Shown here piece after piece: positions 1 to 64,000 of a stretch of 64,000 nucleotides of DNA (positions are counted from its first letter, which is position 1; each line of letters opens with the position of its first letter). The DNA comes from Leucoraja erinacea. Its lineage: Eukaryota. The notes under the pieces are model-generated. The model searched no databases. It had not been told where the DNA came from and was given only the letters and a program-made list of their open reading frames with translations. The stretch lies in NCBI RefSeq assembly GCF_028641065.1, contig NC_073385.1, positions 21,452,001 through 21,516,000 of the forward strand, written 5' to 3'. The position numbers and the translations under genes were made by a program.

Positions 1-424
1 CACCGCCATTTAATATGATCATGGCTGATCATCCAACTCAGTATCCCGTACCTGCCTTCTCTCCATACCCTCTGATCCCCTTGGCCACAAGGGCCACATC
101 TAACTCCCTCTTAAATATAGCCAATGAACTGGCCTCAACTACCCTCTGTGGCAGAGAGTTCCAGAGATTCACCACTCTGTGTGTGAAAAAAGTTCTCCTC
201 GTCTCGGTTTTAAAGGATTTCCCCCTTATCCTTAAGCTGTGACCCCTTGTCCTGGACTTCCCCAACATCGGGAACAATCTACCTGCATCTAGCCTGTCCA
301 ACCCCTTAAGAATTTTGTAAGTTTCTATAAGATCCCCTCTCAATCTCCTAAATTCTAGAGAGTATAAACCAAGTCTATCCAGTCTTTCTTCATAAGACAG
401 TCCTGACATCCCAGGAATCAGTCT
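1..424 (-). mobile_element. CR1-clade LINE 3' fragment (ORF2 C-terminus + 3' UTR)
   Basis: ORF 38..436(-) RLIPGMSGLSYEERLDRLGLYSLEFRRLRGDLIETYKIL...[14 protein letters not shown] is a typical CR1 ORF2 end; near-identical to the copies at 48540-49028 and 50810-51297. Confidence 0.93.
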
Positions 425-2475
425 AAAGACCATCATTTCATATCCACAGCAATATTTCTATTTAGAAACCAAAATACACGTTTTATTTATGTCTCTAAAA
501 CAAATTGCCTGACATCCAAAGTTGTTGGCTGTCTTTTCTTTTCTTCCCTTTATATTTGTGCAACGACTGCCATTTTCCTGCATTTTCAACCTTTGAGAGA
601 CCTGTTTTTACTTCTGCTAACTTTCTTTTAAAATATCTGCAGAAGCTTTTACGTTTTGATGCCTCTTTCCAGTTCACTCCAATATTCTATTTTCTCTCTA
701 TCAATAATTACCGTAGGTATTCTAATTACTAAACTCTAAAATTCTCCTGACCCTGTAGTTTATTATTGATTTTGATAAAACATTAAACATCTTTACCTTT
801 AAACTAAATAAAGGATAGGCTATAAGAAAATTACTGTGCCAATTGCACTGATAGAAATTAACATGCACTGAAACAGAATCCAGTATTTATTACGTAGAGA
901 GACTCCAACAGTTCAAACTCAGGGCCCTAATCAGAATTGTGCAATGCTTCAAACATGGTTTATTTTTGAAACAAAATCAATAATTTTCTCAGCAATCCAA
1001 AATGAATCATGTCAATCCCTTAGGGAGTAGGCAGAGAAATAGGGAATATGCTGCAACATATGAGTGGATAATTACTCAAAACTTGCTCACTTAATTAAAA
1101 ACAATAATTAGCATTTCAAATTGAAAAATAATTGGATTGTCGTCATCTACAGTAATACCACATGCCATGGATTAAATTGTATTTAGCAAGGCACATAATA
1201 GAACTAATTGTACAGCAAGTGATACTCATCAGTGACAAGGGGGCATTACAATGGAGTTCGTATGATACAGTAAATGACACCAGCAACACAAACCTTCTCA
1301 TTAACTTGGCTCTTGACTGACCTCATTTCTGCTGGGGGTTTTTTTCACCATGCAATTATGATTATTTTAATTCCACACCTCCAGTATCTTTGTTTATCCT
1401 CTGGATGTGAGGGGCTGGAGACGGGAAGAGGCCATGTAGTGATAGTGTTTATCTTGTGAGCAGGTGGGCTGGATGAGTGATTGTGGTGGAAACTTAAATC
1501 TCCCAATGAAACCGGTTAGAACGTGGAACATAGAAAAGTACAGCACAGGAACAAGCCCTTCAGCCCATAATGATCGTGCCAAACATGAGATCAATTCAAA
1601 TTAATCTCATCTGCCTGAACGTGATCATGGATATGCAGGGAATGGAGGGATATGGGTCATTTGCAGGCAGATGAGATTGGTTTATATTGGCATCATGTTT
1701 GGCAATGACATAATGAGTCAAATGGCCTGTTCCTGTGCTGTACTTTTCTATGTTCGATGCAAGAGGATCACTGAAATAGTTTCATCTCCATTGAAGTTAA
1801 TGCTCATGATCATATTGAATGGCGGTGCAGGCTAAGGGCTGTGTCTATGTTTCTATGTAACTGTGTCATGTTCCAAATCAATTCCTGTTTCTTTACTTAT
1901 TCACGCTCTTGACATTCAATCTAGTAGTGCTTCTCAATAGCAGTGCTAGGACTGTGAAGAATATGTCATAGGATAAGTGGAATCTATTCTGTTAAATCAA
2001 ATATTGTTTTTCCTTTTCTGGCTTGGAATTAAAATCTAGAACCTTTGCTGCATTAGAGAACATTAAAGGGTTGAGTAGAGTTCAAGTGTGGTTCCATTAT
2101 TGAATTTTCTTAATTTCTATGAATCCCAAATATCAACATCAGTTTTGTTTTACTTAACTGTTAAATGATGGGAATCAAACCAACTTTTTTTTAAATTAAT
2201 TCTTTATTTCGAACAGAATAAAAAATATAAAGCAAGTATGAAACAGCATACAAAAAAACAAAAAAACAAAACAAGAATATTTATAAAGTGTCATAAACAA
2301 TATCTATAAATAAATTAAATTGTATGTGTCCGAAAAGGAGCAGGAAGAAGCCAAAGCTTATTAATTCCCACCCCGTATTCAACTGCTTATAATTATCTTA
2401 TACAAATTTAGCAGCAATAAACACCTATTTCCATATGTACACCAAATTATTTACATTTATACACTAATCAAATAT

Positions 2476-2607
2476 NNNNNNNNNNNNNNNNNNNNNNNNN
2501 NNNNNNNNNNNNNNNNNNNNNNNNNNNNNNNNNNNNNNNNNNNNNNNNNNNNNNNNNNNNNNNNNNNNNNNNNNNNNNNNNNNNNNNNNNNNNNNNNNNN
2601 NNNNNNN
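2476..2607. other. Assembly gap (run of N)
   Basis: 132 consecutive n. Confidence 0.99.
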
Positions 2608-2929
2608 ATACAGTATCTCTTAGTCATTTATACAACCCATCACCCTATAATCAATCACCCTTCCCAATACAATCAGTATAACAAATATCCCACTCAAAAT
2701 CACCTATGCTCATCTCAATATCCTTTAAAAAAAAGCCCGCTGAGTCGCTTCAGCACTTTTGAAAATTTCCGTTATATTTTTTATTTTTGTACTTTGTGAA
2801 AGACTATTATCCTAATTTTAATTATTTAAAAATAATCAATGCTTCACAAGTGCAGATTTCTGGAAATATTTTAAGCGATCCACTTTAGGTACATAAATTA
2901 ATTATTTTTTTCTCTGGCTCTTGCTCCAG

Positions 2930-3874
2930 GTTATTTTTCGAAAGATCATTGATGTGAAGAAAGAGGAAGAAGAGAGGATGCGGCTGAAGAACGAGGTGAC
3001 ACTCACTATCCCCGTGGACCATCCTGTCAGGAAGCTCTTCCAGAAGTTCAAGCAGCAAAAGGAATTGCGCAATCAGGCTGCGGAGCGCAGCAGCTCAGAC
3101 AGATGCCACTTCAAAGCAGACAACCACTCGTTTCACAATGGTGTCTCTACCACAGGCACGAGTGTGGTCACTGTGTCTCAGATTACACCAATAGCATCTT
3201 CCCTTTCCTTCGTGAGAAATAATGAGCAAAAGCTGCAGATACAGCGGGAGTCCGTGGAGCTGAAAACAAAAGGTTTGTCAGATGAGATGTGCTCTAGGGT
3301 TACAAGCCCCACACAGGCCAAGGCTGGCAATGGGAGGGGATGGCTAAGACTTAAGAATTCCGTCGCCTTCACAGACCCCTTCCCTGGATCCAGGGAGGAG
3401 AAGGAACAGAACTGGAACAATGTCATCAAAGCTGAATCCATGGAGATTCTGTCAGAGGAATCAAAAGGTACGGATTCTGAGAACAATGTTATAAAGAATC
3501 CTTTGAGGAAAACAGACTCGTGTGACAGTGGCATTACGAAAAGTGACCTGAGGTTAGACAAGGCCGGAGAGATTCGTAGCCCAATTGAGCATAGCCCGGT
3601 TCAAGCTGATGTGAGGCACCCCTTCTACCCGATCCCTGAGCAGGCTTTGCAGACCACGCTGCAAGAAGCAAAGATGGAACTGAAAGAAGACATTCAGTTG
3701 CTATGCAACAGAATGATTGGCCTTGAGAAACAAGTGACGGAAATTCTTCAAATACTGTCTGAAAAGAATCTGCCAGAAATGCCCTCTGAGAAGTCTCAAC
3801 ACACAAGTCAGGAAATATTACCTGTTTCTAAGCCTCCAGCTCCGTCGTTGGAAGAAGGAGATGTTCAGTCTTAG
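2930..3874 (+). CDS. KCNH5: Last coding exon of voltage-gated K+ channel KCNH5 (EAG2/Kv10.2), cytoplasmic C-terminus
   Basis: Polypyrimidine tract + CAG acceptor (tttttttctctggctcttgctccag|G, AG at 2928-2929). Reads [49 protein letters not shown], which is KCNH5-like rather than KCNH1 ([20 protein letters not shown]). Also [19 protein letters not shown] and the coiled coil [25 protein letters not shown]...[13 protein letters not shown]; TAG at 3872-3874. The ORF-track start at 2921 is intronic. Confidence 0.93.
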
Positions 3875-5210
3875 CTTGGAGACGTTGTGAAGATTTAACT
3901 TACACACAAGTTTAACCAAATGCACAAGATGACTGCTATGACAGTCTGAAGACTTTTGCATGTCCAGCTGGATTCTGGCCTGCCAAAGAAAAGTTGTTAA
4001 CAGAAATATTGCTTGTAAATTATATAGATAAATGCATGCATATATAAAACTTCGTTTACAATCCTTCACTGCATATCTTGGACCATTCCGTGCAGTGTAG
4101 TTACTCTTTTCCACTTTAGGATCCAGGGCTTGTGCAGCCAATGACTCTTTGAGCCATGGCTCTGAAAGACCCCAGGCTTGGCAACTGAAAAGGTTTTATT
4201 CTCAGTATTTCTTCCCAGTTCAGGGGCAGTTTAATGCATGCATTGTTTTTCAGGGTCATCAGAAAACAGTGCTGTTGATCCATATGTACCATGACAAGGT
4301 TTAGTTTATAGTTGAGAAATTTATAAATCAAACCAAAAACTATTTTATAAAAAAATCAATGTAATCAATTTAATGCCTTCCAAGGAGGAAAAAATATAGA
4401 TATCATATTCTATTTTAGTGGATGAGAGATAATTGAACCCATTCTGTATGCACTAGCAACACACTCTAGAAACTATTCTATTACAATGATAATTTTATAT
4501 GACCGGAGTATAGAGAAATAAAATTATTTCAGACAGGCCATACTTTTTTATTCATAACAAATAAATTCAAGGTCCCGATTAATTTTATTTTATTTTGTCT
4601 TAACTCCATTTAGGCATTCAGGAAAATGAGAGATGCATTAGTAATTTAATGCGGGAATTAAAATGGCCTGCCGCATTAATTTATAAACGTTTAAGATTGC
4701 ACTTAAGATCTTTTTCCAAGGTTTACCGATGAGTAAATAAACTAGTAGTGGATGAGTTATTATACATATGTAAGTATGCAGGTTGAACATGAATTGGAGA
4801 GCCAGTTAGTGCTTGTAGCTGTCAACAACATGCAAGACTGCAAAAGGAGAGAGAAATATATTTTACTCGGCTGCATTTCTATTGATGTTTGCAAGATTGT
4901 CCCAGTAAATTCAGTTTATTAGATTTTTTATATTAGAATTAGGTGTTTGTAGAAAACCTTTCTGAAGTTTTGCTTCTACTTTTCATAATTCTTCACAAGC
5001 TCCATAAGCTGCTGATCACGGAAATCACTTGTTCCTTCCATTTGACTTATCCAGTTGTGTTAAATCTCGGAAAAAAACTTCTCCTCGAAGGGTTTGCTGC
5101 TACAAAAGAAAATCCCAGCATTTACCCAATTCCTAAAAGATGACATCCTCACAATCCAATCATTACAAAATTGTTACGCCCCAGGTGAAGACCATGCACC
5201 CTCTCAATGC
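3875..5210 (+). other. Proximal 3' UTR of KCNH5 (extent uncertain)
   Basis: Repeat-free AT-rich sequence directly after the stop; AATAAA at 4517, 4560 and 4736. Confidence 0.6.
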
Positions 5211-5215
5211 AAAAT

Positions 5216-6415
5216 AGACAATAGACAATAGGTGCAGGAGTAGGCCATTCAGCTCTTCGAGCCAGCACCGCCATTCAATGTGATCATGGCTGATCATCCC
5301 CATTCAGTACCCTATTCCTGCCTTCTCCCTATATCCCCAGACTCCACTATCTTTAAGAGCCCTATCTAGCTCTCTCTTGAAAGTATCCAGAGAACCGGCC
5401 TCCACCGCCCTAAGGTAGAGAATTCCACAGATTCACAACTCTCTGTGTGAAAACGTGTTTCCTCATCTCTGTTCCAAATGGATTACTCCTTATTCTTAAA
5501 CTGTGGCCCCTGGTTCTAGACTCCCCCAACATCGGGAACATGTTTCCTGCCTCTAGATGTCCAAACCCTTAATAATCTTATATGTTTCAATAAGATCCCC
5601 TCTCAGCCTGCTAAACTCCAGAGTATACAAGCCCAGCTGCTCCATTCTCTCAGCGTATGACAGTCCCGCCATCCCGGGAATTAATCTTGTAAACCTACGC
5701 CGCACTCCCTCAATAGCAATAATGTCCTTCCTCAAATTAGGGGGCCAAAACTGCACACAATAGTCCAGTTGTGGTCTCGCTAGGGCTCTATACAACTGCA
5801 GAAGGACCTCTTTGCTCCTATACTCAACTCCTCTTGTTACGAAGGCCAACATGTCATTCGCTTTCTTCACTGCCTGTGTCATCTGCAAATTTGCTAATGT
5901 TACTTTGTCATCTAAATCATTGATGTATATTGTAAACAGCTGCGGTCCCAGCACCGAGCCTTGCGGTACCCCACTAGTAACTGCCTGCCATTCTGAAAGG
6001 GACCCATTAACCCCTACTCTTTGTTTCCTGTCTGCCAACCAATATCCATGTCAGCACTCTACCCCCAATGCCATGTGCCCTAATTTTAGCCACTAATTTC
6101 CTATATGGGACCTTATCAAATGCTTTCCGAAAGTCCACGTACACTACATCCACTGGCTGTCCCTTGTTCATTTTCCTAGTTACATCCTCAAAAGAATCTG
6201 GGGATTTATCAATCTTCAGTCCCATCAGTCTACCCAACACCATTTCCTGCCTAATGTGGATTTCCTTCAGTTCCTCCACCCCAGATCCTCTGGTCACTAG
6301 TACATCAGGAAGATTATTTGTGTGGCCCTTAGTGAAGACGGATCCAAAGTACCTGTTCAACTCATCTGCCATTTGCTTGTTCCCCATAAACAATTCACCT
6401 TTTTCAGTCTTCAAG
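5216..6415 (-). mobile_element. CR1 LINE, internally deleted RT + 3' end with (CTATTGT)n tail
   Basis: ORFs 5553..6038(-) SGVPQGSVLGPQLFTIYINDLD and 6007..6465(-) VDVVYVDFRKAFDKVP; tail seen as tagacaatagacaatagg. Confidence 0.92.
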
Positions 6416-6799
6416 GGTCTATCAAGACTATGCCACAGTTTGTAGAGCAAGCCAGTCAATCGCATTGCCTTGCTTTTTCTTCGCAGTATGGAAAACTATT
6501 ACTTTCAATTCAATCTTCTTTTTTAAGCCACATTTGTCTCTGCATCTACCAACATTTCAGGAATATTGCTGGATCATTATTACTGGCCACATTATAAAGG
6601 GTTTTCTGTGCTTCAAGCTTTTGCCAATCTTTTTAGACACGTGCCCTTTGTAACTGATCCCTCATTTGGTCCACCAAGTCCGCGCAGATCAACCGTTCAC
6701 ACTTGTTCTATTCTACACACTAGAGACAATCTACAGAAGGCAATTAACCGACTAACCTGCCCGCCTTTGGAATGAGTGAGGAAACCGGAGGATACCCAC

Positions 6800-7262
6800 G
6801 CAGACAGGTTTATAATGGACGTGAGTCGATAGTCTATCTCCTGTGATGGAGATAGTGAGATCAAGAAAGGGAGGAAGGTGATGGAGATGATCCAAGTGAA
6901 TTTGAGTGCAGAATGGAAGTTGGTGGTGAAGTTAATGAGGTCCATGAGTTCTGCATGGGTGCAGGTGGTAGCACCGATGCATTTGTCAACGTAATGGAGA
7001 TAGAGTTCGGGGATAGGGCCAGTGTACGCCTGGGACAGAGATTGGTCAACATACTCTACAATGAGGCAGGCATTGCTGGGTCCCATGCGAATGCCCATAT
7101 CTACTACTTTGATTTGGAGGAAGTGGGAGGAGTCGAAGGAGATGTTGGTAGAGGGAAATTGGCTGGTTCCGTGACCGAGGAAAAAACAGAGGGCTTTAAG
7201 GCCTTCCTGGAGGGGGATGGAGGTGTAGATTGTCTTAACGTCCATAGTAAAGACTTCTTGCT
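6800..7262 (-). mobile_element. Penelope-like element RT fragment (decayed)
   Basis: ORF 6697..7428(-) FTMDVKTIYTSIP..EGLKAL, MGIRMGPSNACL, LYLHYVDKCIG (YIDD-equivalent), NFHSALKFTW are PLE RT motifs. Confidence 0.85.
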
Positions 7263-7851
7263 TGCAGCAGCACAACAGATATGTAAACATAGTAAAAATA
7301 TGTAATCCCATTAAGGTTCTATCTGCGATTTCTTTGACATTATATCGAACACAAAATTGGAAGTCCATTTTCTGCGTATTCAGAAGCATATTAACTTCCT
7401 GGCAGAAATTGGCATTAGAGAAAAGCAAGAACTAAAGGACAATGTTACAGAAAATTTGCAAGCTTAATTTATTTTCTCTTCAAAATACATATTTTGTTAG
7501 TTAGCATGAAGTCATTGGCAATTTTTAACTACCTTACCATTGACACAGATCAAATTTACACAAGATTGTCTTTGCCTGTAAACTAACCATTAAGAGACAC
7601 CGTCTTTTTGAACCAGATAAGATTCTGAAGGGATATGACAGAATGATGCTGAAATAGAAATAGAGAGTATTTGGGTGACCCTAATCCTGAGACTGGGTTA
7701 ATCATGGATTTTTGGCGGTCTCTACCCAGATAAATATGAATGTTGTGAGATTGTGGATATTTGTGGCCGGGATGCATGGTGGGGGATCAAGGGTGTTGGG
7801 GAAGAGGAAAGAAGATGGAGTTGAGGCCAAAATCACATAAACCTTAATCTT

Positions 7852-8023
7852 GAGTAGGAAGGGCTCGCAGATGCTGATTTAAACTGGTTAGACACAACAT
7901 GCTGGAGTAACTCAGCGGGACAGGCAGCATCTCTGGAGATAAGGAATGGGTGACATTTCGGGTTAAGACATTTCTTCAGTCTGAGATATTGCCTGTCCCG
8001 CTGAGTTGCCCCAGCATTTTGAG
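7852..8023. mobile_element. Fold-back Penelope-terminus element with 14-bp TSD
   Basis: Arms atgctggagtaactcagcgggacaggcagcatctc / gagatattgcctgtcccgctgagttgccccagcat; flanking direct repeat taaaccttaatctt at 7838-7851 and 8024-8037. Confidence 0.85.
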
Positions 8024-8094
8024 TAAACCTTAATCTTATTGAATCGCAGAACATGCTCAACTTTCAACTAACACCTGCTCTTAAACTCCTCTCT

Positions 8095-8370
8095 TTGAGT
8101 CATAGAGAGGCATACAACATGGAAACAGGCCCTTCAGCCCAACTTGCCCATGCTGACCAACATGCCCATGTACACTAGTCCAAACTGCCTGAGTTTGGCC
8201 CACATCCCTCTAAACCTATTGCACCCATGTTAAAACCTGTCTAAAAGTTTCTTAAACATTGCGATATTACCTGTCCCAACTATCTCCTCTGGCAGCTCGT
8301 TGCATACATCCATCATCCTTTTTGTGTAAAACAGTTACCCCTCAGGTTTCTATTAAATCTTTCCCCCCCT
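8095..8370 (-). mobile_element. Older CR1 3' end
   Basis: ggaaacaggcccttcagcccaact...gttacccctcaggtttctattaaatct matches the reverse of a CR1 3' UTR/ORF2 end. Confidence 0.75.
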
Positions 8371-8470
8371 GTTATTTTGTCATATGAAAATAATGTTTTT
8401 TAAAATATTACCCTTTTTATAAAGAAAAGGATAACTTTTTTAAATTATTGAAATCCTTTGTCTAGAAATT

Positions 8471-8779
8471 GGGGCAGCACGGTGGCGCAGCGGTAAAGTT
8501 GCTGCCTTACAGCGCTTGCAGAGCCGGAGCCCCGTGTTCGATCCCAACTATGGGTGCTGTCTCCACGGAGTCTGTGGTCGCGTGGGTCTTCTCCTAGATC
8601 TTCGGTTTCCTCCCACACTCTAAAGACGTACAGGTTTGTAGGTTAATTGGCTTGGTATAAGTGTAAGTTGTCCCTGATGTGTGTAGGATAGTGTTAGTGT
8701 GCGGACATCGCTGGTCATTGTAGACTCGGTTGGCCAAAGGGCTTGTTTCTGCACTGTATATCTAAAACTAAGACTAAAT
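8471..8779 (+). mobile_element. tRNA-derived SINE (HE1/V-SINE-like), near full length
   Basis: A box ggtggcgcagcgg, B box gttcgatcc, central ggtttcctcccacactctaaagacgtacaggtttgtaggttaattgg, CR1-like 3' end with (AAACT)n-like tail. Confidence 0.85.
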
Positions 8780-9424
8780 TCATTTTTGCAGGGCAGTACT
8801 AATCATGATCTATTGTAACAATAGCCTGTGAACTCAAGGGAAACTGAATTTCAGAGGCAGGGTTCAGGGCTCTCTTATAATGATCATGCATGCTTAATGA
8901 TATTGACTGTGGTTGAATTTCCAGACAAATTAGTCCTTATTTTCTCCCTTAAGTCATATTTCTGGATTGAAGGCCACACTGGCACAGATGTACTGAGACA
9001 AGTGGCCTCCTCCTGTGCTGTAAATTCCTTTCATTGCAAACCTTGATTTTTATTGAATATTTGTAATTGGATTAGAAACCACCATTCTCTGCTAAAGCTC
9101 TTAAATTCTCATTAAACTGAATTTCAAAGATGCACAGTTCAGGTTCATTATCTGATCAGAGACTCGGGTTGTCAACTTTATACATGCACAACCTTACCCA
9201 CAACAGTAGGAAATGTATTTGTTTTGATTAATATCCAGAAAAATAGGACTGCTTGTTCATTTACTAATGTAAACTTCAATTTCATTTGTCACTTTACAAA
9301 GGCATTGGATAGATTTCCAACTATATTGAAAACAACCTATTGATGTCTTAGGCATAAAACTAGGGTCAATCTATTAGCATTACTTAAAAGTTGGTTGGAA
9401 CCAAATGGATTTAAAATATTTGCG

Positions 9425-9715
9425 ACCTCATCTACTGCCTCATAGTTCTCGGTGAGGAAACCTATTTATCGGCGAGACCAAGCACAGACTGGGCGATCCT
9501 TTCACTGAACACCTGCGCTCAGTCCTCCTTGCCCCACGCATTCTCCCGGTTGCCAAACATTTTAACTCCCCTTCCCATTCCTACACTGGTCTTTCTATCC
9601 TGAGCCTCCTCCACTGTCAGAGTGAGACCACACGCAAATTGGAGGAACAACACCTCATATATTGCTTGGGTGTTTACAACTCAACAGTATTGATTTCTCT
9701 AATTTCAAATATCCT
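9425..9715 (+). mobile_element. Penelope-like GIY-YIG endonuclease fragment
   Basis: ctcatctactgc...tttatcggcgagaccaagcacagactgggcgat (IGETKHRLGD), same sequence family as 10440-10720. Confidence 0.8.
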
Positions 9716-9909
9716 TGTAAGAGATAAAAAATACTTGAGAGCACAGAGTAACTTGAAGTAATTTTACTTATTTGATGAAGCAAATATTTTTCTGGCTGTC
9801 CCATCAGTGCAGACGCCCAGTAGGTCTGTTAACTAAACAGTAAATGGTGTTACCATCTCGTATTAGATTATGGAAATTACTTTTGAACAGTGAAAAAAAG
9901 AAAAAGATG

Positions 9910-11435
9910 ACTGCTTCCTGTAAGGACTCTATCCCCTACTCCCAATTCCTCCGTCTGCACCGCATCTGCACCCAGGATGAAGTGTTCCAAACCAGGGCAT
10001 CGGAGATGTCTTCATTCTTTAGTAAACAGGGGTTCCCCTCTTCGACTATAGATGAGGCTCTCACCAGGGTCTCTTCTATACCCCGTAGCTCCGCTCTCAC
10101 TCCCCATCCCCCCACTCATAACAAGGACAGAGTCCCCCTTGTCCTCACCTTCCACCCCACCAGCCGTCACATACAACAGATAATCCTCTGACATTTTCGC
10201 CACCTCCAACGGGATCCCATCACTAGCCACATCTTCCCATCTCCTCCCCTTTTGGCTTTCTGCGGAGACCGCTCCCTCCGTAACTCCCTGGTCAATTTGT
10301 CCCTTCTCACCCAAACCACCTCCTCCCCTGGTACTTTCCCTTGCAACCACAGGAAATGCTACACTTGTTGCTTTACCTCCCCCCTCGACTCCATCCAAGA
10401 CCCAAGCAGTCTTTCCAGGTTCACCTGTACCTCCTCCAACCTCATCTATTGTATCCTCTGCTCTAGGTGTCAACTGCTCTACATCGGTGAGACCAAGCAC
10501 AGGCTTCGCCCAACACCTCCGCACAGTCCGCAATAAACAACCTAATCTCCCAGTGGCTCAGCACTTCAACCCCCCCTCCCATTCCGTATCCGACCTTTCT
10601 GTCCTCGGCCTCCTCCATGGCCAGAGTGAGTCCCACCTCAAATTGTAGGAGCAGCACCTCATATTTCGCTTGGGTGCTTTACACCCCAGCAGTATGAACA
10701 TTGACTTCCAATTTCAGGTAGTCCTTGCTTTGTCCCTCCTTCCCCTCCCCTTCCCAGTTCTCCCACAGCCTACGGTCTCCGCCTCTTCCTTTTTTCTTGA
10801 TTCCTGATTGGTTGATTCTTGATTCAGACTGATTCCTGGGATATCAGGAATTTCATATGAAGAAAGACTGGATAGACTCGGTTTGTACTCACTAGAATTT
10901 AGAAGATTGAGGGGGGATCTTATAGAAACTTACAAAATTCTTAAGGGGTTGAACAGGCTAGATGCAGGAAGATTGTTTCCGATGTTGGGGAAGTCCAGAA
11001 CAAGGGGTCACAGTTTAAGGATAAGGGGGAAATCTTTTAGGACCGAGATGAGGAAAACATTTTTCACACAGAGAGTGGTGAATCTGGAACCCAGAAGGTA
11101 GTTGAGGCCAGTTTGTTGGCTATATTTAAGAGGGAGTTAGATGTGGCCCCTGTGGCTAAAGGGATCAGGGGGTATGGCGAGAAGGCAGGTACAGGATACT
11201 GAGTTGGATGATCAGCCATGATCATATTGAATGGCGGTGCAGGCTCGAAGGGCCGAATGGCCTACTCCTGCACCTATTTTCTATGTTACTTCCCGCCCCC
11301 ACACATCCACATCAGTCTGAAGAAGGGTTTCCACCCTATTCCATTGCTCCATAGATGCTGCCTCACCCGTTGAGTTTCTCCAGTATTTTTGTCTACCTTC
11401 GCTTTTTCCAGCATCTGCAGTTCTTTCTTAAACAT
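9910..11435 (+). mobile_element. Penelope-like element 3' part (thumb, GIY-YIG, 3' terminal region), interrupted by a CR1
   Basis: SIPYSQFLRLHRICT; CTSSNLIYCILCSRCQLLYIGETKHRL (GIY-YIG); terminal region cagtctgaagaagggtt...gatgctgcc...cagcatctgcagttc. Confidence 0.9.
10826..11287 (+). mobile_element. CR1 3' fragment nested in Penelope
   Basis: ORF 10883..11101 YSLEFRRLRGDLIETYKIL; 3' UTR ggctcgaagggccgaatggcctactcctgcacc + ctatgtt. Confidence 0.92.
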
Positions 11436-14119
11436 ATTCGATCAGTACTTTCCTAGAACTGCACTGGTATTGGAGAACTAGCAGATCAGAGGTAATACTG
11501 TTCCACCCGGTGCCAATTATCAAATTGTTTGCCCGGCTACAGAGATTGTTGCTCACCTAGCTTAGTAATGCTTCACACTTCTTACTGCCCATATACTAAG
11601 GAAGTGAACAGGCCTGGTAATGTAACAAGGGATACATTGGTTCCCTACCGATTATGATGACTTGTTTATTTCGCAGTTACATGTGATGCATGATTTTAAA
11701 ATACCCGTCAGTCCTTGGTTTTCTTCAAAACAGGCCTCTAGCAATACTGCCCTTCAGACAAGAGCATTGTTAATTCTGCATTTTCAGTCAACAAATGTAA
11801 AATGTAGACCGAAATGCCACAGAACAGAAATTTATTATCTTTAAACAATAAAAGCAAGTTACAGAACCGGAATAATAATGCATCATAAATTTAATGTTGA
11901 ACTACAAAAAATGCAACCTAATTTTGAAAAAACATCATGTCTGTAAAGTTCAACTGAAAAGCATGGAGTACTAAGGTTTCAACAAACTGAGCTTCTCATC
12001 TTTAAAAAAAAAGAGATAACATTATTCTGCAGTGGCAGGGTGTTACTTTGTAAACTTGCCAATTCCATTTACCCTGTTATACATCTGTATAAAATGATAT
12101 ATAATACACCATGTAAAGTATATGATATAATATTATATAACATCACAAAGCAGATAAAAATATGTGGCCAAACTGTCAAGGTATTTGATGCTTAATTGGT
12201 TTTGCCCTTATTTTTATTGGTATTTATATCTATTGATGATAACACTGTATCTTAAAGTGAATGATGTGAAAGAAATTTGGTGATAGATTGTTAATCAAAA
12301 TACGTTGACAAGATGAAAAGAGCAAACTTTATAACAGGGATGAAGAAACATGGTGAAGAACAGCTAATTCAGAGGAGCTTTTAGTCTTTAGAGGACTTTT
12401 TTGTACATTCATTCGACAGTATTTTGGAAATTCAACTCAAACTTAAGTTTTAATAAGAAGAAAGATCAGTTAAATTTGAGTTTTTATTCGAGTGAAAAAC
12501 TTTTGTTCAGTCCTGTGAGCCCTGCAGTATTTTAGCTGTCAGTCATCATCTTTTCTCCCTCTCCACTGTTTTAGTTCAGGTTGAGTGACACAAGCCTGTC
12601 CGATTTTATAAGAAAGCACAGATTATATGTATTCGGGTACTGTAAAATATCAGTCTTTGAAATATGCAATGTATATGTTTTATGACTAGAAATCGGAAAG
12701 TTGTTGCACGTAAATACAGCTATTGTGCTTTCAGTGCGGAATCATTATTTATGTACAAATTAAAGGACCATCACAGGGAATTCGGAGCCCTTTTCCTATA
12801 ATTTCATAATAAAAGAGCATGGAATACTGAAGTAGCTCTGGAACTTCTTCTACAGCAACATTATTTTTACTTTTCACCAGAATTGATCATTTATTTTCTA
12901 GTGCTAGCAGAATACCAGTGGAATTGATGAGTCTGAAGTTACATTACACAGTAAATTCATTACTCATATCTTTGTAGTCCCGTTAAGGCAGAAGGTGACT
13001 GGTTTACAGAAAGCCGTTTGTCACAAACTGGGGATGGACACAAAATGATGGAGCAACTCAGCGTTATGGCCAGGCTGCATCTCTGGAGAGAAGGAATGGA
13101 TGACGTTTCGGGTCGAGACTGGAGCTGGATTGAACGTGCTCGGTGCTTTAGGACCATAAAATGTTACCCTGCTGGCCCCTGAAAACAGGTGTAAGTATTA
13201 CAGTCCATGATTAACATGTGCTGATTGATCACAGCTCAAGAACGTGCCGCTGCCCGCTGGTTATAATTGTTTCACCATCTTGGCCACATTAATTGTGCAG
13301 TTTCTTTGCAGAAAACATTGGCAGGAGGTCAATGGGCAACCTTGAACTCAAGTTGGCTCGCTGAAGGGGAAGTGTCTTGTCACTGCGGTGGGATCTGGTG
13401 GTCATTCCGTAGGTGAATTAAAATTGAAAGCACTAAAAGTTAACATAACATGGGAGGGAGCAGGTTCCATGGTTTTCAGACCTGGCCTGGAAGATTTAAT
13501 GAAGGAAGTGTAAGAGACTGGATCTCGAACCACAGGGTCACAAGAGGACCTCCTGATACGGAGCAATGAAAACAGATCACATCAGATATTTATCATGCCT
13601 GAATGCCCGGATGCAAAGCTCCCAGACAAATTCAACGGTCTCGCAGTGCAGGCATTATCACGTTTAATGTTCTAACAACTGCTTATTCCATCTCCATCAC
13701 AATTTTACCAATTACTTCAGATGCAAAGGGAATGGTTCCAGATGTTTCTGTGCTTGAATTATGTCCAGCATGTGCAAGATCAAAAGTGGCGTTTGCTGGA
13801 GAGATGATCTTCAAAACTGCAATGCCGACTTCACAAATAACACTGAACTGCTAGCTCTGTATATCACCGATGAATATAAACTAATACCTAATGCTAATAA
13901 TGGCCAGTGTCATTCTTCCCACAAGTCCCATTTTGGAGCTCTTACGGCCAAATGAAAAAGAAAATAGGTGCTTAAAATACTAATTTCCCTTTGACTCCCA
14001 GGCCCAGCCAATTTTTTTGATTCCTAATAAGGAAAATATTTTTATTTTTCACTGCCCAGTTACAGATCAATGCTGGAATCCAAGGATTTAAACTCAACAG
14101 GTTCATAGTTTTAGAATTT

Positions 14120-14405
14120 AGAGTTGAGAGATCCAGCATCAAGCAGGTACTTTGACACGCCAAGTCCAAGCTGACCATTGATGACCCATTCGCACTAGTT
14201 CCATGTTATCCCACTTTCTCATCCATTGCCTACACATTACTGCGGCAAATTCACTTACAAACCCGCACAGCTTTGGGCTGTGGGGGGAATCTAGAGGAAC
14301 CCCATACAGTCATAGGGAGAACAGCAAACACACTGACAGCAACCGTGGTCAGGGTTGAACCCACTGTAAGGCAGCAGCTTTACCAAGGGTGCCATTGTGC
14401 TACCC
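14120..14405 (-). mobile_element. Decayed HE1/V-SINE-like SINE
   Basis: Reverse similarity to 8471-8779 (ctgtaaggcagcagctttacc...). Confidence 0.65.
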
Positions 14406-15504
14406 CAAACAGGTTTTCTCCGAGCAGCTGTGGAAATTATGCCATCAATTGCTGGGCTTTAATAGGTTTCTCTCAGCTACTTTTCATCTCACCTGATATC
14501 AATGGTTTCTACTTTCCCCCATGAGAGTACGAAGTCCAGTAATTTGCTGTTTGCCAAATCAATTCTAGGGTTCAAGATGTGAGACTCCAAGAGTACAAAT
14601 GTGGATTAGATCATTTCAAGAATATGAAAATATGGATTTAAATTATAATGCTCTCAGTTCAAATTCCAAGTGTTTCATAAGGTAATTACATGTTAAATGT
14701 TCCATTAAATTGCCGAGAAGTAAAAGTGCAGAAACTTACCGCCCCGATAATTGTACTTTGGGTATTAAGATTCTTTTCCCCTTTGGATCAATTAGTCTGC
14801 ACCTTTCCTTTTCAAAGCCCTGATTTAAATTTCAGTCATAAACTTTTGAAACTGGATTTTTAAATACATCAACTCAACTGAATTAATGGACATCCATTTG
14901 CCCTTGATTAAAGGATTTATTATTTGAATTGTTCACCTTTCTTTGCATGCCACATTTATAAATATATTTCTGGCAGAAATCGACTAGTAAACTTCTACTA
15001 TCTAGTTCACCGGAGAGGGGATTTCAATATTTTTATTCTCTGCCATAGAACTGTGTGTAACTTTGGACACAAGTATTTCTTGCTTTAGCTCTGTGTTGAA
15101 GGATTTGTACACTGGAGAAGATGCAGAGATAGTTGGATACCACAAAGTGGAAGATATTTATATCATGTCTATAAGGGGGAAGGCAGAGAAGATTTAAAGA
15201 TCATGAAGGGTGAATGTAGAGCAGAGTGAGATGTTGGAAAGGAAGTTGATGAAATGGAGGTTGTGAATGGGACAGGTGAGAATAGGTTTAAGATTTTAAA
15301 AAATCTAATTTGGTAACAATGGCCCATAATTTGTAGTCAACTTTGATCCACCAGCACCTGACCTAAATCATTGTATTTACCTTGTGTGTTCCGTAAGGTT
15401 GAAACTTGACGAAGGAAATTGAGTCCAGTACCTGGAATTAACTTTGTGCACCAAAAGAGCCTTCCATGACATAAAAGAGGATTGCAGAACAAGTACTTCA
15501 TCTT

Positions 15505-15603
15505 AGGTAGACTCAAAATGCTGAAGTAACTCAGTGGGTCAAGCTGCATCTCTGGCGAGAAGGAATGGGTGATGTTTCAGTTCGAGACCCTTTTTCAGCT
15601 TCA
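15505..15603 (-). mobile_element. Solo Penelope terminal fragment
   Basis: tagactcaaaatgctgaagtaactcagtgggtc...gaatgggtgatgtttcagttcgagaccctttttcag. Confidence 0.75.
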
Positions 15604-15889
15604 GCAGAAGAAAGTACGTCATCTTTGTGCTCAACCAGCTGTCGAAGCTGTAACAAACGGTGGATCTTTCTGTCAGTAAAGAATATTAAAAAGTTATTAC
15701 CAAGCATTAATGGTAATTACATTAATAAAAATGTAATAAACACAGAAACAAATCTACAATTCTTAGTTATTCAAATAAAAGTGTAAATATATTTACTCTA
15801 TCTGCGGCCCCTCACAACCTTTTTTCTTCATATCAATGAAGTGTTTCCTGTTCAGGCTTAACTTGGAATATTTGAACAAATGCCAATCT

Positions 15890-16733
15890 TCAAGATCAAG
15901 ATTCAAGATTCAAGATTCAATTTATTTGTCATTTGGACCCCTTGAGGTCCAAACGAAATGACGTTTCTGCAGCCATACATTACAACAAATAGACCCAAGA
16001 CACAACATAATTTACATAAACATGTAAAAAAATGTCAAAAAAGGCCAAAAAAACTTATCTCTCCACTGCACTCCCCCCCCACACTGATGACAGAGTTAAA
16101 GTCAAAGCCCCCGGCTGGCAATGGCAATTGTCCCGCGGCCATTAAAGCCACGCCGGGTGTTGCAAGGTCGCACACCGGGTCTTGATGTTAGAGCCCCCGG
16201 CGTGCGCTCGCAGAGTCCCGCGGCCATTCCAAGCCGCGCGGGGCAGTGCTGTAAGGCCCCGCTCCAGGAGCTCTTCAACCCTGCAACTCGGGCGGGAGAA
16301 GTCGCCGTTGCGGGAGCCCTGAAAAGCGGTCTCCCTCCAGGGACCCGCGGGCTCCCGGTGCCGCCGTCCGCCAGACCCGCAGTTGCAGCCTCCGAATCTC
16401 CGGAGGTCGGGCCGCAGCAGCGCTCCATCACCGCTCCACCCGCTCTGGACTCGGCCAGCTCCGCGACGGTGAGGTGAGTAGTCGGCACCAGAGCCCCCGG
16501 TCTTCCTGTTGGAGGCCGCTCCTTGTTGCAGCCCCAACGACAATGGAGACCCGACAAAGAAAAGGTCGGGTCTCCCATGCAGGGAGAGATTTAAAAGTTA
16601 CCCCCTCCCTCCCACTCCACCCCCACCCCCCCACACACATACCCCAACAAAAAATAACAAAAAACTACATAAAAACATAGACAAAAAATAATATAAACGC
16701 AGACGGGCTGCAGAGGCCGCTGCTGACGAGAGT
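15890..16733 (-). mobile_element. GC/CpG-rich non-coding retroposon with (AATCTTG)n 3' tail
   Basis: Minus strand ends tgacaaataaattgaatcttgaatcttgaatcttg (LINE-type polyA signal + tandem tail); CpG-rich body in an AT-rich background; no RT similarity in the ORFs. Confidence 0.6.
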
Positions 16734-16809
16734 TACTAACAATCTTAACCTAATGCTTGGTGCCAATGAATCAATTGTTTGACCAGAATGAAGAAACACC
16801 ATCAAGCGA

Positions 16810-16903
16810 AGGCACAAAGTCCCGGAGTAACTCAGCAGGTCAGGCAGAATCTCTGGAGAACATGTGTAGGTGATGTTTCGGGCCGGGACCCTTCTTCAAA
16901 CTG
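16810..16903 (-). mobile_element. Solo Penelope terminal fragment
   Basis: ggagtaactcagcaggtcaggcag...tgatgtttcgggccgggacccttcttcaaac. Confidence 0.75.
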
Positions 16904-17169
16904 ACAAATCTGGGACAACACTTCTAGCTTGCTCACACTGACACAAGAGATTGACAGCTGTCGCCATTTCCCAAATTCACTGGCTTGTCTGTCAGCACTC
17001 TAATACAATTTCAGCAAAATTTGCCCCATTAAAAATGTGACAAAACAAATATCAGCAGATCCACCTGATTCATAACTGAAAACTTTGAAGATTCTTCTGC
17101 ACAAGGTTTCTGACTAGAAGCATGACCGAATGTACTGATTTGAATAACATTTGGGGACGTGTTGGTTAA

Positions 17170-18710
17170 TATAAACAAACTGCTGGCAGAACTCAACAGG
17201 TCAGGTAGCAATTTGGGAGGGAAATTAACAACATTTTGAGTCCAGATCCTCCATCTGGACAGAAAGAGTAGATGAGAGATAACTTGCTTAAAGAGGTGGG
17301 ACAAGAGCTGGCTGACTATTTGCCAGCTAGATCCAGGTGAGGAAGGCTTGATTGGAACATGGAGGCCGAGGGGAGAGAGAGAGGATGGTGGAGATAGTGA
17401 CTGGGGTGTGATAAACAGAGACACCAAGGCTCTGCAGATTATGGAACCAGAACGAAAGGAAGAGCAAAGCAGGTAAGAGAGGGATGGCGGCAGATATGAA
17501 CAGTAGGGAGGAGTGGGGTAGGGAATTTGGGGCCATGTGGCACGGGAGATAGCAGATCGAGTTGGTGGGGAGGAAGAAATTAGCTGCAGGGAGGGGTGGC
17601 GAGTTTGGAAGAAGGGGATGTGTGTGAGGTAATCAAAAGAGGGGGGGGTTACAGAGTGGGTTGGGTTACTTGAAATTGAGGTATTCAAAGTTCATGGCTT
17701 GGTTTTAGACTGCAAAGGCAGAATATGAAGTTGTTTTGTTTAGTTTAGTTAATTGTCACGCGTACCGAGATAAATTGCCAAGCATTTGCTGCGTGCCAAC
17801 CAGTCAACGGAAATATTGTACATGATTCCAATTGAGCCATCCACAATGTACAGATACATGATAAAGGGAGTGACGTTTAGTTAAGCTAAAGTACGAAGTC
17901 CTAGTTTGCGTTTGGCTTCATTGTGGCAGTGGAGAAGCCAGAGGACAGACAGGTTGGTTTGGGAATGGGAAGAGGAATTAAAAATGGCTTTCAAATGGGA
18001 ATGCTAGAAGGTCATTGCTGACAGGCTGCATGTGCTCAGCAAAGAGGCCACCTGATCTGTGCGTGGGTCTCACTGAGGTGGAGGGGGCCACAGTCGAAAG
18101 CACGCAATGCAATTGATGAAGTAGAGGATTTGCACGTGAATCTCCATCTCACCTGGAAGGGCTGTTGAGATTCCTGGGTAGAGTTGAGGGTGGACGTGTG
18201 GGGATAGGCATTACACCTCCTACGCTTGCAAGAGGAAGTGGCTGGGGAAGAGGAGGAATGGGTTCAGAAGGAGGCTTGAACCTGGATGTAACAGAAAAGA
18301 GTGGTTCCTGCAGACAAGGGTGCGGAGGGGAAGGTGTGACTAATAGAGAGTTCAGGTTGTAGTTGATGGCAATGTTGAAGAATGGGTGCACAGGCTGGTG
18401 TGGTGAAAGGTAAAGGGCCTGTCCCAATTTCATGACCTAATTCATGACCTCTGCCGAGTTTGCCCTTGACATACTCGCAGCAGGGTCGTCACAAGGTCGT
18501 AGGAGGTCGTAGAAGGTCATAGGAGGTCGTAAGAGATCGTAGGTAGGTCGTAGGTAGGTCGTGATGCTAGTCGTAGGTACTCGTGGCAGCAAGTAGATCG
18601 GGGCGTTTTTCTAGCCTAATGAAAAATGTCGACGAGTAAAAAAGGTCATGAATTAGGTCGTGAAAGTGGGACAGGCCCTTAAGGATCAACCCTTGTTCTG
18701 AATGTGAATC
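17170..18710 (-). mobile_element. Decayed Penelope-like 3' region (GIY-YIG + purine-rich UTR), with nested insertions
   Basis: Reverse similarity to 10250-10750 (ttacttgaaattgaggtattcaaagttcat; gggaatgggaagaggaattaaa; gtggagggggccaca). Confidence 0.7.
18414..18679. mobile_element. PIF/Harbinger-type MITE
   Basis: TIRs agggcctgtcccaatttcatgacctaattcatgacct / aggtcatgaattaggtcgtgaaagtgggacaggccct; TAA at 18411-18413 and 18680-18682; internal (aggtcgtag)n array. Confidence 0.9.
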
Positions 18711-20327
18711 TCTGTCTTACTTGAAAGGGATGTTTCATATGAATACTAGTGGGATTGAGCAGCATTTTTCAACTTTGATAGAAAACTGGTGGGATTGGAT
18801 CGACAGTTCATTATTCATCCTAACCAAGTTATTAGGAAAGAAAATCATACAGTATGTGCAATGAACAGCTAACGAGAGACAACCTGTTTATCAGCTCAAT
18901 CTGAAGTTATTCCAATAGACTTTACAATGTCACAATAACTCATTTACGACGACAATTAAATTTAGCACCTTCATTTCTTTTCCAATTCCTTCACATAAAT
19001 GTGGGTGTCAATATCCATCCCTATGGGCCACCCATGCACTTAGAATGGTGCTGGGTGTCTTCAGGGTTCAGCTACAAAACTACCACTTTGGTAAGTCCGG
19101 AAGCTCAAATAGACCAAACCAAGGTAGGATCACAGGCTTCCTTCCTCTGAAGGGCATTTGAACAATTCATAAGGTCATAAGGTCACAAGTGATAGGAGCA
19201 GAATTAGGCCATTTGGCCCATCAAGTCTGCTCTACCATTCAATCATGGCTGATCTATCTTTCCCTCCTAACCCAATTGTCCTGCCTTCTTCGCATAACCC
19301 CTGACACAAGTAATTCACTCAGTTTGTGGTTACCATCACCGATACCAGCTTTCCATTCCAGATTTATTTCATTACTCTAATTTAAATTCACCTGCTGCCA
19401 TTGCGGAATTTGAACTCATCTCCAGATAAATAGTTGAGTCATTTTTATGCCAGAATCGTAGTTTCACCATGAAGGTATAAACTCTAATGTCTTTACTTCA
19501 ACTAGTTTTTCTTTCTGACTTTCAAAGAACCGAAAGTTATATGTTATAAACAAAGTACTGTATTTAACAAATGTTTCTTTAAGCTTAATCATATCAATAG
19601 ATGAAGAAGAAAATGTTTATTGATTCACGCCATTCTTGAAACTTTGCCAAAATCCCCTTTAGTTTCAATGGCAATACAGATCAATCTTGAAAGTGAATAT
19701 TTGTATGTATTGGGCAAATTATCCAATATGTTATTTTGAAAGAAGCTGGCGGCTAATTGAATTAAATGAATTAAATTAATGCACTTATGAAGGCTACTTT
19801 CTAGTTAAGTGCTTAGGCTTTAAATGGGTGTATTTAAGAGAAGAATTAATTCAACTGAGTGCATTACCTAACTGCAGCAATGTGTTTGCTGTCAGTGTTA
19901 ATAGTTCTCTTGTGGCCTCTTTGCCAATCGATAGATGTTGCTTCTGATTTGCTTCATTGTAGCTGCTATTTACACGGATGAGTCCATAATCCTGTTTTTA
20001 TTTACCACATCGAGTTTCACACAGACAAGATTTAAAATAATGTGAGTTCTTATTCAGCAGGTGCTTAGGCACACAATGAACATGTCAGAATCAAATTTAT
20101 TTGGGTATCTTCAAAAAAGCAACAGCAAGGTACTCAACATTAATTTTAGTCCACTAGCATTAAATTATTAGCAGATTATCCACAGTTTTGCTTCAATGCA
20201 TTACAATTGTTTTATGTGCAGTTGAAATCATGATTTATTTATTGGTGTTTTATGATGTGGTTTTGCTGTTTTAATTTGCATTATTATCAGTTTAATTTAA
20301 CTGTTTTGTTCAAAATGATAGCAATTA

Positions 20328-20750
20328 AAGTGACAGTCGCTGAAAGTAAGCATGCGGGTATAGCAGGCAGTGAGGAAAGCTAATGGCATGTTGGCCTTCA
20401 TTGCGAGAGGATTTGAGTTTAGGAGCAAGGAGGTTCCACTGCAGTTGTACAATACCCTGGTGAGACCGCACCTGGAGTGTAGTGTGCAATTTTGTTCTCC
20501 TAATTTGAGAAAGGACATTATTGCTATTGAGGGAGTTCAGTGTAGGTTCACCATATTAATTCCCGGGATGGCGGGACTGACATATGATGAAAGAATGGGT
20601 CAACTGGACTTGTATTCACTGGAATTTAGAAGGTTGAGAGGGGATCTTATGGAAGCATATAAAATTCTGAGAGGATTGGACAGGGTAGATGCAGGAAAAA
20701 TGTTCCCGATGTTGGGTGAGTCCAGAACCAGTGGTCACAGTTTAAGAATA
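20328..20750 (+). mobile_element. CR1 ORF2 fragment
   Basis: ORF 20370..20780 KANGMLAFIARGFEFRSKEVPLQLYNTLVRPHLE. Confidence 0.92.
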
Positions 20751-20909
20751 ATAGTTTATATGACATTTAAAGTGATATAGACAACATTTTATAGCGCACT
20801 GATGACTATGGCAATTTATTCAGTGACATCCGGAGTTGTCTACTTCCTGTGCATCAAGGAATGTGGCCAGGTAAGTGGCAACCAGATTGCACTTCAACAC
20901 ATTCATACT

Positions 20910-21185
20910 TTAGTTTAGTTTAGAGATATAGCGCAGAAACAGGCCACCGTGTCTGCGTCGACTAGCGATCCCCGTACACTAGCACAATCCTACAGACTAG
21001 GGACAATTTACAATTACCAAAGCAAAATTAACCTACAAACCTGCCATGCATCTTCGCGGTGTGGGAGCGTCCCCGAAACTGCAGCACCCGGGGAAAACAC
21101 ACACGGTCACAGAGAGAATGTACAAAGGCCGTATGGACAGCACCCGTTGTCAGGGTCGAACCCGGGTCTCTGGCACTGCTAGGCA
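20910..21185 (-). mobile_element. HE1/V-SINE-like SINE
   Basis: (tttag)n tail then agatatagcgcagaaacaggcc...gggtcgaacccgggtctctggc (B box reversed). Confidence 0.82.
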
Positions 21186-21734
21186 CAACTCTCCTGCTGA
21201 GCCCAACCTTTATTTTTTGTGGAAAACATAGGCTCATCTGCCATAGATAATTGTATCACATGGCCTTCTGTCGGGACCTTCAGCGTGCAACCTTGCTAAG
21301 GTTGATACAGCCCAAGTTGCCTTTATGTCTCCAATCACTGACATCATCTTATGCCATTGGAGATGTCTCTACCATTATTCCCTATTGCAGTATTTCTGTA
21401 CAGATTATGACCATGTGGCTTGCCAATGAAGTCAGAGCCGACTTCTTTGAGGAAAACTCGATCCAAGGCAAAAGTCGACATAAACTGGCAGGGGGTGAGT
21501 ACAAGCAGCTTCCATTAATATTCTGGCCGACTAAAATAAAGTAGAATCAAAGGTTAGGCTCCCTCCTAGGGACCAACGTCTTTAATATGTAGGGAGAAGA
21601 AAAATGTAGCCTATATCTACTTACCAACCTATTCACATCGTAATAGGTTCTAAAGCTCCCCCACTGGGTTGCCATTTGAAAGCTTCATGAAACAACAGCA
21701 TTGCCGCTGTCGAAAACCAACCACATGGAATTTA

Positions 21735-22035
21735 AGATTAGTTTAGAGATACAGTGCATAAACAGGCCCTTCAGCCCACCGAGCCCGCACCGGCCGGTGA
21801 TCATCCCATACACTAGCACTATCCTACATACCAGGAACAATTTACAATCTTTACCGAAGCCCTTTAACCCACAAATCTGCACGTCTTCGGAATGTGGGAG
21901 GAAACCGGAGCACCCAGGGAAAAGCCACACACGTCACAGGGAGAACGTACAAACTCCGTACAGACCGCACCCATAGTCAGGATCGAACACGGGCCTCTGG
22001 CGCTGTAAGGCAGCAACTCTACTGTTGCACTACCA
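21735..22035 (-). mobile_element. HE1/V-SINE-like SINE
   Basis: Reverse match to 8471-8779 over its full length. Confidence 0.85.
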
Positions 22036-22329
22036 AATTTTCAAGTAATTCCTATAAAATTGTCCCGTCCTCAGAAATACAATAAAAAAGAACACCTTAT
22101 TTCTATAAACATTACCTCTTAACCACACGTAATAGGAGGAAACCACCTAATTTCAAATTTAAAAATGAGCACCAACTGCAAAAGGTAAGTTTGCAATTGT
22201 TTTCAATGTTGGCATCTGAATGTTTGACATTTTTCCCTTCACATGTTTCTGAGAAAATCATGCCAACACCATAAACCTGGAGGTAGAATTCAAGTTCTGA
22301 GTTGTGGTCATTTTCAGGAAGTACATACA

Positions 22330-23720
22330 GTCTGTGTCATACAGCGTGGAAACAGGTTATCGGGCCCAACTTCTTAATGCCAACTAAGCTGCCTACTTGA
22401 ACTAGTCTCTTATGCATGAGCTTGGTTGATTTCCCTCTGAACGGTTCCTATCCATGTACCTGGCCAAAAGCCTTTTAGATGTTGTGATTGTATCCACCTC
22501 AACCACTGCCCCCAGCAACTCCACATACCAACAATCCTTTGTGTGAGAAAGTTGCCCCTCGGATCTCCTTTAAATCTTTCCGCTTTCATTTAATTCTCTG
22601 CCCTCTAGTTTTAGACTCCCCTACCCTAGGAAAAAAAAGGACTACAACCATTCACTTTACCTTTGTTCCTCATGGTTTTATAAACCTCTATAGGTTTTCG
22701 CTCAGGTTCCTGAGCTCTAGAGAAGAAGTTCCCAGCCTCTCCATTCTCTCTTTATGATTCACTCCCTCAGTCCGGTATCATTCTTGTAAATCTTATCTGC
22801 ACCTTTTCCAAATTAATGGCACCCTTCTTGTAGCTTGCTGATTAGAACTGCACACAATACACTACATATGGTCTCAGGAATTTCTTGTAACATGACATCC
22901 CAACTCTTGCACTCACTGCCCTGACCAATGAAGGCTAGTGTGCCAAAGGCCCCCTCCACCATCCTGACTACCTGTGTCGTCACGTTCAGGGAATTTTGTA
23001 ATTGTATTCTTAAGCCTGTTTGTTTGACAACACTCTCCAAAGCCCTGCCATTTACTGTATAAGTCCTTCCCTGGTTTGACATGAAAATGCAACACTTTGT
23101 AGTCCTCCAAGTTAAATTTAATCTGCCAGTCCTTCACCCACTTTGCCCAGTTGATTTAGATCCCGTTGCAATGTTGGATAATCTCTTTTACTGTTGACTA
23201 TACCACTAATTTTGGTGTAATCTGCAAAGTTTACTAAACATGCCAACTACTCTGGCATCCAAATCATTCATATAAATGAAGAGGAAATTGGACCCAGCAC
23301 CGATCGATGTGGCACACCGCTGGTCACAGGCCTTGAATCTAAAAAAACAACCTTCCACAACCACCCTCTGAAGAAGGGTTTCGGCCCGAAACGTTGCCTA
23401 TTTCCTTCGCTCCATAGATGCTGCTGCACCCGCTGAGTTTCTCCAGCTTTTCTGTGTCACCCTCTGACTCCTATTGACAAACCAACTTTGTATCTAAATG
23501 GCTAATTCACTCTAGATCCCAAATCTATCTCTGAAAATCCCTCCCCAGTAACTTTTCCACCATTGAAATTAGGCTCGCCAGCCTGTAGTTCTCTGGCTTA
23601 TCCTTGCAGCTCCTCGTGAATAAAAGCACAACATTAGCCAGTCATCCAGTACAAATATTTGTGCCAGAGCTCCAGCCATTTTTTCTCTGCCTTCCCACAA
23701 TGTCCTGGGATGCTATTGGT
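22330..23720 (-). mobile_element. Older CR1 subfamily (RT to 3' end), decayed
   Basis: ORFs 22913..23137(-) WQIKFNLEDYKVLHF and 22813..23082(-) GRTYTVNGRAL...AFGTLAFIGQG. Confidence 0.85.
23368..23457 (+). mobile_element. ~90-bp Penelope-terminal insertion carrying a hammerhead-like core
   Basis: ctgaaga-a-gggt-ttcg-gccc-gaaacgtt...; direct repeat caccctctga at 23362-23371 and 23458-23467 within the host CR1. Confidence 0.8.
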
Positions 23721-23722
23721 GA

Positions 23723-23800
23723 GATAATAATAATAATAATAATATTTATTTATATAGCACTTTTAAACAAAATCACTTTGAACCAAAGTGCTTTACAGAG
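23723..23800 (-). repeat. (TAA)n microsatellite = tail of an L2-type retroposon end
   Basis: Minus strand aaagtgctatataaataaatattattattatt is typical of L2/L2-SINE tails. Confidence 0.5.
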
Positions 23801-23960
23801 ATTGATTAAACTAATTGAATAGATTAAATTTCAATAAATCCATACAAAATAAAAAAGAAAAAGAAAAAAAGGCACAGAACAGTACAAACGAGATACCAGT
23901 GATTGTTTCACCTTCATGCACTCTAACACCACACTAACTCCTCTTAGTAATAATAATATA

Positions 23961-24725
23961 CTAGACTAAGTGGTCACACAGGAGGTCTGGTCCCCCAACA
24001 CAACCCATTCCCCCAACGCAATATTCCACCACTCACAAATAGCCCCCAACTGCGCAGGCGCGGCTCATTTCCCCTCATCCCAGGCACTCTCTCCCCTCCT
24101 CTTCACCCTCCCTCTTCTTTCCCCTGTCCTCTTCTCCTTGCCCAATCCCTCCCTCACCTCCCCCTCCTTTCCCCCTATCCCCCCTCCTCCACCACTCTAC
24201 CTCATCACCTCCCCACTTTCCCCTCCCTACCCCTCCTATCCATCAATCCTTCCAGTCTCCTTCCTCACCTCCTCAACTTTCACCTTCTCCCTCCCTACCC
24301 CCTCCACTCCCTCAATGCCCCCATCCTCCATCCTCACCTCCACAGGATCTCGAGGTTGCTGCTCCTCTGACCGGAGGTTGCCTTGACTGGAGGTTGCCTT
24401 GGCCAGAGACCACGCTGACCGGATTCCTCACCGACCGGAAACCGAGCTGGGCAACGCCGGGCAGAGACAGATACCGGACAAAGCCAATCAGTGCGGCGAT
24501 GACTGACAGTAGAGACCAATCTGCGCATGTGTGTTTTTAAAGATTTTTAAGCCTTAATAACTTTTAAAATATACCACCGATTGGAACAAAAGTTGCTGCA
24601 CATGCAGCACAGGAGAATGTTGAGTAAGGTGACGAAAAATCGTTACTCTATCCTGTGCCGTTTTTACGCAAATGTAAAAACAATGCAAACCGGAAGATAA
24701 CAAGAGAGTTTTAGTTATGTATAGA
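23961..24725 (-). mobile_element. Probable non-autonomous Helitron
   Basis: Minus strand reads a|TCtatacataactaaaactc...ccacttagtCTAG|t: 5'-TC and CTAG-3' ends between host A and T, no TSD; interrupts a CR1 region; 3' hairpin not evident. Confidence 0.65.
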
Positions 24726-24849
24726 TGTCTTCAAATTTTTCTTCTGTGAATCCCTTAGCTTCTGGTTCTGGTTGATTACTGCACAAACACGTCATAAGTG
24801 GTTATCTTGCGCAGGTCTTCCTTGACCTTCCCCCCTGGTAATTGCAGAG

Positions 24850-25700
24850 ACGAAAATTGCACTAATACTCCACAAATACATTAGGACCCCCTCTACAAAT
24901 GCATTAGGACCCCCTTGCTCATAAACACAAATCAATTTGCAATGAAGGCCAACATGCCATTAGCTTTCATCACTGCCTATTGTACCTGCATGTTTACTTT
25001 CAGTGACTGATTTACAAGCACAACCAGGTCTTGTTGCACTAACCCCCTTTTCCTAATCTGACACAATTCCAATAATAATCTGCCTTCCTGTTCTTTCCAC
25101 CAAAGTGGATAACCACACATTTATCCACATTATACTGTATCTGCCATGCATCTGCCCATTCACCCAACCTATCCAAGTCACCCTACAGCCTCATAGCATC
25201 CTCATCGCAGCCCACACCGCCACCCAGCTTTGTGTCACCCGCAAACTTGGAGATGTCACACTTGATTCCCTCGTCTTAATCGTTAATATATATTGTCAAT
25301 AACTGGGGTCCCAGCACCAAGCCTTGCAGCACCCCACTAGTCACTGCCTGCCTTTCTGCAAAGGACACATTAATTCCTACTCTTTGCTTCCTGTCTGCCA
25401 ACCAGTTCTCTATCTATTTCATACCCTACCCCCAATACCATGTGCTCTTTTTGCACACTAATCTCTTGTGTGTGACCTTGTCAAAGGCATTTTGAAAGTC
25501 CAGATACACCACATTCACTGGCTTTCCCTTATCCATTCTACTTGTTACATCCTCAAAAAATTCCAGAAGATTAGTCAAGCATGATTTCCCCTTCATAAAT
25601 CCATGCTGACTTTGACCGATCCTGTCACTGCTTTCCAAATGTGATGCTATAACATCTTTAACAATGAATTCAAGCATCTTCCCCAATACAGATGTAAGGC
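24850..25700 (-). mobile_element. CR1 RT fragment
   Basis: ORF 25426..25764(-) ISLTSVLGKMLE...SQHGFMKGKSCLTNLLEFFEDVT...VVYLDFQNAFDKV. Confidence 0.92.
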
Positions 25701-25703
25701 TAA

Positions 25704-25995
25704 TGCCCCTGTCCCACTTAGGAAACCTGAACGGAAACCTCTGGAGTCTTTGCGCCCCACCCAAGGTTTCCGTGCGGTTCCCGGAGGTTTTTGTCAGTCT
25801 CCCTAATGGTCGAAAATGGTTTCCGCTTCTTCTATGTTCCGGCGATTATTTCAAAAAATTCAAAAACCGGCCGCGACTAAAACTAGGTTGCCGTTTTAAA
25901 AATCGGTAATTTTGTAGTCGAAGCCGGTTGCGATGCTAGTTGAAGGTGGTTGCCGGAGGTTGCAGGTGGTTACCGGAGGTTGCAGGTAGTGGAAG
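25704..25995. mobile_element. Truncated Harbinger MITE (same family as 53263-53498)
   Basis: TAA|tgcccctgtcccacttaggaaacctgaacggaaacctctggag is identical to the left TIR of the 53263 copy; right TIR missing. Confidence 0.85.
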
Positions 25996-26189
25996 ACAAG
26001 ACCTTCAACTAGCAAGCAGGATTCTACTGATGCAGTGGCCTCTTCTTGATTTGTAGTCCCAGCAGTTAGACCAGGGATGCACCAACAGTGGCCTCCAAAT
26101 CTAGCTGCCTCTGGGAATTACTGAGTAGCATCAAGTCATCTGGAGCTGATCTCACTTTAGGTTCAAAAATGTTGTAGTAATTAACTAAG

Positions 26190-26600
26190 CTACAGAGAGG
26201 TTGAGCAGGTTTGGACTCTATTGCTTGGAGCGCAGGAGGTTGAGGGGTAAACTTATAGAGGTGTCCTAAATCAAGAGAGGAATAGATCGGGTAGACACCC
26301 AGAGCCTCTTGCCCAGAGTAGGGGAATCGAGAACCAGAGAACATGGGTTTAAGATGAGGCGGGAACGATTTAATAGGAACCTGAGGGGTAACGTTTTCAC
26401 ACAAAGGGTGGTGGGTGTATTGAACGAGTTGCCATGGGAGGTAGTTGGCGCAGGTTCAATAGCAACGTTTCAGAAACATTTAGACAGGTACATGGATAGG
26501 TCAGGTTTATAGGGAAATGGGCCAAACACAGGCAGGTGGGACATGTTGGTATGTGTGGGTAAGTTGGGCCAAATGGCCTCTTTCCACACTGTGAGACTGT
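26190..26600 (+). mobile_element. CR1 3' fragment
   Basis: ORF 26309..26512 PRVGESRTREHGFKMRRERFNRNLRGNVFTQRVVGVLNELP. Confidence 0.88.
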
Positions 26601-26699
26601 GACGCTAACTCAATGGAGGCAGGAAATCTGACCTTGATGCCTTCCCAGAGAGTATTGACTTTAACGTTATAAAATTTGGGAGAGAGAGAGAGAGATGGA

Positions 26700-26806
26700 T
26701 GTGCACTATCGCCGTGCCTTTAACGTTCCTTTCCAAATGCTCCCAAGCATATTTCAACCAATAAAGTACTTCTGAAGCATTATTACTGTTGTAGTGCAGG
26801 AAACAC
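26700..26806 (-). mobile_element. Relic of DeuSINE (AmnSINE1/SacSINE1-like) 3' region
   Basis: ccaataaagtacttctgaagcattattactgttgtagtgcaggaaacac resembles the recalled reverse consensus ccaatgaagtacttttgaagtgtagtcactgttgtaatgtaggaaacgc. Confidence 0.55.
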
Positions 26807-27711
26807 CTGGTTTTGGCATTGTTTGTATTTGCAAATGTTAACCTTGAGAAATTGGCACATTTGAGAAGACTGAAAAGCTCACTGAAACTGGCAAGCTGTC
26901 AACTGTGAACCTGTGAAACAAAAAGGCTTCAGTTCCATTCTGGATTCCTGTTCCATTGCTAAAAGTAGTCACATCACCACCCGTGACGTTTTATTCAGTA
27001 ACTGAAAATATAATGAATCACTGCCAGGATGGTCCTATTATAGTTGGGTGGCTTTGTTTAGTGAATGAGGCATCAAGCAACAGCTCATTTAAGTTGCCCC
27101 ATCTTTAGCACTATGAAGGACAGTAATCTACAGAAACACTACTTTAAAAACTCTACCGACATTTGAAATTCTGTTCATTAGTAGCATCATTAATCAACTT
27201 CTGCCACCCACACAGTGCTTTGTTTCGACACATGCAAAGCTATTGCCTCAATGCTACCAACACACCATTTACTGGACTGTAATTTTCTTCCACAGGGTTC
27301 TGACATGATGACACAACTGCAAACGAATGCATTGAAAGAAATGTCCCAGGGTGGAGACTTTTATTTTCCAGGCGTACATAACTGAACAGTCTCTACATTG
27401 TCTACCTCTGCAGAGCAATTAATGAAACGTCTTGAGCGATGGCTTTCCAACCACCCCCACACGACGATACTTCCCCCTCAGTTCCCTGAGCACCAGCACA
27501 GCTAGAATTCCCAGCACTGGATTGGATACAAGTGTTCCTAACCTTAGGAAGTAATATGATATTAGCATATTATCCCAGCGTGACTGTGCCTAAAGGAAGC
27601 AAAACACCAGGTGTGCAGATTTTTTAAGTTTTCTATGCATTCCTTTTACTTACATTGAGGAAGCTGAATCCATGATTAGGAAATATTCAGCATCTGCAAA
27701 AGTTACGTTTT

Positions 27712-28400
27712 TTTAGTGTAGTTTAGAGATACAGTGCAAAAACAGGCCCTTTGGCCCACTGAGTCCATGCCGACCAGCGATCATCGCACACTAACACTAT
27801 CCTACACGCACTGGGGACAATTTACATACCAAGCCAATTAGCCGACAAACCTGTACATCTCGGACTATATTTCTTAAGGGGTTGGACAGGCTAGATGCAG
27901 GAAGATTGTTCCCGATGTTGGGGAAGTCCAGGACAAGGGGTCACAGTTTAAGGATAAGGGGGAAATCCTTTAAAACCGAGATGAGAAAAACATTTTTCAC
28001 ACAGAGAGTGGTGAATCTGTGGAATTCTCTGCCACAGAGGGTAGTTGAGGCCCTGTTCATTGGCTATATTTAAGAGGGAGTTAGATGTGGCCCTTGCGGC
28101 TAAAGGTATCAGGGGGTATGGAGAGAAGGCAGGTACGGGATATTGAGTTGGATGATCAGCCATGATCATATTGAATGGCGGTGCAGGCTCGAAGGGCCGA
28201 ATGGCCTACTCCTGCACCTATTGTCTATGTTTCTATGTTTCTATCTTTGGAGTGTGGGAGGAAACTGGAGATCCTGGAGAAAACCCATGAGGTCACGAGG
28301 TAGAACGCACAAACTCGGTACGGACAGCACCTGTAGTCAGGATCGAACCCAGGTCTCTGGCGCTGTAAGGCAGCAACTCTGCAGCTGCGTCACCGTGCTG
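27712..28400 (-). mobile_element. HE1/V-SINE-like SINE split by a CR1 insertion
   Basis: SINE halves ...aaacctgtacatct / atctttggagtgtgggagg... rejoin to the intact SINE sequence. Confidence 0.85.
27871..28243 (+). mobile_element. Young CR1 3' fragment with (CTATGTTT)n tail
   Basis: DRLDAGRLFPMLGKSRTRGHSLRIRGK; near-identical to other young copies. Confidence 0.92.
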
Positions 28401-29036
28401 TCTACACAAGCATATTCTATCAACTTGCTGCCGATGTTAAGGGTAGGAACGCTTGGTAGCTTTTGTTACCTTTCCCCCACAGATACTGCTCAGCCCAATG
28501 TTTCCTCCAGAAGAGAGATTATTACTATTATCGAACGTATTTATTTTTCAAAATCTATGACTTTTCTGATATCAAATCACTCCATGACAGAAATGTATAA
28601 TGCCGTCGGATGTTGAACATACAATGGCACATTGCCACAGCAAGTAACGCATGTCTCCAAAGACTCAGCTTCACTCGTACCCTCTGTGTGGAGTTTGCTT
28701 GCACATATAAAGATCATATTTCTTTCTACGTCCTGAAGATGTGCAGATCGACAGGTTAAATGTTTCTTCCATGTGGCTGCTAGTATTGTTGGGTGGTAGG
28801 AGAATCCAAGAGGAGCGGGTGGGTTACTGGGGAATAAATAATTTTTGCTGCAAATGATTCGAGAACCAGCATCGAATTGAAGGGTGAATTATTTTCCTTT
28901 AACATCGTAAAAAATATGATAGCTACTCTTTGCAGTTGTCTACAATAATACACTTATTTTTCTATTTAATAGGTTTTCAAATACTTTTGTAAATCTTGAG
29001 TCACTCTACAAACATACCCACCAACAAAGTAGACCA

Positions 29037-29311
29037 AAGATAGATACAAAGTGCTGGAGTAACTCAGTGGGACAGGCAGAATTTCTGGAGAGAAGGAATG
29101 TGTGACGTTTCAAGCTGAGACCCTTCTTCAGGCTGGGTCTGAAGAATCTGAGTCTGATTTTTTTGGAGAATATTGAGTCTAAGGATTCATCTCCACCTGA
29201 AATGTCACCCAATTCTTTTCTCCAGAGATGCTGTCTGTTCCGCTGAGTTACTCCAGCACTTTGTGTTTATCTTCAGTTTAGACCCGCATTTGCAATTCCT
29301 CCTACACGAAG
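29037..29311. mobile_element. Fold-back Penelope-terminus element
   Basis: Inverted arms aagatagatacaaagtgctggagtaactcag / ctgagttactccagcactttgtgtttatctt; flanks aagtagacca (29027-29036) and aagtaggcca (29312-29321). Confidence 0.82.
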
Positions 29312-30103
29312 AAGTAGGCCAGTCAGCACCTCAAATCTTCAGCACCGTTTCTAAAGGCTGTGGCTGATCCAATCATGATTTTAACTAGGATTATATATAT
29401 TCCCTGATTAGAAAAGCTGAAAGTCTGTCCAATTACAGCACCTACTTTTTTTGGTTACACACAACAAGACTAATATTCTTCCATGAGTAACTCACTCCTG
29501 ACACTCCAAAGCCTTTCCACTCTGTACATGTCAGGATAGTGACAGAATGCTCTCCTGGATGAGTTTAACTCCAACGACGCTCAAGGGGATTAACATTATC
29601 CAGAACATTATCCAGAACAAAGCAGCCAGCTTGATTGTTACCTCACTCTCCAGTCGACATATTCATTCCTTCCACATTCCATGCACCATCCACAAAATGC
29701 ATGGCATGGCAGCTTATTTACACCTTCCAATTACCCAGTTACTACGACCAAGAAATGCAAGGGCAGGGGGTGGTGAGGAACTCAATCATCAACAAGTGTA
29801 TCACTTCCTCATCATTGCTGGATTTGAATCCAAAAGCTGCTGTCTGTGAACATTGAGCAAGTACCTTCTCCAGAAGGATGGCCACAGGTCTGGAAGGCTC
29901 CTCTGAGGCACTTAGGGATAAGCAAGAAATGGACCTTATCATGACTCCAGGTTCCAAAAAATGAATTGAAAAACTATTCCTTGTCTAACTCTCAACTGTG
30001 CTACAGTGGTTTTGCAGTCATTTCCATTTAACAACATTGACACATGATTTCTCTTGATAGTCTATTACCAAGAAGGACCGGAGATGAACAATTATTTTAA
30101 TTA

Positions 30104-30176
30104 TTTGTTCGGCACGGACTTGTAGGGCCGAGATGGCCTGTTTCCGTGCTGTAATTGTTATATGGTTATATGGTTA
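30104..30176 (+). mobile_element. Very short CR1 3' end, (ATATGGTT)n-tail subfamily
   Basis: tgttcggcacggacttgtagggccgagatggcctgtttccgtgctgtaattgttatatggtt is identical to 42864-42925. Confidence 0.85.
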
Positions 30177-30454
30177 ATGTATTGCAGGTTCCTTAGGGTA
30201 GGGAAAGAATCATTCTGCTATTGCTACATACTGGGAAGATTATGTTTTGGGCCAGTCTTAGCTGCATTAAACCAACGGCCACATTGCCTGCAGTCATACA
30301 CTATTTGTGCTCAGGTATGAGTTCCTTAATATGGCACCAATGGCCTTTGCAGACATGCTCTGAGACAAGTTGTCAAGATAGTAAGAAAATAAACAATCAA
30401 TGGGAACAACATAAGCATATGAAAGGAAACTTGAGGACGATGACACCACTGATG

Positions 30455-30706
30455 ACCTTGCAGTGCCAGAGACCAGGGTTCGATCCTGACTATGGGTGCT
30501 GTCTGTACGGAGTTTTTGCGTTCTCTCTGTGATCGCGTGGGTTTTCTCCGAGATCATCCCTCCCACACTCCAAAGACGTGGGTGTATGTAGGCTAATTGG
30601 CTTGGTGTATGTGTAAAATTGTCCCTGGTGTGTGCAGGATAGGGCGGGGATCACTGGTCATTGCGGACGGTGGGCCAAAGGGCCTGTTTCCTTGCTGTAT
30701 CTCTTT
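30455..30706 (+). mobile_element. HE1/V-SINE-like SINE
   Basis: B box gggttcgatcc, central cctcccacactccaaagacgt, 3' gggcctgtttcc. Confidence 0.82.
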
Positions 30707-30859
30707 AGTTCAAAGTTCCTGGACTAAACCTCACCAGCCACTGGAAAAACGTGGTGCTAAACTGCAAAATAAGTGAACTGATTTACACACTCTCTGGTCT
30801 TGTACAAGTTCTTTAATATGTGTGAAACTGTCTGAATTATAAAGCCACTTCCAAGGACA

Positions 30860-31030
30860 CAGGAACGCTGGAATCGTGATAAGAAATATCCTGCTGGAAG
30901 ATCTCAGGGAGCTATGCAGCATCTGTGGAGGGAGATGAACAGATGACATTTTGAGTCAAGAGACTTGGAAGTCCGACAAAGGATCAGGAGACAGGAAAGG
31001 TTGAACTGCTCCTCCAGTGCTTTGTTTCGT
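30860..31030. mobile_element. Older decayed Penelope fold-back element
   Basis: ctgctggaagatctcagg...gcagcatctgtggagggag...gacattttgagtc and the inverted remnant ctgctcctccagtgctttgt. Confidence 0.55.
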
Positions 31031-32369
31031 GCTACAGAAAGTTGACTACAATCAACTCGTTGGTTCCACATGATAGCTCTCCACACAAATTCTTTACTAT
31101 GTGCCACGGAAAGAGATCAATTGTTTTGGAAAATGCCAAATGATAAACCACAATGGGTGGTGAAAATATATTTTATTTTTCAGCTTTATTAAAATGAATT
31201 AAAATATATTTTAATATCGTAATCAGGTTCTCACTCCTGTCAAGGGCATTATATGTTATGAGGATGCCAAACTCGAACTGCCTATGACATGCTAACAGTG
31301 CAAGTTGAACAAATAACTCGTATAATCAACATTATTTTTTAAAATCTTTCCTTTATTAAGAACATGAACTAATTCATTATATCACTTTCCAGCTCGTCAA
31401 TTTGCTGCAAAGCAAATAAGATTATCTCGGCCTCATGCCATGACACAAATGGTACAGATTTGTCATTGGCCTCGTTCTCAAAGCAGCATCCTTATAAGTA
31501 CGAGACCTTTTGTACTGGTTCACCTCCTTCCTATGCAAAACATTATCATTACAACAGAATAAGACAAATGGCATCGTTCTCACTAGACATTAGTAATCAG
31601 ATTTGAGCGGCCATTGCTATACATACTACTTGCTGCTAGTTAAATTAATTAATGTTCAACCAACACATTTTATAAACTTCCTTTTATGTACTGAAAATGA
31701 ATTAAACCCTATTTTCAATGCTCTATAATAATACCCATGATTGTTTGTAGCAGCAGACAGGAAATTAATCTTTAATTCATAAAGGCTCTGGACAAAATTG
31801 TATTGTTTGCAACCCGATTGCCAGACTTGTTTTAAGGATTTTTCTCAACTGTTGTGGTACAAGTAAAATGAGAGCAAAGGTGTGCATTCCCATGTGTTAA
31901 GTTACCTGTTCACTTCAATTGTCCACAACTGGACAGGCTGGGTTAATATCAATCCCACTACTTCATGTCCATATCAATATTTTCAGTATTCTTGTATCCA
32001 CAGAGCTGGCTAGCAAGGTAGTTCTGCACTGCAGTTTTCTCTGTTAATTAACATGAGGATGTGTTTGAGGCAAAATAAGTTCCACAGATGGTTGCTGGAA
32101 GTAATTGTAATCTTGTAAAAATACTACTGGGATATGGTAAATAAATTACAGATTTCACAGCTAATGCATGATCCAAAGGTCTGGCACAATTAATAATTGT
32201 TGGCTTTGTTTTTTAATGTCCACTTATAAAATAAAATCTTGAAATAAATGCATTCTCCAGAGGAAAACCTTCCAGAGCGACTCTTTGGCTATCTTCAATT
32301 GATGCAGATCCTGTGATCTGGGTATAAAGGACAAAAAGGAAAGAAATTGCATTGGCATTTATTAATGTT

Positions 32370-33645
32370 TGAATTCAAAGTTGGCTTGGAGAGGGGTAGT
32401 CATGGAGGAATGTTCTTCAGAGGTGAAGCCAATGGCCAGTGGAGTGCCGCAAGAATGGTGTTGGGCCCGCTGCCATTTGTTATATACAAGAAAATATAGA
32501 TCGGTTGGGAAGGAATGGGAGGGTTATGGTCTGAGTGCAGGTAGATGGGACTAGGGGAAAATAAGTGTTCGGCACGGACTTGAATGGCCAAGATGGCCTG
32601 TTTTACGTGCTGTAATTGTTATATGGTTATATGTTATATGAATGGCAAATGAAATTTAACTCTGACAAAGTGAGGTGTTGCATTTTGATGTCAAACCAGA
32701 ACAGGACTTACAAAGTAAATGCCAGAGCCCTGGAGAGTGTTGAAGAACAGAGAGTTCTCTGATTGTAGGTTTCCTCGCCACAGCTATTAATAAGGCTAGC
32801 ACATCATGATGCAACTGTATAGGTCATTGGTGTGACTACGCTTTGACTGGGTGCAGTTCTGGTCGCCCAGTCAAAGCGTAGGAAGGATGTCAGTAAATCC
32901 AAAAGGAAGCAGAAGGAAGCAGAAGGGATTCACCAGGATTGTACCTATACTTGTGGGCTTGAGTTAAAGAGGGAGGTTGGATAACCATATAACCATATAA
33001 CCATATAACAATTACAGCACGGAAACAGGCCATCTCGACCCTTCTAGTCCGTGCCGAACACATAATCTCCCCTAGTCCCATATACCTGCGCTCAGACCAT
33101 AACCCTCCATTCCCTTCCCATCCATATAACTATCCAATTTATTTTTAAATGATAAAAACGAACCTGCCTCCACCACCTTCACTGGAAGCTCATTCCACAC
33201 AGCCACCACTCTCTGAGTAAAGAAGTTCCCCCTCATGTTACCCCTAAACTTCAGTCCCTTAATTCTCATGTCATGTCCCCTTGTTTGAATCTTCCCTACT
33301 CTCAGTGGGAAAAGCTTTTCCACGTCAACTCTGTCTATCCCTCTCATCATTTTAAAAACCTCTATCAAGTCCCCCCTTAACCTTCTGCGCTCCAAAGAAT
33401 AAAGCCCTAACTTGTTAACTTGATAAGCTGTGATTGTGTTTTTTTTTTTGCAATGAGGTTGTGGGGTGGCCATATGGAGGTGTACAAGATCACGAGTGAC
33501 ATGGGTAAAGTGAACACTCCTAGTGTAGAGGATTTTAAAACTAGGGCATAGGCTTAAGGTGAGAAGGGAGAGGTTTATGAAGGACCTCAGGGGCAAGTTT
33601 TTCACGTTAGGGTAGTCTGCATCTGGAATGGGCATGCACAAGATG
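32370..33645 (+). mobile_element. Older CR1 with two nested younger CR1 3' ends (32486-32639 +, 32982-33418 -)
   Basis: ASGVPQ motif in the host; nested ORF 33072..33656(-) LGLYSLERRRLRGDLIEVFKMMRG; (ATATGGTT)n tails. Confidence 0.85.
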
Positions 33646-33699
33646 GGCTGAAGCACCTACATATTTATGTGCTGCACAGCAATATTTCTTTAAGACTGA

Positions 33700-35184
33700 A
33701 GTCCCTGTCCCACTTGGGCGACCTCCACCGCAACCTCTGGCGACCTTAAGCGACTTTTTTTTTTAAATCAAGGTTGCGGTGACCTACGACCTTCTAGGAC
33801 TATGTGCACGTCTTCCTACGACTATGTTGAAGACCTCCCTCCACTATGTAGAAGACCGCCTTCGACCTCCTTTGACTATGTTGAAGACTGGCTTCGACCA
33901 TGTACGTTTTACTCGAGGATGATCTCTGGCAAATTGGTCCGTGAATGAACACGACCCCCTTCCACCTCAGAGGACCACACCGAAAACCAACAACGACCAG
34001 TGTCGAGTGTCTACAGCTCAAATGATCACTTGATAAAATGATGTCATGTCTGCATTTTTTTCTCACTAAAAAATGCCTCCCAGGTTTTTTTTTTAAATCA
34101 CTCTGAACCATGCAAGCAAGGAAGGAACTAGTTTGGAGGATGTTAGTAAAAATACTACTGCTGCTGTTTGCAGTAGCCCTTTTGCTTCAGCAGCCTTTTA
34201 AGAAAGGCAGAAGGGGAAGAGCAAGGGTGAAGAGGAAGCACAAGAAGAGGTCTCAATGGGTGAATGGAGACGATGTGATGGACTGTCCCAGTACACCAGA
34301 TGACTGGAAGAGAGTGGCGCTGGGCTTTGACAAAAGATGGAACTTTAAGCACACACGTGGGGCAGTGGATGGCAAGCATGCCATTCTTGTCCCTGTCCCT
34401 GTACCCCTCATTTTCCTTTTCATACAGGATGGCATTCTGCTGGAACCATTCCTCAAGGTCCCCCTCCTGGTGAAGGTGTAGGGCACAACCTTCCTCCAGC
34501 CCTCCCTCACCACCAATGCGGCATCTGCCTCTGATGCTGTGTCAGACACAGGAGAAAGGGCTGCGTTGCTGCCTTCAAATGAGGCAGTGAAGGATGGAGT
34601 GGTGGTGGGGACATATACTACCACCCTGGTCTCCTCCTCTAGGGGTCTCTCATGCAGGGCTACCTCCTCCTGCACTATCACCTCCTGTGGCATCACCTCC
34701 TGCCACTCCTCCTCCTGGGTGGGCAACACCTGCATGGCAGCTTTTTTTGAGTGTTGTGCCCTGCCCCTGCGCTGCTGCCTAAAACATAAGTCTCCTCTCC
34801 AAAAAATTCTCCAGCTATGAATGAACATGCCTTGGAGTGACAGAGGTTTTTTCAACCCAGAGCTATTACCTTTGACTACCTTGGCCCACCTCCGACTACC
34901 TACGACTAGCATCACGACCTACTACGACCAGCTTCGACTAGGCCTACGACTAAAAAAATATCGATTGTTCCCACGGCGACCTATTTTTAGTCGCGGTCAA
35001 TTTTTAACATTTTGAAAAATACGCCGTGACCTAGCTGAAGCCTCGACTACGCGGAGACCTTTCTCAACCATGAAGGAGAGTGACGAAGACCTCCTACGGC
35101 CTTGTGGCGACCTTGCCGCGACTATGGGTCGCGGGCAAACTCGCCAGAGGTCGCGGTGGAGGTCGCCCAAGTGGGACAGAGGCT
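33700..35184 (+). mobile_element. Internally deleted PIF/Harbinger DNA transposon
   Basis: TIRs agtccctgtcccacttgggcgacctccaccgc / gcggtggaggtcgcccaagtgggacagaggct; TGA at 33697-33699 and 35185-35187; many cgacct/cgacta subterminal repeats. Confidence 0.9.
34110..34385 (+). pseudogene. Harbinger (DDE_Tnp_4-type) transposase remnant
   Basis: CPSTPDDWKRVALGFDKRWNFKHTRGAVDGKH matches the P-x-T-x-E/D-W...F...WNF...GA[IV]DGKH motif around the first catalytic Asp; the basic N-terminus ending in WV is fused to it by deletion. Confidence 0.8.
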
Positions 35185-35405
35185 TGACTTTATCACTGTG
35201 ATTTAAGGATTGCACACTGAATGCCAATCACAATTCTTAACATAAAAAATGATGCACGATTAAAATCCCATTTATAACCACATTTATTGAATTAAAGAAA
35301 GCTGGCAAAATAATTAAAAAAAACATATAAGTATAAACTCCTTTAAGTATGAAGTTCATTGTTAGAGTTGTTTATCAATTTAGTAAGTACCTTAGAGATT
35401 GAAGT

Positions 35406-35615
35406 AAGACACAAAATGCTGGAGTAACTCAGCAGGTCAGGCAGCATCTCTGGGTAAAATGAATAGGTGACTCTTTGAGTCAAAACCTTTCCTCAGACTC
35501 TTTCGACCCGAAACCTCACATTCAATTTCTCCAGTGATGCCGTCTGCCCGCTGAGTTACTCCAGCATTTTGTGACTATCTTCAGTGTAAATCAGCATCTG
35601 CAGTTCCTTACTACA
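35406..35615. mobile_element. Fold-back Penelope-terminus element
   Basis: Arms cacaaaatgctggagtaactcagc / gctgagttactccagcattttgtg; flanks ttagagattgaagt (35392-35405) and ttggaaattgaagt (35616-35629). Confidence 0.85.
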
Positions 35616-36029
35616 TTGGAAATTGAAGTCATTGATTTTGGAAAACAAATGTAGCATGCAGCCACTTCTATCGTGCATTTAATCCATTATGAATCAATTT
35701 TTACACTATTGTTCGCTATAAAAAATCCAAAATTGAGACAAAGATTCAGTGTTAGGAAAACTACACAAAATAGTCAATACAAGCAGAATTTATGTTGCAG
35801 AAATGTACTGAACATTCAGAAATACAAATAGCAGCGGTGTGAAAATATGTTCAAAATCCCCAAATCCTGTGATTTCAAAGGATTGATGTATTAACTTTTA
35901 TAAATGTTAGTGATATCCTAGGATGGAAAAAGAAGGCTAATTTGGTATTCTGTCTGAAATATATTCTGTCTGTAACATAATATCAAATAGTCTCGGTAGC
36001 TATTTGGCAAATGCCGGGACTTTGGGAAT

Positions 36030-36290
36030 GATAGAGTACGGCAGCATTACAGTTACTGGGCTGGTGGTCCAGAGACCTGGACTAGAGGTCCTGGGATCCA
36101 CAACAACACATGGGCCTCTTATATATGAATAATTTAACAATCAGGAGTTTCTTCAAAAAATGTATAACTCTTGATGCTAATGGAGACCATGAATCTCCTG
36201 ACTAGTGAAGAAAGTCCAAATGGTTCATTGCTGCCCTGCAGGGAAGAAATTTTCTCTTATTCCTTCACGGACTGTAGAAAACAGTGAAGT
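36030..36290 (+). mobile_element. Ancient shark-type SINE relic
   Basis: ...gaccatgaatctcctgactagtgaagaaagtccaaatggttcattgctgccctgcagggaagaaa; related decayed copies in reverse at ~19310-19440 and ~59220-59450. Confidence 0.45.
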
Positions 36291-36899
36291 GGCTACATTT
36301 ATTCTCCATCACTGTGAATAGAGGCATTTAAAAGTCAACCAAATTGGTTAGTCTGGAGACACATAGGTCAAACCAGATTTATTAGACCTGTGATGGATTA
36401 GTTAACCAGATTGGCTTTTTAAAAAAATGTAGCAGTTATATTAATAGATTTAATAGGAATCCGAGGGGTAACTTTTTCACACAAAGGGAGTCAGCTGTTG
36501 TACTAGTTGTGCCACTGCACTGCCCCTGAGACTTTTGTATTTACTTGATGCTAGTCCAGTAACTTAACTGATCAGCTACTCTTCTGTTATCATCCAACCA
36601 GGTCGATATGTAGTTTTAGGTCCACAGCAAATTGTTTAACTCTGACTCGTTCTCTTAAATGTCTCAGTAAAACATTCATCAAATAGATGAACCATGAACA
36701 CCAAGAACATAAGAAAATGAAAATAATGGCACAAAATGCTGGTCTTGTCAACAATGCTGACATCCGATGAGAGAACGAAAAGGAAAACTTTACATGCCTG
36801 TTATTCACTTGTGTTCATCAATAAATCACTATTTGTCTTTCAGAGGAGAACTGATTAGCTTGCTGAACATCGTCAGAAGGAATTAAATCAACTTTCAAC

Positions 36900-37150
36900 A
36901 TTCATAAGTCCATGTGATAGGAGCCGAATTAGGCCATTCGGCCCATCAAGTCTACTCCGCCATTCAATAATGGTTGATCTATCCTTCCCTCTCAACCCCA
37001 ATCTCTTGCCTTCGCCCCATAACCCCTGACTGCCTTACTAATCGAGAATCTATCATTCTCCGCCTTAAAAATATCCATTGACTTGACTTCCGCAGCCGTC
37101 TGTGGCAATGAATTCCACAGATTCACCACTCTCTGACTAAAGAAATTCCT
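36900..37150 (-). mobile_element. CR1 3' end
   Basis: [18 protein letters not shown] in ORF 36992..37222(-). Confidence 0.85.
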
Positions 37151-37265
37151 CAGTTGCAGATGTGAGGTTAAGAACAGTGTGCATCCGAATGACCCCCACT
37201 TGTACATTAGAAAAACAATCAATTTTAGAATTTCTGACGAAGGTGTACACCCAAGTTAATAGGTT

Positions 37266-37524
37266 TGTGAAGGAATGAACTGCAGATGCTGGTTTAAATC
37301 TAAGATAGATACAAAATGCTGCAGGTACTCAGCAGGACACGCAGCATCTCTGGGGAGAAGGAATTGGGTGATGTTTCGGGTTGAGACCCTTCTTCAGACT
37401 AGTTAGGGATAAGGACTAGTTAGACCCAGTCTGAAGAAGGGTCTCGACCCAAATGTCACCCATTCCTTCTCTCCAGAGATGCTGCCTATCCTGCCAAGTT
37501 ACACCAGGATCTTGTGTCTATCTT
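37266..37524. mobile_element. Fold-back Penelope-terminus element with hammerhead-like cores on both strands
   Basis: Arms ...gggtgatgtttcgggttgagacccttcttcagact / agtctgaagaagggtctcgacccaaatgtcaccc...; flanks caagttaataggtt (37252-37265) and caagtgaatagatt (37525-37538). Confidence 0.88.
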
Positions 37525-38199
37525 CAAGTGAATAGATTATTAGAGTTGGAAGCATGCCTCCCACTCTAAACCTCTTGAGCCAACAGTCCACAATGAAGGT
37601 TGCACATGAGGAAAATGCTTCAGATTTTAAGTTGACCACAGGTCTTCTGATTAGCTGGTGACACATTGACATTCATATTAAAGACAAGTTGCAACTATCA
37701 TTCTTTCACAATGATTTCAATATGTTTTATCGTGACTGGAAGGATTCTAATTCCATTTCGATCCTTAACATTGACCGGACAACAAGGAAGAAATTGGCGT
37801 TCCTATTATTTGCATGATATACTGCATCAATGCTTATATGTGGGAATGTGGGAGAGAGAATCAAGAACATTTGAGGTCTTGGCTTATTATTGTCACGTAA
37901 ACCGAATTTGGAAAAAAGTCTCTTGTGTGATCCAGTCAAATCGTGCTGTAAACAATTAAAACAGGAAGTGCAAAGAGAAAAATACCAGAGTGCAGTGTAT
38001 AGTTTTACAATGTTATAGCACCACAGTTTACAGAGAGATTGCAGATGGAAATAAGTGCAATGACCACAATGGGTTAGGTTGTGAGATCAGGAATACACCC
38101 TTAGCTTATGTGAGGGCCGTTCATTCATTTGATAACAGTGGAGCAGCTGTTCCTGTTTCTGGTGGTACACATTTTCAAGCTTTTGAATCAGGAACAGAG

Positions 38200-39095
38200 C
38201 CCCCTCGTCCTCACCTGTCACTCCATCAGCTGTTGCAAACAGCACATCAACTCCAACATTTTCAGCACCTCCAACGGGATCACCCCACTAGCCACATCTT
38301 CCCATCTTCACCCCTTGCCGCTTTCCGCAGAGATTGTTTCCACCACAACACCCTGGTTAACTCATCCCTTCCCACCCAAACCACTCCCTGCCCAGGTACT
38401 TTTCCCTGCAACCGTAGGAGATGTAACACCTGTCCCTATACCTCTTCCCTCGACTCCATCCGAGGACCCCAACAGTCCTTTCAGGTGAGGCAGAGGTTAA
38501 CTTGCACTTCCTCCAACTTCACCTACTGTGTTCGCTGTTCCAGGTGTGGACTCCTATATATCGGCGAGACAAAGCACAGGCTCAGCGGTCGTTTATGGAA
38601 TACCTAAACCTACAAGATCTCCCGGTTGCTAAACACTTTAACTCCTCCTCCCATTCCTGTACTCACCTTTCTGTCCAGGGCCTCCTTCACTGACAGAGTG
38701 AGGCCCAACACAAATTGGAGGCACAGTACCTCATATTTCGCTTGGGCAGCTTACAACCTAGCGGTTTGAATATCGACTTTGCTAACTTCAAGTAACTCTT
38801 GCTCTCTCTCTCGCTCCCTCCCCATCCTAGTTCCATGACCAGTCCGACTGTCCTCCTGATTTTAGCATACAAAAATTTGATCTTTGTATGCTAATTACTG
38901 TCACCTTTACTACATTTCCTAATCTGCATACCCTTTGATGTCTCGTTTTCACTCCTAAATCTTCAATTTCTCTGAGTCTCCCTCTCTCCTGACTCTCAGT
39001 CCGAGGAAGGACCTTGACCCGAAACGTCACCCGTTCCTTCTATCCCGAGATGGTGCTCGTTCCGCTGAGTTACTCCAGCATTTTGTGTCTATCTT
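38200..39095 (+). mobile_element. Penelope-like element 3' part (GIY-YIG + terminal region)
   Basis: CNRRRCNTC...TCTSSNFTYCVRCSRCGLLYIGETKHRL; terminal cccgaaacgtcacccgttcc...ctgagttactccagcattttgtgtctatctt. Confidence 0.9.
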
Positions 39096-39099
39096 TGAA

Positions 39100-39545
39100 T
39101 CTTCTGTCTGACAGGAGAGGAGAGAAAAGGAAATGGGTGTAAATGGTCGTTGATTATGTTGGCTGCTTTCCCGAGGTATAGATTAAGTCGATAGGAGAGG
39201 GGATGGTTTGTGTAATGGACTGGGCTACATCCACAACTCTGAAATTTCTTGCAGTCTTGCCAAACCAAGCTGACATGCATTCTGATAGCATGTTTTCTAC
39301 AGCACATCTGTAGAAATTGGTTAGAGTCATTGGAGACATGCCAAATGCCCTTCGGTTTCTGAGGAAGTAAAGGTGTTACTGTGCTTTCTTGGCTGTGGCT
39401 TCAATGTGGTTGGTCCAGAGCAAATTATTTGTGATACTTCCACCTAAGAATTTGAATCTCTCAACCATCTTAACTTGGGCACCATTGAAGCCGACTGGGG
39501 TATATACGCCACCATCGTTCCTGAAATCAATAACCAGCTCATTGG
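39100..39545 (-). mobile_element. Rex1/Babar-like LINE RT C-terminal fragment
   Basis: MSPMTLTNFYRCAVENMLSECMSAWFG resembles the Rex1 motif LTNFYRCTIESIL..CI.AW[YF]G. Confidence 0.75.
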
Positions 39546-39654
39546 TCTTGTGGCGCAGTGGCAGAGTTGCCGCTTTGCAGCGCCAGAGACCTGGTTTCGA
39601 TCCTGACTGCGGGTGCTATCTGTACAGAAGAAGAAACTGTACATCATGTACTAT

Positions 39655-40025
39655 TAGAAACATAGAAACATAGAAAATAGGTGCAGGAGTAGGCCATTCG
39701 ACCCTTCGAGCCTGCACCGCCATTCAATATGATCATGGCTGATCATCCATGTATCCTGTATCCTGTACATGCCTTCTCTCCATACCCCCTGATCCCTTTA
39801 GCCACAAGGGCCACATCTAACTCCCTCTTAAATATAACCAATGAACTGGCCTCAACTACCTTCTGTGGCAGAGAATTCCACAGATTCACCACTCTCTGTG
39901 TAAAAAATTATTTTCTCATCTCGGTCCTAAAAGATTTGCCCCTTATCCTTAAACTGTGACCCCTTGTTCTGGACTTCCCCAACATCAGGAATAATCTTCC
40001 TGCATCTAGCCTGTCCAACCCCTTA
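39655..40025 (-). mobile_element. Young CR1 3' end
   Basis: tagaaacatagaaacatagaaaataggtgcaggagtaggcc; matches 1-424. Confidence 0.92.
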
Positions 40026-41474
40026 ACAATTAAAAAGGATGTATGATAATTAGGAAACTTGAAGGTTGATCTAGGGTGCCACCGGTATTTTCAAGGATCA
40101 GTTTTATAACCTGTTGTTTAGAAACTGGCCACTGTACTCTACCATGAGAGATTCAACTCTCAACTTCCAAAAGACTTTCAATCATTTCGTAGATAAAAGG
40201 CCTGCTTGTTGAACAATACATTTGACTTGCCTCTCTAAATGTAGTCCCCCCAAAAATGAAGAAGCTTTATGAAACAGAAAGCAATCAATTAACAACTTGG
40301 CTGTAGACAGTGGTCCATCATCTGATGCAATATTTGAGTAAAAATAAAAAATAAACAATCACATGACAAACTATTTCTAAAATGCCTGCATGATTAAAAA
40401 ATATATGATTAATTATCCTTGTTCATCAACTTGGTCCCTGACCATGTTCCTTTGCCTGGTCTGTGACATCTATGTCAGTCTTCAGCTGTTGCTAAGTTGA
40501 TAAGTAGTTATTTACTGGCAATGCAAATGGTCGTGTGAGGCAGCTGAATTGATAGGTAGTTGTTCATTGCCATTGCATGAAGCTACAGATGATTGTAAGG
40601 GGCAGAGGCAGCTCGGGGTCTTGAATGCCCCGTTATGCACTACACCTTGGCTGCTTACTGCTGCAATCTGGGATAACTTGTTCTGCTGGACGTGTAGCAG
40701 AGTCCAAATGCTGTCAATTGGTGAATGGATTGAAACTCGCCCTGGGGCAAAGCTTCTGCAATCTTACTGGAGTATATCATGACATCCTCAAAGCCCCATC
40801 CAACAGTGGAATCCAGTTCCATGGTGTCAGTGATTTAGGCTGGAAGATCAAAAGCCAGAGCACTTGCGAAGTGGATGACCAGTCTGTGCTGCAATGAAAC
40901 CTGATATGTCACCCGGCAGACATTGCAATATGGTAGGGTCTACAAATGTTGTCATCTCTTCCATGGTAGAGAGAGGTGAATGGTATCCTATGTATAGCAT
41001 TGTTACAATCCCTGCCATCAGTGGCGCTCCAGATCTGCCAACTGTTGTGCGCGGGACTCGAAAGTCTGTTTGGGGGGAGGGAGGGTGAGTAAACTACAGG
41101 TTTTTCATTGTTGTCATGGAGGGATTTCCTCTTACAATAAGCTTATGGTGTAGAGGAAATCCCATGGCGGCAGCCATGAATGATCTGTATGTATGTCTGT
41201 GTAAAACGGCCCTTGTTACAAGGCTTATCCATGATCACAGCTTTTGAGTTAAGTCAATAGAAAAACTATAGGGAACAAGATGCTAATTTCCTAGTGTGAA
41301 AATGACCGAAACTTTTTAATACTGAAGATATGAAAGTGAATTAGGTATTATTAAAGGTTTATTTTATGCTTTGTCTGATGGGATAAATTACAGGTTTGAT
41401 TTTTAAAATCTCAAAATTTTGTAACATTTCTACTATGTAGACTTTAATGCAGACTTGACAATGCAATAATCTCA

Positions 41475-41810
41475 TAAATTCATAAATTCTAGGAGCAGAA
41501 TTGGGCCATTTGGCCCATCAAATTGACGCCATTCAATCCTGGGAGATCTATCTTTCCCTCTCAATTTCAGTCTCCTGCCTTCTTCCCGTAAATCTGACAC
41601 TCTTACTAATCAAGAATGTCAATCCACCTTACAAATATTAATTGACGGCCTCCGCAGCCTTCTGTAGCAATGAATTCCACAGATTCACCACCCTCTGATG
41701 AAATAAATTCCTCTTCATCTCCTCTCTAAAGTTATGTCCTTTCATTTTGAGGCTATGTCCTACATAGTGAGACTCTCCCACTAGTGGGAACATCCTCCCC
41801 ACATTCACTC
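41475..41810 (-). mobile_element. CR1 3' end (older)
   Basis: aatgaattccacagattcaccaccctctga...gactctcccactagtgggaacatcc. Confidence 0.8.
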
Positions 41811-42204
41811 TACCTTGGCTTTCTCCACTGTATCTCCTTATTATCTATGGTCTGTTCCATTCTAATCCCTTCCAAGTGCTATGCAGGATTTCTGGCAAAT
41901 GACCCAGCAGCTGCTTTTCTTCTAGCCTGGGTATAAAACTGAATGGACTGAAAGGAAGAAAGAAACAAAAAGAAATGTCCTTTAAAAGGAAATAATCTCT
42001 GAACTAAATTCACATTTGCAATGCTCCCTGTCTACTGTTATTTTCATTCTATGTAAAAAATGTTGGTAACAATTATTTTCTCAGATAATGACCAGACCTC
42101 ACTCTTGCAGTGAGTTTAATGGAGAATTAATGAGCAAATGCTGTTGGAGATGGCAAAGGTGTTGGAGGATTATATGCTGTTGAAGGAGTTGGAGGATTAT
42201 ATGC

Positions 42205-43305
42205 CACCTCCAATGGGATCCCACTACTTGCCACATCTTCCCATCTCCCCCACTTTCTGCTTTCTGCAGAGACCTTCCCTCCGCAACTCCCTGGTCAACT
42301 CATCTCTTCCCACCCTAACCACCCCCTCCCCAGGTACTTTCCCCTGCAACCACAGGAGATGTAACACCTGTCCCTTTACCTCCCCCCTCGACTCCATCCA
42401 AGGACCCCAAGTCTTTTCAGGTGAGGCAGAGGTTCACTTGCACCTCCTCTAACCTTATCTACTGTATCCGCTGTTCCAGGTGTCAACTTCTGTACATCGG
42501 TGAGACCAAGCGCAGGCTCGGCGATCATTTCCCTGAACACCTCTGCTCAGTCTGCCTAAATCTACCTGATCTCCTGGTTGCTTAGCACTTTAAGCTTGTG
42601 GACAAGCTTTTCCCTTTGAGAATAGGGAAGATTCAAACAAGAGGACATGACTTCAGAATTAAGGGACAGAAGTTTAGGGGTAATATGAGGGGGAACTTCT
42701 TTACTCAGAGAGTGGTAGCGGTGTGGAATGAGCTTCCAGTGGAAGTGGTGGAGGCAGGTTCATTGGTATCATTTAAAAATAAATTGGATAGGCATATGGA
42801 TGAGAAGGGAATAGAGGGTTATGGTATGAGTGCAGGCAGGTGGGACTAAGGGGAAAAAAAATTTGTTCGGCACGGACTTGTAGGGCCGAGATGGCCTGTT
42901 TCCGTGCTGTAATTGTTATATGGTTATATGGTTATATGGTTATATGGTTAACTCCCCCTCCTATTCCAAATCTGACCTTTCTGTCCTTCGGGCCTTCTCC
43001 ATTGTCAGAGTGAGGCCCAGCGCAGATTGGAGGAACAGCACCTCATATTTTGCTTGGGTAGCTTACACCCCAGCAGTATGAACATTGACTTCTCTAACGT
43101 CAAATAGCCCTTGCTTTCCCTCTCTCTCTATCCCCTCCCCTTTCCCATTTCTCCCACCAGTCTTACTGTCTCCGACCATTCCATATCTGTCCTGCCCACT
43201 TCCCAGACATCAGTCTGAAGCAGGGTCTCGACCGGAAACATCACCCATTCCTTATCTCCAGAGATGCTACCTGTCCCGCTGAGTTACTCCAGCATTTTGT
43301 ATCAA
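42205..43305 (+). mobile_element. Penelope-like element 3' part interrupted by a CR1 (42594-42949)
   Basis: GIY-YIG region ctgtacatcggtgagaccaagcgcagg (LYIGETKRR); terminal cagtctgaagcagggtctcgaccggaaacatcaccc. Confidence 0.9.
42594..42949 (+). mobile_element. CR1 3' fragment with (ATATGGTT)n tail
   Basis: ORF 42598..42849 KLFPLRIGKIQTRGHDFRIKG...FFTQRVVAVWNELP; ttaa duplicated at both junctions. Confidence 0.92.
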
Positions 43306-43359
43306 CAGTAAATGTTTGATAAGTTAGGGGATATAAATTCACTGTTGGAAAATGTGAAT

Positions 43360-43690
43360 AAGTTCATTAGTCATAGGAGCCGAATTAGGTCATTCAATCA
43401 TGGTTGATCTGTCTTTCCCTCACAACCCCATTCTCCTGCCTTTTCCCTATAACCCTTGACAGCCTTACCCATCAAGAATCTGTCAATCTGTGCCTTAAAG
43501 TTACCAAATGACTAAACCTCCACAGCCATCTGTGCCAATAAATTCCACAGATTCACTATCTGCCTATAGAATTTCCTCCTCATCTCCTTTCTTAAAGTAC
43601 ATCCTTTTATTCTGAGGCTATATCCTCTGAAGCTAGACTCTCCCACTAGTGGAAATATCTTCTTTGCATCCACTAGGCCTTTCACTAGCA
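43360..43690 (-). mobile_element. CR1 3' end (older)
   Basis: Similar to 41475-41810 and 36900-37150. Confidence 0.78.
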
Positions 43691-43692
43691 TT

Positions 43693-44005
43693 GGGGACGG
43701 CCACTATGGCGCAGCGACAGAGTTGCTGCCTTACAGCGTTTGTAGCGCTGGGTTTGATTCCGACTACAGGTGGTGTCTGTACGGAGTTTGTACGTTCTCC
43801 CCGTGAATGCGTGGGTATTCTCTGAGATCTTCGGTTTCCTCCCACACCCGAAAAACGTACAGGTTTATAGGTTAATTGGTTTGCTGTATGTGTAAAAAAT
43901 GTCCCTAGTGTGTGTAGATAGTGTTAATGTGTGGGGAACGCTGGTCGGCGCAGACTCAGTGGGCTGAAGGGCCTGTTTCCATGCTGTATCTCTAAGCTAA
44001 ATTAA
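43693..44005 (+). mobile_element. HE1/V-SINE-like SINE
   Basis: Full-length match to 8471-8779. Confidence 0.85.
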
Positions 44006-45239
44006 AATGCATTTTTACAGAATTCTCACAAACTGCTGAGAAAACTCAGCCGGTCAAGTATCATCAACTATACTCAAGACTGGAGCACAGGTGATGTATA
44101 GACTCAAAGACTCTTCATTGCAAGTTGGACAGGTTGGGAAATGTTATTGTTCAAAGGGAGGGAACGTGGGGAGAGGCAGAAGAAGGTAAAGAAAAGTAAA
44201 AGAAAACAGCTACCACACAAAGGAAAAGAGAAGGAGCAGAGGTCAGGGAACAGATAATGAAACAAAGAGTGGGAAAAAATGGGATGGAAGATATCCCTGG
44301 GATCTGGACTTCACTGGCAAAAGTAGCAAAATAATTGTACTCTGAATAACTTCTTATCAAATCATAGAATTACTAACATTTGGTGATTGATAATTTAGAA
44401 GTCGTCCTAATGGCCTGCTAATTTTGAGAATAAATAAGTAAAACAAATTTCATTATCTGGCTGTAAATTAAAAGTTACATGCATAACTTAAAGGAAATAT
44501 TCATTTGCTCTTTTTTGATTAATTAAGATAATTTGGGAAGATTTTTCATGCAATCAAAATAGTTTTTATTTTTTTGTCTCATGGGACGTAAATTCTCAGC
44601 AATGAGCCGCAGAAAGAGGACGTCATTCTTTCATCAGAAGCAATCAGATGCAGTAAAATATCTGGGAGATGGGGGGGTGAATGTGAAGTCCCTTGGACCG
44701 TGAATACAATAGCCACACGCCAATCGAGAGGTCAGGTTGGTTCACTGTATCATGTAAAACAATGTTTCACTCTGATGTATTATGTAGAAAGAACTGTTCA
44801 CTGCGAAACCATCAGTCATTCAGTCTCTGCTGAGGCATTGCGATAATCTGGACTGTGTCAGTAGTCGTCATAAGCAACTACTTTTATAATATTAACCATA
44901 TTAATACTTGAATACTTCAAAAGGGGTTGAGCGAAGGGGTCATTGAAAGAGAACATTTAGATGACATAGACAGTGCACATTAATGAGCAGCGGCAGGAAA
45001 CTGAATCATCTCATCTAGTCGCCTACAGATTGTTAGCTAGTGATCATTGCTGTCAGAATAACTAACTTGGCAGGCCAACACCCTGTGGCCCAAATACACC
45101 AGAGAGACATTCAATGCTGCATTAAACTCAAATCAGTTTCAGGCATCCAAGGCAACCATTAAAAAGAGATATGCAACCACAGCTGTGCTAATGAAACATC
45201 TAATGGCTACTTTAGGTCATCACGGGAAAGATGGAGCAC

Positions 45240-45550
45240 AGGTAGCAGCACGGTGGAGTAGCGGTAGAGTTGTTGTCTTACCGCGCCAGAAACTCAGGTT
45301 TGATTCCGACTACTGGTGCTGTCTGTACAGAGATTGTACATTCTCCCAATGACCACGTGGGTTTTCCGGGTGCTCCGGTTTCCTCCCACACTCCAAAGAA
45401 GTAGAGGTTTGTAGGTTAATTGGCTTCGGTAAAAAGTGTAAATTTACCCTTGTGTGTCGGATAGTGCTAGTGTAAGGGCCACAGACACGGTGGCTGAAGG
45501 GCCTGTTTCCATGCTATACAGTATCTTTAAACTAAACAAAACTAAACTAA
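45240..45550 (+). mobile_element. HE1/V-SINE-like SINE
   Basis: gcagcacggtggagtagcggtagagttg...ggtttcctcccacactccaaag...(aaact)n. Confidence 0.85.
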
Positions 45551-45864
45551 AAGGTCTGCTCCATTCAAGTTTTGTTGATATCGATATAGCCATGTAATGG
45601 ATATAAGAAAATAAAAATCAAGAGCAGTAGTAGGCCATCTGGCCATTCAAGCCTGCACTGCCATTCATTGAGATCGTGGCTAATCTTCTACCTCAGCACA
45701 ATATTCCAGTACTATCCACATATCAGTCTATTCCCTTAATGCCCAAACATCTATTGATCTCTGCTTTTTATGAATACAATGACTGTCTCCAGTGGAACAT
45801 CCTATGGGTTCACTGCCCCTAAGTGAAGAAATCTCTCCTGGTTTCCCCTGAATTTCAGAACAAC

Positions 45865-46372
45865 TCTGCCCCCACAAGAAAATGCAAAACGTTGTAGATG
45901 TAACCTTGTCCATCACACAGATCAGACACTCCGCCATCGACTCCATCTACACTTTACATTGCATTGGAAAAGCAACCAACATAATCAAAGACTTGTCCTA
46001 CCCCAGTCATTCAAGTCAAGTTCATTCCTTCCTCTTCCTGCTCCCATTGGGCAATAGGTAGAAAGCTTGAAAGCGCACACCACCAGACTCAGGAACAGCT
46101 TCTTCCCCTCTGTTATTGGGCTTCTGAATGGTCCTTTCATAAGCTAGGGTACTGTCCAATTCATCTCTGCCCCATTGCAGACATTGTCTGATGTACTGCA
46201 ATGCTGAGAACTACGCTCTCCATTCTGTTTCTTCCCTCTTGCTCTATTTATTTATATTTGAATTTGACAATTGTATTTATGTATAGTATTATCTGATCGG
46301 ATTGAATAGCATGCAAAGCAAAGCTTTTTATTGCACCATGGCACACATGACAATACTAAACCTAAACCTAAA
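45865..46372 (+). mobile_element. Rex1/Babar-like LINE 3' end
   Basis: accaccagactcaggaacagcttcttcccc (TTRLRNSFFP), ends tgacaatactaaacctaaaccta; homologous to 39100-39300. Confidence 0.72.
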
Positions 46373-46999
46373 ATCTCCTTACTGGTGTATTCTCACGGTC
46401 CTAATGCAATTACAGTTAGATGAATTATATCATTTGAGCATGATGGCCTCATGCAATAAAGGCCAACAAACCATTTAATCTTCTAACTGCTTGCTGGACT
46501 TGCAAAATCAAGTTTGAGTGATTCATATACAAGGCCACCCATTTCACACTGAACACCAATATCTTTTAATCTCTCGCCATTTCAAAGATATTCAATTTTT
46601 CATTTTTTATATTAAACTGGATGACCTAACATATTTTAATATAATTTTCCATCTTACATGTCCATGCCATGCATCTAACCTGTTAATAACCCCCTTACTC
46701 TACTCCTCATGCCGACAGTGCCACCTAGCTTTGTATTGTAAATATTGTAAATAAATCTGGATCTATTGCACTTGATCCTCTCGTCCAAATCATTGACGTG
46801 AATTGTAAATAGGTGAGGCCCCAGCACCAATTCCTACAGCTCATAGCCTCCCAATCTAATAATGATCCGTTTATTCGTACATTCGTTAACCACATGTCAA
46901 TCCACAACAATATACTCTTAATTGATCTAATTTTTAATAGCTCTTGAATGATTCTGAATGCCAGATATATTCAAAAACATTGAAATTCCCTAACAGATT

Positions 47000-49630
47000 T
47001 GATAACCAGTGAGCCTGACATCAGTGTTGGGTATGATACTGGAGGGGGTTACAAGATACAGGATCAACCAGCATTTGGATTGATAATGATTGATTAGGGA
47101 TAGTCCACTTGGAACTGTGCATGGAAATCACATCTCACTAATCTGTGAAGAGTTTTTTGAAGAGGTGACCAAGAGGATTGATGAGGGCAGTGTGATGAAC
47201 ATTGTCAAAGTGGACCTTAGCAAGGCCTTGGACAAGATCCCCCATGGTAGACTAGTCTGGAAGGTTAGATTGCATGGGATCTATGGAGAGCTAGTTAATT
47301 GGTTACAAAATTGGCTTGATGGTTGAAGCAGAGGGTAAAGGTGGAATTCTGGAGGCCTGTCGATAGTGATGTGTTACAAACCCATCGTTGTTTAAATGAA
47401 TTGGAGATTGCACACGACATGGTTAGTAAATTTGTAGATTGCATTAAGTAGGAGATATCACAGATAGTGAAACAGGTCATTGAACATTACAACGGGATTT
47501 GACCAACTAGGTAACTGACCCGACGAATGGCAAATGGCATTCAATTCAGTTCAGTGCGAAGTGTTATATTTTGGTAAGTCAAGAAAGGGGTAGAACTTCC
47601 ACAGTAAATGGGAGGGCCCTGGAAAATGAGGGGTCTAGGAGTACATATCACAGATAGAGTCAGTTATTAAAGATGGGATAGCAGCACATTTGGAAAGTGG
47701 TGAAATCATTGGACAAAGTCAGCATGGATTTACGAAAGGTAAATCATGTCTGACGAATCTTATAGAATTTTTCGAGGATGTAACTAGTAGCGTGGATAGG
47801 GGAGAACCAGTGGATGTGGTGTATCTGGACTTCCAGAAGGCTTTCGACAAGGTCCCACATAAAAAATTAGTATACAAACTTAAAGCACAAGGCATTGGGG
47901 GTTCAGTATTGATGTGGATAGAGAACTGGCTGGCAAACAGGAAGCAAAGAGTAGGAGTAAACGGGTCCTTTTCACAATGGCAGGCAGTGACTAGTGGGGT
48001 ACCCCAAGGCTCAGTACTGGGACCCCAGCTATTTACAATATATATTAATGATCTGGATGAGGGAATTGAAGGCAATATCTCCAAGTTTGCGGATGACACT
48101 AAGCTGGGGGGCAGTGTTAGCTGTGAGGAGGATGCTAGGAGACTGCAGGGTGACTTGGATAGGCTGGGTGAGTGGGCAAATGTTTGGCAGATGCAGTATA
48201 ATGTGGATAAATGTGAGGTTATCCATTTTGGTGGCAAAAACAGGAAAGCAGACTATTATCTAAATGGTGGCCGATTGGGAAAGGGGGAGATGCAGCGAGA
48301 CCTGGGTGTCATGGTACACCATTCATTGAAGGTAGGCATGCAGGTGCAGCAGGCAGTAAAGAAAGCGAATGGTATGTTAGCTTTCATTGCAAAAGGATTT
48401 GAGTATAGGAGCAGAGAGGTTCTACTGCAGTTGTACAGGGTCTTGGTGAGACCACACCTGGAGTATTGCGTACAGTTTTGGTCTCCAAATTTGAGGAAGG
48501 ACATTATTGCCATAGACGGAGCGCAGAGACGGTTGACCAGACGGAGTCCTGGGATGTCAGGACTGTCTTATGAAGAAAGACTGGATAGACTTGGTTTATA
48601 CTCTCTATAATTTAGAAGATTGAGAGGGGATCTTATAGAAACTTACAAAATTCTTAAGGGGTTGGACAGGCTAGATGCAGGAAGATTGTTCCCGATGTTG
48701 GGGAAGTCCAGGACAAGAGGTCACAGCTTAAGGATAAGGGGGAAATACTTTAAAACCGAGATGAGAAGAACTTTTTTCAGCAGAGAGTGGTGAATCTCTG
48801 GAACTCTCTGCCACAGAGGGTAGTTGAGGCCAGTTCATTGGCTATATTTAAGAGGGAGTTAGATGTGGCCCTTGTGGCTAAGGGGATCAGGGGGTATGGA
48901 GAAAAGGCAGGTACGGGATACTGAGTTGGATGATCAGCCATGATCATATTGAATGGCGGTGCAGGCTCGAAGGGCCGAATGGCCTACTCCTGCACCTAAT
49001 TTCTATGTTTCTATGTTTCTATGTTTCTACATATGCATAATTCCTTGAAGATGGTATTATAAATAGAGAGATGAATAGATTTTTGAATTGCTGGCATGCA
49101 TCAATCAGGCCACTGAGTACAGCAGTTGAGATGTTGTACAAGATGCATTTTGAGAATTGTACAGTATATCGTTTCTTTCACCCAGCTATAGGAGAGAGTG
49201 CAGAGTAGATTTACGAGTATGTTGCCGGGATGAGGGCCTGAGTTATAAAGAGATGTTGGGTGGGGTGGAACTTTATTTTTTGGAACGTGGGAGACTGAGT
49301 GACATTATGGAGTCTCTTAAGGCCACGAATGGCGTAGGTAAGGTGAATGCACACTTTTTCTCAGGAAGGGGAATTAAAAACTAGAGGGCATACATTTAAA
49401 GTGAGAGCGGAAAGATTTAAAAGGGACCTGATGGTTAACTACTTCACACAGAGGGTGTTGAGTATATGGAACACGCTGCAAGTGTAAGTGCAATATTAAC
49501 AATATTTCAAAAACAGGTACATGGACAGGAAAGCTTTAAAAGGAGAATGGTCCAATGTAGGACAATTGGAATAGCTTAGAGCGTCATGATGGTTGGGCCA
49601 ATGGACCTGTTTCTACGTATATGACTCTAT
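47000..49630 (+). mobile_element. Older CR1 RT-to-3' copy hosting a young CR1
   Basis: EFFEEVTKRIDEGSVMNIVKVDLSKALDKIPHGRLVWKVRLHGI; resumes after 49034 and ends tatgactctatgact. Confidence 0.82.
47649..49027 (+). mobile_element. Young 5'-truncated CR1 LINE with RT domain
   Basis: ORF 47690..48610 VYLDFQKAFDKVPH, SGVPQGSVLGP, KFADDTK; premature TAA at 48608-48610 (GAA in sister copies); (CTATGTTT)n tail; tacatat at 47642-47648 and 49028-49034. Confidence 0.95.
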
Positions 49631-49669
49631 GACTAACTCTACGACTGCCAACTAAACCTAAGGGTATGG

Positions 49670-49960
49670 TTCAGGCAAGATACAAAAGACTGCAGATGCT
49701 GAAATCTGAAGCAAAAGCAAACAGCTGGAGGAACTAAGTGTGTCAGACAACTGCAGGGGAAAGTGGACAGTCAATATTTTGGGTTGAGACCTTTCATCTG
49801 GATTGAAAGAGTAGAGGGGAGATGGCCAGTATAAAGAGATAAAGGGTTGCATGGAGCAAGAATTGCAGGCAATAAGCAGATCTAGGTGAGATGGGGTTGT
49901 TTGGCAGATGGAATCAGCTGGAGGAAGAAAGGGGTGGAGTTGGCATCATAGGCTGGGCGA
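49670..49960 (-). mobile_element. Older Penelope terminal region
   Basis: gactgcagatgctgaaatctgaagc...gctggaggaact...gggttgagacctttcatctgg. Confidence 0.7.
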
Positions 49961-50044
49961 TAGGCGGATACAACAATAGTTTACCCAGCTGTCAAAGGTT
50001 TTTAAAGCAATTTCATGGCGTCACTTGCTGGCCTTCCCCAATCT

Positions 50045-50337
50045 TTAGATTTTACTTTAGAGATACAGCACGGGAACAGGCCCTTCGGCCCATTGAGTAC
50101 ACACCGACCAATGATCCCCATACACTAGCACTTTCCTACACACTAGGGACAATTTACAATTTTACCGAAGCCAATTAACCTACATGTCTTTGATGTGTGG
50201 GAGGAAAATGGAGCACCTGGAGAAAACCCATGCGATCACAGGGTGAACGTTCAAACTCCATGCAGATAGCAACCATAGTCAGAATTAAACACGGAGCTCT
50301 GGTGCAGTAACTCTACTGCTGCACCGGTGGGCCACCC
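50045..50337 (-). mobile_element. HE1/V-SINE-like SINE
   Basis: Reverse match to the SINE consensus seen elsewhere in the window. Confidence 0.82.
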
Positions 50338-50454
50338 TCATTAGCACTATCTTGCTAAAACACTGAAGGGTCTTTTTGTTTTGAGCCAGCTGGTTTGCAT
50401 AGCACTGACATTGCCCACAAATAAAGGTTGAATGATACCATACAATTATACTAT

Positions 50455-51297
50455 GGCAAAAACAGGAAAGCAGACTATTATCTCAATGGTGGCCGACTAG
50501 GAAAAGGGGAGATGCAGCGAGACCTGGGTGTCATGGTACACCAGTCATTGAAAGTAGGCATGCAGGTGCAGCAGGCAGTGAAGAAAGCGAATGGTATAGA
50601 AACATAGTAGGCATGCAGGTGCAGCAGGCAGTGAAGAAAGCAAATGGTATGTTAGCTTTCATAGCAAAAGGATTTGAGTATAGGAGCAGGGAGGTTCTAC
50701 TGCAGTTGTACAGGGTCTTGGTGAGACCACATCTGGAGTATTGCGTACAGTTTTGGTCTCCAAATCTGAGGAGGGACATTATTGCCATAGAGGGAGTGCA
50801 GAGAAGGTTCACCAGACTGATTCCTGGGATGTCAGGACTGTCATATGAAGAAAGACTGGATAGACTTGGTTTATACTCTCTAGAATTTAGGAGATTGAGA
50901 GGGGATCTTATAGAAACTTACAAAATTCTTAAGGGGTTGGACAGGCTAGATGCAGGAAGATTGCTCCCGATGTTGGGGAAGTCCAGGACAAGGGGTCACA
51001 GCTTAAGGATAAGGGGGAAATCCTTTAAAACCGAGATGAGAAGAACTTTTTCACACAGAGAGTGGTGAATCTCTGGAACTCTCTGCCACAGAGGGTAGTT
51101 GAGGCCTGTTCATTGGCTATATTTAAGAGGGAGTTAGATGTGGCCCTTGTGGCTAAGGGGGTCAGGGGGTTTGGAGAGAAGGCAGGTACGGGATACTGAG
51201 TTGGATGATCAGCCATGATCATATTGAATGGCGATGCAGGCTCGAAGGGCCGAATGGCCTACTCCTGCACCTAATTTCTATGTTTCTATGTTTCTAT
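50455..51297 (+). mobile_element. Young CR1 3' fragment with internal duplication
   Basis: ORF 50613..51068 QVQQAVKKANGMLAFIAKGFEYRSRE...; (CTATGTTT)n tail. Confidence 0.94.
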
Positions 51298-52032
51298 ACA
51301 TCCTAATTAAATTGCTTGTGTCTGTTAAACTCTACACCCTATACAATCTGGGTTATGCTTTTACACTTTTCTATGTGGAATCCAATATCAATTAGAGGGA
51401 TGTTGCTCTTGCAATAATTCTCAGTGAAGCAAACGTTGGACAATAGTAATGATAATTACATTTCCATCTGACTCCCCAAATTAGATCTCCGATTTGGCAC
51501 AATTAGTACCAATTTGCCAATGTCACTCAAACAGTCTTGGGGATAAAAAGCCGATCAAATCAGGCAATACATAATGATGTTCTTCTTGGATGACAGCTAC
51601 AGCACACTGTCAGGCTGGCGCAGAAGGGATCGTGCAATCTTACAAGAGTGGAAATGTTAGAATCTGACACTGGAGAAGATGTGGCAGCCTGCTGCTGATT
51701 CAGACACAGTTATATTCATTTCCTAAAGCATATTCAGCTGGCATTATGCATTTTAAAAATAAGGGTTTAAATCACTTTTTTTAATCCATCCAGGATATAA
51801 AAATCAAATACTAGCTTTAAGGGAAGCAGGGCAAAAGAGATATGCAGGGCATGTATTTTACACATACGGTGGGTGGCATTTAAAATATTTTTGGATAGGC
51901 ATGTGGATATGGGTTATGTGCAGGTAGATAAATGATGGTTTTGGCATCATGTTCAGCACAGACATTGTGCTGCAAAGTACCTGTTCTTGTGCTATACTGT
52001 TCTATGTGCTAGGAGAATGAGTTAAATGCTAA

Positions 52033-52268
52033 GAAAAATCGAAGTGTTGGAGGAACTCAGTGGGTCAGGCAGCATCTGGGGAGGGAATGGATAGATGATG
52101 TTTCGAGTCGGGATTCTTCTTCAGAATTACACTATCAGTCTGAAGAAGGGACCCAACCTGAAAGGTCATCTGCCTGCTCCCTCTCCAGTTGCTGCCCGAC
52201 ACGCTGAGTTCCTCCAGCACTTTGTATTTTGCTCATGATTGTGGCATCTGCAGCTTCTCATGTCTCTG
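52033..52268. mobile_element. Fold-back Penelope-terminus element with 12-bp TSD
   Basis: Arms aagtgttggaggaactcag..gggtcaggcagcatctgg / ccagttgctgcccgacacgctgagttcctccagcactt; perfect gttaaatgctaa at 52021-52032 and 52269-52280. Confidence 0.87.
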
Positions 52269-53262
52269 GTTAAATGCTAACATGTTTTTTAATTTTATTC
52301 TTGCATATGTTATTTGCAAGGATAATTCATATATAATATATATATATATATGTTTGTGCACAAGAGAAAGGCAATGGGATGGGTTGAGAGAGAAAAAGAG
52401 AGAGAGATAAAAAGGGTGAGAGTATAGAAAGATAGATATTGAAAATCATCATTCATTTAAAATGTAATATTTAGCTTTAATAGGTCACTTTTGTTTCTTT
52501 TGTAGTGCTGACAGCCTTTTTAATGACACCAGTCATTTGTAACAGTGCCATTAAAATAATTAGAATAACGTGATTAGCATCCTCAATGCTCATTATGTCT
52601 CAAAACTGGGATGACAAAACATGATTTAATCCACAAAACCCCTTTGCTGAGAGAGTGTATTAATTGAGAATATCAGCTGTGGACCTATCCTTTCATCCGC
52701 AACAATTTGTTCCAAACAATGTGAATAAAAGCATTTCCTTTCTACTAATTAGATCTCAAAAGGGCAAAACTTTGTACATTATCGTAAGATTTACTTGGGT
52801 GCCAACCGGGAAAGCAATATAAACTGACAAATAATTTCATAATTAGTGAAATTTAAAAGCACATTTGAGCCCGTGTCATGCAAGAGCAATTACTTACGCA
52901 GAGTTTGAAGGAACACAACCAAAACTGCAGGAAGACCCATTATTAATTAATCTAAAGTGCAAGAAATAATTAGAAAACACTGCAAGCCATAAGCATGGAG
53001 GTTGTGTTAAATTGTCGTTTGTATGAGCATGGATACAGAGAATAAACGCTTCGATGAATTCGCCTTTAAAGAGGGTGCAAGATGGGAGGTGACAAGGAGA
53101 AGTTTTGGAGTTTTATGAGGTAAACAGAGACTCAGATTAAGGTTTGTGTTTACATTGGATGTGATGAGGCCAGGGCAGATGTGGACAGATTTAATGAATG
53201 TGGAATTAAGGCATCCTAAGTAAGGATGGCTGGAGTCTCCAGATCAAAGTGGGGAGGACTAA

Positions 53263-53498
53263 TGCCCCTGTCCCACTTAGGAAACCTGAACGGAAACCTC
53301 TGGAGACTTTGCGCCCCACCCAAGGTTTCTGTGCGGTTCCTGGAGGTTGCAGGTGGTTGCCAGAGGTTGCAGATAGTGGAAGCAGTGAGTGAGACTGACA
53401 AAAACCTCCTGGAAACTCCGGGAAACGCACGGAAACCTTGGGTGGGGCGCAAAGGCTCCAGAGGTTTCCGTTCAGGTTTCCCAAGTGGGACAGGGGCA
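53263..53498. mobile_element. PIF/Harbinger-type MITE with long TIRs
   Basis: ~75-bp near-perfect inverted arms tgcccctgtcccacttaggaaacctgaacggaaacctctggag...; TAA at 53260-53262 and 53499-53501. Confidence 0.93.
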
Positions 53499-55799
53499 TA
53501 AGTATGGAGAGTCAGTAGGGCAGAAAGGAATGGAACCAGATGAAGCCAGGTGGACTAGGCCATAGACAAGAACTACTGGGCCAAGATATCATGGGCGAAA
53601 TGTTGTGGCCAAACAAGGTAGTAAGCTGCAGCCCACCCTGAGAAGAAATTGATTTCAAATTTTGAAGAGAACCATTTCTGTGCCGTGGTAGAGCAGAAAT
53701 CTAATGAAAGGTATTTAAACCTGAGTAAAATAACTATGAAAGTGTGGAAGCAACTTAATAACTAAAGTAAAACAGGATGTTGAAGATGGGTTGGCTATTT
53801 GCATAGATGGAGGGATCAAGATGTGATTTTCGAAGAGATATAGTAGTGAACCTGAGCTGGTCCTAGGAGACTGGGGCTGAAAGAGAAAAATATTAACCCT
53901 GGTGAACACTAATTAGGGAAGTTGGCTGGTCAAGAGTTTGGTGGGAATTAGGGAGTTGGAGTAATGGGTAGAGAGACAAATACGAGCATTGCATTGACAG
54001 CAATAGTAGATGATAGAACCTGCATCATTTCATCTATCTGCTACAACAGTAGTTGCACTGCTTTACCCCACTTTCATAACAGCAGTTTTGGATGCTCCAA
54101 TGTTGAATGCATGTTAACTGTGGTAATATGAGTACTCAATGTTGAGACTATAGATTTGATTCATCTTCTCTAAACCAGTGCTACTTTTATTCAGTCTCAC
54201 CTGGCCTCAACGCTACCATGACATTTCCTTTGTTCTTTCCACCACCTCTTTCCCACCCTCTTATTTCATTTCTGACCTTATCACATTTCTAATGAAAGGT
54301 CTTTGACCTGAAACACTAACTTCCTCTCATCCTCCACAACTGCCTACTGATTAATTCCAGCAATATCTGGCTTTATTTTGTAGTTCCCTATGATTCCTTG
54401 TCCACTACCTTCTGCTTTTGGATGAAGCCTCTTGCTGAATATATTTCCTTTGTTTGATTCACAAATATGGAATTATCTGATTTTTCATAAATAGTTGTTT
54501 TTAGAATTCAAATCTTTGAAAATTCTCATGCAGTGTAAACATTTCCATAAAATAATATTAAGAAAAAAGCTGTCATGTTACTTGCTTTATGCCCAATTCA
54601 ATTATGCAAAAAGCTCAAAGCTATGAATGTGAAATTAGTTGGCAAGTTCAAAAAGGTTGCAATAAAAATTCAGTTTATAATTGCTTTTCTAACCTTGCAC
54701 TCAATGCTCATGGACTAATTGTGTAAGTGTGGTTGGAACATTTGTAGAGGATGGTATAAGAGATTGTAACCAGATCTTGTCGGGGCAGGAAATCCCACAG
54801 TGAGCTCAGTTGGTTGAACATTTTTCCTGCAGTCTTGTACTGGGACACACACTGAATGTGACAGCTAGTAAACGGCCTAGAGAGGACTAGGGGGCAGCTG
54901 AAACCTCAAGTGAAAGGCCAACAGAAATAGGTTTTCAGCAAGAAATGGAATGACTATGAACTAGGATGACATGAACGAGAATGATCCCTTGGATAGAGTG
55001 GATGTGGAGATGATGTTTCCGCTAGTGGGAATGTCTAGGACTGGAGGTCATAGCCTCAGAATTAAATGATGTTCTCCTAGGAAGAATTCCCAGGTCACAG
55101 TGCCGGGAAGTTATTGGTTGGGTTACCCATTGATAATGGTATATGTTATTGACACTTTAAGTGTCTTGCTGGCCCTAACGTCTTCTTGGCCCAATCTCCT
55201 CAGCCCCAACTTGAATTGGCCCATCGTTTCCACAGCAACCATATTAACTGGTCCAAACTATGCTTCTTACCCGAAGATTCATCAAATTTGCCGTCTCTGC
55301 AACAGCAGCAGGACCGCTGATGTTTAATAAGTAAACCCATGCCCAAACACTGTGACAACTGCCAAAGTCTTGTCTACAACATTACAAAATATAATACCTT
55401 TCAGTGATTTTTATTATTTCTAAGTATTAGTAAGAGGTGTCCCATTGATGTTTTTCCAGCATTGGCTGGCGTTTTCATATCATTGTTTTTTGGCACTGTA
55501 GTTTTCCTTTATCACAGCCGGTGTTTCTGCTGTCATTTCTTCTCTGCGAGCGATAATTGTCTCATCTGAGGCCCTTAGCGATTGGGAGAGTTGAACACGC
55601 TAGGGCTCTATTCCATGGAATTCAGGAGGCTGAGGGGTGATCTTATGGATGGGTATATGATCATGAGGTGTAGATATCACATACACATATTTGCAGTCAT
55701 ACAATTTTCAATATAAAATATATGTAAATGGTAGAAAGGTCTTGGACAGTCAGGAAGTGAGTCAGCAGGATACGCTCTCTCTGACCTGATTTAGAGACT

Positions 55800-56095
55800 A
55801 CAGTAGACTATAGACAATAGACAATAGGTGCAGGAGTAAGCCATTTGGCCCTTCGAGCCAGCACCGCCATTCAATGTGATCATGGCTGATCATCCCCAAT
55901 CTGTACCCCATTCCTGCCTCCTCTCCATATCCCCTGACTTCGCTATTTTTAAGAACCCTATCTAGCTCTTTCTTGAAAGCATCCAGAGAACCCGCCTCCA
56001 TGCCCTCGGAGGCAGAGAATTCCACAGACTCACCACTCTCTGTGAGAAAAAGTGTTTCCACGTCTCCGTTCTAAATGGCTTACTCCTTATTCTTA
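55800..56095 (-). mobile_element. CR1 3' end, (CTATTGT)n tail
   Basis: Matches 5216-5500. Confidence 0.9.
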
Positions 56096-56260
56096 AGACA
56101 GACAGACAGAGAAAGACAGACAGAGAAACAAAGACAAGAAAAATTAGAAGAAGAGAAAGAGAGACAGATAGATATGTGGACAAAAAGATGTTGAAACAGA
56201 GACAGAGGCGGGAAGGTAGACGAGGAGAAAGAAAGACAGAGGCAAAGAGAAAGGAAGCTG
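56096..56260. repeat. (GACA)/(GA)-rich low-complexity tract
   Basis: gacagacagacagagaaagacagacagag... Confidence 0.8.
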
Positions 56261-56287
56261 GAGTCAGAGGTGAGCAGAAGTGATGAA

Positions 56288-56418
56288 ATGTGTAGGAAGG
56301 AACTGCAGATGCTGGTTTAAACCAGAGATAGACACTAAAAGCTGGAGTAACTCAATGGGACAGGCAGCATCTCTGGAGAAAGGAATGGGTGACGTTTCGG
56401 GTCAAGACCCTTCTTCAG
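56288..56418 (-). mobile_element. Penelope terminal fragment with intact hammerhead-like core
   Basis: Reverse of 56391-56418 = ctgaaga-a-gggt-cttg-accc-gaaacgtc. Confidence 0.82.
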
Positions 56419-56639
56419 AGAGAGAGAAAGACATGGATGAAGACAAGCAGAATCAGGTAGAAAGTAGTAAAGAACATCAGCCCGAGACCGTCATTGAGAC
56501 AAAACTTGGACGCAAGCAGAATGGCAGACAGGAGTGAGAGCAGAGAAGGAGATTATAAGATTTCCCACCATAAGTGTAGGTAACCTCACTTTATACTTTG
56601 CCTGCTTACTAAAATAATTCACAATACTGCAACTTCAAT

Positions 56640-58330
56640 TCCAAAGAACTGGAGGAACTCATTGGGTCAGGCAGCATCTGGGGAGCGAATAGACAGGTGA
56701 CATTTGGGCCAGGACCCTTCTTCAGACTGATAGCTGTAGGTGGAATAAAGTTGGAAAAGAGAGGTGGGGGTGGGTAAAGCTGAGCAAGGGATAGGTAGAT
56801 ACAGATGAGGGAGTGAAGGCCTCAGCGTAGACGGAGGCACAAAAGGGTGTCAAATAAGGAGAGAAGAGAAGTAGTGAAATGGAAAAGCTGCTGGGAAGAA
56901 TATGGGGGGGGGGGGGGGAGGGGTCAATCGGGCAAGTAAAGGGAGACTTGGGGATAGGTGATGAGTGCATGAAGGAGGGGGAAGTAGGTGGTAACTGGGA
57001 GGTGTTGGAAGATGATGGGAGAGGGGTGTGAGTAGAAGGGGAATGGAAAGTGGGGGAGAAAGGATGAAAGGGAAATAGGGGATGGGGATTGGAGATGAGC
57101 GTACAACAGAGGGGATATGGGGTTGGGATATGGTGGGAGAAATGGAAGTGACTGGGGTGATGACGGGGGTGGGGAACACAAGAAGGAAAGTGGGGGTAGG
57201 AGGATATTACTTGAAGTTGGAAATTCAATGTGTTGCAAACAACCCAGGCAGAGGATAGGCGGCATGGTGGCCTTGCGGTAGAGCTACTGCCTTACAGCGC
57301 CAGAGACCCGGGTTGGATCTTGACTATGGCTGCAGTCATAGAAACATAGAAAATAGGTGCAGGAGTAGGCCATTCAGCCCTTTGAGCCTGCACCGCCATT
57401 CAATATGATCATGGCTGATCATCCAACTCAGTATCTTGTACCTGCCTTCTCTCCATACCCCCTGATCCCTTCAGCCACAAGGGCCACATCTAACTCCCTC
57501 TTAAATATAGCCAATGAACTGGCCTCAACTATCTTCTGTGGCAGAGAATTCCACAGATTCACCACTGTGTGAAAAATGTTTTTCTCATCTCGGTCCTAAA
57601 AGACTTCCCCCTTATCCTTAAACTGTGACCCCTTGTTTTGGACTTCTCCAACATTGGGAACAATCTTCCAGCATCTAGCCTGTACAGAGTCTGTACAGAG
57701 TTTTACATTCTGCCCGTGAATTGCGTGGGTTTTCTCCGAGATCTTCGGTTTCCTTCCACACTAAAAAGATGTACAAGTTTGTGGGTTAATTGCCTCGGTA
57801 TAAATGTAAAAATGTCCTTAGTGTGTGTGTGTCGGATAGTGTTAATGTGTGGCAATTGCTGTTCAGTGGAGACTGGGTGGGCCAAAGGGCCTGTTTCCGC
57901 ACTGTATATCTATAACTAAATACTAAAACTAAATGAGGCATGTTCCTCCAGTTGGCATGTGACCATACTCTGGCAAGGGCAGAAAGCTTGGTATGGGAAT
58001 GGGAAGGGGAGTTAAAATGGTTCGCAAGCATGAGATCCAACTGGCCTTGGCGGACAGAGCGTGTACCTGGTAAAATGCTAGCCGAGTTTACTCTTGGTCT
58101 GCCCATGTAAAGGAGGCCACATTGGGAACACCAAATGCAGTAGATGAGGTTGAAAGTGCTGCACATGACCCTCTATCTTACCTGGAAGGGCTGCTGGGGT
58201 CCTTGGAAGTGACGAGCGGAGGTGTAGGGACAGGTGCTACAGTTCCTGTGGTTACAGGGGAAAGTTCCTCGGGAGTTGAAAGATTGGGTGGGAAGGAAAG
58301 AGCGAATTAAGGAATTGCAGAAAAGATGGT
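56640..58330 (-). mobile_element. Penelope-like 3' part with nested SINE and CR1
   Basis: ORF 57786..58166(-) CSTFNLIYCIWCSQCGLLYMG (GIY-YIG); terminal motif at 56645-56730. Confidence 0.82.
57257..57932 (+). mobile_element. HE1/V-SINE-like SINE containing an antisense CR1 3' end (57338-57685)
   Basis: Head ggcggcatggtggccttgcggtagag..., body resumes at gtctgtacagag; the insert matches 39655-40025. Confidence 0.85.
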
Positions 58331-58467
58331 CTCATAAGATCATAAGGAATAGGAGTAAAATTCGGCTATTCAACCCATCAAGTCTACTTCGCCATTCAAT
58401 CATGGCTGATCTATCTCTACCTCCTAACCCCATTCTCCTGCCTTCTCCCCACAACCTCTGACACCTG

Positions 58468-58563
58468 GGTAGACAAAAATGCTGGAGAAACTCAGCAGGG
58501 GTGCGGCAGCATCTATGGAGCGAAGGAAATAGGCAACGTTTCGGGCCAGAACCCTTCTTCAGA
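58468..58563 (-). mobile_element. Short Penelope terminal insertion, same subfamily as 23368-23457
   Basis: Reverse reads ctgaagaagggttctggcccgaaacgttgcctatttccttcgctccatagatgctgc. Confidence 0.82.
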
Positions 58564-59499
58564 CACATCACAGAACGATGTCATGTTGGAGTTAGATATT
58601 GGATATGATACTGATCTGCTGGACCTGGGCCCAATTCTGCCATCCAACAATTCCAAGATGCTGTGATTGTCAAGAAGGAAATGCAAGAAGGAATTGGTCC
58701 ATGAGGAATGATGCCCCTGCATGAAGTTTGATCATGGAAACATTTAATTGAAAGCTGAGCAAGGTAGCATAAGTTAGTGGCATAATTGGCAGTGTGATTG
58801 GCAGAGAGTGCTTGCAAGCAACACAAACATAGAGACTCTACACTCCATTTTGTAACAGAAGTCTGAAAACTCATCAGATTATTAAAAAAATACCCAAAGT
58901 CCCACTTTTCCTGAGGTCTTTCGTCTCATACAAATATGCTAAAATGGGCATTAGATAAATGCCTTATATTGAAATTGGTTACATCTGGAAATTTCCTCTG
59001 ATATCTACATAGCAGTGACTGACATTCTTAATAGAAACAGAAGGCTGTTAATAACCAAATTTCTGACAGAAACAACTGCAGTGAAAACTATTTTCCCTCT
59101 TTATTAATGCATGGCTAATGCCCCTGGGTTTCCTTAGAATGATTCAACAATCTATTAATAAGCTTTGTGCATTGGGTCCACGACTGCATAAGCTGTCGGG
59201 ATCTTGGCAATATTGGCAAGTCCAGAAGGCATTAAGAATTTAGAGCCGGACTCAAGTCATGTGTAGGCTAAAGCCAGCTTGTTCCCTTCCCCACAGGGAG
59301 TCTGTCAGATTACGAAAAGCTGGCAGCTCTTGTGGTGAATTGTTCCACCGCCAACCCACAAGTTCGCTGATTTTATTGAATTCACTTGCCTCGGTGGGAT
59401 TTGAATTCATGACCTCCTGGCTATTTCCGTGGTGTCATCAGTGCCACACTCCGTTATTTTTAATTAATTTAACTGAAGACACATTCTGCCTTTGTATCA

Positions 59500-59825
59500 A
59501 ATTTAGTTTAGTTAATTCAAGTTTAGTTTAGAGATACATTGCGGAAGCAGGCCCTTCAGCCCACCGAGTCCACACAGACCAGCGATCCCCGCACATTGAC
59601 ACTACCCTACACACACAAGGGACAATTTATATTCATACCAAGTCAATTCACCTACAAACCTGCACATCTTTAGATGTGTGGGAGGAAACCGAAGATCTCA
59701 GAGAAAACCCACGAAGGTCACGGGCAGAATGTAAAAACTCCGCACTGACAAGCACCCATAGTCAGGATCGAACCTGGGTCTCTGGGGCTGTAAGGCAGCA
59801 ACTCTACCGCTGCGCCACTCAGCCA
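59500..59825 (-). mobile_element. HE1/V-SINE-like SINE, full length
   Basis: (tttag)n tail to ggcagcaactctaccgctgcgccac (A box reversed). Confidence 0.87.
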
Positions 59826-60124
59826 CCCACTGACTGTGCTCTCCAATCAAACCAAAGCCAGAGATTATAATTGAGTACAGGAGGTCAGTGTAGTGACCAT
59901 TTGGCTTAACTTAGTATGTTATCAATTATGGCATTTGGCTTTAAATTTTGTCTGCCTGTAATTATGTGGGTTGGGATTTATGACGTAATCGGAGGTGTGT
60001 TTGCTGCTGGGATTCTTCCGCAGAAGCTTGGAGTTTTTTAATTTAGTTCGGAAGAAGCATGGAGGGATGGCATAGCTTTTGACCATGTTCAGAGCTTTTT
60101 AACATGTCAGAGCCACATGCTGGA

Positions 60125-60275
60125 CAATGGACAATAGAAAATAGACAATAGGTGCAGAAGTAGGCCATTCAGCCCTTCGAGCCAGCACTGCCATTCAATG
60201 TGATCACGGCTGATCATCCCCAATCAGAACCCCGTTCCTGGCTTTTCCCCATATCCCCTGACCGCTATCTTTAAA
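60125..60275 (-). mobile_element. CR1 3' end, (CTATTGT)n tail
   Basis: atagacaataggtgcagaagtaggccattcagcccttcgagcc. Confidence 0.85.
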
Positions 60276-60277
60276 AG

Positions 60278-60760
60278 AGGGGGGAGAGAAGGGGGTGAAG
60301 GGGAGAGAAGGAGTGGAGACAACTTTTAAGAAGCCTGAGATATACGGCTGTGAAGCTCGGCGGACATTAACATTACCAGTCGGTTATCCTTGGTACTGAG
60401 AACTACTGCTCACGTTTTTTTCCCCCAATGAGCCAATGAAATTCAGCGGTCAGCCCGGCTACAACCTATGGCAACCTTCGACCTCCTGGCGACCCACTAG
60501 AACATCCTGGCGGCCCCACCTACGGCACAAGAATTCTCGCTACTCTCCATGGCGGCTTCATTCTGATCGCCGCTAATTTTTCAACATGTTGAAAATTCAC
60601 GGCGACCATAATGAGGCTGCGACTAGTTCCCAGAATGTGGGAACTCCTCACGACCGTGAAGGCGACTCCCCGGCAACCACCCGCGGACATGTGGCGACCA
60701 TGTGGCGACCGCATAGTCTCCTGCAATCGCATAAAAAGTTGCCTAAGTGGGACAGGCCCA
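60278..60760. mobile_element. Truncated Harbinger-type non-autonomous element (right end)
   Basis: Ends aagtgggacaggccca|TTA, sharing the TIR core with the 18414, 33700 and 53263 elements; many ggcgacc repeats. Confidence 0.75.
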
Positions 60761-60840
60761 TTACTGTCTCCGACTACATTTTATCTCTGTACCACCCACT
60801 CCCCTGACATCAGTCTGAAGAAGGGTCTCAACCCAAAACT
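60761..60840 (+). mobile_element. Penelope terminal region fragment
   Basis: ttactgtctccgac...gacatcagtctgaagaagggtctcaacccaaaac, homologous to 43163-43240. Confidence 0.78.
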
Positions 60841-60974
60841 GATCATTTATTGTATTTATTTGGTGTGCTGTTACAATTAATGTACCTGTAAATCTGCAGC
60901 AAAGAAAAATGTAATTGTTCTGGTCCCAATCATATGACATTCAAACACTCTTGACTCTTGAATAATCAGCTTTG

Positions 60975-61335
60975 ATGTATCAAACCATGAGAGGAATAAA
61001 TCGGGAAGATGCACAAAGTCTCGTGCCTAGAGCAGGTGAATTGAGGACCAGAGGATGTAGGGGGGAAAGGATTTAATGGGAATCTGAGGGGTAACTTTTT
61101 AACACAAAGGGTGGTGGGTGTACGGAACAAGCTGTCAGAGCAGAGGTAGTTGAGGCTGGGACTATCTGAACATTTTAGAAACAATTAGACAGGTACATGG
61201 ATAGGAGTGGTAGGACAGGGAGGGATATGGACAAAATGCAGGCAGGTGAGACTAGTATATTTTGGACATGTTGGCCTGTGCAGGCAAGTTGCGCCAAAGG
61301 GCCTGTTTCCACACTGTATCACTCTATGACTCTAT
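60975..61335 (+). mobile_element. CR1 3' end
   Basis: ctgaggggtaactttttaacacaaagggtggtgggt...ctatgactctat; matches 26270-26600. Confidence 0.85.
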
Positions 61336-61417
61336 CCCTTTTCTAGAGAGTCTTGTCAAGAGTGTTTAATTATCATGTGTACCAAACTAATTTGCAATGT
61401 CAGCGCAAGTCTTTACA

Positions 61418-61545
61418 AATGAATGAATGAATGAATAAGTTTATTGGCCAAGTATTCACATACAAGGAATTTGCCTTGGTGCTCCGCACGTAAGTGACAA
61501 CATGACATACAGTGACAATTAGGAATGACACATAAAACATTAAAA
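61418..61545 (-). mobile_element. LINE 3' end with (ATTC)n tail
   Basis: Minus strand aataaacttattcattcattcattc. Confidence 0.5.
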
Positions 61546-61549
61546 TGTT

Positions 61550-61840
61550 CATACCATTGGGTTGTACACTACACAGGTGGATTATAAAGTGTTGTTCCTC
61601 TAGTTTGCCTTGGGCCTTACCCTAGCAGTGGAGAAGGCTGAGGATGGACAGATCCGTGTGAGTGGGAAGGGGAATTAACATTTCATGCCATTGGGAGCTC
61701 GGGATGGCCATTGCAGACAGAGCAAAAGGGCTCTGCAAATTGCTCAGCTAGCCTGTGCTTTGTCTCGCCGATATAGACAAGGCCACATCGGAAGCAGGGA
61801 ATGCATTTGATAAAGTTGGAAGAGGCACACATGAAACTAC
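61550..61840 (-). mobile_element. Decayed Penelope GIY-YIG fragment
   Basis: Reverse of tttgtctcgccgatatagac = VYIGETK. Confidence 0.75.
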
Positions 61841-63029
61841 ACATTATTTACAGTTTCCTTGCAAATAGCCTTGTGCACAACAATGTTATTAACCTTTTTC
61901 CTCGTAATGATCGAGTGCAGGTTTATAAGGTAATCCTGTTTTAATTACATTTCCCATTATGCAGTTAATTTCATGTTAAGTTTCTCTCACGATCATTGTT
62001 GATCACTCAGACACAGCCTGCCATAAGGGGAGTGCTGCAGTTTATTATGTTGCGATCGTGTTCAAGTGGACCACGTCTGCTCTGAGTGAAATGTCCCGCC
62101 ACAGTGTTAATTAAAGGATGCATCAGGGTCCATCCAAAGACCAAGGCATTATTGCCAGATCATGATTGGGATCAGTATTTGAACATTTCACTGTTGATTG
62201 ATAGAAAACGCGAATATGAATGAAGATGGAAAATCATCTCTTGAACAGATGATGTTTGTATTGGGTTGGGGAGTGGTGGGGAAACGACGGTTAGAAAAGT
62301 AATTAATTTTGCTGATGCTGATAAAGCTTTGATCACAGAGCAGATGAAAGTGATTGAAAGTCAGCACTGGACTATCAAGGGTTGAGCAAACAAACTGCTA
62401 ATGATCTTTTTATCGTCAGCTTGAGGACGCTTGTAAAAAAAATCTATGAACTCACATCTTAGGTGCCTCAGATTATTCACATTCCAAGATAAAATAACAT
62501 CTTATTCAAGACTACAGTTTAAATAAAAATTGGATGGATTATGTTTTTCTACAATCTAGGTCATGAATCTTAAATTAATACATTAAAAACAAGTCAGGTA
62601 TTGATGGTGTGGTTGAACGCTCCCTCCCAGATAAAGTTGAAAATCTATCTAAATGTCTCCATTATCAAAACTCATTGACAGAGAGATTACAATCTGTAAA
62701 TTACAATGTTACAAGCATTGCGGTGAACATAATAATGAGATTAGAACAATCCAGCCCATGTCGCCATTAGCAAACCTGTAATGAAATGTACACTCTGTGC
62801 AGGCTTCCTCCTTAGATTGTAAAGGCATTTAATATAATACATATATCTATAGCTAAATTATATAATTTAATTAATTTAAGGGAAATTAAATCAATTTTCT
62901 AGATGTTGCCTTTCTGACCATGTTTTGTAACTGCCAGTGATTCTGGAAAACTATCTTTGCTTAACAGCGATTGGTAGTGTGGAATTTCTCGTGCTTTGTG
63001 GAATGCTTTCCACAGGTTTACTTTTTATT

Positions 63030-63332
63030 TTACTTTTGCAAAACAGTGCAGAAACAAGCTCTTCAGCCCACCGAGTCCACGCTGATCAGCCATCACCCCG
63101 CACCGTACACTAACACTATCCTACAAATCCTAGGGACAATTTTACTGAAGCCAATAAACCAGCAAACCTGTATGTCTCCGGAGTGTGGGAGGAAACTGCA
63201 GCACCCAGAGAAATCTCACGCAGTTACAGAGAGAGAGTAGAAGCTCCATACAGACAGCACCCTTAGTCAAGATCGAACCTGGGTCTCTGGTGCTGTAAGG
63301 CAGCAACTCTACCGCGAAAACATTGTGCTGCC
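63030..63332 (-). mobile_element. HE1/V-SINE-like SINE
   Basis: gatcgaacctgggtctctggtgctgtaaggcagcaactctacc. Confidence 0.83.
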
Positions 63333-63639
63333 CTAAACTGTTCATAGTCTTCCTGCAGTCAAGAGGGCTTTATGATATGCACTTATCTTTGGTGTCTAAA
63401 GTCTCCAAGATATTGTAAGCTATTGGTTATCAATTTAATCAAATCTGCCTCAAGTTTAATTTTAAAAAGCTCAGTATAAAACATAAGGAAGAGGAGCAGG
63501 GATAAGCCATTTATCACCTCAATAGTGGCCCATCATTGCTTAACAACATGGCTGAACCAATTTCCATTTTATTTCCTCATATCTCTTGATTCCCTTGTAG
63601 TTCCGTACTCTCAATCGCTGTCTTTGCTTCTTCATTCTA

Positions 63640-63850
63640 GGGTATGAATACTTATGTAAATGCGATATTTCAGTTATTTCTTTTTAATTACCTTACAAAT
63701 ATTTCAAAACATCTGTCTTTGCTTCTTCATTCTAGGGTATTGTGAGAAGATTGATGATAAATACATGAATTTAATCTATTTTAAGATAAGGCTGTGACAT
63801 AACAAAATATGGAAAAAGTGAAAGGGTCTGAATACTTTCTGAATGCACTG
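63640..63850. mobile_element. Terminal inverted repeat (IR/DR type) of a Tc1-like transposon
   Basis: Ends ...gggtctgaatactttctgaatgcactg|TA (reverse CAGTGCATTCAGAAAGTATTCAGACCC); inner direct repeat ggtatgaatactt ~185 bp upstream of the outer one. Confidence 0.82.
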
Positions 63851-63919
63851 TATCTATCCGTTAGCCAGTTATCCCTGGATCCCATATAATCTACCTTTTT
63901 AGAATAACTTATCATATGG

Positions 63920-64000
63920 AAACAAAGAACTGCAGATGATGGTTTATTTCAAAGATAGATAGAGGTGCTGGAGTAACTCAGCGGGTCAGGCAGCATCAAT
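63920..64000 (-). mobile_element. Penelope terminal fragment at the window edge
   Basis: gaactgcagatgatggttt...gctggagtaactcagcgggtcaggcagcatc. Confidence 0.75.

What the first reader, a model, noticed from the sequence alone, without database searches (positions are those of the whole stretch)
37252..37538. Family of fold-back mini-Penelope elements with 10-14 bp target-site duplications
Seen: five independent ~170-280 bp insertions (7852-8023, 29037-29311, 35406-35615, 37266-37524, 52033-52268) are inverted pairs of the Penelope terminal ~100 bp. Each is flanked by a direct repeat (14/14, 9/10, 12/14, 12/14 and 12/12 matches). In each, only one arm carries the extra ~30-nt extension (ccagcatctgcagttcc-like), and the hairpin centre lies at or near the hammerhead motif, with a different spacer per copy. 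Known: Penelope integration can produce inverted terminal repeats with a one-sided tail. Inference: these are either ORF-less MITE-like retroelements mobilised in trans, or a stereotyped product of early template switching at the ribozyme. Both would place long dsRNA hairpins, some with ribozyme cores on both strands, at roughly one per 13 kb here. I do not know of this being described for batoids.
Basis: partly seen in the sequence, partly recalled or inferred. Interest (0 to 1): 0.8.

Follow-up and report, generated by a model that had tools for sequence, protein, structure and literature searches.

The report
Hairpin leftovers of Penelope jumping genes
These short hairpin-shaped insertions are real and very common, but each looks like a one-off dead-end insertion of the tail end of a known kind of jumping gene (Penelope), not a new mobile element, although together they record how such genes integrate.

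Summary
The five fold-backs, their target-site duplications (TSDs) and one-sided tails are real. Each arm is the terminal repeat (pLTR) of a Neptune-type Penelope-like element (RT, CX5CxxC linker, GIY-YIG). An 864-kb position-picked sample held 59 such pairs (1 per 14.6 kb, about 150,000 genome-wide by extrapolation), 115-347 bp, grading into TSD-bounded forms of 0.4-1.1 kb and solo arms. They do not spread as a unit: 46 of 50 listed centres of one class differ, recurring joins are microhomology ladders found in two subfamilies, and no editing asymmetry is seen. Arms do not stop at the hammerhead cleavage site; they stop just 5' of the core, at an initiator-like TCAGT. Best model: both nicked target strands prime reverse transcription at the two internal start sites shown in vitro for anole Poseidon, the short cDNAs run off the RNA 5' end and are end-joined head-to-head. 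Self-priming fold-back is the main rival. The architecture (inverted truncated copy, tail, TSD) is published; the scan noted it before in two other genomes. Modest interest, as a large natural data set on an open mechanism.

The parts
37252..37265 (.). left TSD of focal copy
   Evidence: 12 of 14 match to 37525-37538
37266..37414 (-). tailed arm (pLTR sense on minus): tail about 37266-37301, hammerhead core 37370-37397, 17 nt of upstream 3'UTR
37415..37425 (.). junction insert, a local copy of 37398-37406 (templated insertion)
37426..37524 (+). tail-less arm starting at about -5 before the core; core 37431-37457 broken by a 1-nt loss
   Evidence: table 4 shows other copies carry one more base at 37450
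37525..37538 (.). right TSD of focal copy
7838..8037 (.). fold-back 7852-8023 with 14/14 TSD; tailed arm on minus (7852-7983), short tail-less arm on plus (7983-8023)
29027..29321 (.). fold-back 29037-29311 with 9/10 TSD; tail-less arm on minus, unique ~52-nt spacer, tailed arm on plus
   Evidence: present at the orthologous site in three related organisms
35392..35629 (.). fold-back 35406-35615 with 12/14 TSD; tail-less arm reaches further 5' (-3) than tailed arm (+13)
   Evidence: present in relatives
52021..52280 (.). fold-back 52033-52268 with 12/12 TSD, a divergent subfamily in both arms; core pattern on both strands
15491..15625 (-). solo pLTR arm with 13/14 TSD
23362..23467 (+). solo tail-less pLTR arm with 10/10 TSD, 5' junction by microhomology at the core's first bases
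38191..39100 (+). 5'-truncated parent element: Cys linker and GIY-YIG, 3'UTR, tail-less arm
42203..43305 (+). 5'-truncated parent element ending in an arm, interrupted by a young 350-bp repeat at 42597-42950
9911..11435 (+). 5'-truncated parent element with tailed arm, interrupted by a LINE piece at 10825-11290
6807..7146 (-). decayed RT fragment of the parent family
   Evidence: Pfam RVT_1 E 0.00024, below cut-off

Best explanation
Each fold-back is a dead-on-arrival insertion made anew by a Neptune-type Penelope-like element (PLE). Inferred steps: the PLE RNP nicks both strands of an AT-leaning target 8-17 bp apart; one 3'-OH primes reverse transcription at the distal internal start site (giving the arm with the ~35-nt tail), the other at the proximal site (tail-less arm), probably on the same RNA; when priming falls in the 5' pLTR copy the cDNAs are only ~95-135 nt because they run off the RNA 5' end at or near an initiator-like TCAGT just before the hammerhead core; the two cDNA ends are joined head-to-head by microhomology or short templated insertions and gaps are filled, leaving the TSD. 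One primed nick gives a solo arm; priming in the 3' pLTR copy gives long arms. Shown: anatomy, parent, density, junction diversity, end positions, TSD lengths. Inferred: dual priming, the transcription start, the joining pathway.
For: Arm lies ~100 nt after the stop of an RT-CX5CxxC-GIY-YIG ORF. 5'-to-5' pairs outnumber other orientations 67 vs 20/22/9. TSD score >=8 in 20 of 59 vs 2.2% null; lengths 8-17. Exactly one tail in 43 of 59, more than independent choice predicts (chi2 13.9, p 0.0002). Tail-less arm reaches further 5' than the tailed arm in 22 of 43, the reverse in 15; in L069 (1146 bp, TSD 15/15) the tail-less arm is ~450 bp longer, which copying from a tailed first strand cannot give without later deletion. 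Sharp 5' stop: 111 of 167 arms reaching the core lose homology within ~6 nt upstream, 44 run on; 115 of 334 ends in -9..+2; TSD-bounded solo arms start there too. Centres: 46 of 50 listed distinct among 677 exact matches; 37 forms in 66 matches, same joins in two subfamilies. Own arms share 199 non-consensus bases vs 78 shuffled. Frangieh 2024 (PMC11167929): purified anole Poseidon nicks and extends both strands, starts RT at two internal sites bounding the tail, and product length follows the template's 5' end.
Against: No transcription start was seen: no pile-up of RNA 5' ends in one oligo-dT run, and no clear extra G from a cap. No full-length parent with a 5' pLTR-ORF junction was recovered. 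Six of 43 pairs are symmetric within 5 nt, some centred on the stem II palindrome, as self-priming predicts. The in vitro work is on Poseidon, not Neptune. The 22 vs 15 asymmetry is not itself significant (p 0.32), and centre deletions after insertion could also give asymmetry. Only 20-31 of 59 pairs retain a scorable TSD.
Confidence: 0.6

Rival explanations
1. Formed anew at each insertion, but by self-priming: one cDNA (or an antisense template) folds back at a short palindrome and is copied into the inverted arm; later centre-breaking deletions of the unstable palindrome create the varied, asymmetric centres.
For: Arkhipova 2013 (PMC3846280, passages) infers self-priming from palindromes at inverted junctions. 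Some centres here are symmetric and palindromic (6 of 43 within 5 nt; L025, L100); recurrent microhomology joins fit a snap-back; own arms share variants.
Against: Tail-less arm longer than the tailed arm in 22 of 43 and by hundreds of bases in TSD-bounded L069; TSD-bounded solo arms stop at the same place with no partner; many centres carry templated insertions rather than simple deletions.
Confidence: 0.27
2. ORF-less hairpin retro-MITE: one or more fold-backs are transcribed whole and re-inserted in trans as a unit.
For: Very high copy number and TSDs. Centres of 7852, 35406, 37266 and 52033 each have other loci aligning across the junction at 77-88%; 7 of 2850 sampled pairs share end positions vs 3.5 by permutation (p 0.07).
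Against: Where letters were seen the centres differ (L009, L016, L142 vs 37266); the 29037 spacer is unique; all spacers of 6 nt or more among 50 listed are unique; the 7852-type join occurs with two subfamily signatures within a ladder of 37 forms; no A>G excess on the would-be transcribed strand (A>G 0.020 and 0.032, T>C 0.030 and 0.034); an inherited feature, a tandem duplication inside the pLTR, is easily seen at 5 sampled loci.
Confidence: 0.07
3. The hammerhead sets the centre: RNA self-cleavage or RT switching at the ribozyme produces the short arms.
For: Centres lie near a minimal hammerhead motif; 73 of 185 arms keep the core pattern; stem II and the ACGT palindrome can supply microhomology.
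Against: No peak of 5' ends at the inferred cleavage site (5 of 334); ends lie 5' of the core, so the template was uncleaved; Frangieh 2024 found cleavage unnecessary for insertion; helix I is only 2 bp and isolated motifs do not fold as hammerheads.
Confidence: 0.05
4. Ordinary DNA-transposon MITEs unrelated to Penelope.
For: Small size, long inverted arms, TSD, high copy number.
Against: Arms are the 3' end of an RT/GIY-YIG ORF element; ends are asymmetric (tail) and TSD length varies 8-17; no fixed length or centre.
Confidence: 0.01

Closest known systems
Canonical endonuclease-positive PLE insertions with inverted pLTR and tail (Arkhipova 2013 PMC3846280; Craig 2021 PMC8557442; passages read)
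   Same: Head-to-head inverted 5'-truncated copy, 30-40 bp tail on one end only, 8-10 bp TSD in rotifer, hammerhead in the pLTR, heavy 5' truncation.
   Different: Here the commonest product has no ORF at all (both arms about 100-135 nt), occurs about once per 15 kb, and most arms stop at one place; the passages read describe the inverted arm beside longer copies.
Poseidon of Anolis (PAc) in vitro reaction (Frangieh 2024 PMC11167929; parts 1-2 of 4 read)
   Same: Both strands nicked and extended, two RT start sites bounding the tail about 110-120 nt after the hammerhead, AT-rich targets, run-off at the template 5' end.
   Different: Other clade (no Cys linker); complete integration products were not shown in vitro; the paper does not link the reaction to mini fold-backs in the text read.
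Minimal hammerheads of PLEs (Cervera and De la Pena 2014 PMC4209133; parts 1-2 of 4 read)
   Same: Core CUGANGA/GAAA, palindromic helix III, widespread single motifs; pairs on opposite strands 100-700 bp apart noted in Schistosoma; 2-bp helix I as in the D. virilis variant.
   Different: No cartilaginous fish in the text read; the opposite-strand pairs were not analysed.
Non-LTR retrozymes (bioRxiv 10.64898/2026.07.22.740005; part 1 of 5 and passages)
   Same: Non-coding, hammerhead-bearing derivatives of PLE pLTRs.
   Different: Retrozymes are head-to-tail tandem arrays thought to replicate; these are head-to-head, dispersed and do not appear to propagate.
L1 twin priming (recalled, no call)
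   Same: Both nicks prime cDNA; ends joined by microhomology; inversion inside one TSD.
   Different: In L1 the inverted piece is upstream, non-overlapping sequence; here both arms copy the same terminal segment.

Membership tests
EN+ Penelope-like elements (parent) | single ORF with RT followed by C-terminal GIY-YIG with CCHH | tested here: met
   homologues 50-53% identical with RVT_1 and GIY-YIG
EN+ Penelope-like elements (parent) | hammerhead motif in the terminal repeat | tested here: met
   core pattern in 73 of 185 arms; Rfam gives no hammerhead hit; activity not tested
EN+ Penelope-like elements (parent) | inverted 5'-truncated copy with a one-sided 30-40 bp tail and variable TSD | tested here: met
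   43 of 59 one-sided; TSD 8-17 bp
EN+ Penelope-like elements (parent) | partial tandem (direct pLTR upstream of a full ORF) | tested here: inconclusive
   no full-length copy in about 1 Mb held
Neptune clade | CX2-5CxxC linker between RT and C-terminal EN (shared with Nematis) | tested here: met
   CX5CxxC; definition from PMC8557442 passages
Neptune clade | RT phylogeny groups with named Neptune elements | not tested
   no named reference sequences among the hits
Non-autonomous family propagating as a unit (MITE/SINE-like) | copies share internal junction and length | tested here: not met
Non-LTR retrozymes | head-to-tail tandem units each with a hammerhead | tested here: not met
   pairs are head-to-head
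DNA-transposon MITE | symmetric terminal inverted repeats and fixed TSD length | tested here: not met
   asymmetric ends, TSD 8-17 bp
any insertion with TSD | empty orthologous site with one TSD copy | tested here: inconclusive
   three related organisms carry the 29037 and 35406 copies; no empty site listed
existing Repbase/Dfam entry | already catalogued | not testable with these tools
   no such library on hand

The most novel reading that the evidence does not exclude
About 150,000 fold-backs (over 1% of the genome) are a fossil record of an integration route not described in the papers searched: a Penelope RNP primes both nicked strands at two coordinated internal start sites of one RNA and both cDNAs run off at the element's own transcription start, which would explain inverted pLTRs and the one-sided tail without antisense self-priming and would make this the densest known retroelement-made source of ~100-bp intramolecular hairpins in a vertebrate.
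Probability: 0.45. Interest if true: 0.55.

Novelty: new member of a known kind. Interest (0 to 1): 0.32.

Why it matters
How PLEs make inverted terminal repeats and the one-sided tail is called undefined in Craig 2021 (passages). A genome with on the order of 100,000 small, fully bounded examples lets dual priming and self-priming be tested by counting. It also warns annotators that these will be miscalled as MITEs, and, if transcribed in introns or UTRs, they could be the main dsRNA and editing substrate in this lineage (not shown here).

Tried and rejected
Rfam scan found no hammerhead or other family above threshold. Search with window 42203-43303 returned only an inserted young repeat. 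The 5' pLTR-ORF junction was not found: no shared sequence after tails among 183 tailed arms, L141 proved to be a long inverted tail-less arm, no N-terminal match. Cap-derived extra G: not clearly enriched. Splice acceptor at CAG before the core (suggested by the D. virilis intron): no shared upstream exon and no long captured sequence in solo copies; rejected as main cause. Hammerhead cleavage as end point: rejected. A-to-I signature in copies: none. Empty sites: none listed; the relatives are too close and repeats swamp the joint table. No RNA holder was listed for the stretch; one oligo-dT run gave near-zero depth on unique parts and its reads on the arms come from other loci, so editing at this locus could not be assessed. 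Eight literature searches found no paper on these structures in sharks or skates; most subscription papers, Repbase and Dfam are outside the library, and supplements were not read.

Full report
Observation. The five inverted pairs are present at the stated coordinates. An independent scan recovered the flanking direct repeats (14/14, 9/10, 8/8 core of 12/14, 10/11 core of 12/14, 12/12) against a null in which 0.75% of 400 random pairs reach score 8. The focal copy folds at z -16. One arm in each has the tail. Only 52033 keeps a hammerhead-core pattern on both strands.

Parent element. In the window and in fetched stretches the arm follows, about 100 nt after the stop, an ORF with a YIDD reverse transcriptase, a CX5CxxC linker and a GIY-YIG nuclease with CCHH. 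Homologues of 672-2000 aa carry RVT_1 and GIY-YIG; none bears a clade name; 89 of 120 match my linker-plus-GIY pattern. By the motif definitions in Craig 2021 (PMC8557442, passages) this is Neptune or Nematis, not Poseidon; I built no tree. Several subfamilies with different 3'UTRs share the arm.

Census. I sampled 864 kb without regard to the element: the window with 100 kb either side, and sixty 10-kb blocks at fixed positions on 33 large contigs. It held 354 arm hits; 5'-to-5' pairs within 400 nt numbered 67 against 20, 22 and 9 for the other orientations. With a gap under 130 nt there were 59 pairs (17 in 264 kb, 42 in 600 kb), 115-347 bp long; 20 of 59 had TSD score 8 or more (null 2.2% of 600), 31 had 7 or more (null 7.8%); TSD lengths over all 98 pairs held ran 8-17 bp. 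Extrapolated to 2.19 Gb this is about 150,000 pairs, or about 50,000 counting only firm TSDs. Exactly one tail was found in 43 of 59, both in 4, none in 12 (chi2 13.9 against independent choice). Of 12 longer candidate pairs tested, 4 had TSD score 8 or more (384, 486, 823, 1146 bp). Of 138 unpaired arms 21 had a close TSD; one of these was a self-match in a long copy. TSDs were 65% AT against 57% background (36 pairs).

Unit propagation. Among 76 one-tailed pairs (43 from the sample, 33 from similarity-picked loci; 22 pairs without a single tail were dropped), 7 of 2850 comparisons shared both 5' ends and gap within 2 nt, against 3.5 by permutation (p 0.07), with different inserted letters. 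Genome searches with the five centres: 29037 is unique; 37266 has four other spanning hits, and the three whose letters I saw differ; 35406 and 52033 have spanning hits at 77-83% with varied lengths, letters not seen; 7852 has at least 13 in-register hits at 81-88%, which is the strongest result against my reading. An exact pattern around that join gave 66 loci in 37 forms, a ladder of microhomology joins; the 7852-type join (4 loci) and the commonest join (8 loci) each occur with two subfamily signatures, pointing to convergence. A pattern for centres with both arms complete gave 677 loci, control 0; of the first 50 listed 46 differ and all spacers of 6 nt or more are unique (counted by eye). 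A heritable pLTR variant, an internal tandem duplication, recurs visibly at 5 sampled loci, so inheritance is detectable when present. A hairpin RNA intermediate might leave strand-biased A>G changes; none was found.

Where arms end. Taking the first base of CTGAAGA as 0, homology to the parent fades between -2 and -6 in arms that do not run on: 111 of 167 sampled arms that reach the core stop there, 44 continue, 12 were intermediate. Across 334 arms, 115 ends fall in -9..+2 and 5 in +27..+29, the cleavage site inferred by analogy with minimal hammerheads (PMC4209133). TSD-bounded solo arms start in the same zone, often by microhomology with the TSD. The motif there, TCAGT, resembles an initiator (recalled consensus); PLEs have internal promoters with Inr-like elements (PMC2377424 and PMC3846280 passages). 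I saw no direct evidence of a start: no clear cap-derived G, no 5'-end pile-up in one RNA run. An RNA end made by trimming up to a protected structure would look the same.

Mechanism. Frangieh 2024 (PMC11167929, parts 1-2 of 4) showed that purified anole Poseidon nicks and extends both strands, starts RT at two internal sites that bound the tail, makes products whose length follows the template 5' end, and does not need ribozyme cleavage. Two such cDNAs joined head-to-head give exactly this anatomy. Supporting independence of the arms, the tail-less arm reaches further 5' in 22 of 43, the tailed arm in 15, and 6 are within 5 nt; in L069 the tail-less arm is about 450 bp longer inside a 15/15 TSD. 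Arms of one copy share 199 non-consensus bases against 78 when shuffled, and are 86% identical against 80% across copies, as expected from one template or subfamily; this does not separate dual priming from self-priming. Many centres hold short local duplications, typical of microhomology-mediated end joining (recalled). Self-priming, proposed by Arkhipova 2013 (passages), followed by centre deletions remains the main rival and may account for the symmetric minority.

Age and expression. Arms are 12% from the global consensus. Contigs of three related organisms, about 4-7% diverged in flanks, run from unique flank into the 29037 and 35406 copies; no empty site was listed. Unique parts of the stretch had depth 0-0.13 in one oligo-dT run. 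The window lies downstream of the last exon of a KCNH5-like gene.

Comparison and verdict. Inverted truncated copies with a one-sided tail and TSD are described as standard for PLEs (PMC8557442, PMC3846280, PMC8969392 passages), and opposite-strand hammerhead pairs were noted in Schistosoma. Eight searches found no paper on the miniature form in cartilaginous fish; Repbase and Dfam were not available and supplements were not read. Two earlier notes of this scan reached a similar verdict on other genomes; they were seen after I had stated my reading. Verdict: real, abundant, a known architecture in miniature; not a new mobile family; useful as a natural test set for an open mechanism.

Noticed in passing
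window 1526-1755: Head-to-head fold-back of a LINE-type 3' end (99-nt arms, 79%), no clear TSD; suggests another retroelement here also leaves short inverted pairs.
   Followed up: no
window 32503-33123: Two LINE-type 3' ends in tail-to-tail orientation around a young 350-bp repeat; the left one is absent from one relative's contig.
   Followed up: partly
window 30097-30173: Short LINE-end insertion absent from orthologous contigs of three related organisms: a lineage-specific insertion.
   Followed up: no
window 18413-18680 and 53258-53503: Likely DNA-transposon MITEs with related terminal inverted repeats.
   Followed up: no
L010:1837-2063, L056:7280-7444, L082:6799-7028, L105:5557-5789 and 9740-9997: PLE subfamily with a ~65-bp tandem duplication inside the pLTR; L056 and L082 also share several hundred bases on both sides, so they belong to a larger repeat that carried it.
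   Followed up: partly
L098:7467-9065: Cluster of at least five adjacent fold-backs within 1.6 kb.
   Followed up: no
L141 (G000:C1:72289650-72291100): Long inverted tail-less arm running at least 550 bp into the body, upstream of a sense copy: a kilobase-scale version of the same structure.
   Followed up: partly
window 2897-3874: Last coding exon of a KCNH5-like potassium channel (E 7.6e-119 to KCNH5).
   Followed up: no
window 42597-42950: Young 350-bp repeat with many copies at 97-99% identity genome-wide.
   Followed up: no

Follow-up and report, generated by a model that had tools for sequence, protein, structure and literature searches.

The window, i.e. the whole stretch of 64,000 nucleotides of skate DNA that was analysed, contains many copies of a short repeat, and the motif at the 5' end of this repeat is very probably a minimal type I hammerhead ribozyme in the pLTR of a Neptune-type Penelope-like element (PLE), as judged by its sequence features. 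The explanation that fits the data best combines this identity with a ribozyme that would act as a dimer and with a separate route by which short copies would arise; taken as a whole, we consider it likely. The pairing of hammerheads with PLEs is already known. Beyond this, the pattern of copy ends is a testable lead on PLE replication, and a family from cartilaginous fish is added to the known ribozyme-PLE association.

The copy singled out by the initial annotation (the focal copy) reads, on the minus strand of 56391-56418, CUGAAGA, an extra A, a 4-bp stem II with a 4-nt loop, and then GAAACGUC; the letters agree exactly with those given before. The core CUGANGA ... GAAA ... UH is intact here, and across copies most core positions are conserved in at least 15 of 18. 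Recurrence of the motif in the window is well above background. The 28-nt core with up to 8 mismatches was found at 16 sites (0 in each of 20 shuffles), a structure descriptor returned 8 rows representing 6 distinct sites (mean of 0.27 in 30 shuffles), and a profile built from the core and its 3' neighbour gave 29 matches at E<=0.05, 25 of them at E<1e-5. Considering the extent of the profile and its matches, the motif is the 5' part of a repeat unit of 95-130 bp, which occurs about once per 2.5 kb of the window (Table 1).

Nine further positions had been listed as variants. A copy is indeed present near each of them, about 1-17 nt away, so that the claimed recurrence is real, but the copies had been undercounted, and among the nine the full core is kept only at 23368(+) and 58562(-). 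Overall, it is intact in 4 of the 19 window copies tested. The notion of a high-copy Penelope family is supported by the abundance of PLE terminal units in the window. The focal copy is not the one attached to the 58316-57963(-) endonuclease remnant. It is a solo fragment in its own right, from a different subfamily, and lies about 280 nt beyond the attached copy. A target-site duplication was looked for around this fragment and none was found; at the 58562(-) copy the duplication is at background level only. The 5' junctions of two solo copies (23362-23371 and 58559-58566) have a few bases in common with the target, a microhomology around C3.

Table 1. Features of the PLE family in the window (positions are counted from the first nucleotide of the window; C3 marks the hammerhead position at which the core begins)
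Feature	Position	Strand	Details
Predicted minimal hammerhead core, focal copy	56391..56418	-	CUGAAGA followed by an extra A; stem II of 4 bp, loop of 4 nt; GAA; ACGU palindrome
Predicted cleavage of the focal core	3' of C at 56391	-	
Solo pLTR fragment around the focal core	56290..56419	-	starts at about -1 of C3, runs via the short end (~56326) into the optional tail
Optional tail of the focal fragment	56290..56325	-	~36 nt, second 3' end; also the loose end of 5372 RNA reads
Solo unit, GUU subfamily	23367..23457	+	intact core, short end; 10-bp exact duplication overlapping the first bases of the element
Solo unit, GUU subfamily	58467..58564	-	intact core, short end
Solo unit	15505..15598	-	decayed core; 14-bp duplication with 1 mismatch
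Unattached unit, sister subfamily (16872 in the initial annotation)	16810..16904	-	unconnected to endonuclease remnant 18383-17902
Copy with ~50 nt of upstream UTR	60765..60839	+	truncated within the core on the 3' side
Head-to-head palindrome	7852..8023		minus arm (C3 7979) tailed, plus arm short with internal deletion; 14-bp exact duplication
Head-to-head palindrome	29037..29311		minus arm short, core intact (C3 29131); plus arm tailed, interrupted (C3 29139)
Head-to-head palindrome	35406..35615		minus arm (C3 35496) short, plus arm tailed; 14-bp duplication, 2 mismatches
Head-to-head palindrome	37266..37524		minus arm (C3 37397) tailed, plus arm (C3 37431) short; 14-bp duplication, 2 mismatches
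Head-to-head palindrome, sister subfamily	52035..52268		minus arm (C3 52124) short, plus arm (C3 52140) with diverged tail; 12-bp exact duplication
Decayed PLE 3' part	56640..58316	-	endonuclease remnant 58316-57963, two repeats inserted, pyrimidine-rich UTR
Hammerhead copy attached to remnant 58316-57963	56698-56725	-	G12 missing
Decayed PLE 3' part	9892..11435	+	RT thumb, linker, endonuclease 9913-10714, LINE insertion 10825-11290
Hammerhead copy of remnant 9892..11435	11317	+	core partly deleted, tail present
Decayed PLE 3' part	38251..39095	+	C-x4-C-x2-C linker, endonuclease remnant to 38792, short end
Hammerhead copy of remnant 38251..39095	39001-39028	+	U4 replaced by C
Decayed PLE 3' part	42171..43303	+	endonuclease remnant to 43104 with insertion, short end
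Hammerhead copy of remnant 42171..43303	43215-43242	+	A9 and palindrome altered
Older PLE remnant	17171..18383	-	endonuclease 18383-17902, degraded terminal unit 17255-17171
PLE reverse-transcriptase remnant	6700..7317	-	RVT_1 match of E 2.4e-4, under the Pfam cut-off; PLE proteins matched by tblastn, E down to 1e-35

In total, seven endonuclease remnants and one reverse transcriptase (RT) remnant of a PLE were found in the window. Because all of these protein frames are frameshifted or contain stops, we do not treat them as ORFs. According to the initial annotation, the motif lies downstream of four GIY-YIG ORFs, on their sense strand. This arrangement holds in all four cases (11317+, 39001+, 43215+ and 56725-), but the presumed ORFs are decayed remnants, each with frameshifts or stops and three of them with other repeats inserted. 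A fifth, older case of a sense-strand motif behind an endonuclease is found at 17255(-).

The order of the domains, RT followed by GIY-YIG, is seen in tblastn matches of RT-endonuclease (RT-EN) relatives, which cover 9913-10714 and six other remnants. The Pfam RVT_1 and GIY-YIG matches are weak and fall under the Pfam cut-offs; the nearest database proteins, with 54-65% identity, are RT-EN products of PLEs from two rays and a shark, pointing to a host among the cartilaginous fish. The endonuclease is of the same kind as in these relatives, i.e. C-terminal and of the GIY-YIG type, with cysteines inside the core as in the Neptune clade. The frame at 37960-38607 and the relatives also have a C-x4-C-x2-C linker before the GIY-YIG domain, and a CX2-5CxxC linker marks the Neptune or Nematis clades (PMC8557442). 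The host element may be filed as Neptune-type by its linker and domain features rather than by a tree, the linker being shared with Nematis. Neither a full-length element framed by two pLTRs nor a young master was found in the 64-kb window. The unit at 7979(-) was considered as the 5' pLTR of the RT remnant at 6700-7317 and rejected, as the palindrome to which it belongs is framed by a target duplication of its own and the interval up to the RT remnant contains no protein match.

The earlier view of the motif as a minimal type I hammerhead is borne out by the core, the extra nucleotide 9/10.1, the G10.1-C11.1 pair, the palindromic stem III and covariation across families. A search with Rfam hammerhead covariance models gave no hammerhead among 6 matches, up to E=5, and the stand-alone fold stability of two single cores provided no signal (z values of +0.5 and +1.0). 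Both results would suit a repeat that resembles the hammerhead consensus by chance. We find such an origin hardly credible, since it is refuted by the conservation of the motif across families, its position and its covariation.

Within the window family, stem II varies mostly by CpG decay and one-sided change, not by compensation. The window copies decay neutrally: the CpG of the palindrome is kept in 6 of 20 copies, compared with 10/18, 11/23 and 8/21 at three other CpG sites. The source state of the palindrome is ACGU, the 20 copies including 6 with CG, 5 with CA and 5 with TG. Because of this neutral decay, covariation was sought between families. The comparison drew on metagenome loci with genes for related RT-endonuclease proteins, of which 507 were confirmed and the best 80 used. 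When these 80 were searched with a descriptor limited to CUGANGA, stem II and GAAA, in which neither the extra nucleotide nor stem III was required, 25 rows were returned compared with 0.85 in shuffles. The extra A after A9, noted by the initial annotation and present in the focal core, recurs in 22 of the 25 rows, and CGU-H comes next in 16 of the 25. Among the 37 of the 80 loci that retain the endonuclease end and at least 400 nt behind it, a relaxed core follows the endonuclease on the sense strand in 24 and on the antisense strand in one; in the 24 sense-strand loci it is mostly located 95-180 nt from the endonuclease end. In L010 and L013, two full-length relatives, the hammerhead and the start of the ORF overlap. 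Viral contigs gave no match to the exact family pattern. A looser core pattern was met in seven viral loci (L081-L087), which have no PLE protein and mostly no proper stem II; these matches are probably chance occurrences in coding DNA and were excluded from the counts.

Pairing was assessed in an alignment (A3) of 12 rows with native upstream sequence, four from the window and eight from relatives, representing about five families. Stem I counts were taken from A3, since another alignment (A2) includes solo copies, whose upstream sequence is host flank, and a doubtful row, L050. In A3, 80% of the cells are paired, compared with 64% after shuffling and 19-43% with slid partners. The first two pairs of stem I are held in 12/12 and 11/12 rows, with 3 and 7 two-sided changes, respectively. 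In stem II 89.6% of the cells are paired and two of the four pairs show two-sided change; the G10.1-C11.1 pair is held in 11 of the 12 rows. As the rows are related, the pairing changes are not independent events. Still, four differing stem I sequences around an unchanged core would be hard to explain otherwise. Covariation is seen in stems I and II across families, but there is little compensation inside the window family. The ACGU of the relatives is invariant except for CpG-type decay, and this invariance gives no covariation support for stem III pairing.

How such a ribozyme might work can be outlined for a master element. There would be a hammerhead behind the endonuclease, at a distance of about 110-210 nt, and one at the ORF start, in the upstream copy of the pLTR. 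Since a single copy cannot fold stem III, two copies would be needed: by the example of published relatives, the two copies of a tandem transcript would pair via ACGU/ACGU, swap their stem I strands and cut after GUC or GUU. Cleavage would probably be aided by the element's own protein. The minimal features of such ribozymes, their dimers and their low activity have been described for PLEs (PMC4209133), and the ribozyme of the anole element is protein-assisted and dispensable for insertion (PMC11167929). By analogy, the ribozyme probably acts as a dimer and with the aid of protein, and only so in master copies. The focal copy and most others would be inactive 95-130-bp pLTR fragments, derived from RNA left uncut by the ribozyme. 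We lean slightly towards the prediction that master copies of the family are catalytically active.

Several observations speak against activity in this family. An earlier caveat that stem I has only about 2 bp proved correct, even for element-attached copies: there are 2 bp in the window family, 1 bp for the focal copy in its flank and 3-4 bp in relatives. With 30 nt of downstream sequence included, the active dimer fold is 26-42 kcal/mol above the best alternative compared with 8-27 for four relatives, these being nearest-neighbour energies that ignore tertiary contacts and proteins. The dimer is unfavourable because the core pairs with a downstream pyrimidine run; in the predicted monomer, the core is folded into a downstream hairpin. 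No close same-strand pair of intact cores able to dimerise occurs in the 64-kb window, and the arms of head-to-head copies would form long hairpins, not dimers. The RNA data come from a related species, about 6% of a single poly(A) run, and were mapped to the 42171..43303 remnant, which also served as the reference for contigs. Among the 16,063 reads mapped there was no cleavage-type pile-up of RNA starts or ends, a weak test, as read-through in both orientations dominates. Depth on the terminal unit is equal on both strands in the same reads. The missing pile-up agrees with what has been reported for the anole ribozyme, a negative result and a dependence on protein (PMC11167929).

These observations raise the question of whether the hammerhead is a catalytically dead relic here, its sequence being kept by an overlapping transcription start, ORF start or RT protein-binding signal. 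The 2-bp stem I together with the strong competing fold, the lack of a cleavage pile-up and the lack of any copy that starts at the cleavage site all suit a relic, as does the finding that ribozyme mutants leave in vitro insertion of the anole element unaffected (PMC11167929). However, the exact core and the palindrome are common to families that share only about 45% protein identity, stems I and II change in a compensated manner from family to family, the window family included, and the D. virilis ribozyme has a 2-bp helix I as well (PMC4209133). On balance we regard a dead relic as rather unlikely.

The 5' ends of the short copies are sharply placed. In thirteen unattached copies, similarity to the sequence upstream of attached copies extends just 0-6 nt before C3; these copies were chosen by a visible C3, which biases the set to starts at or before C3, and divergent or cut-off matches were excluded. 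Two further copies start inside the core. None of the 29 profile matches in the window starts within 3 positions of the cleavage site. Since copies begin just upstream of C3 and none at the cleavage site, the template RNAs were uncleaved. RNA depth rises about 12-fold from 43197-43209 to 43210-43222 (103/112 to 1294/1375), which is partly confounded by upstream divergence. A gradual rise in depth from 43210 to 43262 was dropped as evidence, being confounded by clipped sister subfamilies.

Why copies stop just before C3 might be explained by run-off of the RT to the 5' end of the RNA, and this would also explain the short stem I. Bases -5 to +2 at the window copies fit the initiator consensus, with A at -3. 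In L010 and L013 an element of this type is found 32-33 nt downstream of a TATA box, and the start predicted for them is 45-48 nt before C3. The commonest related family has a TATA box at -37, which predicts a start at about -7, and its three short arms begin at -3 to -9. Among relatives, arms with starts at -3 to -9 are limited to L066(-) and the L068 palindrome (duplicated in L070), in loci that were selected by ORF. A general start of inverted arms near C3 was considered for the relatives and proved wrong, as most arms extend far upstream.

Stalling or fold-back of the RT accounts for the boundary about as well as run-off. According to this alternative, copies start at C3 because the RT stalls or folds back at the ribozyme fold or at a 9-nt near-palindrome that has the base before C3 as its centre. 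This near-palindrome is exactly the turning point of the 7979/7981 junction, no canonical TATA box was seen by eye upstream of the attached copies of the window, and junction palindromes in rotifer elements have been read as self-priming (PMC3846280). Against it speak the solo copies, which share the same start without fold-back, and the initiator-like heptamer with its counterparts behind the TATA boxes of L010 and L013. We consider it a strong contender with a probability somewhat below even.

The boundary could also be a 3' splice site, formed by the pyrimidine tract and CAG before the core, in which case splicing would lengthen stem I and set the 5' end. A pyrimidine-rich run and CAG-U directly precede C3 in all five copies with upstream UTR. 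However, just 6-8 nt separate the AG from the branch-point-like CUGAC, none of the 15 joints listed is a skip joint with its end at 43213-43214, and the AG is retained in several short copies. A precedent is provided by D. virilis, in which an intron ends at helix I (PMC4209133). Overall, a splice acceptor fits the copy boundary less well than run-off or stalling, and we think it improbable.

At their other end, copies of the terminal unit have two 3' ends about 36 nt apart, the short end and the tail end. The tail is clear in 8 of the 29 profile matches (score of at least 13), a ninth match being borderline (score 11), and in RNA of the related species the unit continues mainly into this tail (5372 reads). 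This ~36-nt tail is the known PLE tail, which has been tied to two internal RT start sites, with both target strands cut and extended (PMC11167929). One-sided tails on inverted pLTRs have also been described (PMC3846280, PMC8557442).

The window contains five head-to-head palindromes. Target duplications are present at all five, with scores of 14, 8, 10, 10 and 12 in a background where scores of at least 10 occur in 3 and of at least 8 in 15 of 300 windows. The weakest is that of 29037..29311 (10 bp with 1 mismatch). As each palindrome has its own target duplication, each represents a single insertion. Exactly one arm is tailed in five out of five, counting the 52140 arm, whose tail score of 11 corresponds to the 99th percentile of the background. 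The chance of this outcome is 0.13 given five tailed arms and about 0.02-0.03 with independent arms. Of the seven inverted insertions in relatives that could be assessed by eye, five are one-tailed, two are untailed and none is two-tailed; in this tally L070 duplicates L068, and L002 could not be judged. The palindrome at L068:1-250 (the same as in L070), from a distant related family, has two arms, one of them tailed, and a structure as in the window.

The short copies may then be pictured as follows. Reverse transcription would begin at either of two internal sites, located 3' of the cleavage site at distances of about 65 nt (short end) and 100 nt (tail end), and would stop just 5' of C3. 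Both cut target strands would be extended, one per site, and the two cDNAs would be joined head to head, giving a palindrome with one tailed arm inside a 10-14-bp target duplication. For the route as such, uncleaved RNA and two internal priming sites, we put the chances at about even. A more specific version is tentative and on the unlikely side. In it, transcription begins 3 nt before C3, where an initiator overlaps stem I, so that stem I of the 5' ribozyme never exceeds 2-3 bp; internal priming there yields run-off cDNAs of 95-130 nt that resemble strong-stop products and are inserted in very large numbers; and a dimeric RT-endonuclease extends both target strands from the two start sites, producing palindromes with exactly one tailed arm. 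If this version is true, the genome is a mass fossil record of Penelope first-strand intermediates, in which the RNA start, both priming sites and the absent cleavage are mapped at base resolution.

The units could instead be an independent non-autonomous family, retrozyme- or SINE-like, that replicates via self-cleaved, circularised monomers. In contigs and RNA reads, the depth of the terminal unit is indeed about 8-10 times that of the endonuclease end (depth not being copy number), whole-unit head-to-tail joints of 89 nt, leading from 43300 to 43212, were seen in three related runs, with 3, 5 and 1 contigs, and animal retrozymes have been proposed to derive from pLTRs (10.64898/2026.07.22.740005). 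However, the 29 window matches include no head-to-tail array of the unit, the whole-unit joint is covered by 0 RNA reads, copy ends do not coincide with the cleavage site and read depth is the same on both strands. An independent family of this kind is quite improbable, and by the tandem criterion the window units are not a retrozyme. The rare 89-nt joints could nevertheless be retrozyme-like dimers.

A few features of the related runs are recorded here in their own right. A 66-nt tandem repeat of the 3' part of the unit (43235-43300), which starts from G12 and is without CUGANGA, is covered by 108 RNA reads in both orientations and by a few DNA contigs. RNA reads on 43028-43170 (endonuclease end and UTR) show a bias of about 2-3.5 to 1 to first-mate-plus, which in most stranded libraries is antisense to the ORF; the bias could reflect a few host loci. 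The frequency of G in the palindrome is 6.7% in contigs compared with 59% and 68% in RNA reads, the differences between contig runs being incompletely counted.

Cervera and De la Pena (2014, PMC4209133) have already described ribozymes of this type from metazoan PLEs, among them the Neptune, Poseidon and Xena elements of fish. The window motif shares with them the type I order, CUGANGA/GAAA/UH, the extra nucleotide 9/10.1, the G10.1-C11.1 pair and the palindromic 15.2-16.2, as well as the occurrence mostly as dispersed single copies with some close opposite-strand pairs. It differs in stem I, 2 bp compared with the 4-5 bp reported there; its stem II has 4 bp. Two supplementary files of that report have no entry for shark, skate, Callorhinchus or Leucoraja. 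As in Poseidon PAc of Anolis carolinensis (Frangieh et al. 2024, PMC11167929), the hammerhead is placed at the pLTR-ORF junction, there are two 3' ends with a 30-40-nt tail about 65-100 nt behind the cleavage site, and insertion proceeds from uncleaved RNA with no reads ending at the cleavage site. However, PAc belongs to another clade, Penelope/Poseidon elements being without the cysteine linker, and short solo or palindromic units starting at C3 are not among the products described in the parts of that report considered here.

The features typical of endonuclease-bearing (EN+) PLEs, inverted pLTRs, an optional 30-40-nt tail and a target-site duplication, are all present in the window. Neptune EN+ PLEs (Craig et al. 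2021, PMC8557442) likewise combine an RT, a C-terminal GIY-YIG endonuclease with internal cysteines and a CX2-5CxxC linker with inverted pLTRs, a tail at one end and a hammerhead in the pLTR. Head-to-head pLTRs with one of them tailed, junction palindromes and solo pLTRs are also known from Penelope of Adineta vaga (Arkhipova et al. 2013), where target duplications are 8-10 bp and solo pLTRs are ascribed to recombination or deletion (PMC3846280). Unlike in A. vaga, an insertion in the window often consists of just two arms of about 100 nt, and such insertions are dense (5 in 64 kb). Animal non-LTR retrozymes resemble the window units in being pLTR-derived and non-coding with a type I hammerhead, and are reported from the one chondrichthyan sampled; their defining head-to-tail tandem units are absent from the window (10.64898/2026.07.22.740005). 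A literature search, with most subscription papers and Repbase/Dfam outside its scope, found nothing published on this elasmobranch family or on C3-proximal starts. The role of PLE hammerheads and the origin of one-side-tailed inverted pLTRs are open questions (PMC8557442, PMC3846280, PMC11167929), on which the family bears. With its abundance, sharp ends and target duplications, it makes such PLE questions testable by counting copy ends.

The window is located in and behind a KCNH5-like gene. The frame at 2897-3874(+) resembles the last exon of the KCNH5 (Eag2) potassium channel, matching residues 672-982 of PDB 7yid_A with E 7.6e-119. Other repeats accompany the PLE family. A palindromic MITE-like element at 53258-53503, which we take to resemble PIF/Harbinger elements, has terminal inverted repeats and TAA on both sides, and a relative of it (end near 60745-60765) interrupts the PLE UTR upstream of the 60815 copy. 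A young LINE family, presumably CR1/L2-like, is represented by 47639-49022, 50436-51297, 10825-11290, 57338-57686 and others, and is inserted in several PLE remnants; its RVT_1 match has E 5e-27 and its 3' ends are 90-97% identical. Finally, a head-to-head or inverted pair of a different repeat lies at 1526-1755, with arms that are 73% identical.
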